A stretch of 52,772 bases of DNA from Planctomycetota bacterium (GCA_039190745.1 JBCCXZ010000022.1:1-52772); one strand, 5' to 3'; positions 1 through 52,772 are shown, counted from the stretch's first letter. Program-made: numbers and translations. The notes: generated by a model not told the origin, from the letters alone.

Positions 1-842
1 ACGGTGTTCACGTTCATCGTGCCGTTGAAGCCCCAGGCGTCCTGGACGTCGAGCGTCGACTTGCGGGCGAGGTTCATCGTGCTGCTGAACGCCGGGTCGG
101 ACGCCGGGACGATCGGGATATTGAGGTCGAGGGTCCCCGAGGCGAGCAGGTTGACGGTCGAACCGCCTTGGTCGAGGTCGGCGGTGACGTCGGGGTCGGT
201 GGCGTTGATGGTGAGCGTGCGGGCAACGTCGGTGAAGATGAGCAATCCGTCGGTGGCGTTGCCGACACTGAGCGTGCCGCCCGAGAGGGTGAACCGAGAC
301 TCGCTGCCTGGGGCGGCGTCTTCGAGGTCGATGTTGCCGTAGCCGATGAGCGTGGCGCCGGATTCGACGTCGAGCCGGCCGTCGCCGCTGTTGCCGTCAA
401 CTTCCAAGCGTCCGCCGAGCATGCGGACCGTGGCGTTGTTGGTCACGTCTAGGAAGTCGACGTCGAACGAGTCGGAGGCTCCGCCGTTGTTGGGCCTCAC
501 CAGCAACTCGGTATCGAGGCCCGTGATGCTGGCCGAGGTGGCGATCAGTTCGAAGGCGTCGGTGTCGAATTCGTTTCCGCTCTGCAGGTTGAGCGTGAGG
601 ACGGTGTCGTTGATGTCGAGCGTGACGCGCGTGCCCTCGGTGCCGGGGACGTCGCCGATGGTGACGTCGTCGCCCGATGCGGGCACGCCGGGGGGTGTCC
701 AGTTGCTGCCGTTATTCCAGTTGCTGTTGACGGCGGAGTTCCAGCTCACCGGCGCGGCGTTGGCGGCGGTTGCCGCGAGGGCGGCCGTGGCGAGTAGTGC
801 CCAACGGCCGTGTGCGGAAAGGATCGGGGAAGCGGGTTTCAT
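1..842 (-). CDS. Secreted beta-strand-repeat (autotransporter/PEP-CTERM-like) exoprotein; 5' part only, runs off the left edge
   Basis: Not in the ORF track; translated by hand from ATG at 842: MKPASPILSAHGRWALLATAALAATAANA|APVSWNSAVNSNWNNGSNWTPPGVPASGDDVTIGD..., open to position 1. Signal peptide, W-x-N-x-x-NW-x-P-x-G-x-P motif and Gly/Asn/Thr/Asp-rich beta repeats. The C-terminus is not visible, so PEP-CTERM is unconfirmed. Confidence 0.75.
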   Translation of the reverse strand, partial: MKPASPILSAHGRWALLATAALAATAANAAPVSWNSAVNSNWNNGSNWTPPGVPASGDDVTIGDVPGTEGTRVTLDINDTVLTLNLQSGNEFDTDAFELIATSASITGLDTELLVRPNNGGASDSFDVDFLDVTNNATVRMLGGRLEVDGNSGDGRLDVESGATLIGYGNIDLEDAAPGSESRFTLSGGTLSVGNATDGLLIFTDVARTLTINATDPDVTADLDQGGSTVNLLASGTLDLNIPIVPASDPAFSSTMNLARKSTLDVQDAWGFNGTMNVNT

Positions 843-1508
843 AGATCTTCTCTCTGTCTGAGCGTGTTTGGTTGTGTGTTCTGAGCAGGCAGTGTCCGAG
901 GCAGAGCGGTTAAGACCCGAGAAGCAGCAGAAGCGGGAGCCGAGGAGCAGCTTGCGTAGGCCGCGTATTCTCCGATGCGGCGAAGGAGCGCCGGTGCTGC
1001 TGTATGGTTCGCGCTCCCAACTGAACTGACCGCGGACCGATCGGCAGCAGATTTAGCCGGCGGGCCCCACCGGGCGGACGCCGGGCGGGACGCTGGCGGG
1101 CCAGTAGCCAAAGGCGACGAGAGATTGTCCGCCGGGGCGTGGTCCGCCGAAGCAGCGGCTTGTCAGCATCAGCCGAGACGGCACGCGCTTGGAAACGCCT
1201 CCCCAGGCGGCTTCCGGCGACCGAGTTAACTCCAAGACTCGAGTTCTGAACAGGCAGACAGCGTCCGCAATGTAGCGGAACGCTTGCCCGGGGCAAGACT
1301 TTTTGCCCGAAGAGAGCCTCGGGGATCGACTGGTGCTTAGGGCGCCATCGTGTCCGTGCATGCCTTGTTGCTCCCGCCGGCGGCCGGCGTACTGCAGGAT
1401 GTGTGAGCTTGGTGGCTCTTCCGTTCCTGCTGCATAGAGCGGGAGACCAGGGCAGATGTTACGCGGGCGGCGGGCGTGAACGAATCGACTACGCCGCCGC
1501 GGCCCCGC

Positions 1509-3593
1509 TTAATGGGCGAGCGTTTCGTGAAGCCGCGTCTTGATCTCCGACCACTGGATGGCCGAGCCGACGAGGCGACCGTCGGGGCCGATGAGGTAGT
1601 ACGTCGGAACAGAGCTGAGCGCGAGCTGCCGGGCGAGCGGGGAGTTGTCGCCGAGGTAGGACTGCGACCAGCCCAAGTCGAGCCGCTCCGCGGCGGCGCG
1701 GCCAGCCGCGGGGTGGGCGTCGACGTTGAGCCCTACGAGCGTGAGAGGTTGGTCGGCGATTTGTTCTGCGGTCGCTTTCACGTCGGGCATCGCTTGCAGG
1801 CAGGGGGCGCACCAGCTTGCCCACACGTGCACCAGCACGTAGCGGCCGTCGTCCTCGAAGACGCTCCGGCGACGCCCGGAGGCGTCGGTGTACTGGAAGG
1901 CCCGCATGTCGCTCCCCGAGCGGGGGCCGGCTCGGCAGGGGACTTCGATGAGGCCTGCGTCGACCGTGCCCGATTGGGCTTCCACTTCGGTCACTTCGAT
2001 CGGCACAACCTTGGCGCCGATGGTTTCGACGAGACAGCCGGCAGGCTCTTCGTAGAGCCGGATCAGCAGGTCGTACTTCCCGGGCGGAACGCCGCATACG
2101 CGGAAGGAGCCGTTAGGGGCCAGTTTCACGAAGTAGTGCGGCTTCGTCTTGAGCCACGCATAGAAGTTGCCATCGAGCGCCCAGGACGGCTCGACCGGTT
2201 CCGACGGGTCGAAGCTGAGCGTGGCGAAATCGCTCGGCAGCGGCAGGCCGCCGTCACGGTGGATGAGGTAGTTGAGTGACCAGTTCTTGTCGATCGATTG
2301 TTCTTCGATTCCGGTCTCAGCGACCGTTCCGGTGACGACTGCGCCCTCTTTCCCGAGGGAGACGCTGTGCTCTTGCCGCGGGTTGAGGCTGATCGGGAGG
2401 AACTGGGAAGCGGTCAGAGGAGATTCTTCCCAAGGACCAAGCCGTGTTCCAACGGAACCGATCGTTGGAGGGAGCCGGTCGAATCGGAAGCGGCCTTGTG
2501 CGTCGCTCTTTGCGGGCCACGAGTCGTAAACTTTCGGTGCGCCTGGATCGTTGGCTTTAATACGGTAGAAGTTGATTCTCTGGTCGGCAACCGGCTCGCG
2601 GTCCTGCCAAAGCGTGCCTTCTAGGCTCGCCCAAGACTGGAGGACGACATGGAGTTCCGAGTCTTCGGGGCCACGATTGACGTGCCCGAAACCGGCCTCG
2701 GGGTGGGAGACAACGACCCGGATCGGGTCGGCGGTTCGCGGGAATTGAAAGGCGCCGTGTTCGTCTGTTTCGACCGCGGGCGTGCCGTACACGGGCTCGC
2801 CACTCTCCAGGTTGGCGGCGACCGAAGGAGTGGCGAGCGCGACTTTGGCGCCAATAACCGGCTGATTACTGGAATCTACAACGCGGCCCTGCACCGCGAA
2901 GCCGCGCTGCATCGTGATTGTCGCCGAACCGTCTCGCAGTTGCTGCGTTGTAATCCCCCACGCATCCTGGAGCGTGCCCCATTGGGCGTCGCTCACGTAG
3001 TCTTCGTGGCTGACCTTCAAGCTGAAACGGTGATCGCCGCCTTGGGTCGGCGGACACGGCGCGTTGGTGACCTGCCAACGTCCGGTCTCGTCGGTCCGCA
3101 CGCCTGAGTAGCTCAACCATTTCCCGAGGATCGGTTCGGCGTCCGGCCCCCATTCGGGCTCTGAGGCATTGAGTGATACCGCGACTTTGGCGTCTGCGAT
3201 GGGTTGCCCCGCTTCGTTGACGATCCGGCCGTGCAAGCGTGTTGCGAGCGGCAAGTGGAACTCGATGCGGTCGCGGATCAGCAGCCCTTCGTCGTGGACG
3301 CCCTCGGCGAAATTGAGGAATTTCTTCGCGTAGCCTTCCTTACCGGCCCAGAGCCGGAGGATCTTGAGCCGCTTCGGAGCCGATACGCGGGCAACGCCCT
3401 CGGCGTCAGTCGTGTAGTCGGTGTTTGGGAAATCGACCCCGTCGGGCATCTCCCAGATGGAAGCCAGCACGTTGGCCCCTTCGAGCGGTTTGCCCGCTTC
3501 GTCCAGCACGACGACTTCCAGGGTTCGGGCGTCGGGCTCAGCGTGGGAAACAAGGGGAATAGCGAGCGTCAGCAGCAACGCAGCGGGTTTCAT
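1509..3593 (-). CDS. Secreted protein with carboxypeptidase-regulatory-like beta-sandwich repeats and a C-terminal TlpA/redoxin domain
   Basis: Signal peptide MKPAALLLTLAIPLVSHA; repeated G-x-V-x-D-x-x-G-x-P-I-x-G-A...TD-x-x-G-x-F units; C-terminal VLVHVWASWCAPC and VPTYYLIGPDG thioredoxin motifs. Confidence 0.8.
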   Translation of the reverse strand: MKPAALLLTLAIPLVSHAEPDARTLEVVVLDEAGKPLEGANVLASIWEMPDGVDFPNTDYTTDAEGVARVSAPKRLKILRLWAGKEGYAKKFLNFAEGVHDEGLLIRDRIEFHLPLATRLHGRIVNEAGQPIADAKVAVSLNASEPEWGPDAEPILGKWLSYSGVRTDETGRWQVTNAPCPPTQGGDHRFSLKVSHEDYVSDAQWGTLQDAWGITTQQLRDGSATITMQRGFAVQGRVVDSSNQPVIGAKVALATPSVAANLESGEPVYGTPAVETDEHGAFQFPRTADPIRVVVSHPEAGFGHVNRGPEDSELHVVLQSWASLEGTLWQDREPVADQRINFYRIKANDPGAPKVYDSWPAKSDAQGRFRFDRLPPTIGSVGTRLGPWEESPLTASQFLPISLNPRQEHSVSLGKEGAVVTGTVAETGIEEQSIDKNWSLNYLIHRDGGLPLPSDFATLSFDPSEPVEPSWALDGNFYAWLKTKPHYFVKLAPNGSFRVCGVPPGKYDLLIRLYEEPAGCLVETIGAKVVPIEVTEVEAQSGTVDAGLIEVPCRAGPRSGSDMRAFQYTDASGRRRSVFEDDGRYVLVHVWASWCAPCLQAMPDVKATAEQIADQPLTLVGLNVDAHPAAGRAAAERLDLGWSQSYLGDNSPLARQLALSSVPTYYLIGPDGRLVGSAIQWSEIKTRLHETLAH

Positions 3594-3731
3594 GGCGATT
3601 CGATGGCGCGGGGTCTTGCGGGCGATGACCCCGCGAGGGTAGCACAAGCAGACACCGAGCTCCAAACTGCGACGGCTGCTTGCCGCATCGCTTGATCAAA
3701 TCCACTCGAGTCAACCGCCACACGCTGACGG

Positions 3732-4535
3732 CTACTCAACCCGCAGGTCTTCCAGCCCCGGCTCGGCGGGCGGGAACTGGGGGTCGAGCCGCTGGAGGGT
3801 TTCCAGCAGGATGCGGCCCACGGTGAGATTGCGGTACCACTTGCGGTCTGACGGCACGATGTGCCACGGGGCGTAGGAGGTGTTGCAGCGTGTGAGGGCG
3901 TCTTCGTAGGCGCTTTGGTAATCGTCCCAGAAAGCGCGCTCGGCGATGTCGGCCTTCGAGAACTTCCACCGCTTGTGGGGGTTGTCGAGCCGGGCCTGGA
4001 GCCGCTCACGCTGCTCCTCTTTGCTGATGTGCAGGAAGCACTTGACGAGGGTGACGTTACCCTCGGTGAGGAGCCGCTCAAACTCGTTGATGCGGTTGTA
4101 GCGGGAGCGCCATTCCTCCTCGGGGACCAGGTTGTGGACGCGCACCACGAGCACGTCTTCATAGTGCGAGCGGTTGAAGATGCCGATGTTGCCGCGGCGG
4201 GGCACGCGGCGGTGGATGCGCCAGAGGAAGTTGTGGTCGAGCTCTTCGGCGCTGGGCTGCTTGAACGGCACAACGGTGCAGCTCTGGGGGCTGACGCCGG
4301 TCATCACAGTGCGGATGGTGCCGTCCTTGCCGGCGGTATCCATGCCCTGCAGCACCAGTAGCACGCTGCGGCGGTTCTCGGCGTAGAGTCGGTAGGCCAA
4401 GTCACGGGTGGCCTCGGCGTTTCGTTCGATGTGCTCTTTCGCGGATTGCTTGTCCCAGTCGCCGTCGACGTGGCGGGGGTCGAAGTCCTGCAGGTGGATC
4501 TGCACGCCGGGGTCGACGCTAAGGGGCTGGTGCAT
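3732..4535 (-). CDS. ppk2: Polyphosphate kinase 2 family (polyphosphate:nucleotide phosphotransferase)
   Basis: QGMDTAGKDG Walker A, FNRSHYEDVL, FLHISKEEQRERL, APWHIVPSDRKWYRN. Confidence 0.93.
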   Translation of the reverse strand: MHQPLSVDPGVQIHLQDFDPRHVDGDWDKQSAKEHIERNAEATRDLAYRLYAENRRSVLLVLQGMDTAGKDGTIRTVMTGVSPQSCTVVPFKQPSAEELDHNFLWRIHRRVPRRGNIGIFNRSHYEDVLVVRVHNLVPEEEWRSRYNRINEFERLLTEGNVTLVKCFLHISKEEQRERLQARLDNPHKRWKFSKADIAERAFWDDYQSAYEDALTRCNTSYAPWHIVPSDRKWYRNLTVGRILLETLQRLDPQFPPAEPGLEDLRVE

Positions 4536-4582
4536 CGGGGTCTCTCGTCGCGATAACATCTGGGACAGTCGCCGGGGCCCAG

Positions 4583-4588
4583 TATAAT
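4583..4588 (+). promoter_or_regulatory. Candidate sigma70 -10 box upstream of the PhyH-like gene
   Basis: Perfect TATAAT in the divergent ppk2/phyH intergenic region, 85 nt before the ATG; no clear -35. Confidence 0.35.
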
Positions 4589-4673
4589 CGGCCGTTGTGG
4601 CGGGTGCTTCGTGGGCGGCGCGGGCCGCTTCGGGACGCCCGGCTGGCGGCAAATCAACAGGGGGCAGCGGGCG

Positions 4674-5549
4674 ATGGCAACAGACCTTTCCGATCGGCAC
4701 GGGCCGGTCTCCGACTTGTTCCCCGGGATGGATTCGCCCGATGTCTACGAGCGGTACGCGTTGACCGACGAACAGGTCAAGACCTACCACGAGCGCGGCT
4801 ACGTCGCGGGCATGCGGCTCTTGGACGAACAGCAGATCGAGGCGTTGCGTGCGGAGCTGGCCGACGTGATGCGGCCGGACCACGACGGGGTCGAGCTGTG
4901 GCACGAGTTCTTCGCGAACGAATCGGGCGACGACCAGAACGTGTTGTTCCACGCGCTGGGCGCGTGGCGGCTGCGGGAGGCGCTGCACGACGTGCTGTGG
5001 AACCCCGCCTTCGTCGTGCCCGCGAGCCAGTTGCTAGGAGGGCCGGTGCGGTTCTGGCACGACCAGTTGTTCTGCAAGCCGGCCCGCCACGGGGGCGTGG
5101 TCGCTTGGCACCAGGACTACTCTTACTGGACGCGCACCAAGCCGCTGGCGCACCTGACGTGCTGGATCGGCCTGGACGACGCGACGACCGAGAACGGCTG
5201 CCTGCACTACGTGCCGGGTTCGCACGCCTGGCCGCTGCTGCCGACAACCAACCTGGCCGAGGGGATGGACGCGATCAAAGAGGTGCTCTCGCCCGAGCAG
5301 CGGGAGCAGTTCGTCCCCGAGCCGTGCGAGCTGCGGGCCGGTGAGGCGAGCTTCCACCACGCGATGACCGTCCACGGCAGCTACGCCAACCGGAGCGACC
5401 GGCCGCGGCGTGGGCTGGTGATCAACGTGTTCCGCGACGGGGTGTGCTCCGACCAGGACGAGCCGATGCTGAAAGGGTCCGACCCGATTCCCGCGGGGGC
5501 GCCGATGGGCGGGCGGTTCCACCCGCTGTTGTTCGCGGGCCAGCCCTAA
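4674..5549 (+). CDS. Phytanoyl-CoA dioxygenase family (Fe(II)/2-oxoglutarate) protein
   Basis: KP...WHQD (HxD), TCWIGLDDATTENGCLHYVPGSH, distal HGS..N.S...RR motif. Confidence 0.9.
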   Translation: MATDLSDRHGPVSDLFPGMDSPDVYERYALTDEQVKTYHERGYVAGMRLLDEQQIEALRAELADVMRPDHDGVELWHEFFANESGDDQNVLFHALGAWRLREALHDVLWNPAFVVPASQLLGGPVRFWHDQLFCKPARHGGVVAWHQDYSYWTRTKPLAHLTCWIGLDDATTENGCLHYVPGSHAWPLLPTTNLAEGMDAIKEVLSPEQREQFVPEPCELRAGEASFHHAMTVHGSYANRSDRPRRGLVINVFRDGVCSDQDEPMLKGSDPIPAGAPMGGRFHPLLFAGQP

Positions 5550-5556
5550 GTTGAGC

Positions 5557-5650
5557 GGTGCCATGGCCACACTTGTGTGGCCATGCTGAATTTGGCAGTG
5601 CACTCTTTTGCCGGGCCGACACATGCCCACGCGAGCGTGGGCATGGCACC
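5557..5650. repeat. REP-like doublet family A (GGTGCCATG-headed palindromes), copy 1
   Basis: GGTGCCATGGCCACACTTGTGTGGCCATG ... CATGCCCACGCGAGCGTGGGCATGGCACC as inverted arms between convergent genes; second copy at 38474. Confidence 0.85.
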
Positions 5651-5661
5651 AAAGCACGGGA

Positions 5662-6186
5662 CTAGGCGGCCCCGAGTCCGGCCATGCGGCGCCAAGCGCT
5701 GAACTGGCCGAGGTGCACCATCATGTGGCCGCCGCCGTAGAAGGCGAGCACCGAGCCCTTGGTCGGGAAGCGGGGGATCATCGCCGCGACGGGGTTCTCT
5801 TCGTCGAGCATGCCGTCGGGCGCCGAACGGAGCGCGGCGATGCCGGCCTCGTAGCCTTTCTTGAAAGCGGCGATGACTTCTTCCATTGGCGGGTAGATCG
5901 TGCCCTCCGGATCGTCCTGGCACTTGGCGTCTTTCGAGAAGACCGCGGCGAAGCCCTCCGGCGCCGCGACCGAGGCGGCGTCGCCGCCGCAGTGGTCGAC
6001 AATCCGCTCTCCGTAGAGCGCGAGGTGGCCCAGGATGAAGGCGGGGTGGTTGGACTCGATGACCTCGCCCCCCGGCGCGGCGAAGCGGGCGAAGCGGTCG
6101 GCGGGCACGCCCTTCAGCAGCGTGTCGGCGTAGTCGACGCAGCGTTGGACGGAGTCGGCGATGTTGTTTCCAAAGGAGCGGGGCAT
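5662..6186 (-). CDS. DinB-superfamily protein
   Basis: NHPAFILGHL and C-terminal H-x-x-x-H-LGQ-x-S-x-WRR-x-x-GL pattern. Confidence 0.75.
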   Translation of the reverse strand: MPRSFGNNIADSVQRCVDYADTLLKGVPADRFARFAAPGGEVIESNHPAFILGHLALYGERIVDHCGGDAASVAAPEGFAAVFSKDAKCQDDPEGTIYPPMEEVIAAFKKGYEAGIAALRSAPDGMLDEENPVAAMIPRFPTKGSVLAFYGGGHMMVHLGQFSAWRRMAGLGAA

Positions 6187-6439
6187 GGGGCGGTCCTCTC
6201 TGCGGGTTGCTAGCGGCGGGGCTCCGCTCATGGTACGCACCGCGCGGTGCGGACGGAAGCGACCACGATTCAAGCCGAAGCGCATGACTTCGGCCAACCG
6301 CGATTCCGGTGCTGGCAAGCTTTAACGGCCGCGGGGCGGCTGCTCAATGTGCGGGGAGTCGCGGTTCGATGGCACGTTGTGGATCGGTCCGCTTGTGCGG
6401 ATTGTGCTTGCAACGCTGTCGCCCTGGCACTGGCCCCGA

Positions 6440-8863
6440 ATGACTCACCCGAAACCAACGCGCCGGCCCGCCAGGTACGCGCCGTGGATGGCGCTCGCGG
6501 TCACGGTCTCGGTTGGGGCGTTAACGGCGTTGCTGGCTGCGCCGTCCGGCGAGCCGGCGACGGCTCGGGCCCGGGTGGTTGAGGTCTCTCAAACGGAGGC
6601 GGTTCCGCAACGGGCGGATCAGATCGAGGCGATGCTCGCCGGCGCCGGCTGCCCGGGGTGGATGGTGCTTGCGGAAGAAGGGGACGAAGCCTTGGGGCCG
6701 CCGACGCACGAAGACTTGGTGCGTCAGGCGTCTGTGGAAGCCGAGGTCCGAATGGCGCTGAAGGCGCGGGCGGTCGCTTCTTCGACGGACGACCCCGACG
6801 ACCTGCTCGGCGGGGAAGAGGACTTGCTGCTAGCGCCGGCAGGCCTGCCCGATGAGCTGGACGGGCCTGCACTCGTGGCGGAACCAGAGGCCGAAATCGA
6901 AACACCACCGGTCGCGGTAGAAGAATCTCCATCGCTGGTCGACGACGACTTGCTTCTCGATGACGACCTGCTGATGGAAGAGGCCCCTGGGCCTGAGCGG
7001 CCGCCGGCGCAGAGCGAAACCGAGCGGCTCTTGGAGCTGCTGCGGGACCGCAGCGACCTCCTCGAAGGGACGCCCCCAACGTCGCCGGCCGTTGCACCGA
7101 GTGAAGCGCCGATTGGAGTGCTGCCTGCGCCGCCGGCGGTCACTCCGATGGCGCCGCATTCGTTGCCCTCGCAGGCCGCTGCGGCTCCGCCCACGAAGCC
7201 GGGCGAGAAGAAGACCTACTGCGAGTTCCTCGCCGACGAGCTGTACCCCTCGGCCGAGACGTGCCGCACCTGCCACGAGAAGATCTACGGCGAGTGGCGG
7301 GTGTCGAGCCACGCCTATGCGTTCATCTCGCCGATGTTCCACAAGTTTGAGCAGACGATCAGCGAGATCTCCCGCGGCACGGTCGGTTACTTCTGCTACC
7401 GGTGCCATTCGCCGGTGGGCACGAGCCTGGGCATCGACCGCACCGCCCCGATGTGGGACATCCCGCCCGTGGCCCGCGAGGGCGTCACCTGCATCGCCTG
7501 CCACCGCGTGAACCACCGCTACGGCAAAGTGAACGGCGAGCGGCGGATCGAGCCGGGCAACCTCTACGCGCCGGTGTACGGCTCGATCGGCGGCGGCGGC
7601 GTCGCGCAGGTCATCGCCAACGCCGACCACTACAAGGTGAAGACCTCGCCCCACCAGAAGGGGCCGGGCCAACCCATCCACATCTGGGGCAAGTACTTCG
7701 ACCAGCTCAGCAAGCCTGAGTTCTGCGTCTCGTGCCACCAGGTGGCGGTGCAGCCGGGCATCAAGCTGGAAGTCGTGTGGGAGCAGTACCGGGCGTCGCC
7801 CGCGTGCAAGAAGGGCGTCTCCTGCCAGGACTGCCACATGGGCCGCATCCCCGGCGTGCCGAGCGGGTACGAGGTCGGCGCGGCGGCCGTCGTGGCGAAG
7901 AAGACCGTCTCGCAGCACCGCAAACACGCCAATCACTTGTTCTACGGGCCGGGGTATTCGATCGCGCACCCGGGCGTGTTCCCGTTCAACCCGGATGCGA
8001 AGCGGTGGTCGATCGACCAGTGGTTGCAGTTCGACTACCGAGCCGGCTGGGGCACCGATGCGTTTGAAGACGCGCTCGCGCGGGGCGAGTTCGTCGCGCA
8101 CTTCCCCCCGGTGTGGGCGAACGTCGACGACCGGTACGACGCCCGCGAGATCCTCGACGACAACCAGAAGGTGCTCGACGCCAAAGACCTCACCCGCCAG
8201 CGGGTGCTGGAGAACGGCTCGCACGTCGACGGGCCGTACTTCGACACGCCGCTGGTGCGGGGCCGCGACCTGCGGCTGCACTACGTGGTGACCAACACCA
8301 ACGAGGGGCACAACCTGCCGACCGGCTCGCTGGGCGCCCAGCCGCAGCTGTGGGCGAACGTCGTGCTGATCGGCCCGCGCGGCAACCGGCTCTGGGAGTC
8401 GGGCTACACCGACCGCTGGGGCGACGTGGCCGACATCCACTCGATCGGCGTGCGGCACAAGCAGGTGCCGTTCGACACGCAGCTGTTCAACTTGCAGACG
8501 ATGTTCCTGATCACGAGCGTGAAGGGCGCCGACCGCGAGTTCCCGCTGCCGGTGAACGTCTCGTTCGACCCCCTGCCCTTCCTGCGGCCGGGGGTGCAGC
8601 CGATCAGCACAATGAACCACCCGCCGTTCATCCGGATGGAGGGGCGTTCGCTGGCGCCGCTCGGCTCACGCCGCGTGCCTTACAAGATCCCCGCGCACCT
8701 GCTCACCGAGCCGGGCTGCTACCGGCTGAGCTTCCGCATGCGGAGCCGGGCCGAGCCTATCTACTTCATGCGGTTCTGCAACGCCACGATGGAGATGCAG
8801 CGGGCGATGAACGAGGGGATTTGTGATTTTCATCAGTCTTCGGTGACGTTCAGGATTGAATAG
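6440..8863 (+). CDS. Pentaheme c-type cytochrome (c554/c552-like) with an acidic low-complexity N-terminal linker and C-terminal beta domain
   Basis: N-terminal signal/TM segment; five CxxCH (CRTCH, CYRCH, CIACH, CVSCH, CQDCH); EW..S.HA.A and GHNLPTG motifs. Confidence 0.88.
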   Translation: MTHPKPTRRPARYAPWMALAVTVSVGALTALLAAPSGEPATARARVVEVSQTEAVPQRADQIEAMLAGAGCPGWMVLAEEGDEALGPPTHEDLVRQASVEAEVRMALKARAVASSTDDPDDLLGGEEDLLLAPAGLPDELDGPALVAEPEAEIETPPVAVEESPSLVDDDLLLDDDLLMEEAPGPERPPAQSETERLLELLRDRSDLLEGTPPTSPAVAPSEAPIGVLPAPPAVTPMAPHSLPSQAAAAPPTKPGEKKTYCEFLADELYPSAETCRTCHEKIYGEWRVSSHAYAFISPMFHKFEQTISEISRGTVGYFCYRCHSPVGTSLGIDRTAPMWDIPPVAREGVTCIACHRVNHRYGKVNGERRIEPGNLYAPVYGSIGGGGVAQVIANADHYKVKTSPHQKGPGQPIHIWGKYFDQLSKPEFCVSCHQVAVQPGIKLEVVWEQYRASPACKKGVSCQDCHMGRIPGVPSGYEVGAAAVVAKKTVSQHRKHANHLFYGPGYSIAHPGVFPFNPDAKRWSIDQWLQFDYRAGWGTDAFEDALARGEFVAHFPPVWANVDDRYDAREILDDNQKVLDAKDLTRQRVLENGSHVDGPYFDTPLVRGRDLRLHYVVTNTNEGHNLPTGSLGAQPQLWANVVLIGPRGNRLWESGYTDRWGDVADIHSIGVRHKQVPFDTQLFNLQTMFLITSVKGADREFPLPVNVSFDPLPFLRPGVQPISTMNHPPFIRMEGRSLAPLGSRRVPYKIPAHLLTEPGCYRLSFRMRSRAEPIYFMRFCNATMEMQRAMNEGICDFHQSSVTFRIE

Positions 8864-8903
8864 TTGTCAGTTGTCAGTTGGCAGTTGTCAGTTGTCAGTT
8901 GTT
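8862..8903. repeat. Heptamer tandem repeat (AGTTGTC)x6
   Basis: agttgtc agttgtc agttggc agttgtc agttgtc agttgtt, starting within the cytochrome stop codon. Confidence 0.9.
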
Positions 8904-8910
8904 GAGGGTT

Positions 8911-8938
8911 GGGGGACAGGAGACAGGGAACGGGGGAC
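8911..8938. repeat. Purine-rich heptamer repeat (RGGRRAC)x4
   Basis: gggggac aggagac agggaac gggggac. Confidence 0.6.
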
Positions 8939-8946
8939 GGGAAATT

Positions 8947-9017
8947 GTAGGAGGCCTCTCTGAGGCCGATTTCGGATTGCGAACAGGAGCGGTATCGGGC
9001 TCGGAGAGCCCTCCTAC
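8947..9017. repeat. REPIN-like doublet family B (GTAG/GTGG-GAGG-CTCTC), copy 1, 71 bp
   Basis: GTAGGAGGCCTCTCTGAGGCCGAT ... ATCGGGCTCGGAGAGCCCTCCTAC. Confidence 0.85.
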
Positions 9018-9034
9018 AGAATGTTTGGTAATGC

Positions 9035-10777
9035 TTGGTGATTGATCGAATTCCAAACGCCGGCTTAAGGCTCTTGGCAGCGCTGCTGCTGGGGGTGACT
9101 GCTGCGCAGGGGACGCGCGCGGCGGAGCCTTTGTTTGAGGGGCCGGTTTGTTTGCCACCGCCTTCGCGGGAGGAGGTTCTTGTGCGGCTGCCGCCGGTGG
9201 GGTCACCCAACTTCGGGCCGAACAGCGTCGGGCCGCCGGCGGCGCCGGGGTACCTGCGGAGCATCACCCGCCACGGCGTCGCGCGGGGGGCGCCGATCCC
9301 TGCGGGCGTGGTGTCGGCGCACGCGCCGCCCTGGGAGCAGCTGCCCGCCCCCTCCGAGCACCCGGGCCAAGTGATGCGCGTCCATCCGCACGGGCACGAC
9401 CCGCGGTCGCACGAGGTGCACTCGTCGACAGGCGACTTCAGCCCCGACCCGTTCTACGAACACTTCGGCTGGGACGCGAACGCCGAGCTACGCATCTACG
9501 GCGGGAAGAAACCGGTCTACAATCCGCGGCCGCTGGTGGAGCTGGGGCTGCCGTTCTACGACCGAGGGCCGATCCCGCCGTCGCGCGACTTCCTGGGGCC
9601 GACCAACCTGGTGCAGCCGAAGCTTTACGTCTACGGCGACTTCCGCACCGCGGTGGCCACGAACCGGTTCAACGGCAACGAGCGGACCGTGTGGGCCAAC
9701 CGGCTGAACCTCGACATCGACTTCGCGGTGACCGCCACCGAACGGTTCCACATGTTCTGGGGGCCGCTCGACGAGCGGAACGTCGATTTTGTCGGCGTGG
9801 TGTTCGACGGCGACGACACCGATTATGTCGACGCCTGGGACGGCTGGGACGAGCGGACCGACGCGCTGTTCTTCGAGGGCGACCTCGGCTACATCGTCGG
9901 CGGGCTCACGGGCATCGAGGCGCCGTACGACCTGCCGTTCACGGTGGGGCTGATCCCGCTGCTCTTCCAGAACGGCATCTGGGTGGAAGACGCTTTCGTG
10001 GGCGCCGCGGCGACGATCCCCGCGCAGAACAGCCCGGGGTGGGACTTCTCGAACTTCGACACGACGGTGTTCATCGGCTTCGACGAGATCACCAACGCCG
10101 GCTTCGGCGGCGAGAACAACGCGGGCAGCATCGTCGGGTTCACGACGTTCATTGAACGCCGCGGCGGGTACATCGAGGCGGGGTACGCGTTCCTGGACGA
10201 CAGCCGGAACCTGGGCCGCTCGCACCACAGCTTCGCGGCCTCCTACACGCGGCGGTACCTAAACCTCGTGTCCAACTCGGTGCGGACGATCGTGAACACC
10301 GGGCAGGACGGCCCCCGCGACGCCCGCTCGGCCGACGGCGTGCTATTCCTCATGGAGAACAGCTTCCTGACGCGGTTGCCGTACAACGTGGTGCCGTACG
10401 CGAACCTTTTCGCCGGCTTCGGCACGCCCCGCCCGGCGGCGCGGCTCACCGGGCCGCTGCGGAACACGGGCATCAACTTCGAGACCGACTTCCTCACCGG
10501 CTACCCTTTCCTCGACGACACGGCGAACGACACCTACGGCGGCGCCGTGGGCATCGACCTGTTGGGTTACGACTACCGGCAGCAGCTGCTGCTGGAGCTG
10601 GCCACGGTGCAGGTGATGAGCGGCTCGGCCGTGGCCGGCGACCAGTACGCCTTCGGCGTGCGGTACCAGAAGGCGCTCAACAACGCCTGGCTGGTGCGGG
10701 CCGACGCGATGCACGGCTGGCTGGAGAACGCCGACGACATCTTCGGCGGGCGGGTGGAGCTGCGGCGGAAGTTCTAG
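9035..10777 (+). CDS. Putative outer-membrane beta-barrel (porin-like) protein
   Basis: Signal peptide, Pro-rich N-terminal region, aromatic/Gly-rich alternating beta segments, C-terminal ...GGRVELRRKF with terminal Phe; follows the pentaheme gene. Start codon uncertain (TTG 9035 or GTG 9038). Confidence 0.65.
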   Translation: MVIDRIPNAGLRLLAALLLGVTAAQGTRAAEPLFEGPVCLPPPSREEVLVRLPPVGSPNFGPNSVGPPAAPGYLRSITRHGVARGAPIPAGVVSAHAPPWEQLPAPSEHPGQVMRVHPHGHDPRSHEVHSSTGDFSPDPFYEHFGWDANAELRIYGGKKPVYNPRPLVELGLPFYDRGPIPPSRDFLGPTNLVQPKLYVYGDFRTAVATNRFNGNERTVWANRLNLDIDFAVTATERFHMFWGPLDERNVDFVGVVFDGDDTDYVDAWDGWDERTDALFFEGDLGYIVGGLTGIEAPYDLPFTVGLIPLLFQNGIWVEDAFVGAAATIPAQNSPGWDFSNFDTTVFIGFDEITNAGFGGENNAGSIVGFTTFIERRGGYIEAGYAFLDDSRNLGRSHHSFAASYTRRYLNLVSNSVRTIVNTGQDGPRDARSADGVLFLMENSFLTRLPYNVVPYANLFAGFGTPRPAARLTGPLRNTGINFETDFLTGYPFLDDTANDTYGGAVGIDLLGYDYRQQLLLELATVQVMSGSAVAGDQYAFGVRYQKALNNAWLVRADAMHGWLENADDIFGGRVELRRKF

Positions 10778-10787
10778 CAGAGTGGGT

Positions 10788-10861
10788 GTAGGATGGGTGC
10801 TCGCACCCATCAATGTCTAGCCATTCGTAATGCAATCGATGGGTGCGAGCACCCATCCTAC
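10788..10861. repeat. REPIN family C (GTAG-type), copy 1, 74 bp
   Basis: GTAGGATGGGTGCTCGCACCCATC, 26-nt spacer, GATGGGTGCGAGCACCCATCCTAC. Confidence 0.9.
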
Positions 10862-10875
10862 GCAACTAAAGAGGT

Positions 10876-11379
10876 GTGATCGTGGCCGAATGGGAAACAA
10901 TGACTAAGCTGTTCGACCTAACCCGGAAGATGGCGGCGGAGATGGCGGAAGGGATTCCATCCGAGCAGTTCGACGTTGCCAGCGGCGGGGCGAACAGCCC
11001 GAAGTGGATTGTGGGGCACCTCGCGCTCGGCATGGACTTCGGACTCATGCTGTTGGGCACGCCAACCGAGGAGCTTGAGGCCATGATGCCCACATACGGC
11101 CCCGGCAGTGCTGGGGGCTCGGTGGGAGACGACGGGCGTTCGCAAAGCGACTTGATTGCTCACCTGCGGACGACCGGCGACGCTTTGAGAACCAAAGTCC
11201 TTGAAGCCGATAGCCAGACATTCATGCAGAAGCAGCAGACGCCGTTCTTGGTCGATGAGTTGCCAACCGTTGGGGACCTGCTCGGCCATGTGTATACCAC
11301 TCACATTGCCCTGCACATGGGGCAGCTTTCTCAGATACGCCGTGAACTTGGCTTGCCGAGTTGGTACCAGGTAGCGTGA
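10876..11379 (+). CDS. DinB-superfamily protein
   Basis: NSPKWIVGHL and H-IAL-H-MGQLS-x-x-RR-x-LGLP; AAAGAGG just upstream; exact start uncertain. Confidence 0.75.
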   Translation: MIVAEWETMTKLFDLTRKMAAEMAEGIPSEQFDVASGGANSPKWIVGHLALGMDFGLMLLGTPTEELEAMMPTYGPGSAGGSVGDDGRSQSDLIAHLRTTGDALRTKVLEADSQTFMQKQQTPFLVDELPTVGDLLGHVYTTHIALHMGQLSQIRRELGLPSWYQVA

Positions 11380-11416
11380 CGCGGGGACGCGGAACGCGCT
11401 GGGATTCAGTTAGCTA

Positions 11417-11442
11417 GCAGGATGTGGCTCGCACTCATCCTA
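11417..11442. repeat. Degenerate single family C REP between convergent genes
   Basis: gcAGGATGtggcTCGCACtCATCCTA resembles the family C arm. Confidence 0.55.
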
Positions 11443-11448
11443 TCCTAA

Positions 11449-11898
11449 CTACTTTTCTGAATGTTTAGCGAGCACCTGAGAGCTCAGGACGAAAGACTTG
11501 TTCGTTACTACGATCTTTCCATCCTTGACGTAGTACGCCAGCTCTCTACGTTCCAAGGCGAGGCCCAGTGCCGTGCAGAGTCTGATCTTTTGGTCAATCT
11601 CTATGGTCATGGGCTCAGCAAGTGCGGCTTGCGTATTCGCTACCTTGCGTTCATCGAAGATGACAGTGGACCTTGCCTGTCTGGCAAGACTGGACAGCAA
11701 ATCCCTGAGGGGGAGTTCAGTGCAGTTCATGTCGACTTCTGCCAGAAAATGTGGAGACCGATACTTCGCGGGCACGGTATCCATGAACGACGAATGAACA
11801 TCCAGAACACGGCCTGGCATGTCCGTCGCTTTGGGCGGTGCGTCGTAGGTGACCACCGCTAAGGCGACGCTGAGGCATGTGAGAACTTGGGCGTTCAT
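11449..11898 (-). CDS. Small secreted hypothetical protein with an STN-like (secretin/TonB N-terminal) domain
   Basis: Signal peptide MNAQVLTCLSVALAVV; PLRDLLSSLARQ...IFDE...PMTIEI...LCTALGLALERRELAYYVKDGKIVVT pattern. Confidence 0.55.
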   Translation of the reverse strand: MNAQVLTCLSVALAVVTYDAPPKATDMPGRVLDVHSSFMDTVPAKYRSPHFLAEVDMNCTELPLRDLLSSLARQARSTVIFDERKVANTQAALAEPMTIEIDQKIRLCTALGLALERRELAYYVKDGKIVVTNKSFVLSSQVLAKHSEK

Positions 11899-11977
11899 CC
11901 GAGTCACTCCCGATGGGTTGGTTGACACTCCGCGACAGGATGCGGCACTGTACTGGACGTCTCGGCAGCATCCAACA

Positions 11978-12051
11978 GTAGGATGGGTGCTCGCACCCAT
12001 CGATTGCCATACGACCAATGCAACAATGATGGGTGCAAGCACCCATCCTAC
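11978..12051. repeat. REPIN family C, copy 2, 74 bp
   Basis: GTAGGATGGGTGCTCGCACCCATC, 26-nt spacer, GATGGGTGCAAGCACCCATCCTAC; its end supplies the TAG stop of the decaheme gene. Confidence 0.9.
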
Positions 12052-13997
12052 CGCTCCCGCTCAACGCTCCAACTCACATGATAGTTGTGGCACTTCTGAC
12101 AACTATCACCCGCGGCTTGCGGGGTGTGACAGGAGGCGCAGAGGTTCTTCTCGACCGGCAGGAAGCCCGGGGTGAACTGGTGCGGGTCGTGGCCGGTGTA
12201 GCTGGCGGAGACGCTCGCCGCGGCGTCGACCGTGTGGCAGGCGGAGCAGTCGGCCAGCAGCGGCTGCAGGACGTGCGGGCGGTGGGAGAACTTGGTGAAC
12301 GGCTTGCCGGCTCGGCCGGTGGAGGCTTGCCAGTGGATGTGCCAACGGCCGTCGGCCCGCTGGTCGAGACTGTGGCAGCTGCCGCATTGGCCGGGGGCGG
12401 TGGGGGCCATCGCTTCGACCAAGAGCGGCCCGACCAGGTGGCCGAGTTCGCCGCTGGCGGCTTCGGCGGCGAGGTCGAGCCACGCGGCGAGCCAGGCGGC
12501 GTCGTGCCCCGCGGGGTGGTAGCGGAGCACGGCGAGCGTGTTGTCCCACACCCAGCCGCCGACGGGCTTGGTTTCGGCGGGTGAATCGGTTGGCGGTTCG
12601 TCCCGCAAGGCGGCGACGAGCTGGCCGACCGTCGCGGGCGAGAGTCCGGCGGCTAAGCGGTTCACCTCTTCAGGAGAAAGCTCACGCCCCACGAGCCGCT
12701 CCGCGGAGGCACCGATGGCGGCTTGGCCGTCAGCGGCGATGGCGTCGACCAGGCGTTGGATGCCGCACGCCACAGCGGCGGCCGCAGCGACGTCGTCGCG
12801 GTCGTCGGGGTCGACGTCGAAGAAATCGAACCGCGGGCCGAGTTGGTCGATCGCCTCGCACGGGTCGGGGTCGGCCAGGAGCAGCAGCTTGGCGGGCATG
12901 GGGAGCATGCCGTCGAAGTCGCCGTCGAGCGACTCGGGCCAGCCGGGCAGGTCGTGACCGCCCTTCTCGATCTGCACTGTGTCGAGCATCGGCAGCGACA
13001 ACAGCGGCACGCCCCCGGCGAGCGAAGCGCCCAGCGATTCATCGTGGCACGAAGCGCACGCGGTTTGGTAGCCAAGGGTCCGTTGCGCGCCGGTCGTCGG
13101 GTCGAGCTCGTGGCAGCTCGCACAGGTAAAATCGGTCTTCCGCTCGGGGTGGTGCTTCAGCTGGTGCGAGGCGTGGTCGAAGGCGATGCCGGTCCGCCGG
13201 CGGTGCGGCCAATCGGTGAACTCGGGGTGGTCGCCGGCGAAGCTGTGGTACCGCTCCTGATGGCAGGCCTGGCAGCTCTGGTTGGACATCAGCGACAGGT
13301 CGTGGCCCGCGCCGTGGTGCTCGCGGTGGCACGCGGAGCAGGCGAGCGGCTCGCGGGGGTCGAACCGGCGGCCGCTGGAGGAAGTGGCTCCGGCCAGGAG
13401 CACCTCGGGGTCCATGCTGTGCGGCCCGGTCGCGACCGGCGGCGGGATGTCTTCGCCGTGGCAGTTCAAGCAGAGCGTGGTCTGGGTCTTCTCCGAAGGG
13501 CCGCTGCTCACCAGCGACGCGGCCCACTGGAGCGTGCCGTCGTCGGCTGCGGGGTGGCAGGTGGCGCAGCTCGCGGTGGGCGCGAGCCCATCGACGATCT
13601 GCGCGTGGTGCGTCGAGAGCGGCCCGGGTTTGAGCACGGCGTTCCGCTGCTCGCTGCTGAGCAGCATGAGCGCAGCGCCTGTGGCGGCGAGCAGCACGAC
13701 GGTGGCGATGCGGCCGCGGACGGTGCGCATCGTGCGGACCGGGCTGCACCGCAGGACGTGCGTGCATGCGCCGTCCGGTTCGGGCCCCTCAGGGCACGGG
13801 CCGCCGCGTTCGGGCGAGCGGTTGCAGCGCCAGCGGTCGCCGTCGCGCACCGGCCGGCAGAGGGCCAGCTTCGGGCAGCTGCCGCCCGCGGCGGGGCCGG
13901 TCGGGCACGGCTGGCCGGTGTCGGTCTGACCGCAGACCCACGGCTGGTTCGGCCGCTCGTAGGCGTCGCCCTGCTGCTCTTGAAGGCGCTCTCTCAC
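12048..13997 (-). CDS. Membrane-anchored decaheme c-type cytochrome (cytochrome c3-like) with a Cys-rich N-terminal domain
   Basis: GTG start overlaps the upstream TGA (GTGA); ten CxxCH (CATCH, CLNCH, CSACH, CQACH, CASCH, CASCH, CGSCH, CSACH, CASCH, CQKCH); FDHASH and FSHRPH axial-ligand motifs; one TM helix after an 8-Cys region. Confidence 0.88.
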   Translation of the reverse strand: MRERLQEQQGDAYERPNQPWVCGQTDTGQPCPTGPAAGGSCPKLALCRPVRDGDRWRCNRSPERGGPCPEGPEPDGACTHVLRCSPVRTMRTVRGRIATVVLLAATGAALMLLSSEQRNAVLKPGPLSTHHAQIVDGLAPTASCATCHPAADDGTLQWAASLVSSGPSEKTQTTLCLNCHGEDIPPPVATGPHSMDPEVLLAGATSSSGRRFDPREPLACSACHREHHGAGHDLSLMSNQSCQACHQERYHSFAGDHPEFTDWPHRRRTGIAFDHASHQLKHHPERKTDFTCASCHELDPTTGAQRTLGYQTACASCHDESLGASLAGGVPLLSLPMLDTVQIEKGGHDLPGWPESLDGDFDGMLPMPAKLLLLADPDPCEAIDQLGPRFDFFDVDPDDRDDVAAAAAVACGIQRLVDAIAADGQAAIGASAERLVGRELSPEEVNRLAAGLSPATVGQLVAALRDEPPTDSPAETKPVGGWVWDNTLAVLRYHPAGHDAAWLAAWLDLAAEAASGELGHLVGPLLVEAMAPTAPGQCGSCHSLDQRADGRWHIHWQASTGRAGKPFTKFSHRPHVLQPLLADCSACHTVDAAASVSASYTGHDPHQFTPGFLPVEKNLCASCHTPQAAGDSCQKCHNYHVSWSVERER

Positions 13998-14821
13998 GGC
14001 AGCCCCCCGCTGAACGCGTGGGCAACCAGACCGTGAATAACCGCCAGGATCAGCAGCGGGTAGGTGAGCGCGATGTGCACGAACAACCACGCCTTCAGCC
14101 GCCATTGCAGCGCCGCGTGGTAGTCGAGGTCGTCCCGCTTGCGGACGAGCGCGAACAGCTCTTCGCCGGCGGACTGCTCGGCGTCGGAGAGGAACCGGCT
14201 GGCCTCGGTGAGGTCGGCCATCAGCGCGCGGCGGCGGCGGTTGGTCGGCCACAAGAAGTAGCCCCACTCGCGGGGCTGCTCGAAGTACGCGGCGAGGTGC
14301 TTCGAGTAGACGCCGGCCAGGGTCGTCGAGCCGGTCGCGGCGATCGTGCTGAGCACCGCTTCCTCGGCCAGCTCGCGGACCTGGTTGCGCAGCGCAGGGA
14401 TGCGTTCGTAGATTACCTCTTCGCCAACGCGGGCGAGCTTGAGAGGCAGCGTGCGCGTCCAGTACAGCCCCAGCACGCCGCTCGCTGCGGTGGCGGCGAA
14501 CAGCGCGGCGAGCGTGCCCTCGAGCCAACCGTCCGGCCAACAGAGCCCCGTGTGCATCAGGAACACGGCGACCGAGCCTAGGCCCGTGTAGACGTGCAGC
14601 TGCATCCACCACCGCGAGGCGCCAAGCGGGGCGGCCGCGAAGCGTTTGCGTGTGTTGTAGAGCGCGAGCAACACGAGCGCCCCAAGCAGGACGTAGCCGG
14701 TGAAGAACGACGAATCGCCCAGAGAGCGGTCGACGCGGAGCCGCTCGGCGTAGACCGCGCCCAGCACCGTGGCGAGCGTCGCGGCGCCCTTGAGTCGCTT
14801 GGTGGTTAGGAAGCCGGGCAT
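13994..14821 (-). CDS. Integral membrane protein with four TM histidines (cytochrome b / ferric-reductase-TM-like)
   Basis: Several hydrophobic helices; WMQLHVYTG, FLMHTG, WLFVHIALT, AVIHG; TGATG coupling to the upstream gene. Confidence 0.65.
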   Translation of the reverse strand: MPGFLTTKRLKGAATLATVLGAVYAERLRVDRSLGDSSFFTGYVLLGALVLLALYNTRKRFAAAPLGASRWWMQLHVYTGLGSVAVFLMHTGLCWPDGWLEGTLAALFAATAASGVLGLYWTRTLPLKLARVGEEVIYERIPALRNQVRELAEEAVLSTIAATGSTTLAGVYSKHLAAYFEQPREWGYFLWPTNRRRRALMADLTEASRFLSDAEQSAGEELFALVRKRDDLDYHAALQWRLKAWLFVHIALTYPLLILAVIHGLVAHAFSGGLP

Positions 14822-16548
14822 CACGACGCCCCCAGCCGGCCGAGTTCGCCGACGTTGCCCAGGTCGATCCGCACGAGTGCGTCGTGCGGGCAGGCGTGGA
14901 CACACGCCGGGCCCGTCGGCAGGCCGACGCACAGGTCGCACTTGGTCGCCTTGAGCAGCGGGAGCATGCTCTCTTCGTCCACCGCGGTGGCACCGTGGAC
15001 GTCGCGGACCTCGACCATGCGGATGTTGTCGTACGGGCAGCTCGACGCGCAGACGCCGCAGCCGATGCAGGTGGGGTCGTTGATCTGCACGACGCCGCTA
15101 CCGAGGTCGCGGCCAATGGCGCCGGTGGGGCAGCCGATCATGCACACCGGGTCGACACAGTGCATACAGGCGTGGGTCACCAGGTGGTTGCCGTGCCGGG
15201 TGCCGTGGCGGAGGAAGCGAGGGTTGCCGTCGTGGGCTGTGGCGCAGGCCCTTACGCAATCGTCGCAGCGGGTGCAGCGGTCCAGATCGATGGCCATCGC
15301 CTGCCGGCCGTTGATGAGCCGCTCTTCCACGACAAACTCGAGCAAACCGCCCTGCCCCGCCGAGTCGGGCAGCCCCTGGTCGTCGGCGGCGTGCTCGACG
15401 CGGTGCTGCTTAGCGAGCTCCGTCAGGCGCTCGGGCGGCAGGCGGGGGAAGACGTGCTCCTCGAGCACCGACTGTCGGATGCGGAGCACGTCGACGTACC
15501 CGATCGCGCGGAGCGATTGCCGGTAGTCGCACGGGCGGCCTTCGCGAGAAGCTTGCAGTGCTTCGGCGAGCCCGAACACGCGGCCCTTGCCGAGGTACTT
15601 GACCGTGCGGTGGCCGCTGCCGAAGCGGTGGCTCTGCCGGGCGAAGCCGGAGCGGACGAGCACCACGCCGTCGGCGGGCGTTTCTTCTTCGGCGATCACC
15701 GGCTCGGCGGCGATCAGTTCGGGGCCCTTGGCGCCCACGGGGTGGTCGGCGTTCCAGTCGAAGCGGCCGAAAGACTCGAACTCCGCCGCATCGGCGACCG
15801 CGTCGAGGCTCTCCCGTGGTAGGCCTGCAAAGAGCGGCGTCTCTTGCAGGTGCAGCGCGAGGTCGTTCTGACGGTAGAGCCGTTCCACGGTTTCTTGGAG
15901 CGCGGGGCTGTACCGCATCAGGTCGCGCAGACCCTGCCAGCGCAGCTCCAAGAGCGACGCCGGGCCTTGAGCCAGCACCGTGCACGGCCGCTGGCTCCGC
16001 GTCAGCGCCGAGTACTCGCCGAACAACTCGCCGGCGTGCATCTGGGCGGTCCGTGTGCCGGCGAGCACCCGCGGGATGTCTTGCAGGAACACGTGCGGCG
16101 GGGCGTCCACGGCGCCCGGCTCGGGCCGGAGGTTGGCCATACGTCCCGGCTGGTCGCGGAGCTCGGGGAGCCGCGTGCGGCGGAAACCCTGTGCGATTGT
16201 CTTCCACCAGCTCGGGGGCGTTTCGGGCGGCTTGCCGAAGGCCTCGGCGGGGAGGCTGTCGACCACCACGCGGACCGTTCCAGAGAGGATCAGGAAAGCG
16301 CTGTGGCCGTAGTCGCCCTCGCGGACGACGACGTCGCCGTCGGCGTAGCGGACCACGCGGGTGTCGCTCTTGAGGATGCCTTCGAGCGGCAGCGCGGCGG
16401 GGAAGGCGCCGGCGTCCATCGAAGCGAAGGGCTCGGCGCCGAGCAGCTTCTCGACGTCCACGGCGCGCATCCGGCTGTCGAACGGCACGTCCCACCGCTG
16501 GGGGCGCTGGACGGCGACTTCGAGACCAGGCGTGGCGGGCGTGCTCAT
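14821..16548 (-). CDS. Tandem cyclic-nucleotide-binding domains fused to a 4x[4Fe-4S] (DmsB/NrfC-type) ferredoxin domain
   Basis: VVREGDYGHSAFLILSGTV...GELFGEYSALTRSQR; second CNB IAEEETPADGVVLVRSG...LGKGRVFG; Cys groups CTRCDDCVRAC, CMHCVDPVCMIGCP, CIGCGVCASSCP, CDLC...PACVHACP. Confidence 0.9.
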   Translation of the reverse strand: MSTPATPGLEVAVQRPQRWDVPFDSRMRAVDVEKLLGAEPFASMDAGAFPAALPLEGILKSDTRVVRYADGDVVVREGDYGHSAFLILSGTVRVVVDSLPAEAFGKPPETPPSWWKTIAQGFRRTRLPELRDQPGRMANLRPEPGAVDAPPHVFLQDIPRVLAGTRTAQMHAGELFGEYSALTRSQRPCTVLAQGPASLLELRWQGLRDLMRYSPALQETVERLYRQNDLALHLQETPLFAGLPRESLDAVADAAEFESFGRFDWNADHPVGAKGPELIAAEPVIAEEETPADGVVLVRSGFARQSHRFGSGHRTVKYLGKGRVFGLAEALQASREGRPCDYRQSLRAIGYVDVLRIRQSVLEEHVFPRLPPERLTELAKQHRVEHAADDQGLPDSAGQGGLLEFVVEERLINGRQAMAIDLDRCTRCDDCVRACATAHDGNPRFLRHGTRHGNHLVTHACMHCVDPVCMIGCPTGAIGRDLGSGVVQINDPTCIGCGVCASSCPYDNIRMVEVRDVHGATAVDEESMLPLLKATKCDLCVGLPTGPACVHACPHDALVRIDLGNVGELGRLGAS

Positions 16549-16587
16549 GCGGCTGTGTTTGGGAAACCGTGTTCTCGTCTGGCCCGC

Positions 16588-17586
16588 TTACTTGTATTCG
16601 GTCGGCTTCGGCAGCACGGCGTCGATCGCGGCGAGATCGGCGCCGTCGGCCGTTTCGGCGAAGTTGCTCGCGGCGCGGCCGATCAGGTCGGCGGCGGCGT
16701 TGAGCGAGCGGCCTTGGTTGAGCTTGAGCGGCACGCTGAGCGCGGCCTCGTGGGCGGCGTCGATGTCTGGGTTGTCGAGCAGTTGCTGCAGCGCGTGGAG
16801 GCGCTTCTTCAGCCGCGCCGCGCGGCGGGCCGAGGCGACGCCGAACGTGGCCTTCTCGGTCGCTTTCGCCGTGGCGCGGAAGCTGGCCTCCAAATCGGCC
16901 AGCAGGCCGACGACGTACATCTTGCGGAGCCGCTCGGGGCTGCTGGGTTGGTTCACGTCTGCCCCAGAGCGGAGGAAGTTGTGCCGCACGCGGCCCTGCG
17001 ACCAGGCGACCAGCTCGAAGTCGTCGCTGCCGGCGGGGTGTCCGCCCCGGTTGACCAGCTCCTCCTCAGGCGTGGTGTGGCACGCCAGGCACTGCCGGGC
17101 GATGAGGTAGAGGTTCGCCGGGTTGTTCATGCCCGCGGCGACGCTGTCGACGATGCGCTGGCGGCGGTGCTCTTCGCTCTCGCTCTCCTTTGTGGCGTTG
17201 GGGCCGCCGTAGTCGTGGTGCAGCGTGAGCCAGTCTTTGGCCCCGCCGTGGCACGACTCGCACGAGACGCCGGAGATCACCCGCACCCGGCCGTTGTCCG
17301 CTTCGCGGCGGGTGTAGTGGCACTTCACGCAGGTGTCGTTGCGTTTGACGCTGCGGAAGCCGAGCTTCTCGGCGATCGCTTTGGCTTCCGGCGAGCGGTG
17401 CAGCGCCTCGAAGGTTTGCGCGTGGGGCGTGGCCTTCCAGGTGGCGATCTCGGGGTCGTGGCATTTGGCGCACGACTCGACGCCGAGGACGTTCGCTGGG
17501 TCGCAGCGGATATCGACCGTTGCGTCGTCCTGCTGGGCCGCGGCGGGGGGTGTTCCAAACGTTACAAGGGCTGCGGCAATGACCAT
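16588..17586 (-). CDS. Tetraheme c-type cytochrome (c554-like)
   Basis: Signal peptide; CAKCH, CVKCH, CESCH, CLACH; W..T.HA motif. The start could lie further upstream (frame is open to 17718). Confidence 0.87.
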   Translation of the reverse strand: MVIAAALVTFGTPPAAAQQDDATVDIRCDPANVLGVESCAKCHDPEIATWKATPHAQTFEALHRSPEAKAIAEKLGFRSVKRNDTCVKCHYTRREADNGRVRVISGVSCESCHGGAKDWLTLHHDYGGPNATKESESEEHRRQRIVDSVAAGMNNPANLYLIARQCLACHTTPEEELVNRGGHPAGSDDFELVAWSQGRVRHNFLRSGADVNQPSSPERLRKMYVVGLLADLEASFRATAKATEKATFGVASARRAARLKKRLHALQQLLDNPDIDAAHEAALSVPLKLNQGRSLNAAADLIGRAASNFAETADGADLAAIDAVLPKPTEYK

Positions 17587-17605
17587 GTATAAGCGCAGCG
17601 ATTCT

Positions 17606-17676
17606 GTAGGAGGCCTCTCCGAGGCCGATTTCGGTCTCCATTGGAACATGGAATCGGCCTCAGAGAGGTCTCCCAC
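17606..17676. repeat. REPIN-like family B, copy 2, 71 bp
   Basis: GTAGGAGGCCTCTCCGAGGCCGATT ... AATCGGCCTCAGAGAGGTCTCCCAC. Confidence 0.85.
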
Positions 17677-17737
17677 AGTTATGTACCGGGCTGTCACCTG
17701 AGTTGGCAGCGCTGTCAATGCAGAGGACTCCTCAGGT

Positions 17738-18985
17738 TTAGGCTTCGAGCACCACGTCGCCCGCGGGCACGCCGACGCAGGCGAGGCACTCGCGGTCGCC
17801 CAGCGGGACGCCGGGGGGTTTCACGTGCTGGATGTCGCCCTCGGCGACCGATACCGCGCACTGGCCGCAGCTCCCGGCGCGGCAGCCGAAGCGGAGCGGC
17901 ACGCCGTTCTGCTCGGCCAGCTCCAGGAGCGAGCCCTGGGCTCCGTTCCAGCTGGCAGTCTTGCCCGAGCTTTGGAACTCGACGCGGTACTCACGCTCGA
18001 TGTCTGCGACGGTACGCACCGCGTCGACGCTCGCCGGGCCGAAGGCCTCGTAGCGGATATCCTCGGTGGGGACGCCCCACTCCAGCAGCCCGGGGACGAT
18101 GGCGTGCATCATCGCCGGCGGGCCGCACAGGTAGAATCGGAAGTTGTTCGACGGCAGCACCTCGCGCAACCGCTGCAGGCTGACGTGGCCGCGGTGCCGG
18201 TAGTCGCGGCCGAGCTTGTCGGCCGGAGCGGGCCGCGAGTAGCTCGTGTCGACCATCGGCAGGCCGTCGGCCTCGAGCCGGGCGAACTCCGCGCGGAAGG
18301 GGTGGTGCATGCTATTGCGGAAGCCGGCGAAGAAGCAGCTGCCGGCGTGGCGTTCGGGGCGCAGGGATTGGGCCATGCTCACCAGCGGCGTCACGCCGAT
18401 GCCGGCGCCGACGAGCACCACCGGGCCGGTCTCGCCGGGGTCGAGGAAGAACCCGCCCTGGGGGGCTTGGCACTCGAGTTTGTCCCCGACGGCGACGCGC
18501 GTGTGTAGGAACGTGCTGGCGACGCCCGGCCCTTCTGCGCCGCAGGCGGAGGCGTCGATCCGTTTGACCGTGATCCGGTAGTGCGGCCCGGCGGGCTTCT
18601 GCGAGAGCGAGTAGCAGCGCACGAGGGGCGGCTCGTCGGGCGAGGGCTGCACCCGGATCGAGAGGTACTGCCCCGGCTCGAAGCGGGCGGGCGGCCGGCC
18701 GTCGGTCGGCTTGAGCAGCAGCGAGCGGCAGTCGGGCGTCTCGTCGTGGAGGCCCACAACCTCCAATTGCTTCCAGCCCTCCCAGGCGCGGAGCGAGGAC
18801 TGCGAAGCACGGGCCCGCTGGAGCGTCGACCGCACGCGGCTGCGGAAGGCTTGCCGCTTCTCGGCGGCGACGAGCCGGCGGCGGACGGCCGCGCGGGCCG
18901 ATCCCCACGCCAGCGTGCCGGCGAGCCAGGCGGCGGCCACGAGCAGGGCGGCGCCGATCAGTATGCCTACGATCCGACCGTCCAA
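17738..18985 (-). CDS. Membrane-anchored FAD/NAD(P)-binding oxidoreductase with a C-terminal [2Fe-2S] ferredoxin (FNR/PaaE-like)
   Basis: N-terminal TM helix; RCYSLS, GVAST, GAGIGVTP, FYLCGP, EAFG; CRAGSCGQC...CLAC. Confidence 0.9.
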   Translation of the reverse strand: MDGRIVGILIGAALLVAAAWLAGTLAWGSARAAVRRRLVAAEKRQAFRSRVRSTLQRARASQSSLRAWEGWKQLEVVGLHDETPDCRSLLLKPTDGRPPARFEPGQYLSIRVQPSPDEPPLVRCYSLSQKPAGPHYRITVKRIDASACGAEGPGVASTFLHTRVAVGDKLECQAPQGGFFLDPGETGPVVLVGAGIGVTPLVSMAQSLRPERHAGSCFFAGFRNSMHHPFRAEFARLEADGLPMVDTSYSRPAPADKLGRDYRHRGHVSLQRLREVLPSNNFRFYLCGPPAMMHAIVPGLLEWGVPTEDIRYEAFGPASVDAVRTVADIEREYRVEFQSSGKTASWNGAQGSLLELAEQNGVPLRFGCRAGSCGQCAVSVAEGDIQHVKPPGVPLGDRECLACVGVPAGDVVLEA

Positions 18986-19095
18986 TGGTGCGTCCTGCTG
19001 CGCGGTCCGTGCGATGGGCCCCGGTGTCGCCCCAACTCCGGTGTTGCCCTTAATTCAGTGCCCCCGTCCGCGGGGCTCTAATCCAGCGTGGCAGT

Positions 19096-20349
19096 CTACC
19101 GGATGGTTGCGGGTTCACGAAGGCTGGGTTGTTCCGGCCGCGTCGCGGTGCGAACCGACGGGGCTCGTTCCTGGGGAGCCTCCGGCTGCGGCAGCGGCAG
19201 GCCCCGGGCGAGTTGCTGGGCGTGCCGCGTCGCGGGGACCCAGCCGCCGCCCTCGGCGGTGAGCGTCTGGACCAAGTGCGCGATCGGTAGCCGCTCCAGC
19301 GGCGGCTGCGTGAGCACCGCGGCGCCCCCGCGTGCCAGCAAAGCGCCGGGGAACTCGGGGCATTGGCCGCTGAGTGCGATGCCTTGGGCGTCGATGCGGA
19401 AGCGGAACGCCGTGCGATCGAACGCAACGCCGCCCCCGGCCGGTTGCACTCGCAGACCGCAGCGGAGGCTTCGGTTCGCGGCTGCCAAGAGCGACGCTCC
19501 AGCGGCGCCAGGCCCGGCTTCCACGGCGCCGGCCGCTTCGAGCAGACGGTCGTCCGCCCAGGCGACGCGTTCCAAGATCAGGTCGCCCTCACCCTGCCAT
19601 TGGTGAGGGGAACCTTTCCCCAACAACGCATGGAGCGGGAAGTCTGCGAACGCTCCGACGACCTCGCCAGAGGTTGCCCCGCCGCGGTGCTCGACGCTCA
19701 ATCGGCCGGCGAAGCGGGCGTCCGACAGCCCGGCGAACCTATCAACCAGCGAACCCAGCACCCAGGCGGGCACGGGCCCTTGGCGGCAGTCACAGGTGAG
19801 CCGTACCGCGTCGCCCGCCTCGGCAGCTGTGATCCGCACGGGTTGCTTGTCGCAGCGGCCGGCTGCGCTCACACGCCATCCGGCGGCGCCGGAGTCTGCG
19901 TTGACCTCCACATCGCGGAGCGTCTCCGCGGAAGACTCGCCGCGGACTTGGAGCGACGCAACGCGGATGCGCATCGGTCGACCGGGTGTTGTGTTCCGAC
20001 CGAGCAAGAGTAGCGCTTGCCTGATCGTGCCCCCCTCGATGGCAGCGTTGCGGGCCGACAAGCCGCCGCTGGAGATTTGGACCGCTTCCAGTTCAACGGC
20101 GTTGGCCGCACCCTCGGGCATCCAGCGGAGACGGTCGAGACGCAACACACCGGGGCGGACGCGCTGGAATCCCTCCGCCTCGACCACGCCGCCGATCGGA
20201 GCAGCGACCGACGCCTCCCAACGCGCGGCGGCCCAGGGCGTCGACTCGTAAGCGCACCACAGCAGCGCCGCAGACGCGGGCAGCGCACAGCACGCGACGA
20301 ACAAGACGCGGCACAGCGTGCGCTGGGTGGTTTCGTGGAGTGAGAACAT
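19096..20349 (-). CDS. Hypothetical protein with an N-terminal membrane anchor and beta-rich body
   Basis: 417-aa ORF following aroC on the same strand; hydrophobic N-terminus; no catalytic motif recognised. Confidence 0.55.
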   Translation of the reverse strand: MFSLHETTQRTLCRVLFVACCALPASAALLWCAYESTPWAAARWEASVAAPIGGVVEAEGFQRVRPGVLRLDRLRWMPEGAANAVELEAVQISSGGLSARNAAIEGGTIRQALLLLGRNTTPGRPMRIRVASLQVRGESSAETLRDVEVNADSGAAGWRVSAAGRCDKQPVRITAAEAGDAVRLTCDCRQGPVPAWVLGSLVDRFAGLSDARFAGRLSVEHRGGATSGEVVGAFADFPLHALLGKGSPHQWQGEGDLILERVAWADDRLLEAAGAVEAGPGAAGASLLAAANRSLRCGLRVQPAGGGVAFDRTAFRFRIDAQGIALSGQCPEFPGALLARGGAAVLTQPPLERLPIAHLVQTLTAEGGGWVPATRHAQQLARGLPLPQPEAPQERAPSVRTATRPEQPSLREPATIR

Positions 20350-20419
20350 CCGTGTCTCGTAGTCGTGGCAGTCGCCGCATCTTGCGGCGTTCGTTCGTTT
20401 GCGTCTCGCTTGGTTCGGC

Positions 20420-21559
20420 CTAGCGCTCTTGGGCCATCTTGAGGAACAGCTCGTGGCGGGCCTCGATCTCGGCCAGGCTGTCGCCGCCGAACTTGTCGAT
20501 CACGGCCGCGGCCACCTCGAAGGCGACCACGCTCTCGACGATCACGCTCGCCGCGGAGATGGCGCACACGTCGCTCCGCTCGTAGCTGGCGCCCTCGGCC
20601 TCCTTGGTGTCGAGGTTGATCGACGCGAGCGGCTTGCGGAGTGTGCTGATCGGTTTCTTCGCGGCGCGGATCACGATCGGCTGGCCGTTGGTCATGCCCG
20701 CCTCGAGCCCGCCGGCGTTGTTCGTGGGGCGTTCGTAACCCAGATTCGGGGAGCCCTTCTGCGACTCGTCGTAGTGGATGGGGTCGTGCACCTGCGAGCC
20801 CGGGCGGCGGGCCGCCTCGAAGCCGAGGCCGATCTCCACGCCCTTGATCGCCTGCACCGCCATCACGGCCTGGGCCAGCCGGCCGTCGAGCTTGCGGTCC
20901 CACTGGGCGTGGGTGCCCAGCCCGAACGGCACGCCGTGCACCCGCACCTCGACGACGCCGCCGAGCGTGTCGCCCTCTTTGCCGGTGCTGTCGATCAGCT
21001 CTTTGATCGCGTCGTCTTGGGCCGTGTTGAGGCTGTAGACGATGCTGCGGTCGCGCTCGGCGATCAGTTCCTCGGCCGTGCCCTCGATGGGGTCGATCTT
21101 CTCGGGGCCGATCTCCGCGACGAAGCCGAACACGGTGATGCCGAGTTTGCCGAGCAGCTGCTTGGCGAGCGCGCCGGCGGCGACGCGGACGGCCGTCTCG
21201 CGGGCGCTGGCCCGTTCGAGCACGCCGCGGATGCTGCCGAGGTATTTCACAGCGCCGGTGAGGTCGCCGTGCCCCGGGCGGGGGCGCGGCAGGTCGTCCA
21301 GACGCTCCAGCTTGTAGTCGCGGTTGATGACCTCCAGCGCGATGGGGCCGCCGAGGGTGACGCCCTTCCAGACTCCGGTGCGGATGTCGACCTTGTCGGT
21401 CTCTATGCGCTGACGCCCGCCGCGGCCGTAGCCGCCCTGGCGCCGCTTGAGTTCGGCGTCGATCGGGTCGGTGTCGATCTCCACGCCCGCGGGGAACCCG
21501 TCGACCAGCGCCAACAGGGTCTTGCCGTGGGATTCGCCGGCGGTCCAGTAACGGAGCAT
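20420..21559 (-). CDS. aroC: Chorismate synthase
   Basis: MLRYWTAGESHG, RRQGGYGRGGR, PRPGHGD, ERASARETA, NNAGGLEAGMTNG, ERSDVC. Confidence 0.97.
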   Translation of the reverse strand: MLRYWTAGESHGKTLLALVDGFPAGVEIDTDPIDAELKRRQGGYGRGGRQRIETDKVDIRTGVWKGVTLGGPIALEVINRDYKLERLDDLPRPRPGHGDLTGAVKYLGSIRGVLERASARETAVRVAAGALAKQLLGKLGITVFGFVAEIGPEKIDPIEGTAEELIAERDRSIVYSLNTAQDDAIKELIDSTGKEGDTLGGVVEVRVHGVPFGLGTHAQWDRKLDGRLAQAVMAVQAIKGVEIGLGFEAARRPGSQVHDPIHYDESQKGSPNLGYERPTNNAGGLEAGMTNGQPIVIRAAKKPISTLRKPLASINLDTKEAEGASYERSDVCAISAASVIVESVVAFEVAAAVIDKFGGDSLAEIEARHELFLKMAQER

Positions 21560-21723
21560 TGCTCTAGGTGGGAGTACAGAGATGGGAGTGGGAATACGGA
21601 GAGGGAGGCCGCAGGAGAGTACGGACGCTTCCGGAAGGCAGCAAGCCCTGCATTGTACCCTGGCGCAGCGGCGCAAGATAGGCAACGTGCGAGGAACCGT
21701 TTTGGGGCTGAGTCGATTGAAGA

Positions 21724-21909
21724 GAAGGGGATGTGGGGATGTTGGAGATGACGGGTGATGAAAGAAGGAAGAGGAAAATTGTGGGAGGGCTCTCCGAGCA
21801 CGAGGGTACTCACCAGTGCTGACCGCTATCAACCTCCGAGAGGCATCCCACAAGTTCCTTCATATTCTCATTCATCCCCCGTATCCCCAATCATCTCCTC
21901 ATCTCCTTC
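21724..21909. repeat. Composite element copy 1: GGGGAT-rich inverted arms enclosing a family B doublet (21781-21851)
   Basis: Left arm gaaggggatgtggggatgttggagatgacgggtgatgaa; right arm ttcatcccccgtatccccaatcatctcctcatctccttc; core GTGGGAGGGCTCTCCGAGC ... CTCCGAGAGGCATCCCAC. Confidence 0.8.
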
Positions 21910-21921
21910 ACGTCAATCGAC

Positions 21922-22815
21922 TCAGCCAGCAAGAAATGGCAGGCCGGTGATCCGCTCGTAGGCGTCGACGTATTTCGCCCGGGTCTGGGCGACCACCTCT
22001 GCGGGCAGCGCGGGCGGGGGGCTGTTCTTGTCCCAGCCCGAGCCGCTCAGCCAGTCGCGGACGTACTGCTTGTCGAAAGAACGCTGCGGGCGGCCGGGCT
22101 CGTAGTCGTCGGCGGGCCAGAAGCGCGAGCTGTCGGGCGTCATCACCTCGTCGATCAGGATCAGTTCGCCATCGACGCGGCCGAATTCAAACTTGGTGTC
22201 GGCCAGCAGGATGCCCTTCTGGCGGGCGTGCTCGGCTCCGCGGCGGTAGATGGCGATGCTCCGCCGGCGGAGCTCTTCGGCAGTTTCGCGACCGACCGCT
22301 TCGACCATTTGCTCGAAGCGGATGTTCTCGTCGTGGTCGCCCTGCTCGGCTTTGGTGGCGGGGGTGAAGATCGGCTCGGGTAGCTCGGCGCTCTCGGTGA
22401 GTCCCGCCGGCAGGGGCACGCCGCAGACGCTCTGGCTCTGCTGGTATTCCTTCCACCCGGAGCCGGCGAGGTAGCCGCGCACCACGCACTCGACGGGCAC
22501 GACCTCGGTCTTGCGGACGACGGTGCTGCGACCGGCAAGCAGCGCCAAGTCGACTCCTTCGGGCAGGTTGTCGGCCGCGACCTCAGTGGCGATCAGGTGA
22601 TTGGGTTCGTCGAGCACATCGAACCAGAAGTTGCTCAGCTGAGTGAGCACGCGGCCCTTTTCGGGGATGCCGGTCGGGAGCACCCAGTCGAAGGCGCTGA
22701 TTCGGTCGGTGCTGACCAGGAGCAGCCGGTCGCCCAGGTCGTACACGTCGCGGACCTTGCCGCGGCGGACCGGGACGCCGGGGAGTTGGGTCTCAAGGAC
22801 GGTTTCGGCAGGCAA
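21922..22815 (-). CDS. purC: SAICAR synthase
   Basis: [60 protein letters not shown] start inferred. Confidence 0.96.
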
Positions 22816-23049
22816 GAGGGTCCCCGCGGGGGTGGGCGTGGGTTGGCTTTCTCGGTTGTGTGGGAACAGCCGGGCACAGTATAGCGGGGCGAGTGGAGAG
22901 CGGCACCGGCCCGGCATCGCCCGCCGCGGCCGATTGCTGCTAAACTGCTAGTTTGGCGGCCGCCGGCTGACAGGGTTCCGGGCAGACACGACCCCGGGCT
23001 AGCAATCCCCGGATAGGCAACCCGCACCGCAAGACCCGAGACGGCCCCG

Positions 23050-24489
23050 ATGGCACAGCTGCGATTCCGCCTGCAAGACCGCAGCCGCCTCCCCGACGAA
23101 TGGCTCCATCGGCTCTACGTGGCCGGGTCTGAGGAGATCCCCTGGCCGACCCGCTGCTCGTGGCAGGGCGACCTGCTGCACGTCGAGCGGTCGGTCGTCG
23201 AGTCGGGGTGCGTCTCGGCGCCCTGGCCCGTCGAGGGCCGGCCCCGCACGGTGCTCACCACCGCCACGCTGATGGTGCGAGAGCGGCCGTACCAGCTTGA
23301 GGTCGAGCTCGCCCGCGGGCTGATCCAGCGAGTGCGCAACCGGCTGTTCCTGTGGGAATTCGTGGGGCTCCAGACGCCGCAGGACGTCGTGCAGCGGTTG
23401 CACGAGGCGACCAAGGTGTTCGCCCGCGCCGCGACGCACCAGCACGACCCGGCCGAGGCGGCGCGGCTGGCCGAAGAGGCGATCCGGCAGGGCCTCGACG
23501 CGGGTGAAGACCTCGTGGCCCACTTCGCGAGGCAGGCGATCGACGCCCGGCGGAAGCACGGGCCGATCTCGACGCTGCTGGGCGTCGCGCTGCCCCCCGA
23601 GCCGCCGGACGTGAGCGTCCGCCGCCGGCTGCTGGACGCCTGCAACATCGTGCAGATCCCCATGGGTTGGCGGGCGATCGAGAAGCGCGAAGGCAAACGC
23701 GACTGGACGGCCACCGACGACGTGCTCGGCTGGTGCCAGACCGCGGGCATCAAGGCGATCGCCGGGCCGCTCTTGCGGATGGAAGAAAACGGCGTGCCCG
23801 ACTGGATGTACCTCTGGGAGGGCGACTTCGATAATCTGGCCGGGCTGATCGTCGACCACGTCGAGTCGGTCGTGAAGCGTTACGCCGGGCGCGTGCACTT
23901 GTGGCACGTCGCCTCGAAGGTGAACGGCGGCACGCTGCTATCGCTCGACGAAGAGCAGCGGCTGCAGCTCGTAGCGCTCGCGCTCGAGGCGGTCCGCCGG
24001 CAAGACCCCCGCACGCCGACGGTGGTGTCGTTCAACCAGCCTTGGGGCGACTATCTGGCCCAACGCGACGACGAGTTGGCCCCGCTGCACTACGCCGACG
24101 CGTTGGTGCGGGCCGAGCTGGGCGTCTCCGGTTTTGGGCTGGAGATCGACGTGCGGAACCAACCCTCCGGCACGCTCCACAGGCCGTCGTTCGAGTTCGG
24201 CGCGCTGGTCGATCAATGGAGCATGATGGGCATGCCGCTGATGGTGTCGCTGGAGTGCGGGGGGGACGGGCCCGACGGGGCGACGCTCGACTTGAACGCG
24301 GCCGAGAAGGCGCAGCGTAAGTGGGCCGAGGCGATGCTGCCGCTGCTGTTGGCGCGCACGCCGGTGCAGGTGGTGCTGTGGAACCAGCTGAAGGACGGAA
24401 CGCAGCGGGCCTCCGGCCTGCTGGACGACACCGGGAACGCGAAGCCGACGCTGAAGCTGATGCAAGACCTGCGGAAGAGCTGCCTGTAG
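23050..24489 (+). CDS. GH10 (endo-1,4-beta-xylanase)-like TIM-barrel protein, catalytic motif apparently degenerate
   Basis: W..IE..EG..DW...D..L.WC...GI....GPL....VPDW, HVESVVKRYAGRV..W pattern; WHVASK stands where GH10 has WDVVNE. Confidence 0.6.
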   Translation: MAQLRFRLQDRSRLPDEWLHRLYVAGSEEIPWPTRCSWQGDLLHVERSVVESGCVSAPWPVEGRPRTVLTTATLMVRERPYQLEVELARGLIQRVRNRLFLWEFVGLQTPQDVVQRLHEATKVFARAATHQHDPAEAARLAEEAIRQGLDAGEDLVAHFARQAIDARRKHGPISTLLGVALPPEPPDVSVRRRLLDACNIVQIPMGWRAIEKREGKRDWTATDDVLGWCQTAGIKAIAGPLLRMEENGVPDWMYLWEGDFDNLAGLIVDHVESVVKRYAGRVHLWHVASKVNGGTLLSLDEEQRLQLVALALEAVRRQDPRTPTVVSFNQPWGDYLAQRDDELAPLHYADALVRAELGVSGFGLEIDVRNQPSGTLHRPSFEFGALVDQWSMMGMPLMVSLECGGDGPDGATLDLNAAEKAQRKWAEAMLPLLLARTPVQVVLWNQLKDGTQRASGLLDDTGNAKPTLKLMQDLRKSCL

Positions 24490-24524
24490 GGCGACTCGCT
24501 ATCTACTTGGCGCCGACCGGGCCG

Positions 24525-24920
24525 CTAGGCGCCGACCAAGTGCCCCTGCACCGCGTCGACCCGCGAGCGGTAGGACGGCAGAGCCCGGTCGAGCCGGCAG
24601 ATGTGCAGTGCCTCGGCGCAGCCGGGCGAGACCCCGCACAGCCGCAGGGCGCCGTCGTGCTGCATCACCCGCTTCTGCAGCATGATGAGCTGGCCCATCA
24701 TGCGGCTGGGCAGGAAATCGACCTCGTCCATCTCCAGCACGAGCCGGTAGATGAAGTGCTGGTCCAGCAGCGACCAGAGGCGGTCGGCGAGCCCGTCGAT
24801 GGTCTCCTCGCTCGCGTCGATCCGCACGAAGAGCCAGTCCGGCCCGCGGTCGATGCGCCAGCGCCTGCCGGCTTCGTCGGGGTCGGTGTTCAGAACGTGT
24901 TCCAATTGACGATCGACCAT
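24525..24920 (-). CDS. STAS-domain protein (anti-sigma factor antagonist-like)
   Basis: LVLEMDEVDFLPSRMMGQLIMLQKRV...GALRLCGVSP..AEALHICRLD. Confidence 0.8.
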   Translation of the reverse strand: MVDRQLEHVLNTDPDEAGRRWRIDRGPDWLFVRIDASEETIDGLADRLWSLLDQHFIYRLVLEMDEVDFLPSRMMGQLIMLQKRVMQHDGALRLCGVSPGCAEALHICRLDRALPSYRSRVDAVQGHLVGA

Positions 24921-25086
24921 GATCACGCCCCCCAAAGAGAAGAAGTGTTGCAGGCGGGCCGCCGGGTGTCGTTCCTTCGTCTTGCTGATCTCGGGCCCGA
25001 TTCGGTCGATCCTACCCCCATCGGCGTATCCGCCACAACGCAAGTTTTTTGGGGACGCAACGCTAGCACGCCGGTCTGGGCCTGCG

Positions 25087-25371
25087 CTACTGCTTGTAGA
25101 CCTTGTGCTGGGGCCGGCCGGCGAGGATCTCTTCCTTGCCCCAGTTGGTGACGGCGCGGAACGCCTCGCTGCGGATGAAGCTGGTGAAGGCGTCCTCGTC
25201 GGACCACTCGCTGGTGATGAGGTACGACGCCCCATCGGCAACATCCCTCCAGAGGTTGCTGGAGGCGTGCCCCTCCGCCGCGTTGAGGGCGCCGATCACG
25301 GCGGCGAACTTCTCCTCGAAGCTTGCCTGCTTGCCTTCGATCACTTTGTAATTCATGCCGACGGTAATCAT
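25087..25371 (-). CDS. Antibiotic biosynthesis monooxygenase (ABM)-family protein
   Basis: 94 aa; VIEGKQASFEE.F, YLITSEWSDEDAF..FIRSEAF. Confidence 0.8.
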   Translation of the reverse strand: MITVGMNYKVIEGKQASFEEKFAAVIGALNAAEGHASSNLWRDVADGASYLITSEWSDEDAFTSFIRSEAFRAVTNWGKEEILAGRPQHKVYKQ

Positions 25372-25426
25372 GGGAGGCTTCCTTGTTGAATGTGTTCGTT
25401 GACACTCAGAGGAGTCGAGACGAACG

Positions 25427-25455
25427 CATCTGCGTTCATCTGTGTTCATCTGTGG
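25427..25455. repeat. Decamer tandem repeat (CATCTGYGTT)x3 just downstream of alaS
   Basis: catctgcgtt catctgtgtt catctgtgg. Confidence 0.7.
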
Positions 25456-25466
25456 CTATTCTTGCT

Positions 25467-28286
25467 CTAGCCCAACATTTCCGCGATCGTCGTCTTCGCA
25501 ACCTCAATCGCCTCGGGCAGCTTCTCGGGCTGCTTGCCGCCGGCCTGGGCCATGTCGGGCCGGCCGCCGCCGCCGCCGCCGAGGGCCTTGGCTACCGGGC
25601 CGATCCACTTGCCGGCGCTCACGCCGCGGTCTTGCAGGTCTTTGGAGATGCCGGCGACCAGCGTCACCTTGTCGTCGCCCTGGCGGCTGGCCAACAGAAC
25701 CGCAGACGACTCGGTCTTGCCGCGCACCTGGTCGATGAGCTGCCGCATGAGGTTGGCCTCGACCGTGGGCGCTTCGGCGACGACGACCGTGGCGCCGGCA
25801 ACGGTCTCGGCGTTTTCGAGCAGGCTCTCTGCGGTGATCGGCCCGGCGGTGGCGCGCTCTTCGAGTCGCTTCCCGAGCTGCTCGACCTCGCCGGCGACCG
25901 CGCGGAGCCGCTCGGCGACCGACAGCGGGGCGACCGACAAACGCTGGGCCGCCTCGGCCAACAGCGATGCGCCGGCGGATTTGGACCGTTCCAGGTTGTC
26001 GTGGAGGAACGACGCGGCTTTCTCCAGCACGCCGCCCGAGGTAAGCAGCTTCTTCAGCTCACGCTGGCGGTCGAGCAGCGCGCCGACCGCGGCGGGGACC
26101 TGCTCGGGCTCAACGCCGAGGAACTGGGCGATGTCGGCGATGGCAGTCGTCACCTCGCCCGCGTGGGCCTCGGCCCGCTTGCCCGTGATGGCCGTTATCC
26201 GCCGCGTGCCGGCGGAGACCCCCTCCTCGCTGAGGATCTCGAACCGGCCGACTTCGGAGGTTTTGTCGAGGTGGCAGCCGCCGCAGAGCTCGCGGCTGAA
26301 GGCCTTGTCGCCCTCGCCCATCGAGACCATCCGCACCGGGTCGGGGTACTTCTCGCCGAACAGCATCATCGCCCCCGCCGCGCGGGCGTTGGCCAGCGGC
26401 AACGTCTCGGCCCGCACGGGCACGGCCTCGGCGATGTGCTCGGTCACGTCGGCGGTGACGGCGGCGAGCTGCTCGCCGTCCACGGGGCTGAGGTTGGTGA
26501 AGTCGAACCGCAGCCAGTCTTCGTCCACCTTCGAGCCCTGCTGCTGGGCGTGGCTGCCGAGGTGCTTCTGCAGCGCGTGGTGCAAGATGTGCGTGGCGGA
26601 GTGGGCCCGGCGGATGCCGTCGCGACGGTCGGCGTCGACCTCTGCAGTCACCTTAGCGCCTTCGGCGACGACGCCGCTCTTGAGGTGCCCATAGTGGACC
26701 ACCAGCTGGCCGTCTTTCTGGGTGTCAACAACGTCAAACACGAAGCCGTCGCCCGAGATGCGGCCCGTGTCGCCCACCTGTCCGCCGCTCTCGCCGTAGA
26801 AGGGCGTGCGGTCGAGCACCAGCCGCACCGGGTCGGCGTGGCCCACCTCTTCGAGCTGGTCGCAGAGCCGGTCTTCGGGCGGCTTGCCGGCGATGATGCC
26901 CTTCACCACGGCGTTGGTCTTGGTGGTTTCGTAGCCGACGAACTCGGTCTTGTGCAGCGCGTGCTTGAGCGAGTCGATCGGCCCCTTGGCGGCCATCACG
27001 GTACGCTGCTCGCCGCCGGAAACCTGGCCGTGCTCCTCCATGGCCTTGGCGTAGCCGTCCCAGTCGAAGGCGAGGTTGTGCTCCGCGGCGAGCGACTCGA
27101 ACAGCTCCGGCGGCACGCCGTAAGTCTGGTAGAGCTCGGCCGCGACGCCGCCGTCGACGCGTGTGCGGCTGGAAGAACGCATCTCTTCGAACACGCGCTC
27201 GATGCGGTTCAGGCCGTCGTCGATCGTGGAGAAGAAGTTGGCTTCCTCCTTCTCGATGACGCTCGCGACGCGGTCGGTCGTCTCGGCGAGCTCCGGGTAG
27301 GGCTCGGCCATCACCTCAACCACCTTGGGGACGAGCTTACAAAGGAACGGCTCGCTGAGCCCGAGCTGGTGGCCGTCGAGCACCGCTCGGCGGAGTAGAC
27401 GTTTGACGACGTACTTTTCCTTGTTGGCGCCGGGGTAGACGTTCTCGTGCACCGCGAACGTGCAGGCCCGGACGTGGTCGGTGATCCGCCGGATCCGCCG
27501 GCCGGCGTCGCTGTCGAGCTGGTACTGCACGCCGCACACCTCGGCGGCGGCCTCAACAATTGGCATCAGGCTGTCGATGTGGTAGTTGGTCGGCACGCCC
27601 TGCAGCGTGGCGGCGGTGCGCTCCAGGCCCATGCCCGTGTCGATATTTTTCGACGGCAGCGGGCGGAGGTTGTCGGGCGGGTCGCCTACGCGGTTGAACT
27701 GCGTGAACACCAGGTTCCAGATCTCGACCTGGTCGCCCGTGTTGTCTTTGTAGTAGATCTCGCTGCACGGGCCGCACACGCCGTCGGGGCCCTCGCTCGG
27801 CGCGCTGGCGGGCCAGAAGTTTTCGTCCTCGTCCATCCACTCGATACGCGACGCGGGCAGCTTGATGTCCTCGGCCCAGATGTCGGCGGCTTCCTGGTCG
27901 TCCTTGTAGACGGTGACGCTCAGACGGTCGGGGTCGATCGCCAGCCACTTGGGGTCGGTCAAGAACTCCCAGGCCCAGTGGATCGCCTCGCGTTTGAAGT
28001 AGTCGCCGAAGCTGAAGTTGCCCAGCATCTCGAAGAACGTGTGGTGGTACGCCGTGCGGCCCACGTTCTCGATGTCGCCGGTGCGGAGGCACTTCTGGCT
28101 GGAGGTGGCCCGCGTGTAGTCGAGCTTCACCTTGCCGAGGAAGTGGTCTTTGAATTGGTTCATCCCCGCCGGGGTGAACAGCACCGAAGGGTCCCAGGTC
28201 GGCACCAGCACGTCGCTGGCGACGCGGGTGTGGCCCTTGGTCTCGAAGAAGGCGAGGTATTTTTCGCGGAGTTCCGTGGTCTTCAT
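25467..28286 (-). CDS. alaS: Alanine--tRNA ligase
   Basis: LFTPAGMNQFK, HHTFFEMLGNFSFGDYFK, IDTGMGLER, HSATH, ELCGGCH, GGGGGGRPDMAQAGG. Confidence 0.98.
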   Translation of the reverse strand: MKTTELREKYLAFFETKGHTRVASDVLVPTWDPSVLFTPAGMNQFKDHFLGKVKLDYTRATSSQKCLRTGDIENVGRTAYHHTFFEMLGNFSFGDYFKREAIHWAWEFLTDPKWLAIDPDRLSVTVYKDDQEAADIWAEDIKLPASRIEWMDEDENFWPASAPSEGPDGVCGPCSEIYYKDNTGDQVEIWNLVFTQFNRVGDPPDNLRPLPSKNIDTGMGLERTAATLQGVPTNYHIDSLMPIVEAAAEVCGVQYQLDSDAGRRIRRITDHVRACTFAVHENVYPGANKEKYVVKRLLRRAVLDGHQLGLSEPFLCKLVPKVVEVMAEPYPELAETTDRVASVIEKEEANFFSTIDDGLNRIERVFEEMRSSSRTRVDGGVAAELYQTYGVPPELFESLAAEHNLAFDWDGYAKAMEEHGQVSGGEQRTVMAAKGPIDSLKHALHKTEFVGYETTKTNAVVKGIIAGKPPEDRLCDQLEEVGHADPVRLVLDRTPFYGESGGQVGDTGRISGDGFVFDVVDTQKDGQLVVHYGHLKSGVVAEGAKVTAEVDADRRDGIRRAHSATHILHHALQKHLGSHAQQQGSKVDEDWLRFDFTNLSPVDGEQLAAVTADVTEHIAEAVPVRAETLPLANARAAGAMMLFGEKYPDPVRMVSMGEGDKAFSRELCGGCHLDKTSEVGRFEILSEEGVSAGTRRITAITGKRAEAHAGEVTTAIADIAQFLGVEPEQVPAAVGALLDRQRELKKLLTSGGVLEKAASFLHDNLERSKSAGASLLAEAAQRLSVAPLSVAERLRAVAGEVEQLGKRLEERATAGPITAESLLENAETVAGATVVVAEAPTVEANLMRQLIDQVRGKTESSAVLLASRQGDDKVTLVAGISKDLQDRGVSAGKWIGPVAKALGGGGGGRPDMAQAGGKQPEKLPEAIEVAKTTIAEMLG

Positions 28287-28390
28287 AGCTGAGCGTGGTA
28301 GATGGTGCGGTCGCGGAAGCCCCGATGATATCTGCCTAAGGAGGAGAGGACTACCGCCGCCAAGGGGGGGGTGGTCGACGCATTGCAGAA

Positions 28391-28561
28391 AAGGGGATGG
28401 GGAGATGTGTGGGGATACGGGAGATGAAAGAAACGAGGGCTGTGGGAGGCGTCTCCGACGCCGATTACGCTTCGCCATTTCCTGTTGAGTTGGCCTCAAA
28501 AGGAGTTCCGCACTCTCTCCTGTTCATCCCCCATCATCCCCAACATCCCCCTCATCTCCTT
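28391..28561. repeat. Composite element copy 2 (arms opposite in orientation to copy 1) enclosing a degenerate family B doublet (~28442-28513)
   Basis: Left arm matches the reverse complement of the copy 1 right arm and vice versa; core GTGGGAGGCGTCTCCGACGCCGATT. Confidence 0.78.
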
Positions 28562-28592
28562 GGCGTCCATCGAGCTTCACAACAGTGTAGGA

Positions 28593-29888
28593 CTAAGCCT
28601 CGATCGGCCCGGGGTTGGCGGCGGTGAGGCTGGCGACGCAGACGGCGGCGGCGAACAGGCCCATCGCCCACAGCGATGGGGTGAACCCGCCCAGGTAGTC
28701 GGCGCTGACGCCCATCACCAACGGCCCGAGGCTGCTGCCCGCGATGGCCGCGGTGAGCGAGGTGCCGCGGATCTTTCCCAGGTGCGTGCGGCCGAAGTAG
28801 CGGGGCCAGATCGTGCCAACGATCACAGTCATCGTGCCCTGCCCCAGCCCGAAGAGCGCATAGCCGACGAAGGCGCCGGGCTTGCCCAAGCCGGCCATCG
28901 AGAAGCAGGTCGCCGCGATCGCGGCCACGGCAGCTGCGAGCATCAGCCGCCCGGGCAGACGATCGGCGAGAAGGCCGCCGAGCACCTGCATCGCAGCCAT
29001 GCCGCACGCCAGCACCGTGAGGGCGATCTTCGCTTCGTCGGTGGAGAGCCCTAGCTCGCCGAACAGCGCGTTGATGTGGAAAATGAGCCCCGTGCCGATA
29101 CCGGCCCACGTCGCCGCGGCAAGCAGGAGCATCCAGTACGCGTGGGTCGTGCGCGCCTCGGAGAGGGTGTAGCCCCGGCTGGGGTGCGGGTCGGCCTCCA
29201 CACCGCGTTTCCGTAAGCGAGCGAGACTGGCGCGTCGTCCGTCGCGGACCTCTCCAACCTCGTGAGGGACCTCGCGGTAGAACAGCAGCACCAACGGCAC
29301 GAGCACCGCGGCGATGCCCGCTGCCAAAGCCACGTACGCCCCACGCCAACCGAACTGATCGATCAGCGTCGCGATCCCAGACGGCACGACCGCAATCGAC
29401 CCGGCCATGCCGAGTTGCATGGCCCCGCTGGCGACGCCGAGCCGCCGGTCGAACCAGTTGGCGACCGTGTTGTTCGCCAGCAGCGTCAACCAGCCCGGAC
29501 CGACCGAGCGCATCAGCAAGTAGAACGCGAACAGCATCGCGACATTGCTTACGGCCGAGCCCAAGAGGCACAGCACCGCCATGGCTGCGACAGCAATCAG
29601 GATCGTGCGGCGGAGGCCGAGCCGGTCGCTCAGGCCGCCCAAGTAGGGCACGGCCAGCGACGCGAGGACCGTGGCGGTCAGGTAGACCGCCGCGATGCCG
29701 GTGGTGCTCAACCCGCACACGGCGCGGAAGTGTTCGTTGAAGAACGCAACGCCGAAGGTCTGGCCCGGGGTGCTCGCCAGCATGACCAGCGTCGCCAACC
29801 CCACCATCACCCAACCGTAGAACAACCGCGAGGGTTCTTCGTCGACCGACAGGGATTCGGCATCGGGGGCTTCGGCAACGGTCGACAA
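28593..29888 (-). CDS. MFS transporter
   Basis: About 12 hydrophobic segments; GGLSDRLGLRR and GLLADRLPGR motif A; NWFDRRLGVA; YFGRTHLGKIRG. Start approximate. Confidence 0.9.
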   Translation of the reverse strand: MSTVAEAPDAESLSVDEEPSRLFYGWVMVGLATLVMLASTPGQTFGVAFFNEHFRAVCGLSTTGIAAVYLTATVLASLAVPYLGGLSDRLGLRRTILIAVAAMAVLCLLGSAVSNVAMLFAFYLLMRSVGPGWLTLLANNTVANWFDRRLGVASGAMQLGMAGSIAVVPSGIATLIDQFGWRGAYVALAAGIAAVLVPLVLLFYREVPHEVGEVRDGRRASLARLRKRGVEADPHPSRGYTLSEARTTHAYWMLLLAAATWAGIGTGLIFHINALFGELGLSTDEAKIALTVLACGMAAMQVLGGLLADRLPGRLMLAAAVAAIAATCFSMAGLGKPGAFVGYALFGLGQGTMTVIVGTIWPRYFGRTHLGKIRGTSLTAAIAGSSLGPLVMGVSADYLGGFTPSLWAMGLFAAAVCVASLTAANPGPIEA

Positions 29889-30096
29889 AGAACTGGCCTG
29901 GGCAGGGAGCCGGGGGGCGAGAGGGGAACCTGAGGCGGGACGCGGCGGGGCCTCTAGTGTACCGCAGGCCCTACTGAACGGACACACGTCGAGGTGCGCG
30001 GTTCGGGTAGTGGTGTCGCGGCAAGACTGCGGCGGTGGGCAGGGTCTGGTATCTTACGGCGGCAGGTCCACCCGCCCGGTCCAACCCACGCAGCGT

Positions 30097-31168
30097 ATGC
30101 CGCCCCCCGAAGCCAGCCCCCGCGAAGCCCACATACAGCGTGTCGTGGAGTGGCTACACCACCGTGTGCTGTGGCTTCTGGTGGGTTGTTATGCCCTCGC
30201 GGCGGTCGCGCCGGGCCCGGGCCTGGCGATCCGCAACCTCTCGTTCCAATCCCCCGACGGCGACGCGGTGCGGGGCGCCGATGCTGCTCATTGCGCTCTT
30301 GCTGTTCTGCGCCGCGGCACTCATCCGCTGGCGTGAGGCGGTCCACCTCCTCGAACGCCCCGGCCTGCTAGCAGTGAGCATCGCGGCGGTCTGGGTGGGG
30401 CCGGCATTGTTCGTCGCGCTGTTGGGGCTGACGATGCCGCAGATGTTCTGGCAGGCCTCGACATCGGGCGTGATGGTCGGGCTGGCGTTGGTTGCCGCGA
30501 TGCCGGTCGCCAACTCCTCGGTCGGCTGGACCCAAACCGCGGGCGGCAACACGGCCTTCGGGCTGGCGCTGGTGGTGCTCTCGATCTTGGTGAGCCCGGT
30601 GGCGACGCCGCAGGTGCTGCGACTGATGGGTTTTGCCCTCTCGGCGGAGTCGACCGAGAGCATCAGCCGCGTGGTCACCGACTTTTCCGGATCGCGGTTT
30701 ATCATGTGGGTAATCCTGCCCTCGGTAGCCGGCATGGCGGCGGCCACACTGGCGGGACCGGAGTTAGTGGCCCGCGCCCGGCCTTGGCTCCGCGCGACCA
30801 CCGTCTGCACGATCCTGCTGCTGAACTACGCCAACGCGTCGCTGGCGATGCCGCAGTTGGTAGCCGACGAGACGTTTGCCACGCTCGTGCTGCCGGTAAC
30901 CCTCGCGGTGCTGATCTCGGTTGTTGGTTTAGGCACGGCGTCGGCAGTCTCGCGTTTGGCAAAGCTCCCGCAAGAGACGCGCACCGCGCTGCTGTTCGGC
31001 CAGAGCATGAAGCACACCGGGCTGGCGCTGGTGCTCGCCGGCGAACTGCTCTCCGGCCAGCCGCGGGTACTGCTGGTGATCATGCTCGCGACGCTCACGC
31101 AGCACCTGGTCGCCGGCGGCGTGACGCGGCTGCTGCCCACCGGCGCCTCCGAACCGGAAGGCGCCTAG
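30097..31168 (+). pseudogene. Bile acid:sodium symporter family transporter, frameshifted near 30272 (pseudogene or sequencing error)
   Basis: N-terminus (MPPP...WLHHRVLWLLVGCYALAAVAPGPGL) lies in the 30010 frame; the rest (PMLLIALLLF..., GLALVAAMPVANSS, MKHTGLALVLA) lies in the 30035 frame. Removing one G from CGGGGC joins them. Confidence 0.8.
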
Positions 31169-33819
31169 GGCATCGGCTCTTGAACCAACACCACCCAGCC
31201 GGCCGGTTCGCTGCCGCCGATCCCTTCATGCCAGGTGCCGGGCACGTCGTAGTAGGCGCCCCAATAACGGGCTCCGCTGTCGTCGTAGGGGTCTTGGTAG
31301 CCGGAGACGAAGCCGCTCCTCTGGCCCCGCATCGCTTGGAGAACCTTGGCGTCCACGCGTTTTGATCCGATGCCGCGCTCGGCTATCTTTCGTTCGGAGT
31401 GGTGCAGTATCAGCCCCCGTTGAGGTTCACCGCCTTCGAGGAATGACTCACGCAAGTCGACAAGCACCGCCTGATTGCCTCCGAGTTTCTTCGGATGAAT
31501 CGACGAGAAGCTGCCGATCTCCAGCGACATCGCAAGCACGCCGCTGACTTTCCGCTCTCCGGGCAATCGGATCGGAACCGAGAGCGCTACCTTCAACTCC
31601 TTGGTCTGTTTGCTCGCATATACCGAAGAGAGATTCGGTTCACGGATCGGCTCAACGCCTTTTGATTCTTGTGGCGTCAGTTCCCGTCCGCCGCCGTGGA
31701 AGTAGTCACGTGTTGCAAAGGACTGACCTATCGTTTCTTTCTTGGGATTGCGGCCGAGTTGCGTCCCGTTGGCATCGGTCACGAACAGGCTGCTCGGCTT
31801 GAAATCGGCGTAGTCACTGTACTTCTGGAGGAGCCACCTCTGAACCAACTCGGCGGGCTTGTCGTAACTCGGGATTCCTTCGACCGCCGTAAAGGCCGAA
31901 ATGAACTCCTCTTCTTTCGAGTCCTTCTGCAGCACCCGGAAACGCTCGTCGATAGCCGTGGCCATCAGGTCCTCGGCCGCGAGTTTGGCAAACCCTGTGA
32001 GAGTCTCATTGGCTTTCTCCGCCAGTCGCTGCCGGTAACTGGAGTACATCGACCAACCGACGCCAACCATAATGCCCAGCACCACGATCACCGGCAACGC
32101 CCGCCCCAGCAACCACCGCCGCGACGGGCCCATGACGCTTGCCTTCGAGAGCCACGTGTCGACCCCCGTCTGCGTGTCGGGCCGGGTGCGGGCGTGCAGG
32201 GCGGTCTCGCCGTCGGGGTCGACGTACTCGCGGACCAGAGCGACCACGTCGTGCCCCTCGGTAAAGGGCGCCAGCGCCGCGGCCGCCTCGGCGGGGGTCG
32301 CGTAGCGATCTTCCGGCTTCTTGGCGAGCATCTTCCGCACCACATCCCATAGCCGCCGCGGCACGCCGGCCGACGAGGGCAGCGGCGGAACACGCGACTT
32401 CTCGTGCGCCTTCTCGGGCCGCAGGTCCGAATCGGCAAACGGCGGGCTCCCGGCAAGCAGGTGGTACAGCGTGCAGCCGAGACTATAGATGTCTGCCCTA
32501 ATGTCGACCGACGTGGTTCTCCACTGCTCGGGCGACATGTACATGCCGGTGCCCATCGCCTTGTTGTCGTAGAGCGTGAGCCGGTCCTGCCGGTCGCCGG
32601 CCAACAGCGCGAGTCCGAGGTCGAGGATCTTGACCAGCCCGTACTGCCCGCCCGACTCGGCGTGCGTCGTGCTGCTGCCCGCCACCGCTTCGGCGTCGAC
32701 CGCGGTGAGCATCAGGTTCGAGGGCTTCAGGTCGCGGTGGACCATGCCGCTAGTGTGAATGAACTGCAGCCCCCGGGCGGCCTGACGGACGATCTCGCAG
32801 GCGTCGGCTGCTGAGAGCGTGCCCCGTTGATCCAGCAGGTCGTCGAGCGCAACGCCCTCGATGTGCTCCATCACCAAGTAATGGACCCGGTCGGTAGGCG
32901 CCGACGAGTCGATCGCCACGACGATGTTCTGGTGCTCCAGCGCGCCGATCGCCTTGATCTCTTGGTAGAACCGACGGACCACGTCCTGGTTGCCCGCGGC
33001 CACGAGCTGCGGCTTGATGACCTTGATCGCCCGCACACGATCGAACTGGGTGTGACGCCCCTTGTAGACGTCGCCCATGCCCCCGCTGCCGAGCAGCTCT
33101 TCGAGCTGGTAGTTCCCTACGCGCTGCAGCGCCGGGACCGCGGTCGCGGAAGCACCGCCGGCCCCAGAAGCCGAGCCTGAGCCGCCCCCCTCGAACCCGA
33201 CCGTGGGAACCACCGTCCACTCGCGATTCGAGTGGCTCTTGGGGCGCTCGCGCAGCTTCTGCGCCGACTGGCCGTCGAACAGCAGCTCGTAAACCTCGAC
33301 GCGCCCGATGCCCTTGAGGTGGTGCCTGCCGTGAGAGTGAAAGACAACGCCGTCCAGGCCGATGTCGTCGAGGATGGCCATCACGCTCCGCGAGACCAGG
33401 ATCTGGTCGGCCGTGGCGTAGTCGTTCAGCCGCGCGGCGTAGTCGACTGTCTTACCGACGAAGTTGTCTGGGTCGGCCGGGTCGACTTGGGGCACGCCGA
33501 CGTGCATGCTGATGCGCACCTCGACCCGGCCTCCGCTGGGAGTGGCGATCGGCCGGTCGCGGTGGCTCCGCTGGACCTCCACCGCCCATTGAGCCGCCAC
33601 GATCGTGTTCGGGAACGCCAGGAAGTGCCCGTCGCCGGCGGTCGAAACGACCCGGCCGCCGAACTCGGCCAGCCGCTCTTCGATCCGCTCACGGTGCGGC
33701 GTGAGGATCTCGTTGATGAACGCCATGTCCCGTTCGGTGACGCTCCGGCCGGTCATCTCGTCCTTGAGACTGACGCTGCCGCAGATGTCGGTGAACAGGA
33801 ATGACTTGAGTTCGGCCAT
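31165..33819 (-). CDS. Class III nucleotidyl cyclase-like domain + Ser/Thr kinase + TM helix + extracytoplasmic Cache-like domain
   Basis: FLFTDICGS, TAGDG, RISMHVG, G.TVDYAARL, LKGIG (cyclase); LGSGGMGDVY, AIK, HRDLKPSN, DLG, YMSPEQ, DIYSLG (kinase); TM ALPVIVVLGIMVGVGW; LFVTDANG...RDYF...VALSVPI...GVLA (Cache-like). Confidence 0.87.
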   Translation of the reverse strand: MAELKSFLFTDICGSVSLKDEMTGRSVTERDMAFINEILTPHRERIEERLAEFGGRVVSTAGDGHFLAFPNTIVAAQWAVEVQRSHRDRPIATPSGGRVEVRISMHVGVPQVDPADPDNFVGKTVDYAARLNDYATADQILVSRSVMAILDDIGLDGVVFHSHGRHHLKGIGRVEVYELLFDGQSAQKLRERPKSHSNREWTVVPTVGFEGGGSGSASGAGGASATAVPALQRVGNYQLEELLGSGGMGDVYKGRHTQFDRVRAIKVIKPQLVAAGNQDVVRRFYQEIKAIGALEHQNIVVAIDSSAPTDRVHYLVMEHIEGVALDDLLDQRGTLSAADACEIVRQAARGLQFIHTSGMVHRDLKPSNLMLTAVDAEAVAGSSTTHAESGGQYGLVKILDLGLALLAGDRQDRLTLYDNKAMGTGMYMSPEQWRTTSVDIRADIYSLGCTLYHLLAGSPPFADSDLRPEKAHEKSRVPPLPSSAGVPRRLWDVVRKMLAKKPEDRYATPAEAAAALAPFTEGHDVVALVREYVDPDGETALHARTRPDTQTGVDTWLSKASVMGPSRRWLLGRALPVIVVLGIMVGVGWSMYSSYRQRLAEKANETLTGFAKLAAEDLMATAIDERFRVLQKDSKEEEFISAFTAVEGIPSYDKPAELVQRWLLQKYSDYADFKPSSLFVTDANGTQLGRNPKKETIGQSFATRDYFHGGGRELTPQESKGVEPIREPNLSSVYASKQTKELKVALSVPIRLPGERKVSGVLAMSLEIGSFSSIHPKKLGGNQAVLVDLRESFLEGGEPQRGLILHHSERKIAERGIGSKRVDAKVLQAMRGQRSGFVSGYQDPYDDSGARYWGAYYDVPGTWHEGIGGSEPAGWVVLVQEPMP

Positions 33820-33969
33820 GTGGCGGGTGGAGGTGGTCGGGCGTTGGTGGCGGCCGGACGCGGGTCCGGCTATCGGTCCTCTCCAGCCCTCTTCTTCCCG
33901 CCGCCTTCTTCAACCATGCCAAACACGGCCACGCCAACCTTGCCGTGCGAAGCGTGGCGAGTCCGGCCG

Positions 33970-34338
33970 CTAGTAGCCTACCACCACCGGTGCCGAGTAG
34001 ACCACGGGCACCGCGGGGCCGGGCCGGTAACGGGTGACCGTGCCGCCGAGGATCGGGCGTCGACGGGTAATCACGCGCGTCGTCGGCTGGTAAACCACCG
34101 TCGATGCCACGGCCGGCGCCGCAACGGGGGCGTAGTACGCGGTGGTCGGTGCGTAGTACGAGGTCGTGTAAACGGGCCGCGCGACTACCACCGGTTGCGG
34201 GACCGGTACCGGGGCAATCACCGGGCGGTAGACAACCGTGGGGACATACTGCGCCGAAGCGGTGTGGGCCGCCGCCGACAGGAGGGCCGCCGCGGCGACG
34301 CCAAGGGCTGCATTGCAGAGGCTGCGTGTGCTGATCAT
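33970..34338 (-). CDS. Small secreted Pro/Val/Tyr-rich hypothetical protein
   Basis: Signal peptide ending TASA|Q; repetitive PVV/YAP segments; GGAG RBS upstream. Confidence 0.6.
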   Translation of the reverse strand: MISTRSLCNAALGVAAAALLSAAAHTASAQYVPTVVYRPVIAPVPVPQPVVVARPVYTTSYYAPTTAYYAPVAAPAVASTVVYQPTTRVITRRRPILGGTVTRYRPGPAVPVVYSAPVVVGY

Positions 34339-34509
34339 TTCTGGGTGCTCCTGGTGCGGAGTGGCGTCAACCCTGACCTTGGTGCACCGCCCCTGCCTGG
34401 GCGTTGCCCGGGGCAACCCAAGTGTCGCCCCTCAGTTAGAAAGTATCACGTGCGCAACCGCGACGTGCAACTGCTAGCCGCCCCTCGGACGCCAAAACCC
34501 AGCGTCCCG

Positions 34510-34773
34510 CTAGATACCGAGGTTCGCCAGTGCGGAAGAAACCTGATTGAGCGCCGCCGCGAGCCTGGGGTGCTCGGCCCCGAACTCCTGCACGACCTCC
34601 TCCACCCGGTCAGCGAGCGACTCGTCCCCGGCGTTGCCGCTCTCGCCCAGAACCCGCTGGATGTCGGACGTCAGCGTGGCCAGCATGGCGCGGGTGTTGT
34701 CGTCGACCTTCTCCATCCCTTCGAGCTCCTCGTGGAGCTTCTGGAGGGTCGCTTGAAGGGGTTGTGGGTCCAT
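34510..34773 (-). CDS. DUF4404-like small helical protein
   Basis: 87 aa; C-terminal F.AEHP.L...L...S.ALANLGI. Confidence 0.75.
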   Translation of the reverse strand: MDPQPLQATLQKLHEELEGMEKVDDNTRAMLATLTSDIQRVLGESGNAGDESLADRVEEVVQEFGAEHPRLAAALNQVSSALANLGI

Positions 34774-34797
34774 TTCAACCTCGGGGGCACACGCGGG

Positions 34798-35523
34798 TCA
34801 GCTGCCGCCATTGTTGATTATACCAGAGCCACCGATAACCTGCCTTGTGATTGCGTCAGGGGTCCCAATCGAAACCACGCGCACCGCGCCCAGCTGCGCC
34901 GCCGCGGCCGGGTTGGCGAACCCCGCTTTCGGCGCCACGAACGTGCAGGTCATATCTGCCCGGACCGTCGCCGCAGCCGGCTCGCCGGTGTCGCAGTCGA
35001 GGCCGCTCGGCAGATCGACTGCCAGCCGCTTTGCCGGCTGCTCGTTCATCCAACGGATCGCGGCGGCCAACGGCTCCCGCGGTTCGCCTTGCACGCCGGT
35101 ACCCAGCAGGGCGTCGATCAGCCACGCCGAATCGACATAACGGTCGGAGAGCGCCGCGGCCATGTCGGCTTCGCCTGACAGCTTTTCGATCGGCACGCCG
35201 CAGCCGCGGAGCACTTGCAGATTGGTCAGCGCGTCGCCCGCGATCTCCTCGGCCGGGGCCAGCAGCGCCACGCGCGGCGCCCCGCCGCGGATCGCCAGGT
35301 GCCGGGCAATCACAAACCCATCGCCGCCGTTGTTGCCCTTGCCGCAGAGGATCGTCACTGGCGGCGGTCGGTTGCCCACGACCGCGGGGTCCGCGGCGAT
35401 CAACTCTTCGACTACGCCCCGGCCGGCGTTCTCCATCAGCACCACGCCAGGCAGACCGAGCGACTCGATCGCCAAGCGGTCGATCTCGCGGGACTGAGCC
35501 CGTGTGAGTGACACGCTTTGCAT
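34798..35523 (-). CDS. nnrE: NAD(P)H-hydrate epimerase (YjeF N-terminal domain, stand-alone)
   Basis: LMENAG, CGKGNNGGDG, IDALLGTG, AVDLPSG, ADMTCTF. Confidence 0.92.
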   Translation of the reverse strand: MQSVSLTRAQSREIDRLAIESLGLPGVVLMENAGRGVVEELIAADPAVVGNRPPPVTILCGKGNNGGDGFVIARHLAIRGGAPRVALLAPAEEIAGDALTNLQVLRGCGVPIEKLSGEADMAAALSDRYVDSAWLIDALLGTGVQGEPREPLAAAIRWMNEQPAKRLAVDLPSGLDCDTGEPAAATVRADMTCTFVAPKAGFANPAAAAQLGAVRVVSIGTPDAITRQVIGGSGIINNGGS

Positions 35524-35529
35524 GCGAGC

Positions 35530-35535
35530 ATTATA
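35530..35535 (-). promoter_or_regulatory. -10 box 6 nt upstream of the nnrE ATG (candidate leaderless promoter)
   Basis: Minus strand reads TATAAT-GCTCGC-ATG; no Shine-Dalgarno. Confidence 0.5.
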
Positions 35536-35578
35536 CCCGCGGGGATGGAATCCAACCGATTTCGGATGCGGACAGACG

Positions 35579-36952
35579 CTACGGGATGGTAAACACCGTG
35601 CCGGTGACAACGCCTGTCTGGAACAACGCCGCCCGCCAGGTGAACGGCATGCCGCCGTACAGCCGCGGGGCGCAGTTGCCCGGGCGGTAGTGCCCCAGCG
35701 TGTAAACGCACTCGTTGGGCGTTTTCAGTCCCATCTTGTACGGCAGGATCGGCAAGGTGCCGAAGAAATGCACGCCCGAGAGCAGCGGCTGGGCGTAGAA
35801 GCCGAACGTGTGGCCGTAGCGCTCTAGCGCCACCTGCTCGAAGTAGAGCGGCTTGTGGCAGAGGTTGGCGGCCTTCCAGGTATAGGTGATCTGCGGCCAC
35901 TGGCGCGGCTCGTAGAGCTCGCTGCCCAGCCCGCACTCGAACGGGTAATCGACGCCGGCGTCGCCCTCGACCGTGATGTCGAGGCTGATTGAATCGATCC
36001 GGTCGCCGACAATCTTCTCGTACTCTTCCTCGCAGTTGCGCTCGGCTTCTTCGCGTTCGCGCTGCATGAACTGGCGGCGCCGCTCCTCGTCGCCCCCGAA
36101 CTGCATGGCCTCGGGCAGCGGCATGCCGCCCTCGATTTTGAATTCCTCATCGCCCTCGTCGAAACCACGCGGGGTCTCGAACGACTCGTCTGGATCGTCG
36201 GTCAGCAGCTCGTTCAAGAAATCGTCCGCCGGCTCCTCAAATCGCTCACCCAGGTCTTCACGCGGCTCGCGAGCCCGCCGCTGGATCTCTTCGTCGATCG
36301 CCGCGGCGGCCTCGTCTGGGTCGCTCTGGGGCAGCGGCTCGGCAACCTCGTCGAGCTTCTCGAAAGGATTTGCCTCGTCCTCACGGTACTGCAGCAGCTG
36401 CGTGAGGCGATCGCCTTCCGACCCGGTCGATTCGATTTGGTTCACGGCCAGCAGCGTGATCTCAGGCTCGGCCTCGGCGGTCTCGCTGGCGAGTTTGATC
36501 AGTCGATCGGCAAACGCGAGCGGCTCTTCGTCGACCGCGAATTCCGGAATTGAAACTTCCGGTGTAGAAACCGCCGGAGCGGTTGACTCGTGGGCAACGA
36601 CCACTGCCCCCGCGGGAGCCGGCTGGCCCTCCAGCGAAGCGGTCGATTCTCCCCAAGCCAATCCGTTGCTGTCGAGTTCTCTGCCGCGGGACGATGGGGC
36701 GTCACTCAGGCTGGGCGCCCGGAATCGTAAGGTACCCGTCTCGACGGTGTTCGCGGACCGTGCCGCAGCGGGCTCCGCGTGCCCGTCGTGGGCCGACCCC
36801 CACAGCAGGCCGTCGGCGGCCGAGCCAACGGGCGTTGCGAGAACGCACAACGCCCCCGCCCATGCGAGCGCGAGCCGCGGCCGGCTAGCCCTTCTCCGAC
36901 GAGAGGAACTCGGCGGTGTAGTTGGGCGCTTCCTGAGTGATAGCAATGTCAT
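35579..36952 (-). CDS. Hypothetical secreted protein with an acidic linker and ordered C-terminal domain
   Basis: Arg-rich N-region followed by a hydrophobic signal; C-terminal [22 protein letters not shown]...[13 protein letters not shown]. Start uncertain (overlaps the guaB 3' end). Confidence 0.65.
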
Positions 36953-38372
36953 GCGGATGGTTCTCCCGCACGCCGGCCGGCGAGATTCGGATGAATCGCG
37001 CTTCCGTGCGCAGTTCTTGGATGGTCCGTGTGCCGCAGTACCCCATGCCGGCCCGCAAGCCGCCGACAAGCTGGTAGAGGAACGGGCTGAGCGACCCCTT
37101 GTAGGGGACGCGCCCTTCGACCCCTTCGGGTACTAGTTTCCCTTTTCCCTTCGACCGTGTGTCCTGCCGGTAGCGTTCGCTGGAGCCGTGCACCATGGCC
37201 CCCAGCGAACCCATGCCGCGGTATGTTTTGTAGGTGCGTCCCTGGTAGAGGACGCGTTCGCCGGGGCTCTCGTCCAGCCCGGCGAGCAGGCCGCCGAGCA
37301 TCACAACGTGGGCGCCGGCGGCGATGGCCTTGGTGATGTCCCCGGAGTAGCGGATGCCCCCGTCGGCGATGATGGTTGTCCCGGACCCCTCTGCGGCTTT
37401 GGCGGCGTTGTAGACGGCGGTGATCTGGGGCACCCCGATGCCCGAGATGACCCGCGTCGTGCAGATCGAGCCGGGCCCGATGCCGACCTTCACCGCGTCG
37501 GCCCCCGCGCGGATCAGCTCGCGGCAGCCCTCGCCGGTGGCGACGTTGCCCGCCACCACGTCAATGTCCCAACGCTGTTTCAGTCCCTTGATCGTGTCGA
37601 TCACGTTCCGCGAGTGGCCGTGTGCGCTGTCGACCACCAGCACGTCGACGTCCTTCTCGATCAGGCTCTCGGCCCGCTGGAAGTCGCCCACCCCGATCGC
37701 CGCGCCGACGCGCAGCCGCCCCTGGGCGTCTTTGGACGCCTGCGGGAAGCGGCGCATCATGTCGATGTCTTTGATCGTGATGAGGCCCGTCAGTTTGTAG
37801 TTTTCGTCAACCAGCAGAAGCTTCTCGACCTTTTTTGCCATCAAAATCTTTTCAGCTTCCGCAAGCGTTACGGTCCCCGTAGCCGTTACTAATTGCCCTT
37901 TGGTCATTACATCGGAGACGGGCAGGTGGTTGTCCTCGTCCTCGAGGAACCGCAGGTCGCGGCGGGTGAGGATGCCCGCTAGCTTGCCGTCGACCTGGGT
38001 GATGGGGATGCCAGAGACGCGGGACTGCTCCATCGCCGTGCGGGCCTGGCCGACGCTAGCATCGGGCGGCAGGGTCACCGGGTCGACGATGATGCCATTG
38101 GCGCTGCGTTTGACCTTGTCGACCTCTTGGGTCTGGACGTCGATCGGCATGTTCTTGTGCACGATGCCGACACCGCCCTCCTGGGCCAAGGCGATCGCCA
38201 TCCGGCCCTCGGTGACCGTGTCCATCGGCGAGCTGAGGATGGGGATCTTCAGCTCGATCCGCTCGGTGAGCCTTGTGGCCACGTCGCAATCAGAGGGGAC
38301 GAACTCGCTGGCGCGGGGCTCCACCAGCACGTCGTCGAACGTGAGGCCGGTCGCTACGATCTTGTCTTCCAT
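36885..38372 (-). CDS. guaB: Inosine-5'-monophosphate dehydrogenase
   Basis: [16 protein letters not shown], two CBS domains, [31 protein letters not shown]. Confidence 0.98.
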
Positions 38373-38473
38373 CGGGCCGTGCTCGGGCTGCATCGCTTCG
38401 GGTCCTGCTACCGGGGATCGGTTCCGGGTAAGCCCGTTATGATCCCGTCTGCCGCCGCGGACGGCAAGTAGCC

Positions 38474-38551
38474 GGTGCCATGGCCACGCTTGCGTGGCCA
38501 TGTTGGAGCCTTCGATAGCTCGCATGCCCACTCGAGCGTGGGCATGGCACC
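38474..38551. repeat. REP-like doublet family A, copy 2
   Basis: GGTGCCATGGCCACGCTTGCGTGGCCATG ... CATGCCCACTCGAGCGTGGGCATGGCACC. Confidence 0.85.
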
Positions 38552-38587
38552 TGTGCGCATAGAAATTGCCCCTTTTCGGCCGGGCGC

Positions 38588-38625
38588 AAAAAAAGAAGGG
38601 CCCCCGGAATCTCCGGGGGCCCTTC
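38588..38625 (-). terminator. Rho-independent terminator of the porin gene
   Basis: Minus strand GAAGGGCCCCCGGA-GAT-TCCGGGGGCCCTTC-TTTTTTT, 40 nt after the porin stop. Confidence 0.9.
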
Positions 38626-38665
38626 GTGAGAATCAACTCGGTGATTCCGATCTGCTAGGCGGGGC

Positions 38666-39937
38666 CTAGTAGGTCAGGATCATGTCCATCGCGGCGATGT
38701 CCTCGTTGAAGTCCTGACCCGGGACCCAGTCGTGGCGGATCTCGGGGCGGAAGATCAGGTTGTCGAGGGCCTTGATGTTCAGACCGCCGGTCGCCTGGTA
38801 GTGCGACACGGTGTCGTCGCTCCACCACTCGATACGGCCGCCGACACCGAGCCAGTCGTTGACCGAGTAGATCAAGTACTGGTTGATGCCGAGGTCCTCA
38901 TCGCGGGGGCCGGCAGCGACATCTTCGACGTTCTTGTAGTCCGACTGGAAGATGTAGTTCAGGTTGTCGGTCAGGGCCACGTCGACCACGACGCTGTGGC
39001 CGTAGTCGTCGTCGTCGCCCAGGTTGATGGCGCCGAAGTTACCGTAGGTGCAGATGTAGGTCAGCGTGACCGAGTCGAGCAGGTCGACGCTGAAACCGCC
39101 CAGGAAGCTGTTGCCCTGGTTGGTCTGGTCGAAACCGGTGTCCCAACCGAGGGTCCAACCGCCGTAGAGCGTCATGTTCTCGAAACCGCTGTAGGTCGCG
39201 AGGACGCCCGTGTGGGTGAACGGCTCGGAGTTGTACTGCGTCAACGCGTGGCTGAAGAAGAAGTTGTCCGGAGCGGTCACGACTTCGTACCCGACGAGGG
39301 TGTAGAAGTGACCGATGATGACGGACAGGTCGCCCACCGCGACTTCACCGTACAACTGGGGGATGGCCCAGCCGTGGTTGTCGTCGCCGCGGGTGAAGTC
39401 GCCGCCGAAGTCGAACGTGCCGGCGGCGGGGTTGCCGAACGACTGGGTGTCCGGGGCGTCGATACCGTAAACGAAGTCGGCACGGAAGCCGAGGTCGAAG
39501 CCGTTCGACCCGTCGGCCTCGCGGCCCACGAAGAAGTACTGCTGGTGCAGGTTGAAGCTGTCCGGGGTGTCGTTGAACGACGCGCCGCCGGTCGAGGCCA
39601 GCAGGGTGGCCTCATCGGTCCAGCCGTACTGGGTCCAGCCGCCGATGTCGATGCCGTAGTCGGCGAGCCCCGGGATGAAGCCCGCGAGGCTCAGCTTCTC
39701 CAAAGCGGAGATGCCGGCCACGCCGCTGAAGAGGCCGCCGCCTCCAACGCCACAGCCGCATCCGCAGCCGTCGCCACAATCGCAGCCGTCGCACCCGTCG
39801 CAGCCGTCGCAGCAGCTGTCGCAGGCGAACGCTACGCCCTTCACTTGGGAGTCAATGCTCAAACCCTGCTCGGCGAACGCGGGCGTCGCCGACAAGGCCA
39901 GAACAGCGATCCCGACTGTCCATGTCTTGATTGTCAC
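38666..39937 (-). CDS. Outer-membrane beta-barrel porin (BBP2/OmpL-like) with a Cys-rich N-terminus
   Basis: GTG start with AAGGAG RBS; signal peptide; GHFYTLVGYEVV.APDNFFFSH...YNSEPFTHTG; RPEIRHDW; terminal aromatic residue. Confidence 0.85.
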   Translation of the reverse strand: MTIKTWTVGIAVLALSATPAFAEQGLSIDSQVKGVAFACDSCCDGCDGCDGCDCGDGCGCGCGVGGGGLFSGVAGISALEKLSLAGFIPGLADYGIDIGGWTQYGWTDEATLLASTGGASFNDTPDSFNLHQQYFFVGREADGSNGFDLGFRADFVYGIDAPDTQSFGNPAAGTFDFGGDFTRGDDNHGWAIPQLYGEVAVGDLSVIIGHFYTLVGYEVVTAPDNFFFSHALTQYNSEPFTHTGVLATYSGFENMTLYGGWTLGWDTGFDQTNQGNSFLGGFSVDLLDSVTLTYICTYGNFGAINLGDDDDYGHSVVVDVALTDNLNYIFQSDYKNVEDVAAGPRDEDLGINQYLIYSVNDWLGVGGRIEWWSDDTVSHYQATGGLNIKALDNLIFRPEIRHDWVPGQDFNEDIAAMDMILTY

Positions 39938-40309
39938 CTGGAAGCTCCTTCTGTTACTGCCACGCGAAACCCGGGTCCGTACGGGAGTCGGCAAAGGCAC
40001 TTGTCTCATGCGAACGGAGGGCCCAGAGGGTGGGGAAGCCGTGCCCCCCGTCGCGAGGTAATCCGTCCGCCTCGCTGTCATGTATCGACCCTGTCACGAA
40101 GAACGGTCGAGCCGCTCAACGGCAAAAGCGGGGTAAAGCACGGCGGCCCGGCCCCTTTTTGAGAAAGTGTGCCGGTTGTAAGAGTGCTGCACCCGGGTCC
40201 CCGAGGGTACAAGCCAAGGCAGAGGATGGGCACTTGTGACGAACCCGCCTGCTAGGCAAACCAGGCAAAGATTAACGCGCCTCCGCGGCTCCAAGACCCG
40301 CCGCGGGGG

Positions 40310-41035
40310 CTACTCGATCAGGCGCCACTCATCGATGAGCCACACCGCATCCGGGACGATCGTCGGACGCAGCGCCGAGACGCTCACCTGCACGGGCGTC
40401 TCCTGCCCTGGCCCGTTCACGTCGAACAGCATCAAACACTGGATGCGTCCTTTGAGAAAAGCCAGCTCGGCGTCGACGCAACGCAGCCCCGGGGTCTCGC
40501 CACCCGAGACGCTCTCTAACGCCTCCGCGATCGGCTCGCCGCTCAGCAGCCGAGCGTAGTTGGTCACCACGGGCCCCGACGGGCCGATGGCGGGCAGCCC
40601 GGTCGGCTGTTCCGGCGTGAGCTTACGGATAGCCGCAAGCGTGGTCAGCCCCCCCACGGCCTCGGCGTCGCCGGCGGCCATGTTCGTGAGCCAACGCTCG
40701 GCGGTCTCCTCGGCCTGCGACCGGTATCGGCCGTCGCGGGTATATTGGTGCGTCGGCGCCGCGGCGGCGCAGAAGGCCGCCAAGGCCAGCCCCACAGTGG
40801 CCAGCGCTCGTCCCGCCAGCCCGCCGCCGGACGCCGCGATCGAACGGTAGGCCAACAACGCGCAACCCACGGCCGCCACCGGGACCACGATCAGCGGCGG
40901 GCTCACAAAGTTGAGCGGTGACGCCAGCCCCAGCACCAAGGCGACCACCGCGGCGCCGCTGATAGACCGGTAATCGGCCGAGTCGCCGTCCGCGTCGTCG
41001 GGCGGCTGCATCTGGATGGGGGCGGTCGTGCTCAT
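40310..41035 (-). CDS. Membrane protein, DUF4190-like N-terminal TM domain
   Basis: YRSISGAAVVALVLGL...AYRSI...LAGRALA..GL pattern with three TM segments. Confidence 0.6.
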   Translation of the reverse strand: MSTTAPIQMQPPDDADGDSADYRSISGAAVVALVLGLASPLNFVSPPLIVVPVAAVGCALLAYRSIAASGGGLAGRALATVGLALAAFCAAAAPTHQYTRDGRYRSQAEETAERWLTNMAAGDAEAVGGLTTLAAIRKLTPEQPTGLPAIGPSGPVVTNYARLLSGEPIAEALESVSGGETPGLRCVDAELAFLKGRIQCLMLFDVNGPGQETPVQVSVSALRPTIVPDAVWLIDEWRLIE

Positions 41036-41074
41036 GCTTAGTGACTGCTTGGCGAGTAGCTCAAACCCCAATCT

Positions 41075-41145
41075 GTGGGAGGGCTCTCCGAGCCTGATTC
41101 CGCTCGGCCTTGGGTTCCGTAATCGGCCTCAGAGAGGTTTCCCAA
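41075..41145. repeat. REPIN-like family B, copy 5, 71 bp
   Basis: GTGGGAGGGCTCTCCGAGCCTGATT ... AATCGGCCTCAGAGAGGTTTCCCAA. Confidence 0.8.
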
Positions 41146-41223
41146 AGTAACCCCCAAGACCCTGCTTCGGAGCAAGCGAGCGTCGACAGAAAAACTGAAG
41201 GCATCAACGGCAAAAAATAGCTA

Positions 41224-41751
41224 CTAAGACTTGCCCAAGAAAGGGTGGTCAACTCCCTCGGACCGCGCGAACGGTTTCACTACGTTGTAGAAGGGTCTTT
41301 GCAAAGTCTGCAGCATCGTGTTTTGCCAAGATGAGGCCTTCGAACGGTCCCACTCCCCCGCTCGGAACGGCACCCGCTCCAGGGTATAGGTCGCGAAGCT
41401 GACGAACATCACCGCGACGAGCAGGCCCATCAACGGGCCGCCGACGGCCTCAAGCTGCGGGATGAACCGCATCCGCACCTTCGAGCCGCGGTCGGCCAGG
41501 AGCCGCAGGATCGTCACCGACAGGGCGAACGTCAGCCACATGCCCGCGAAGATGAAGTACCAACCGAAATCGGCCTCTTTGCCCGTCTTCTCCATCGCGA
41601 AGACGCCCAGCGGGACGCCGGCGAACACGCCGAGTAGGCCGCTGAACGTGATGACGAAGAAAGTGATCGTGTTGCTCCACAGGCCCTCGCCGACGGTCAT
41701 CGCGATGCCGCCGAAGAGGACGAAGCCGAGCAGTATGCAGAGGTAAAGCAT
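41224..41751 (-). CDS. CvpA-like (colicin V production family) membrane protein
   Basis: Four TM segments; EGLW, and E.VGG.LMGL in the CvpA-like position. Confidence 0.55.
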   Translation of the reverse strand: MLYLCILLGFVLFGGIAMTVGEGLWSNTITFFVITFSGLLGVFAGVPLGVFAMEKTGKEADFGWYFIFAGMWLTFALSVTILRLLADRGSKVRMRFIPQLEAVGGPLMGLLVAVMFVSFATYTLERVPFRAGEWDRSKASSWQNTMLQTLQRPFYNVVKPFARSEGVDHPFLGKS

Positions 41752-41803
41752 CGTTGTTCCAGTGGTGTGCCGCGCCGCGTGTGCGACTTTGTGCGGCGGT
41801 TGG

Positions 41804-43630
41804 TCAGGCCTTGAGGACCCTCATCAGTTCGGGAAGCGACGTCACGCCCTTGGCCACCAGCAAGATGCCCTCCTCCTGCAACGAGCGCTGGTGGTCGAGT
41901 CGAGCCGCCTTCTTGAGCAACTCGACCTTGGGGCTCTTTTCCAATACCTGCCGCATAGGATCGGTAATCACCAGCAGCTCGAAGATGCCCGTCCGACCCA
42001 AATAGCCAAGCCCTTGGCAAGCCTTGCACGGCTTCTCGATCTCCTCCGGCTTGGGCGGCCGGTAGAGTTTCTCGACCGTGCCCGCGGGGATCCCGAGCTT
42101 CTTCAGCACGTCCGGCGGAGGCGTGTACCCGACCTTGCACTCGCAGCACAGCTTGCGGACCAGCCGCTGGTACAGCACCGCCGAAACCGCCGCCGAGAAG
42201 TCGCGTGCCTTCAGCTTCAGCTGCATCAGCCGGATCGGCGCCTCAGCCGCTTCGCGGCCCTGGACGGTCGTGACCACCAGCCGGTCGTCGAGCACCTCGC
42301 CGCACAGAACATTCGCGGTCTCGGCGTTAACGAAGTCGCGGCAGATGTAGACGCCCGGGTACGTACGCACCAAGTCCGGGAGGAGCACGTCGGGCGTCTG
42401 CCCTTCTTTGGAGTCGTAGAAGTTGACGCCGATGTTCTGGACTTCCTTCTCCGGGTGCTGCTTGTCCTCGATTGCGACGAAGTCGCGCATCAACCGGTCG
42501 GTCTCGTTGAGCGAGACGTCCACCACGGTGGTCAGGCCGCCGCCCGGCATGGTCGAGATGATCAGCAGGCCGCGGTCCTGCGCGATCAGCTCCATCCACT
42601 TCTCGGCGAGGCTCTCTCGCATACCCATGTCGGTCAGCGAATCGAAGGTTTGCTCTTCGCGGCCCCGCATCGTGACAACGACCCGCTCGCCGGTCTTCAC
42701 GCCCTGGCTCTCAAGAACGAATGTGTAGCTGTGCCCCTCGTACTTGGCGCCGTACAGGCCTTTCTGCGGTTTCTTGCGTTCCTTGGCGTCGCAGTTGGCC
42801 AAGGTCTTCATCACGGCGAGCATCACATCGGCCGGCTCGCGTTCCTGCGCTTCGCCGGGATGCCACATGCCGTCGATCTCGTGCCGCACCTTCACGTCCT
42901 GCTGCGTGTAGTCCAGCCGCACGCGTTCGGTGCGGCGGTTGTGCATCTCAACCACGAGGTCTTTCAGCAGCAGGTAGCCCGGCGACTGGCGGGCGGTGAG
43001 CAGGTTGGCGTTGTTCTCGTTGACGTCCTCAGCCCCGAGGGCGAGCAGCTCGACCGCAGCGCCTTTTTCGTAGTCCGCCTTCCGTTCGGTCGAGACCTTC
43101 ACCCCGACCTTGCTCAGCAGGTTCGCGAAGAAGAACCGCCACCACGCGCCGGTGAGGACCGTCTCGTGCCGCTCGACGCTCTTGTTGTGCACCAGCACGT
43201 AGGGGATCGACGTGGCCAGCAACGCCACGGCCAGGATCGGCAGCTTGATCAGCATGCCCAGCGGCACGAACAGCAGCACGATCCCCAGCAAGGCAAAGGG
43301 CGCGTACGCGATCGGGTTCCACTTCTTGAAGTTGAGCTCGTGGATCTGCGAATCGCGGTTGACCCAGTCGCCGACCAACACCCAGACGTAAAACAATACG
43401 AACGCGGCGACGATCTTGACGATCGCGACCACGCTGAGCGGGAACGCTTTGGCGCTCTCTGTGAAATCCTTGGCGGGGTTGGGGGGCGGGGCGGCTTCCT
43501 GGCCGAGCGCCGCGGGAGCCGCGGTCAGCGCCAACAGTAGCGCGGCCGCCGCCACCCAGCCGGGGAAGGCGGAGGGCCGTCGGAGCCGACTCGCGTCGGC
43601 GGTTTCTCCCAAGACTGCGGCGGAGTGCAT
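41804..43630 (-). CDS. Membrane-anchored GspE/PilB-family ATPase-like protein with degenerate catalytic motifs
   Basis: N-terminal TM helices; [11 protein letters not shown]...[30 protein letters not shown]; Walker A reads MPGGGLTT. Confidence 0.82.
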
Positions 43631-44793
43631 CAGAGGATACCGCCTTGCGAAACGTCGATGCCCTTGAGCGCCATCTTCAGGGCCTCGCGGTTGGGGGCGA
43701 CCTCCATAGCCACGGTCCGGTCGATAAGCTGCTCGTCCACCAGCTTCTTCAGGCTCTGCGTGAAGTCCTGCATACCGTCCTCGGCGCCGATGCGGATCGC
43801 GTCGCCCAGCTTGTGGTCTTCTTCGTCGAGCACCAACTTCCGCACCGTCGGCGTGAAGGTCATGATCTCGACAGTCGGCACTCGGCTTACGCCTTCCTTG
43901 ATCGACTTGAGCAGCTTCTGGGCGATGATGCCCTTCATGTTCATCGCGATCGCGCTGCGGAGCGCGCTGTGCATCTCTTGCGGGAAGAGGTCGAGGATGC
44001 GGCCGATGGTCGAGGCGGCGCTCGAGGCGTGGATCGTCCCGAACACCAAGTGGCCCGTCTCGGCGGCGTGGATCGCGGTCATGAACGTCTCTTTGTCACG
44101 CATCTCGCCCACGAGCATCACGTCGGGGTCTTCGCGGACGGCGTGCTTCATGCCGATCTCGAAGTCGACCACGTCGAGGCCGATCTCCCGTTGATTGATC
44201 AGGCACTTCTCCTCGGTGAAGACGAACTCGATGGGGTCTTCCAGCGTGAGGATGTGTTTGCGGTAGCCGCGGTTGATCCAGTTGAGCATCGAGGCGATCG
44301 TCGTGCTCTTGCCCGAGCCCGTAACGCCCGCCAGCAGCACCATGCCCTGGTCGTAGGTGCAGAGCTGCTCGATCGACCCCGGCAGGTTCAGGCCCTCGAA
44401 GTCGGGGATCCAGCTGTTCACCCGCCGGGCGACCATGCCGATGTGCCCGAGCTGCTGCAGCAGGTTCACGCGGAACCGCCAGTTCGTGCCGTCGACGTCC
44501 AGCATGTGGGCGAAGTCGGAGCCGCCGTCGCGGTCGAAGATCTTCCGGCTCCGCTCGTTCATCAGCGGGAAGCAGAGGCGGACCATCTCCTCGTCGTCGA
44601 TCGGCCCGCGGTTCATCGGTCGGAGCGAGCCGCCCACACGCACCATGGGGGGCCTGCCGACCTTCAGGTGCAGGTCGCTCGCCTCCAGCTTGACGCACGC
44701 CCGGAAGAGCTTGTTGACCTCCAGTTCTTGGTGCTTGGCGACAAAACTGTCGTAGTCGGCGTCGGAGATCGACGATTTCGAAGCTTGGGACAT
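43630..44793 (-). CDS. pilT: Type IV pilus retraction ATPase, PilT/PilU family
   Basis: [61 protein letters not shown]. Confidence 0.9.
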
Positions 44794-44828
44794 GGTCTCC
44801 CCCTCCGGGAGCTTGCTCGGGCCGCGGG

Positions 44829-45602
44829 TCAGGCGGCCAGGCGAACGGGCACGCCCCGCTCGGCCATCACGCGTTTGGTTTCTTGTATCGAGTATTCGCC
44901 GAAATGGAAGATGCTGGCCGCCAACGCCGCGTCGGCCTTGCCCGCGGTCACCGCGTCGGCCAAGTGCTCAGGGCTGCCGGCCCCGCCGCTGGCGACCACG
45001 GGGATCGACACCGCCTCGCTCACCGCAGCGGTCATCTCCAGATCATACCCGTCCTTCGTGCCGTCGGCGTCCATGCAAGTGAGCACAATCTCACCCGCCC
45101 CCAGCCGCTCGACCTCGCGGGCCCACTCCACCGCGGCCAGCCCCGTGCCGACCCGGCCGCCGTTGATGTGCACTTCCCACAGCTCCTCGCCGTCGCGCTC
45201 GACCCGCCTTGGATCGATGTTCACCACGGTAGCGCACGAGCCGAAGGCCCGGGCCACCTCGGTCACCAACTCCGGCGTGCGGACCGCCGCGGAGTTGATG
45301 CTCACCTTCTCCGCCCCCGCCTGAATCAGCCGCCGGACGTCTTCCAGCGTGCGGATGCCCCCGCCCACGGTAAGCGGCATGAACACCTGCTCGGCGCACC
45401 GTCGCACGACGTCGGCCATAATGTCGCGGCCTTCGTGGCTGGCGCAGATGTCGAGGAACACCAGCTCGTCCGCCCCCTCGGCGTCGTACCGCGCCGCTAC
45501 GGCAACCGGGTCGCCGGCATCGCGCAGATTGATGAAGTTCGTGCCCTTCACCACGCGCCCGCGGTCGACGTCCAGGCAGGGGATGACACGTTTGGCGAGC
45601 AT
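44829..45602 (-). CDS. hisF: Imidazole glycerol phosphate synthase subunit HisF
   Basis: [52 protein letters not shown]. Confidence 0.98.
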
Positions 45603-45753
45603 GCAAGAGAACCGCGGGGAAGGATAAGAACAGAGTGCCTGGGGCGACAGAACGGACGGAATCGACCGAAGTTGCCTAGATCACTCAGTTTAAGTAGCCC
45701 AAGGGGGAGGGTCAACGGTGCGCATGTCCCGCTGCTCTCGATTAGCTACCGCC

Positions 45754-45942
45754 CTAGATAGGAGGAGGAACCTGCAGGTCTCGGCAGATCTTCTTCGCTA
45801 GAAAGTCGTTGATTTCACGGTGACGCGGTACCGACGAAGAACGGCCAACGCTTGGATTGGCATAGACGGTATGGCGACCGCCCTCACGAACGAGCCGGCA
45901 TCCACTGGATTCAAGATGCCGGACCAGATCAATCCGCTTCAT
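45754..45942 (-). CDS. hicA: HicA-family toxin
   Basis: 62 aa basic protein; REGGRHTVY, VPRHREI; ATGA overlap with hicB. Confidence 0.9.
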   Translation of the reverse strand: MKRIDLVRHLESSGCRLVREGGRHTVYANPSVGRSSSVPRHREINDFLAKKICRDLQVPPPI

Positions 45943-46157
45943 GGCCCGGCGATCGAGAATGGTTCGCGGACCACAGCCTGATCTGCAACCGACTCCTCGG
46001 CGAGTTGGCGATTCGCCTGGAGAACCAATGTCACTGCTTCGCGCAGGTTCTCTTTCGCTTCCTCGAGTGTGGCGCCCTGAGTGTTTGCGCCGGGCAACTC
46101 TTCCACAAACGCGACGTACCCCTCGGGCACCTGCATGTAGACCGCGGTAAGTTCCAT
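45939..46157 (-). CDS. hicB: HicB-family antitoxin (short form)
   Basis: GYVAFVEELPGANTQGATLEEAKENLREAV; 72 aa, no C-terminal DNA-binding domain visible. Confidence 0.9.
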   Translation of the reverse strand: MELTAVYMQVPEGYVAFVEELPGANTQGATLEEAKENLREAVTLVLQANRQLAEESVADQAVVREPFSIAGP

Positions 46158-46322
46158 AGACTATTCGCTCCTGGGGCCGCTCCTGAGGAATTATCGGACT
46201 CTACCAGCATTATAGCTAGAGCACTGCCCGGGCAATCGCTATCGGCAGAATGGCTAGGCGCCCGAGGCGTGGCGAGAACGCAATGGGACACTGAGAGGCA
46301 GGCAGCCCTGCTTGCGTGGGCC

Positions 46323-49300
46323 CTACTGGCCGCCGCCATAAACCTCGGCCAGCGCTCGGTACCACCGATCCTTGGCCCGCGGGTCGAGGCGGTCGAGCGC
46401 GGCCTCGGCGTCGCTGGCCGAGTACCTGCGGAAGACACGAATCATGCCCTTCTCAACGATGGTCAGGAAGTTGCCGTCGGGGGTGCAGGTTGCCTTCGAC
46501 AGGACATGGGCTGATTCTGACAGGGTCGCCACCCGCCGGCCGTCGGTTGAGTCGGCGAGTACCAATTGGCCCAGCGGGCCGGAGCGCCTCACAAAGCCGA
46601 TGTAGCGATCCCCGGTCGGCAGGATGCACTTCGGAGAGGCGGTGGTCTGGAGCGAGTCGACGAGCGCTCCGTCGTTCGTGCCGAAGCGATCGACTTGGCC
46701 GTCCTCCCACCCGACGGACAGTGTTTCGGCATCGGGGCCGAATGCCATGGTGGTAACGCCGCCCTGCTTCTCAGACTCGAACAACTGCTTGCCCGTGTCG
46801 GCATCCCAGCACGAAACGGCGGCGGGCTTCCGCCAATCGCCCATGGCAAAGTACCGGCCGTCTGGCGCGAAAACCAACCGCGGCAACCCCGACAGCTTGT
46901 ACTTCAGGTCGCCGGTGGAAGCGTCGTACCCCGCGATCTTCCAGGACGTGCCGTAGACCAAGGTCTCCCCCGAGCGGCTGAGGAAGAACGCCATACCGAC
47001 ACGGGCTCCGCCGGTGGCATGCTCCGACAACCGGAAAGTGGCGGCCGGCTTTCTGACCTGCCGAGCTCCTCTACTCTGTCCGGTATCGGGCTCCGGCTCC
47101 GCAAACTCGTAGGCGGGACCATCAGGTCTCGAGAAGCCGACTTCTCGGTGTGGTAGAAGGTGTCGGCGCCCTCCCAGAGCGCGAACACCCGTGAGCCCGC
47201 AGGGTGTGCAGCCAGGTAGACATTTTTTTGGCTGGCTCCCTTCAAGCCTTCCGGCGGCATCACCCAGAACCGCCCCGTCGCCTGGACTCGGCGGTCTTGC
47301 AGCTGGTACCAGTTCAAACGCCCGCCGGAAGTGGTGATGTCCCCAATCTCGATCGGATTGAAGGTCCAGATGGTGTCTCCCGTCTGGCAGGCCGACCACA
47401 GGAAACTGCTGAAGCCTGTCGAAACTTCGGAGGGGCTCTGCTCGGAACTTCGATTCTCGACCCCCAGCACGGAAAGGGTAGGCGACCGCGGGGCAAAAAC
47501 CTCGACGGCGCCGTCGCTCGCGACGGCGACAGCCATCGTGGTGGGGTCGACGTCGAGAATGCGTGCTTTGTCTGAATCGGCTGACACCCGCCGCTGCGGA
47601 GACAACGAGGACGCCCCGAGCGTCACGGCCAACCGGCTCGGGCCTGTGCCTTCAACGCCTTCTCGTTCTTCCGATAAGACCGAGAACACGGAGAGCGCAT
47701 CCGACGAATGGCTCACCAGCCCTACCGTGCCTCCGCGGCGCCAGCCCGCCAGCTTGGCCTCGTAGCCGATGTCCGAGACGCCACGCGGCACGGTGGCAAC
47801 CAAACCGCGCGGTCTGGTGTCGACCACCCGGTAGACGCTGTCCAGCCCGGTCAGGCTGCCGGTGCGGAGCCCCACGAGGTGGTCGTTGCCGGCGAAATCG
47901 AACTGCTGCAGTTCCACTAGCTGCTTCTCAACGGCGTCCTCATTCCAATTCCATACGAGCGGCAGGATCCCGACATTAAACGAGCCGCACAACACCCGCT
48001 CGCCATTGGGCGACAGTCGGAGATTGTGGACGCGGTCGAAGGCCGTAAAGTCGGTCTCGGCCAGGACGCTGCCGTCGTCGGCGCTGAGGATGCTCACGGC
48101 GTGGTCTCCCTCGACCGCCCCCAAGACCGGGCTCTCAACCGCCGCCGACAACAAGCGTGGTCGAAATCCGTCCGGTCCCTGAGCCGTGACTTCCAGCTCC
48201 GGCAGCGACAACACTACTAAGCCTTCGTTCTCGGTCACCAACGCGATGCGTGGCTCGGAGTCTTTCGCAGCAGGCGACACGGGGCAGACTTGCCAGACCG
48301 ATCCCATGGAGGCGAGGTCCAGTTTCGCTACCTCCTGCCCGGTCATGAGTTCCTGGACCACCATGGAGTCTTCGTAACTCGTCACCAACCACCCGCCACC
48401 GGAACGGAGGTCGCTCTCCCGCTTGGGGATCACAATCCTGGCGTGTCGCGGCTCCGGTCCGATCGAGAAACGACCGACCGGCGCGAAGTAACGCCGCGCT
48501 TCTCCGACGATCCGAGAAAAATACGTGCCGTACTCCCAATGCGAAGCAAACCGCTCCGCGGCAACGAGCCTCTCGTACGACTCCGCGAGGTTCCCGTCCT
48601 TCAGCGCGTACTCGGCCGACTGGAACTCGAGCAGTTGCTGCGCTTTGTCACGCTCGGCTTCGGCGGCCTCGGCGATCGCTTGGTTCTCTTGGCTGAGGAC
48701 GGCGTTAGCACGCGCCTGACGTTCAGCAGCCAGGTACGCGCTCCCCAGCACCGCCACAGAGACCAGCGAGAGCACCGCCAGGGCGCCAGCCAAACCGGCC
48801 ACGGCGGGATTCCGCAGGCACCACCGCCACGCCCGCTGCGGGGCGCTCACCGGCCGGGCCTTGATCGGCCGGCCATCGAGCCAACTCCGCAGATCGGACG
48901 CCACCGCGGCCGCCGAGGCGTACCGCTTCTCACGTGGCTTCTCCAGGCACTTCAGCGCGATCGTCTCCAGGTCGCGGGGCACGAGCGCATTCAGCTGATG
49001 CGGACTCGGGGCCGGCTCGTGGGCCACTTGGTGGATCAGCATCCGGGCGTTGCCCCGGAACGGCAGCTCTCCGGTCAGCAGCTGGAACAGCACCACGCCC
49101 AGCGAGTAGACGTCGCTCCTGTTGTCGGCGTCCTCCGCCTCGCCCGCTGCCTGCTCGGGCGACATGTAAGCAGGCGTGCCGAGCACTTGGCCGTCGAGCG
49201 AGAGCGTCACCTCGGCCGCGTCTCGTTTCGCGAGCCCGAAGTCCATCAGGTGAGGCTCGCCGTCTCCGTCGAGCATGATGTTGCCCGGCTTGAGGTCGCG

Positions 49301-49927
49301 GTGAACGACCCCCCGCTGGTGGGCGTGTTCGAGCGCGTCGGCCAGCTTCGTGCAAAGCTCGGCAGACTCGCGCGGCGTGAGCTGCTGGCCGGTGAGCCAA
49401 TCGGCGAGCGACAATCCACGCACGAACTCGCTCACAATGTACAGCGTGTCGCCGTCTCGGCCCACCTCGTACACCGGGACGATCCCCGGGTGGTTAAGCT
49501 GCGCCGCGCTCTGCGCCTCGCGCAGGAACGCCTTCTCTTGCTTCGCGTCGAACTGACCCTTGCGAGGGATCTTCACCGCGACCGTGCGTTCGAGCTTCGT
49601 GTCGTGCGCCTTCCAGACCGAGCCGAACGCCCCAAGCCCGACGCGCTCCACGAGCTTGAAGTGGGCCACCTCCGAAACGCTGACGGCGCCCTTCGTTTCG
49701 TGGCCCTCGCTGACCAGGCTGAAGTTGCTGCCGCACGAAGTGCACTGGATTCCCTCCAGCGAACTGTCGGGCGCGACCTCGATGGGGTCGCCGCAGTAGG
49801 GGCAGCGGACCCGCAAGCCCACGCCCTCCTCAGTGCTCCCCGGGTCGTGCCGCGCAGTCGGCGGGAGGCCCTCCGCATCCACCGGAGCCTCCGCAGAGCT
49901 AGGGCTTGGAAGTGGGTCCGCGCTCAT
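46323..49927 (-). pseudogene. Zn-ribbon + Ser/Thr kinase + WD40-repeat protein, frameshifted near 47115 (pseudogene or sequencing error)
   Basis: CPYC...CTSC; VGLGAFGSVW, VAVK, HRDLKPGN, DFGLA, GTPAYMSPEQ; TM then beta-propeller repeats. The propeller continues in the 46323 frame (LVFAPDGRYFA, MAFGPDAETL, TPDGNFL) after the first frame loses protein-like character. Confidence 0.78.
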
Positions 49928-50025
49928 GGGGCATCCGCAATGCAACGAATCCAATCATCGACCGACTCGCGCCGGTGAAGCTGGCTCGGAGTATAGCAGA
50001 CGCCGCTTACCGGTAAGGCCGGCTG

Positions 50026-52026
50026 CTAGGCGGACCCCGTCGAAGACCGGTCCACCACCCGGCACTCCGGCAGACTTTCCAAAAACACCCGCCCGTAGCT
50101 CTTGGTGCTCACCCGCGGGTCGAGGATCACCACCCGGCCCGTGTCGCGGCGGGTGCGGATCAGGCGGCCGAAGCCCTGCTTGAGCTTCAGCACCGCCTCG
50201 GGCAGCTGGTACTGGCGGAACGGCTCGCCCCCCTCGGCGCGGATCGCTTCGAGCCGCGCCTCCAGCAGCGGCCGGTCGGGCACACTGAACGGCAGCTTGG
50301 CGATGATCACCAGCTGCAGCGCGTCGCCCGGCACGTCGACGCCCTGCCAGAAGCTGTCCGTGCCCAGCAGCACGGTGCGCGGGTTCTGCTTGAACTGCTC
50401 CAGCATCCGGCTCCGCGGCGTGCCGTCGGATTGGCTGAGCAGGTTCAGGTTGTTCGCCGCCAGCCACGGAGCCAGCCGCGACGCGAACCGCCGCATCATG
50501 TCGTAGCTGGTAAGCAGCACGAACGCCCGGCCGTCGGTTTGCTTGACGTGGTGCTGGATCGCTTCGACGGCCGAACGCTCGAAGGCGTCACGCTCGGCCG
50601 TGGGGTCGGGCATGTCGCGCATCACCACCAGCTCGGCCTGCTCGGAGTAATCGAACGGGCTGTCGAGCCGCAGCGTCTCGCTCTGGGTGACGCCGATCCG
50701 CCCGCGGAAGAAGTCGAACGAGTCGCCCTTCCCCACCGCGAGGGTCGCGCTGGTTAGCACCACCGACGACGCCTTGGCGAACAGCTCCGAGCGGAGCGCG
50801 GGGCCAACGTCGATCGGAGCCGCGGACAGCGTCAGCCGGGGCATGCCGCGCCGCGAGCGGTAGGCGTCGACCCAGTACACGGCGCCGCCGACCTGCTGGC
50901 GGTGCCAGCTCTGCAGCTCGCCAGCCAGCGAGAGCAGCCGGTCGTGCCCGGCGATGAAGTCCTGCCGCTCGGTCTCATCGTGCAGCTCGTCGCCGGCCCG
51001 CTTCACCTGCTTGGCGAGCGTCTCCAGCTCGCCGCTCAGCCGGTTGGGCACGTCGACCGGTTCGCCGACCCGGCCGTTCTTCGGACCCCGCGTCTCGGCC
51101 CAGTCGAACAGGTCGCCGAACAGCTCGTCGCTCGCCACCCGGCAACGGTCGACGCGCTGCATCAGCTGGTGCAACCCGTGGTGCACCAGCAGGCCCTTCT
51201 GCGTCCGGTCGTTGTAGAGCCGGCTCAGTGCGTACTCTACCTGACCGCTGGTGAGCCGGATGCCCATGTGGTCGGCGGCGACGGCCTCGGCGGTGTGGGC
51301 TTCGTCCAGCACCGCCAGGTCGTAGTCGGGCAAGATGCTCACGCCGTTGCGGCGTAGCGCCAGGTCGCTGAAGAACAAAGCGTGGTTCACCACCAGAACC
51401 TGGGCGTTCTGCACCCGCCGGCGGTCTTGGTAGTAGAAGCACTTGCGGTACGTCGGGCAGCGGCGGCCCATGCAGTTGCTGTGGTCGCTGGCTACCTCGT
51501 CCCACACGGCCGGCTGCGGCTGGTACGGCAGGTCGCTGAGCGATCCGTCGGCGGTGGTCTCGGTCCAATCCCGCAGCTCGCGGAGCTGGGTGAGCGCCTC
51601 GTCGGTGTCGAACAGCGACCGCTTCCGCGCCATCGCCGCCTTCAGCCGACGCAGGCTCACGTAGTTCCGCCGGCCCTTCACCAGCACGGCCGAGAACTCC
51701 CGCGGCACGACGCTGTTGAGGAGCGGCAGGTCTTTCTGGATCAGCTGCTCCTGCAGGCTAATGGTGTGCGTAGAGATGACCACCCGCGGCGGGCTCTCGC
51801 TCTCGGGGTCGGTCGCGGCGAGGATGGCCGGCACGAGATAGGCGTAGCTCTTGCCGACGCCGGTGCCCGCTTCAACGACTAAGTGTTTCTTGTCGGAGAA
51901 CGCGCGCGATACCGCCTCGGCCATCGCCAACTGCTGCGGACGCTCTTCGTACTGCTCCAGCCGCCGGGCGATGGCCCCGTCGGGGCCGAGGACGCCGGCG
52001 GCGGTGAGGCTGGCAGAGGTAGTCAT
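50026..52026 (-). CDS. DinG/YoaA-family ATP-dependent DNA helicase
   Basis: EAGTGVGKS, KGRRNY, C..RRCP...C, VVNHAL, LDEAH, LTSATL, FWQGVDVPG, KLPF, QGFGRLIR. Confidence 0.93.
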   Translation of the reverse strand: MTTSASLTAAGVLGPDGAIARRLEQYEERPQQLAMAEAVSRAFSDKKHLVVEAGTGVGKSYAYLVPAILAATDPESESPPRVVISTHTISLQEQLIQKDLPLLNSVVPREFSAVLVKGRRNYVSLRRLKAAMARKRSLFDTDEALTQLRELRDWTETTADGSLSDLPYQPQPAVWDEVASDHSNCMGRRCPTYRKCFYYQDRRRVQNAQVLVVNHALFFSDLALRRNGVSILPDYDLAVLDEAHTAEAVAADHMGIRLTSGQVEYALSRLYNDRTQKGLLVHHGLHQLMQRVDRCRVASDELFGDLFDWAETRGPKNGRVGEPVDVPNRLSGELETLAKQVKRAGDELHDETERQDFIAGHDRLLSLAGELQSWHRQQVGGAVYWVDAYRSRRGMPRLTLSAAPIDVGPALRSELFAKASSVVLTSATLAVGKGDSFDFFRGRIGVTQSETLRLDSPFDYSEQAELVVMRDMPDPTAERDAFERSAVEAIQHHVKQTDGRAFVLLTSYDMMRRFASRLAPWLAANNLNLLSQSDGTPRSRMLEQFKQNPRTVLLGTDSFWQGVDVPGDALQLVIIAKLPFSVPDRPLLEARLEAIRAEGGEPFRQYQLPEAVLKLKQGFGRLIRTRRDTGRVVILDPRVSTKSYGRVFLESLPECRVVDRSSTGSA

Positions 52027-52033
52027 CGGCGGG

Positions 52034-52603
52034 TCATCCTGACGCCAGAGAGTCTCGCAGGGCGAGCAATCGGTCAATGGTCTCGGGGGCTTCCTTCAAC
52101 TCGCAGAGGGGCGTGAACTCGTTGATGAGCGTTCCCCAATCGAGCTTGCCCTCTTGCCGGACCAGGATGCCTTCGACATCGATCCAATCCTGCGGGCGGC
52201 CGGCGAAGGCTTTGTAAACCACCAAATCCTTCGCGGACACCGTCCTTAGTTCCACGCCCTCCGGGAACGTATAGAGGGAACCGCGGTCCACCGCACGCCT
52301 CTCGAACTCAAACGCCCCCAGGGAGACGTCCACTCCATAACCCCTCTCGGAAGTCAGCAACACCACTCGGCTGATCAAGGCAAAGTCCTTGGCGTCTGCT
52401 CGGCGGGGCGTAGAGCGATCCATCAGCGCGTCGATGTAGGCTTCTTCTCCTCCGATATCTGTGTAGAGGCAGATGTCCGCGTCGTTGGTCAGCCGCGCGC
52501 GGCCCCACCGATTCACGGCCAATCCGCCGATAAACGCGAAGGGCCAGCCGTGCTGCTCAAGAAACGCTTGCACCTCGCCGGCGGCCCTGAGTACTTCAAT
52601 CAT
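52034..52603 (-). CDS. Nucleotidyltransferase (DUF6036/AbiEii-like)
   Basis: FIGGLAV..WG..RLTNDAD, DLVVYKAFAGRPQD..D. Confidence 0.75.
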   Translation of the reverse strand: MIEVLRAAGEVQAFLEQHGWPFAFIGGLAVNRWGRARLTNDADICLYTDIGGEEAYIDALMDRSTPRRADAKDFALISRVVLLTSERGYGVDVSLGAFEFERRAVDRGSLYTFPEGVELRTVSAKDLVVYKAFAGRPQDWIDVEGILVRQEGKLDWGTLINEFTPLCELKEAPETIDRLLALRDSLASG

Positions 52604-52772
52604 TACGGGTCTTGGAAAGCAGGGCCTGCAACTCGACCAAACCGCTCGTCTGGGTCGGGGCGGGGTCTGGCTTGGCGAACTCCAAGACGTTCGCCACCGC
52701 TTGCTGGTGTTGCGTCTCGCTCAGCCGGCGTTGCTCGTCCCGCCCGGCTTCTTCAAGCAGCGGCCCAACCCG
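52596..52772 (-). CDS. Small hypothetical protein upstream of the nucleotidyltransferase (5' truncated by the window edge)
   Basis: Hand translation ...RVGPLLEEAGRDEQRRLSETQHQQAVANVLEFAKPDPAPTQTSGLVELQALLSKTRND*; stop overlaps the NTase start by 8 nt. Confidence 0.6.
   Translation of the reverse strand, partial: RVGPLLEEAGRDEQRRLSETQHQQAVANVLEFAKPDPAPTQTSGLVELQALLSKTRND

Follow-up and report, generated by a model that had tools for sequence, protein, structure and literature searches.

The window is a 52,772-nucleotide stretch from a Planctomycetota bacterium (GCA_039190745.1, JBCCXZ010000022.1), and it carries seven redox or envelope genes in two convergent units. The plus-strand unit encodes an exported pentaheme c cytochrome with a C-terminal Ig-like domain (ptdA, 6440..8863) and an outer-membrane beta-barrel (ptdB, 9035..10777). 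The minus-strand unit encodes a FAD/NAD(P)/[2Fe-2S] reductase with an N-terminal membrane anchor (ptdC, 17738..18985), a periplasmic tetraheme cytochrome (ptdD, 16588..17586), a cytoplasmic protein with two cyclic-nucleotide-binding (CNB) domains and putative [4Fe-4S] sites (ptdE, 14821..16548), a putative di-heme cytochrome b (ptdF, 13994..14821), and an inner-membrane-anchored decaheme c cytochrome (ptdG, 12048..13997). All seven ORFs described in the first-pass annotation are present, as are its CxxCH counts (19 c-heme motifs in total, 5+10+4) and the TGATG and GTGA gene overlaps, which can be read directly in the window. The converging units are separated by two unrelated short ORFs: one encodes a DinB protein, and the other, of 197 amino acids, is doubtful.

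From their encoded parts, these genes are ptdABCDEFG, here divided between two convergent units, ptdAB and ptdCDEFG. The ptd operon was named by Elbon, Stewart and Glass, who did not test its function, and was reported from Alpha- and Gammaproteobacteria, Nitrospirales, and Planctomycetes (bioRxiv 10.1101/2023.11.21.568154). As they describe it, ptdA to ptdD encode a pentaheme cytochrome that has a beta-sandwich at its C terminus (and is related to T. tepidum c552), a porin, an FAD/NAD(P) oxidoreductase, and a tetraheme cytochrome; ptdE to ptdG encode a CNB and Fe-S protein, a ferric-reductase-like membrane protein, and a decaheme cytochrome (bioRxiv 10.1101/2023.11.21.568154). Each part has its counterpart in the window: PtdA matches in heme number, beta-sandwich and c552 homology, PtdB is a porin encoded beside ptdA, and PtdC, PtdD, PtdE, PtdF, and PtdG are each of the expected type. 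We based the assignment on domain content, gene order, the common homologue 5ZE8, and the loci of marine Rhodospirillaceae MAGs, where PtdA identity is 53–57%. The earlier statement that this combination matches no described system was not borne out, as the operon already has a name.

The two units had been read as one system, and both single operons elsewhere and co-occurrence across related genomes support this. The complete seven-gene cluster was found at 20 of 47 GTDB loci and at 9 of 20 further Planctomycetota loci that we fetched, and 16 of these clusters (10 GTDB and 6 Planctomycetota) lie on one strand. Single operons were seen in Alphaproteobacteria, one Gammaproteobacterium, and other Planctomycetota, and in loci L119–L122 and L134 the order on the one strand is A-B-C-D-E-F-G. 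Among 24 genomes of the family, 18 have close orthologues of PtdA and PtdB; a close PtdE is present in 17 of those 18, and the other six lack one. Family genomes hold both halves even where these are 25–190 kb apart. The gene for PtdA adjoins that for PtdB in 44 of 47 loci, and the remaining three are contigs under 3.5 kb. PtdF is present in 22 of the 25 genomes that we checked behind ptd loci, most of which were picked since their locus missed part of the set. In one locus (L054), PtdE and PtdF form one ORF; in another (L037), a 21-kb locus in which no ptdC was seen, PtdE carries a fused Pyr_redox_2 flavoprotein domain (E = 3.5e-26), in favor of NAD(P)H as the electron source.

PtdC contains FAD_binding_6, NAD_binding_1, and Fer2 domains, and its best NCBIfam match, which falls short of the cut-off, is to the reductase portion of flavohemoprotein (E = 1e-62). 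It has a hydrophobic helix at residues 5–23, and the N-terminal helix reaches a hydropathy of at least 1.6 in 19 of 22 aligned sequences. For ptdD, which has four CxxCH motifs, the start is most likely the ATG at 17586, because a REP-like palindrome fills 17604–17678. PtdD is similar to cytochrome c554 (1BVB; E = 2e-7, or 1.3e-14 with a profile). Three additional histidines are invariant in 22 of 22 PtdD sequences and a fourth is present in 21, so PtdD is likely to be a carrier whose hemes are all bis-His.

PtdE has matches to cNMP_binding (E = 7e-23) and to Fer4 families, and its Fe-S part is HycB/HydN-like (the best PDB matches of the orthologue from locus L043 are HycB3/HycB4, E = 6.5e-17). 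Because all 16 Fe-S cysteines are kept in every one of the 22 aligned sequences, PtdE should have four [4Fe-4S] sites. The four Fe-S sites and two CNB domains described at first pass are thus found, but a nucleotide pocket is apparent in the first CNB domain alone: its G, E, and R are kept in 22 of 22 sequences, while the second domain has neither the GE pair nor the Arg. In the phosphate-binding cassette of the first domain (15976..16023, minus strand), the flanks have drifted in this genus. R is followed by T or S in 14 of the 22 sequences and by P in the window and a sister genome, and the window has QRPC for PRTA.

Cyclic-nucleotide control, also proposed earlier, gains independent support from cyclase genes at other ptd loci. 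Of 14 family genomes that could be scored, 6 have a gene for a guanylyl-type class III cyclase beside ptdC and divergent from it; these six cases may be one event because the genomes are kin. A class III cyclase gene is also divergent from ptdC in loci L018, L020, L043, and L051, and unrelated cyclase architectures adjoin the operon in L049, L050 (CHASE2), and L127 (FHA). The family cyclase has 2W01 (E = 1e-28) as its best PDB match. Its residue pair is Asp/Gly; the corresponding pair is Lys/Asp-or-Thr in adenylyl cyclases and Glu/Gly in the guanylyl cyclase Cya2. The nucleotide is not cGMP universally, since the cyclases of L050 and L127 are Lys-type and that of L049 has Trp at the site. No cyclase gene lies beside ptdC in the window, the sister genome, or 8 of the 14 scorable family genomes; a more distant one of the Asp/Gly type (32–44% identity) is all that the window's genome encodes, on a different contig. 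Near co-directional proteobacterial ptd loci, a match to the cyclase catalytic domain was found in 2 of 10 cases. Cyclases are common in Alphaproteobacteria. Several ptd loci are adjoined by cyclase, FHA, PP2C, and Ser/Thr kinase genes.

Ferric-reductase-like di-heme cytochromes b have two transmembrane His pairs with 13–14 residues between partners. PtdF, first noted as a four-histidine membrane protein, does have four histidines that are invariant in 24 of 24 sequences, and they form two pairs at a fitting spacing (H76/H90 and H249/H263, 14 residues apart), which suggests that it is a cytochrome of this kind. It has no sequence match in Pfam, NCBIfam, or the PDB (none at E < 1), eight of its homologues were likewise without a Pfam match, and hydropathy gives just two helices at a threshold of 1.6. 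PtdG has ten CxxCH motifs, with 11 further histidines invariant in 24 of 24 sequences. Its N terminus (13746..13934, minus strand) is a predicted cytoplasmic domain outside any Pfam family, with eight cysteines in two repeats of C-x8/9-C-x-x-GP-x4-C-x5-C, and is followed by an Arg-rich stretch and then a transmembrane helix (residues 97–115 by hydropathy). The eight cysteines are kept in 23 of 24 aligned sequences (the other is truncated), and the motif occurs 54 times among the collected, partly redundant loci. The domain could possibly be a metal or Fe-S site. Decaheme variants in L037 and L130 have an FHA-like N terminus in its place.

PtdB had been called a beta-barrel ending in Phe. The AlphaFold2 model (pLDDT 85.9) agrees, with 18 membrane strands as counted from DSSP elements; the window's protein ends in ELRRKF, and a C-terminal Phe is present in 120 of the 120 homologues listed. 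PtdB falls in the OprD/Occ-AlgE structural class: its best match is OccK3/OpdO by Foldseek (E = 3.6e-11) and OpdQ by VIA (Z = 26.6, rmsd 3.0, 322 aligned). There are 2461 homologues at E ≤ 0.001, and none of the 120 listed has a Pfam family; PtdB itself has no Pfam or NCBIfam match, and no Pfam family, OprD included, at E ≤ 0.05. The structural matches listed include Occ, AlgE, and MOMP channels, and no MtrB-type barrel is among them, a result still compatible with kinship to MtrB. By its likeness to substrate channels, PtdB is more likely to let in a small substrate than to be the sheath of a wire.

PtdA has five CxxCH motifs and a match to PF13435. A further in-frame ATG lies at 6347, and a long acidic low-complexity linker precedes the conserved core, which begins at about 7196. 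The predicted model (pLDDT 80.5, built without hemes) has a sole Foldseek match at E ≤ 0.001, to 5ZE8 (E = 1.5e-10). Alignment with an ExtKL/MccSep-family pair gave an HHalign probability of 99.3 (E = 4e-20). Membership in the MccSep/ExtKL family itself (NF040886) was rejected, at 26.3 bits against a cut-off of 250. In the polysulfide reductase MccSep, the active site is heme 2, and hemes 1, 3, 4, and 5 are bis-His (bioRxiv 10.1101/2025.11.18.688581). The second CxxCH of PtdA (7394..7408, plus strand) corresponds to this catalytic position. Across 33 PtdA sequences, 22 of them from divergent or newly fetched loci, just four non-motif histidines are invariant for five hemes, compared with 11 for the ten hemes of PtdG and four for the four of PtdD. 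The predicted distal pocket is K190-L191-E192 (7763..7771, plus strand; numbered from 7196), in which L191 aligns with C239, the heme-2 ligand of MccSep. Position 190 is K in 18 and R in 15 of the 33 sequences, 191 is L in 26, V in six, and S in one, and 192 is E in 27 and H in six. U325 of MccSep aligns with the GSLG/GFxAE loop of PtdA (PTGSLG or PTGFxA); ptdA in the window has no in-frame TGA, and the aligned PtdA sequences have no conserved non-motif Cys. The missing ligand probably leaves heme 2 open, as the predicted catalytic heme. Among 42 closer sequences, the invariant histidines further include H258 and H475, and 41 have H415, so a fifth His ligand is possible in that clade; the loop bearing H475 has a pLDDT below 50. 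Residue 192 (Glu or His) could itself ligate the iron. The first-pass annotation had stated that no catalytic subunit is adjacent, which fails if PtdA, an enzyme scaffold, has the open heme 2 that it probably does.

Reading gene content, motifs, conservation, linkage, and predicted folds together, we infer cofactor binding, the order and direction of electron transfer, gating, catalysis, and a substrate as follows. We put at about even the chance that ptd is a reductase gated by cyclic nucleotides, taking electrons from NAD(P)H to the periplasm, with PtdA as the catalytic end. NAD(P)H would reduce the FAD and [2Fe-2S] of membrane-anchored PtdC, which would pass electrons to the four [4Fe-4S] of PtdE, where binding of cGMP or cAMP by the first CNB domain would switch the flow. 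From PtdE, electrons would go, possibly through the 8-Cys site at the cytoplasmic end of PtdG, to two b hemes in PtdF and on to the ten His/His hemes of PtdG. The tetraheme carrier PtdD would then deliver them to hemes 1, 3, and 4 of PtdA and last to heme 2, where a small substrate that enters through the PtdB barrel would be reduced. The parts fit the path from cytoplasmic NAD(P)H through Fe-S and membrane hemes to periplasmic hemes that was originally suggested. Outward electron flow costs NAD(P)H as well as membrane potential, and this cost would explain a gate. If this mechanism holds, we tentatively favor a small oxidised nitrogen species or a similar oxyanion as the substrate, and would still expect to be wrong more often than right. 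Against a nitrogen substrate, in the window's genome (95% complete) no NirK, Nor/Nod-type heme-copper protein, or Nar/Nap was found, and no nitrogen-cycle gene recurred among the 34 flanking proteins scanned (of 144 listed).

We consider it rather unlikely, with perhaps half the weight of that mechanism, that ptd serves extracellular electron transfer (to Fe(III), Mn(IV), humics, or partner cells) as a porin-cytochrome conduit, with PtdA docked in or on PtdB and passing electrons out. This was the first suggestion of Elbon et al. (bioRxiv 10.1101/2023.11.21.568154), and a resemblance between the pentaheme fold and AvECN, an archaeal nanowire, has been described (PMC11976967). The adjacency of ptdA and ptdB, the 19 hemes, and the reported high transcription of ptdAB in an oxygen-deficient zone all favor a conduit, and a long conserved PtdA loop, poorly predicted alone, might enter the barrel. 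However, the MtrB barrel has 26 strands and PtdB has 18 and is Occ/AlgE/MOMP-like, although smaller barrels occur in some conduits. Also, the hemes of MccSep-type proteins are arranged as a branched Y within a globular cap rather than as a rod (bioRxiv 10.1101/2025.11.18.688581), PtdG is bound to the inner membrane, and the neighbours in the loci listed include no conserved gene for an extra surface multiheme or lipoprotein cytochrome. So of the trans-envelope conduit first proposed, the barrel stands and the parts fit the path to periplasmic hemes, while the outer-membrane step is weakened because the barrel is substrate-channel-like and no extra surface multiheme gene is a conserved neighbour in the loci listed.

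It is improbable that ptd is a redox sensor or signalling relay, in which the heme chain would inform PtdE of the redox state in the periplasm or outside, with little net flux, and the CNB domains and the cyclase, FHA, PP2C, and kinase neighbours would form a circuit. The FHA-like decaheme variants and the mostly aerobic carriers (heme-copper oxidases in 39 of 40 genomes) would suit such a relay, but CNB domains receive nucleotides, a domain search found no recognised output domain in PtdE, and a dedicated NAD(P)H reductase and the reported ptdAB transcription fit flux. Slightly less probable still is inward flow, in which PtdA would oxidise a small reduced substrate entering through PtdB, for example a sulfur or nitrogen compound, and pass electrons to quinone or, uphill, to NAD(P)+. 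In its favor, the closest structure, 5ZE8, comes from a sulfur phototroph and is a cytochrome of low potential for which a sulfur role was suggested (PMC11976967), and carriers in oxygen-deficient zones are reported to transcribe sulfur oxidation genes. Against it, flow to NAD(P)+ requires very low-potential donors or energy input, PtdC is from reductase families that oxidise NAD(P)H, and PtdA has no conserved non-heme Cys of the kind used by sulfur-handling cytochromes of this type.

The gated reductase that we favor resembles several known systems in part. MccSep/ExtKL of Geobacter sulfurreducens shares with PtdA the pentaheme and Ig-like scaffold, four His partners, and a porin gene in the cluster, and Geobacter has a comparable pair in the porin ExtI and the pentaheme enzyme ExtKL (PMC5877670). 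Unlike MccSep/ExtKL, PtdA has L, V, or S in place of the heme-2 Cys ligand in 33 of 33 sequences, no Sec or Cys in the Ig-domain loop, a core about 130–170 residues longer, and different partner genes. The T. tepidum c552 structure (5ZE8) shares the fold (TM 0.66 for the target length) at 14% identity in the structural alignment, matches in sequence at E = 1e-8, and has Cys where PtdA has Glu192. The match of PtdD to Nitrosomonas cytochrome c554 spans all four heme motifs, but PtdD scores 39 bits against a cut-off of 400, has the four conserved extra histidines (one heme of cytochrome c554 is five-coordinate) and carries a helical extension at its C terminus, and no HAO gene adjoins ptdD. OprD/Occ channels share the 18-strand monomeric barrel fold with PtdB, at 8–14% identity in structural alignments and with no Pfam OprD match. 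MtrAB conduits also pair a multiheme gene with a barrel gene and include a decaheme, but the ptd barrel adjoins a globular pentaheme, PtdG is anchored in the inner membrane and scores 18 bits against the cut-off of 192 for TIGR03508 (DmsE/MtrA), and the electrons apparently come from NAD(P)H via Fe-S rather than from quinol via CymA, the source for MtrAB.

Fre-MsrQ-MsrP and NOX/FRD combine a flavin reductase, a di-heme ferric-reductase-type membrane protein, and a periplasmic enzyme. Like ptd, they have a flavoenzyme for NAD(P)H in the cytoplasm, two pairs of histidines spaced by about 14 residues, and an acceptor in the periplasm; PtdF differs in having no detectable sequence match to these families, and ptd adds the 4x[4Fe-4S] CNB adaptor and 19 c hemes and has no molybdenum enzyme. 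The operon of Elbon et al. has the same seven parts as the window, where they are split into two units. They give PtdE two [4Fe-4S], compared with the four indicated here by 16 invariant cysteines, and their main text makes no mention of cyclase, cGMP, or cysteine (bioRxiv 10.1101/2023.11.21.568154). Relative to that main text, four points are new: the link to cyclases, the 8-Cys domain of PtdG, the class of the barrel, and the argument on heme 2.

All seven redox and envelope genes that the first-pass annotation reported in the window were confirmed as described. CxxCH heme motifs number 5 in the pentaheme protein PtdA (6440-8863, plus strand), 10 in the decaheme protein PtdG (13997-12048, minus strand), and 4 in the tetraheme protein PtdD (17586-16588, minus strand). 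A TGATG overlap joins the gene for PtdE (16548-14821, minus strand), which has cyclic-nucleotide-binding (CNB) domains and Fe-S clusters, to that for the membrane protein PtdF (14821-13994, minus strand), and a GTGA overlap joins the latter to the decaheme gene. In Pfam and NCBIfam, PtdE matches cNMP_binding and Fer4 families, the reductase PtdC (18985-17738, minus strand) matches FAD/NAD/Fer2 families, and the penta- and tetraheme proteins match c554-type families. Neither resource has a match for PtdF or for PtdB (9035-10777, plus strand), and no full-length NCBIfam equivalog reached its cut-off for any of the seven. The reading of PtdB as a beta-barrel held up, in that 18 membrane strands were counted in its structure model (pLDDT 85.9). 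For window 9400-16500, no RNA holder was listed.

The combination had been described as matching no characterised complex. It is indeed not characterised, but it is already named: Elbon, Stewart and Glass (2024; bioRxiv 10.1101/2023.11.21.568154) described ptdABCDEFG, with exactly these seven parts, from uncultured bacteria of oxygen-deficient zones (ODZs). In that preprint, ptdAB are highly transcribed in nod-bearing ODZ Alphaproteobacteria, iron reduction or nitrogen cycling is suggested, and the function is called “completely unknown.” Our literature search for follow-ups on ptd found only this paper, and its supplements may already list Lacipirellulaceae or the split arrangement seen here. 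What is new here is a set of mechanistic leads.

Scanning GTDB genomes with the barrel as the query gave 47 loci, from Planctomycetota, Alpha- and Gammaproteobacteria, Myxococcota, Verrucomicrobia, Nitrospirota, Elusimicrobia, and Acidobacteriota. The pentaheme gene adjoins the barrel gene in 44 of these. The plus- and minus-strand units do co-occur in other genomes, with all seven genes inside the fetched stretch at 20 of the 47 loci, and 10 of those 20 have the one-strand order D-E-F-G-A-B-C (nine alphaproteobacterial and one gammaproteobacterial by title). PtdA was found at E ≤ 1e-60 in 31 of 301 Planctomycetota genomes; among 20 loci fetched around such matches, nine have all seven genes and five are ordered A-B-C-D-E-F-G. 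Of 24 genomes from the host family, 18 have close orthologues of both PtdA and PtdB, and a close PtdE is present in 17 of these 18 and in none of the other 6 (these co-occurrence counts are descriptive, as kin genomes are not independent). The two units lie 25-190 kb apart in four family genomes, yet both are present, and PtdF was found in 22 of 25 genomes behind loci. Overall, ptd is one conserved system, real and spread across phyla. The barrel at another Lacipirellulaceae locus (L011) is 97% identical to the window's, and the cultured Lacipirellula limnantheis I41 (locus L043) has all seven genes and an adjacent cyclase gene. This family, in which ptd is common, includes cultured members, though ptd was named from uncultured ODZ bacteria.

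Variant systems, in which ptdAB adjoins CNB/Fe-S and membrane protein genes, were seen at L130:9091-18677, L137:444-12005, L054:60-11425, L037:8103-19291, and L027:1256-11392; they differ in having cytochromes with 11, 15 or 17 hemes, FHA domains, an octaheme or a doubled tetraheme, or PtdE fused to a flavoprotein. Three genomes (L086-L088; G012, G017, and G033) have a divergent ptdAB-like pair, about 30% identical and with extra cysteines, and no other ptd genes near it. In one Rhodospirillaceae MAG (L026:12751-14121), ptdC is directly followed by genes for a truncated globin and for another FAD/NAD/[2Fe-2S] reductase, an arrangement seen at none of the other loci scanned. In the window, DinB-superfamily genes (5662-6318, minus strand, and 10876-11379, plus strand) flank ptdAB; the sole locus sharing them is from a sister genome, and they are probably unrelated. 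We rejected these genes and a 197-aa ORF as members of the system, since just 1 of the 47 loci has them next to ptd. GTAG-type REP-like palindrome pairs lie between ptd genes (8946-9018, 10788-10861, 11978-12051, and 17604-17678) and are of two sequence types, two copies each.

Among the cytoplasmic and inner-membrane parts, the N-terminal hydrophobic helix of PtdC is present in 19 of 22 sequences. All 16 Fe-S cysteines of PtdE are invariant (22 of 22 sequences), pointing to four clusters; in the L. limnantheis orthologue, the Fe-S portion is nearest to HycB-type wire subunits. At L037, a locus in which we saw no ptdC, a pyridine-nucleotide flavoprotein domain is part of PtdE itself; at L054, PtdE and PtdF are fused. 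These fusions support a direct path from NAD(P)H through PtdE to PtdF. PtdF, for which we found no family match, has two invariant His pairs with a spacing of 14 residues and may be a cytochrome b. For its 10 hemes, PtdG keeps 11 invariant His outside the heme motifs, and PtdD has four conserved ones for four. An ammonia-oxidiser module of the HAO/c554 type was rejected because there is no HAO neighbour and PtdD has four His partners. At the N terminus of PtdG, two copies of a four-Cys motif (the 8-Cys domain) are followed by an Arg-rich stretch and a membrane anchor, an order that predicts a cytoplasmic location for this domain. It has no Pfam family and is absent from the divergent forms at L027, L037, and L054; among 12 candidate shorter proteins, four matched it (58-68% identical), and these look like PtdG fragments. 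(Alignments left out partial, frameshifted, fused, or very divergent rows: 3 of 44 for PtdA, 4 of 26 for PtdD, 1 of 23 for PtdF, 5 of 28 for PtdG, 6 of 27 for PtdE, and 2 of 23 for PtdC.) Upstream of ptdC, window 19096-20349 (minus strand) encodes a 417-aa protein with an N-terminal TM helix and no Pfam family; 10 of 16 family loci have a homologue upstream of ptdC, and a cyclase gene often separates the two.

The proposal that cyclic nucleotides control the system stands in part. In all 22 sequences, the phosphate-binding cassette of PtdE's first CNB domain has its G, E, and R intact, and cyclase genes adjoin the operon in other genomes, but the second CNB domain lacks these residues and no cyclase gene lies beside ptdC in the window. 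We fetched 16 family genomes; two were cut by contig ends, and a class III cyclase gene is divergent from ptdC in 6 of the 14 scorable ones, as it is at L018, L020, L043, and L051. This cyclase, whose best PDB match is Cya2 (2W01), reads Asp and Gly at the two positions that set base specificity. These are Lys and Asp in adenylyl cyclases (with Thr for Asp in the bacterial examples aligned) and Glu and Gly in Cya2, a guanylyl cyclase (PMC5995499, PMC4215837). Other cyclases lie beside the operon at L049, L050, and L127, and two of them are Lys-type. The Asp/Gly cyclase of the window's genome lies elsewhere and is a more distant relative; because of this, the missing neighbour, and the drifted flanks of the pocket, this genus may have looser gating. 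We rejected this genome's contig C82 cyclase as an orthologue of the ptdC neighbour, as it fits the weaker of two score groups (E ≤ 2e-91 versus ≥ 2e-78, a split chosen after the scores were seen). The stronger group is found in 8 of 18 ptdA-bearing family genomes and none of 6 others. Separately, 12 kb from ptdC, window 31165-33819 (minus strand) encodes an 884-aa protein in which a degenerate cyclase-like domain is fused to a Ser/Thr kinase and a weak Cache domain. Within the literature collection searched, no paper brought together five or more of the six topics cGMP, CNB domains, ferredoxin, guanylate cyclase, multiheme cytochrome, and electron transfer.

PtdA looks like an enzyme, judging from its sequence and model. 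The model (pLDDT 80.5) has a single significant fold match, the Thermochromatium tepidum pentaheme 5ZE8. In the MccSep/ExtKL polysulfide reductases, hemes 1, 3, 4, and 5 are bis-His and heme 2 is His/Cys-ligated and catalytic together with the selenocysteine of an Ig-like domain (bioRxiv 10.1101/2025.11.18.688581). PtdA aligned with a member of this family above the cut-off (L139, 444 bits; its Cys and Sec mapped to MccSep C239 and U325) and a weaker relative at an HHalign probability of 99.3 (E = 4e-20). C239 aligns with L191 of PtdA (counting from window 7196). All 33 PtdA sequences have L, V, or S at this position, with K/R190 and E/H192 as neighbours; only four non-motif His (39, 162, 247, and 372) are invariant in these sequences. 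Given these four His, the C239 alignment, and the full counts in PtdG and PtdD, the one heme of 19 with no evident His partner is at the fold's catalytic position. Counting against an open heme 2, H258 and H475 are also invariant among 42 closer sequences, and Glu or His at 192 could be an iron ligand. A polysulfide reductase of the MccSep type was rejected, as the heme-2 Cys and the Sec are both lost.

A long acidic, Pro-rich linker (window 6540-7190) precedes the PtdA core and could tether it across a wider periplasm; PtdA ORFs are about 800-1000 aa in close Lacipirellulaceae-type loci versus 570-630 aa in most proteobacterial loci. One Planctomycetota family has tandem duplicates of ptdA (L120:7104-11209 and L121:8373-12772) and His at position 192 (6 of 6 sequences). 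MccSep/ExtKL-family selenoprotein genes with in-frame TGA were found in 2 of 301 Planctomycetota genomes (L139:1418-2557 and L140:1501-2565).

The host context points to no substrate. Of two heme-copper oxidase subunits encoded in the window's genome (95% complete), one scores as A-type and the other belongs to a cbb3 cluster; the genome also encodes a single FdhF/YdeP-type molybdopterin protein, whereas no NirK was found in it, nor was a link to denitrification or Nod seen. Lacipirellula parvula is a fermenting micro-aerobe, and low-oxygen habitats commonly harbour its family (PMC6995999). Considering expression in the ODZ together with the enzyme scaffold, nitrogen oxides are the favoured candidate substrate, though less likely than not to be the right one. 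Two further 8-heme proteins (625 and 1533 aa; contig C1, about 129960-131836, and contig C38) have no full-length family assignment.

PtdB looks like a substrate channel in its model, and fold likeness alone shows no function. Foldseek ranked OccK3/OpdO, OccK11, Campylobacter MOMP, chitoporin, and AlgE at the top, and exhaustive comparison placed OpdQ first (Z = 26.6, rmsd 3.0, 322 residues), then MOMP, OccAB, and AlgE. MtrB is not among the fold matches listed, which does not exclude kinship. In an Atlas search, 29 of 30 matches were unnamed clusters and one had Alginate_exp on 31% of its members. The amphipathic-strand count (24 segments, reached by 79 of 500 shuffles) is not significant and was not used as evidence. 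A BBP2-family porin gene (window 38666-40081, minus strand; E = 3e-59) is unrelated to ptdB by Pfam.

The electron path first proposed, from NAD(P)H out to the outer membrane, is supported in part; a periplasmic reductase that has a channel of its own is more likely than the outward-conduit step. We tentatively propose, as a reading that is unlikely to hold in full, that Ptd is a widespread seven-protein, messenger-opened, quinone-independent NAD(P)H-to-periplasm reductase with a new catalytic c heme, its own channel, and a new 8-Cys bridge. A second messenger (cGMP in Lacipirellulaceae) would bind the iron-sulfur electron-transfer subunit directly and open a route by which electrons from NAD(P)H cross the inner membrane independently of quinone, with the 8-Cys cofactor domain linking the cytoplasmic to the membrane parts. 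The route would end at a catalytic c heme of a new type, with a His ligand and a Lys/Arg plus Glu pocket, which would reduce a small nitrogen oxide or oxyanion that enters by the system's channel. If true, this would be direct cyclic-nucleotide control of bacterial electron flow and a missing enzyme of nitrogen or metalloid cycling in low-oxygen waters. The analysis narrows the open function to the catalytic heme, the gating nucleotide, and the barrel's cargo, and ptdAB needs a test before it is used as a marker for extracellular electron transfer. In Geobacter, the porin ExtI lies beside a pentaheme enzyme, and its loss decreases reduction of both selenite and tellurite but not of Fe(III) citrate (PMC5877670). 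A porin gene adjoining a pentaheme-protein gene is common to the ExtI cluster and ptdAB, and one pentaheme scaffold is common to PtdA, 5ZE8, and MccSep/ExtKL.
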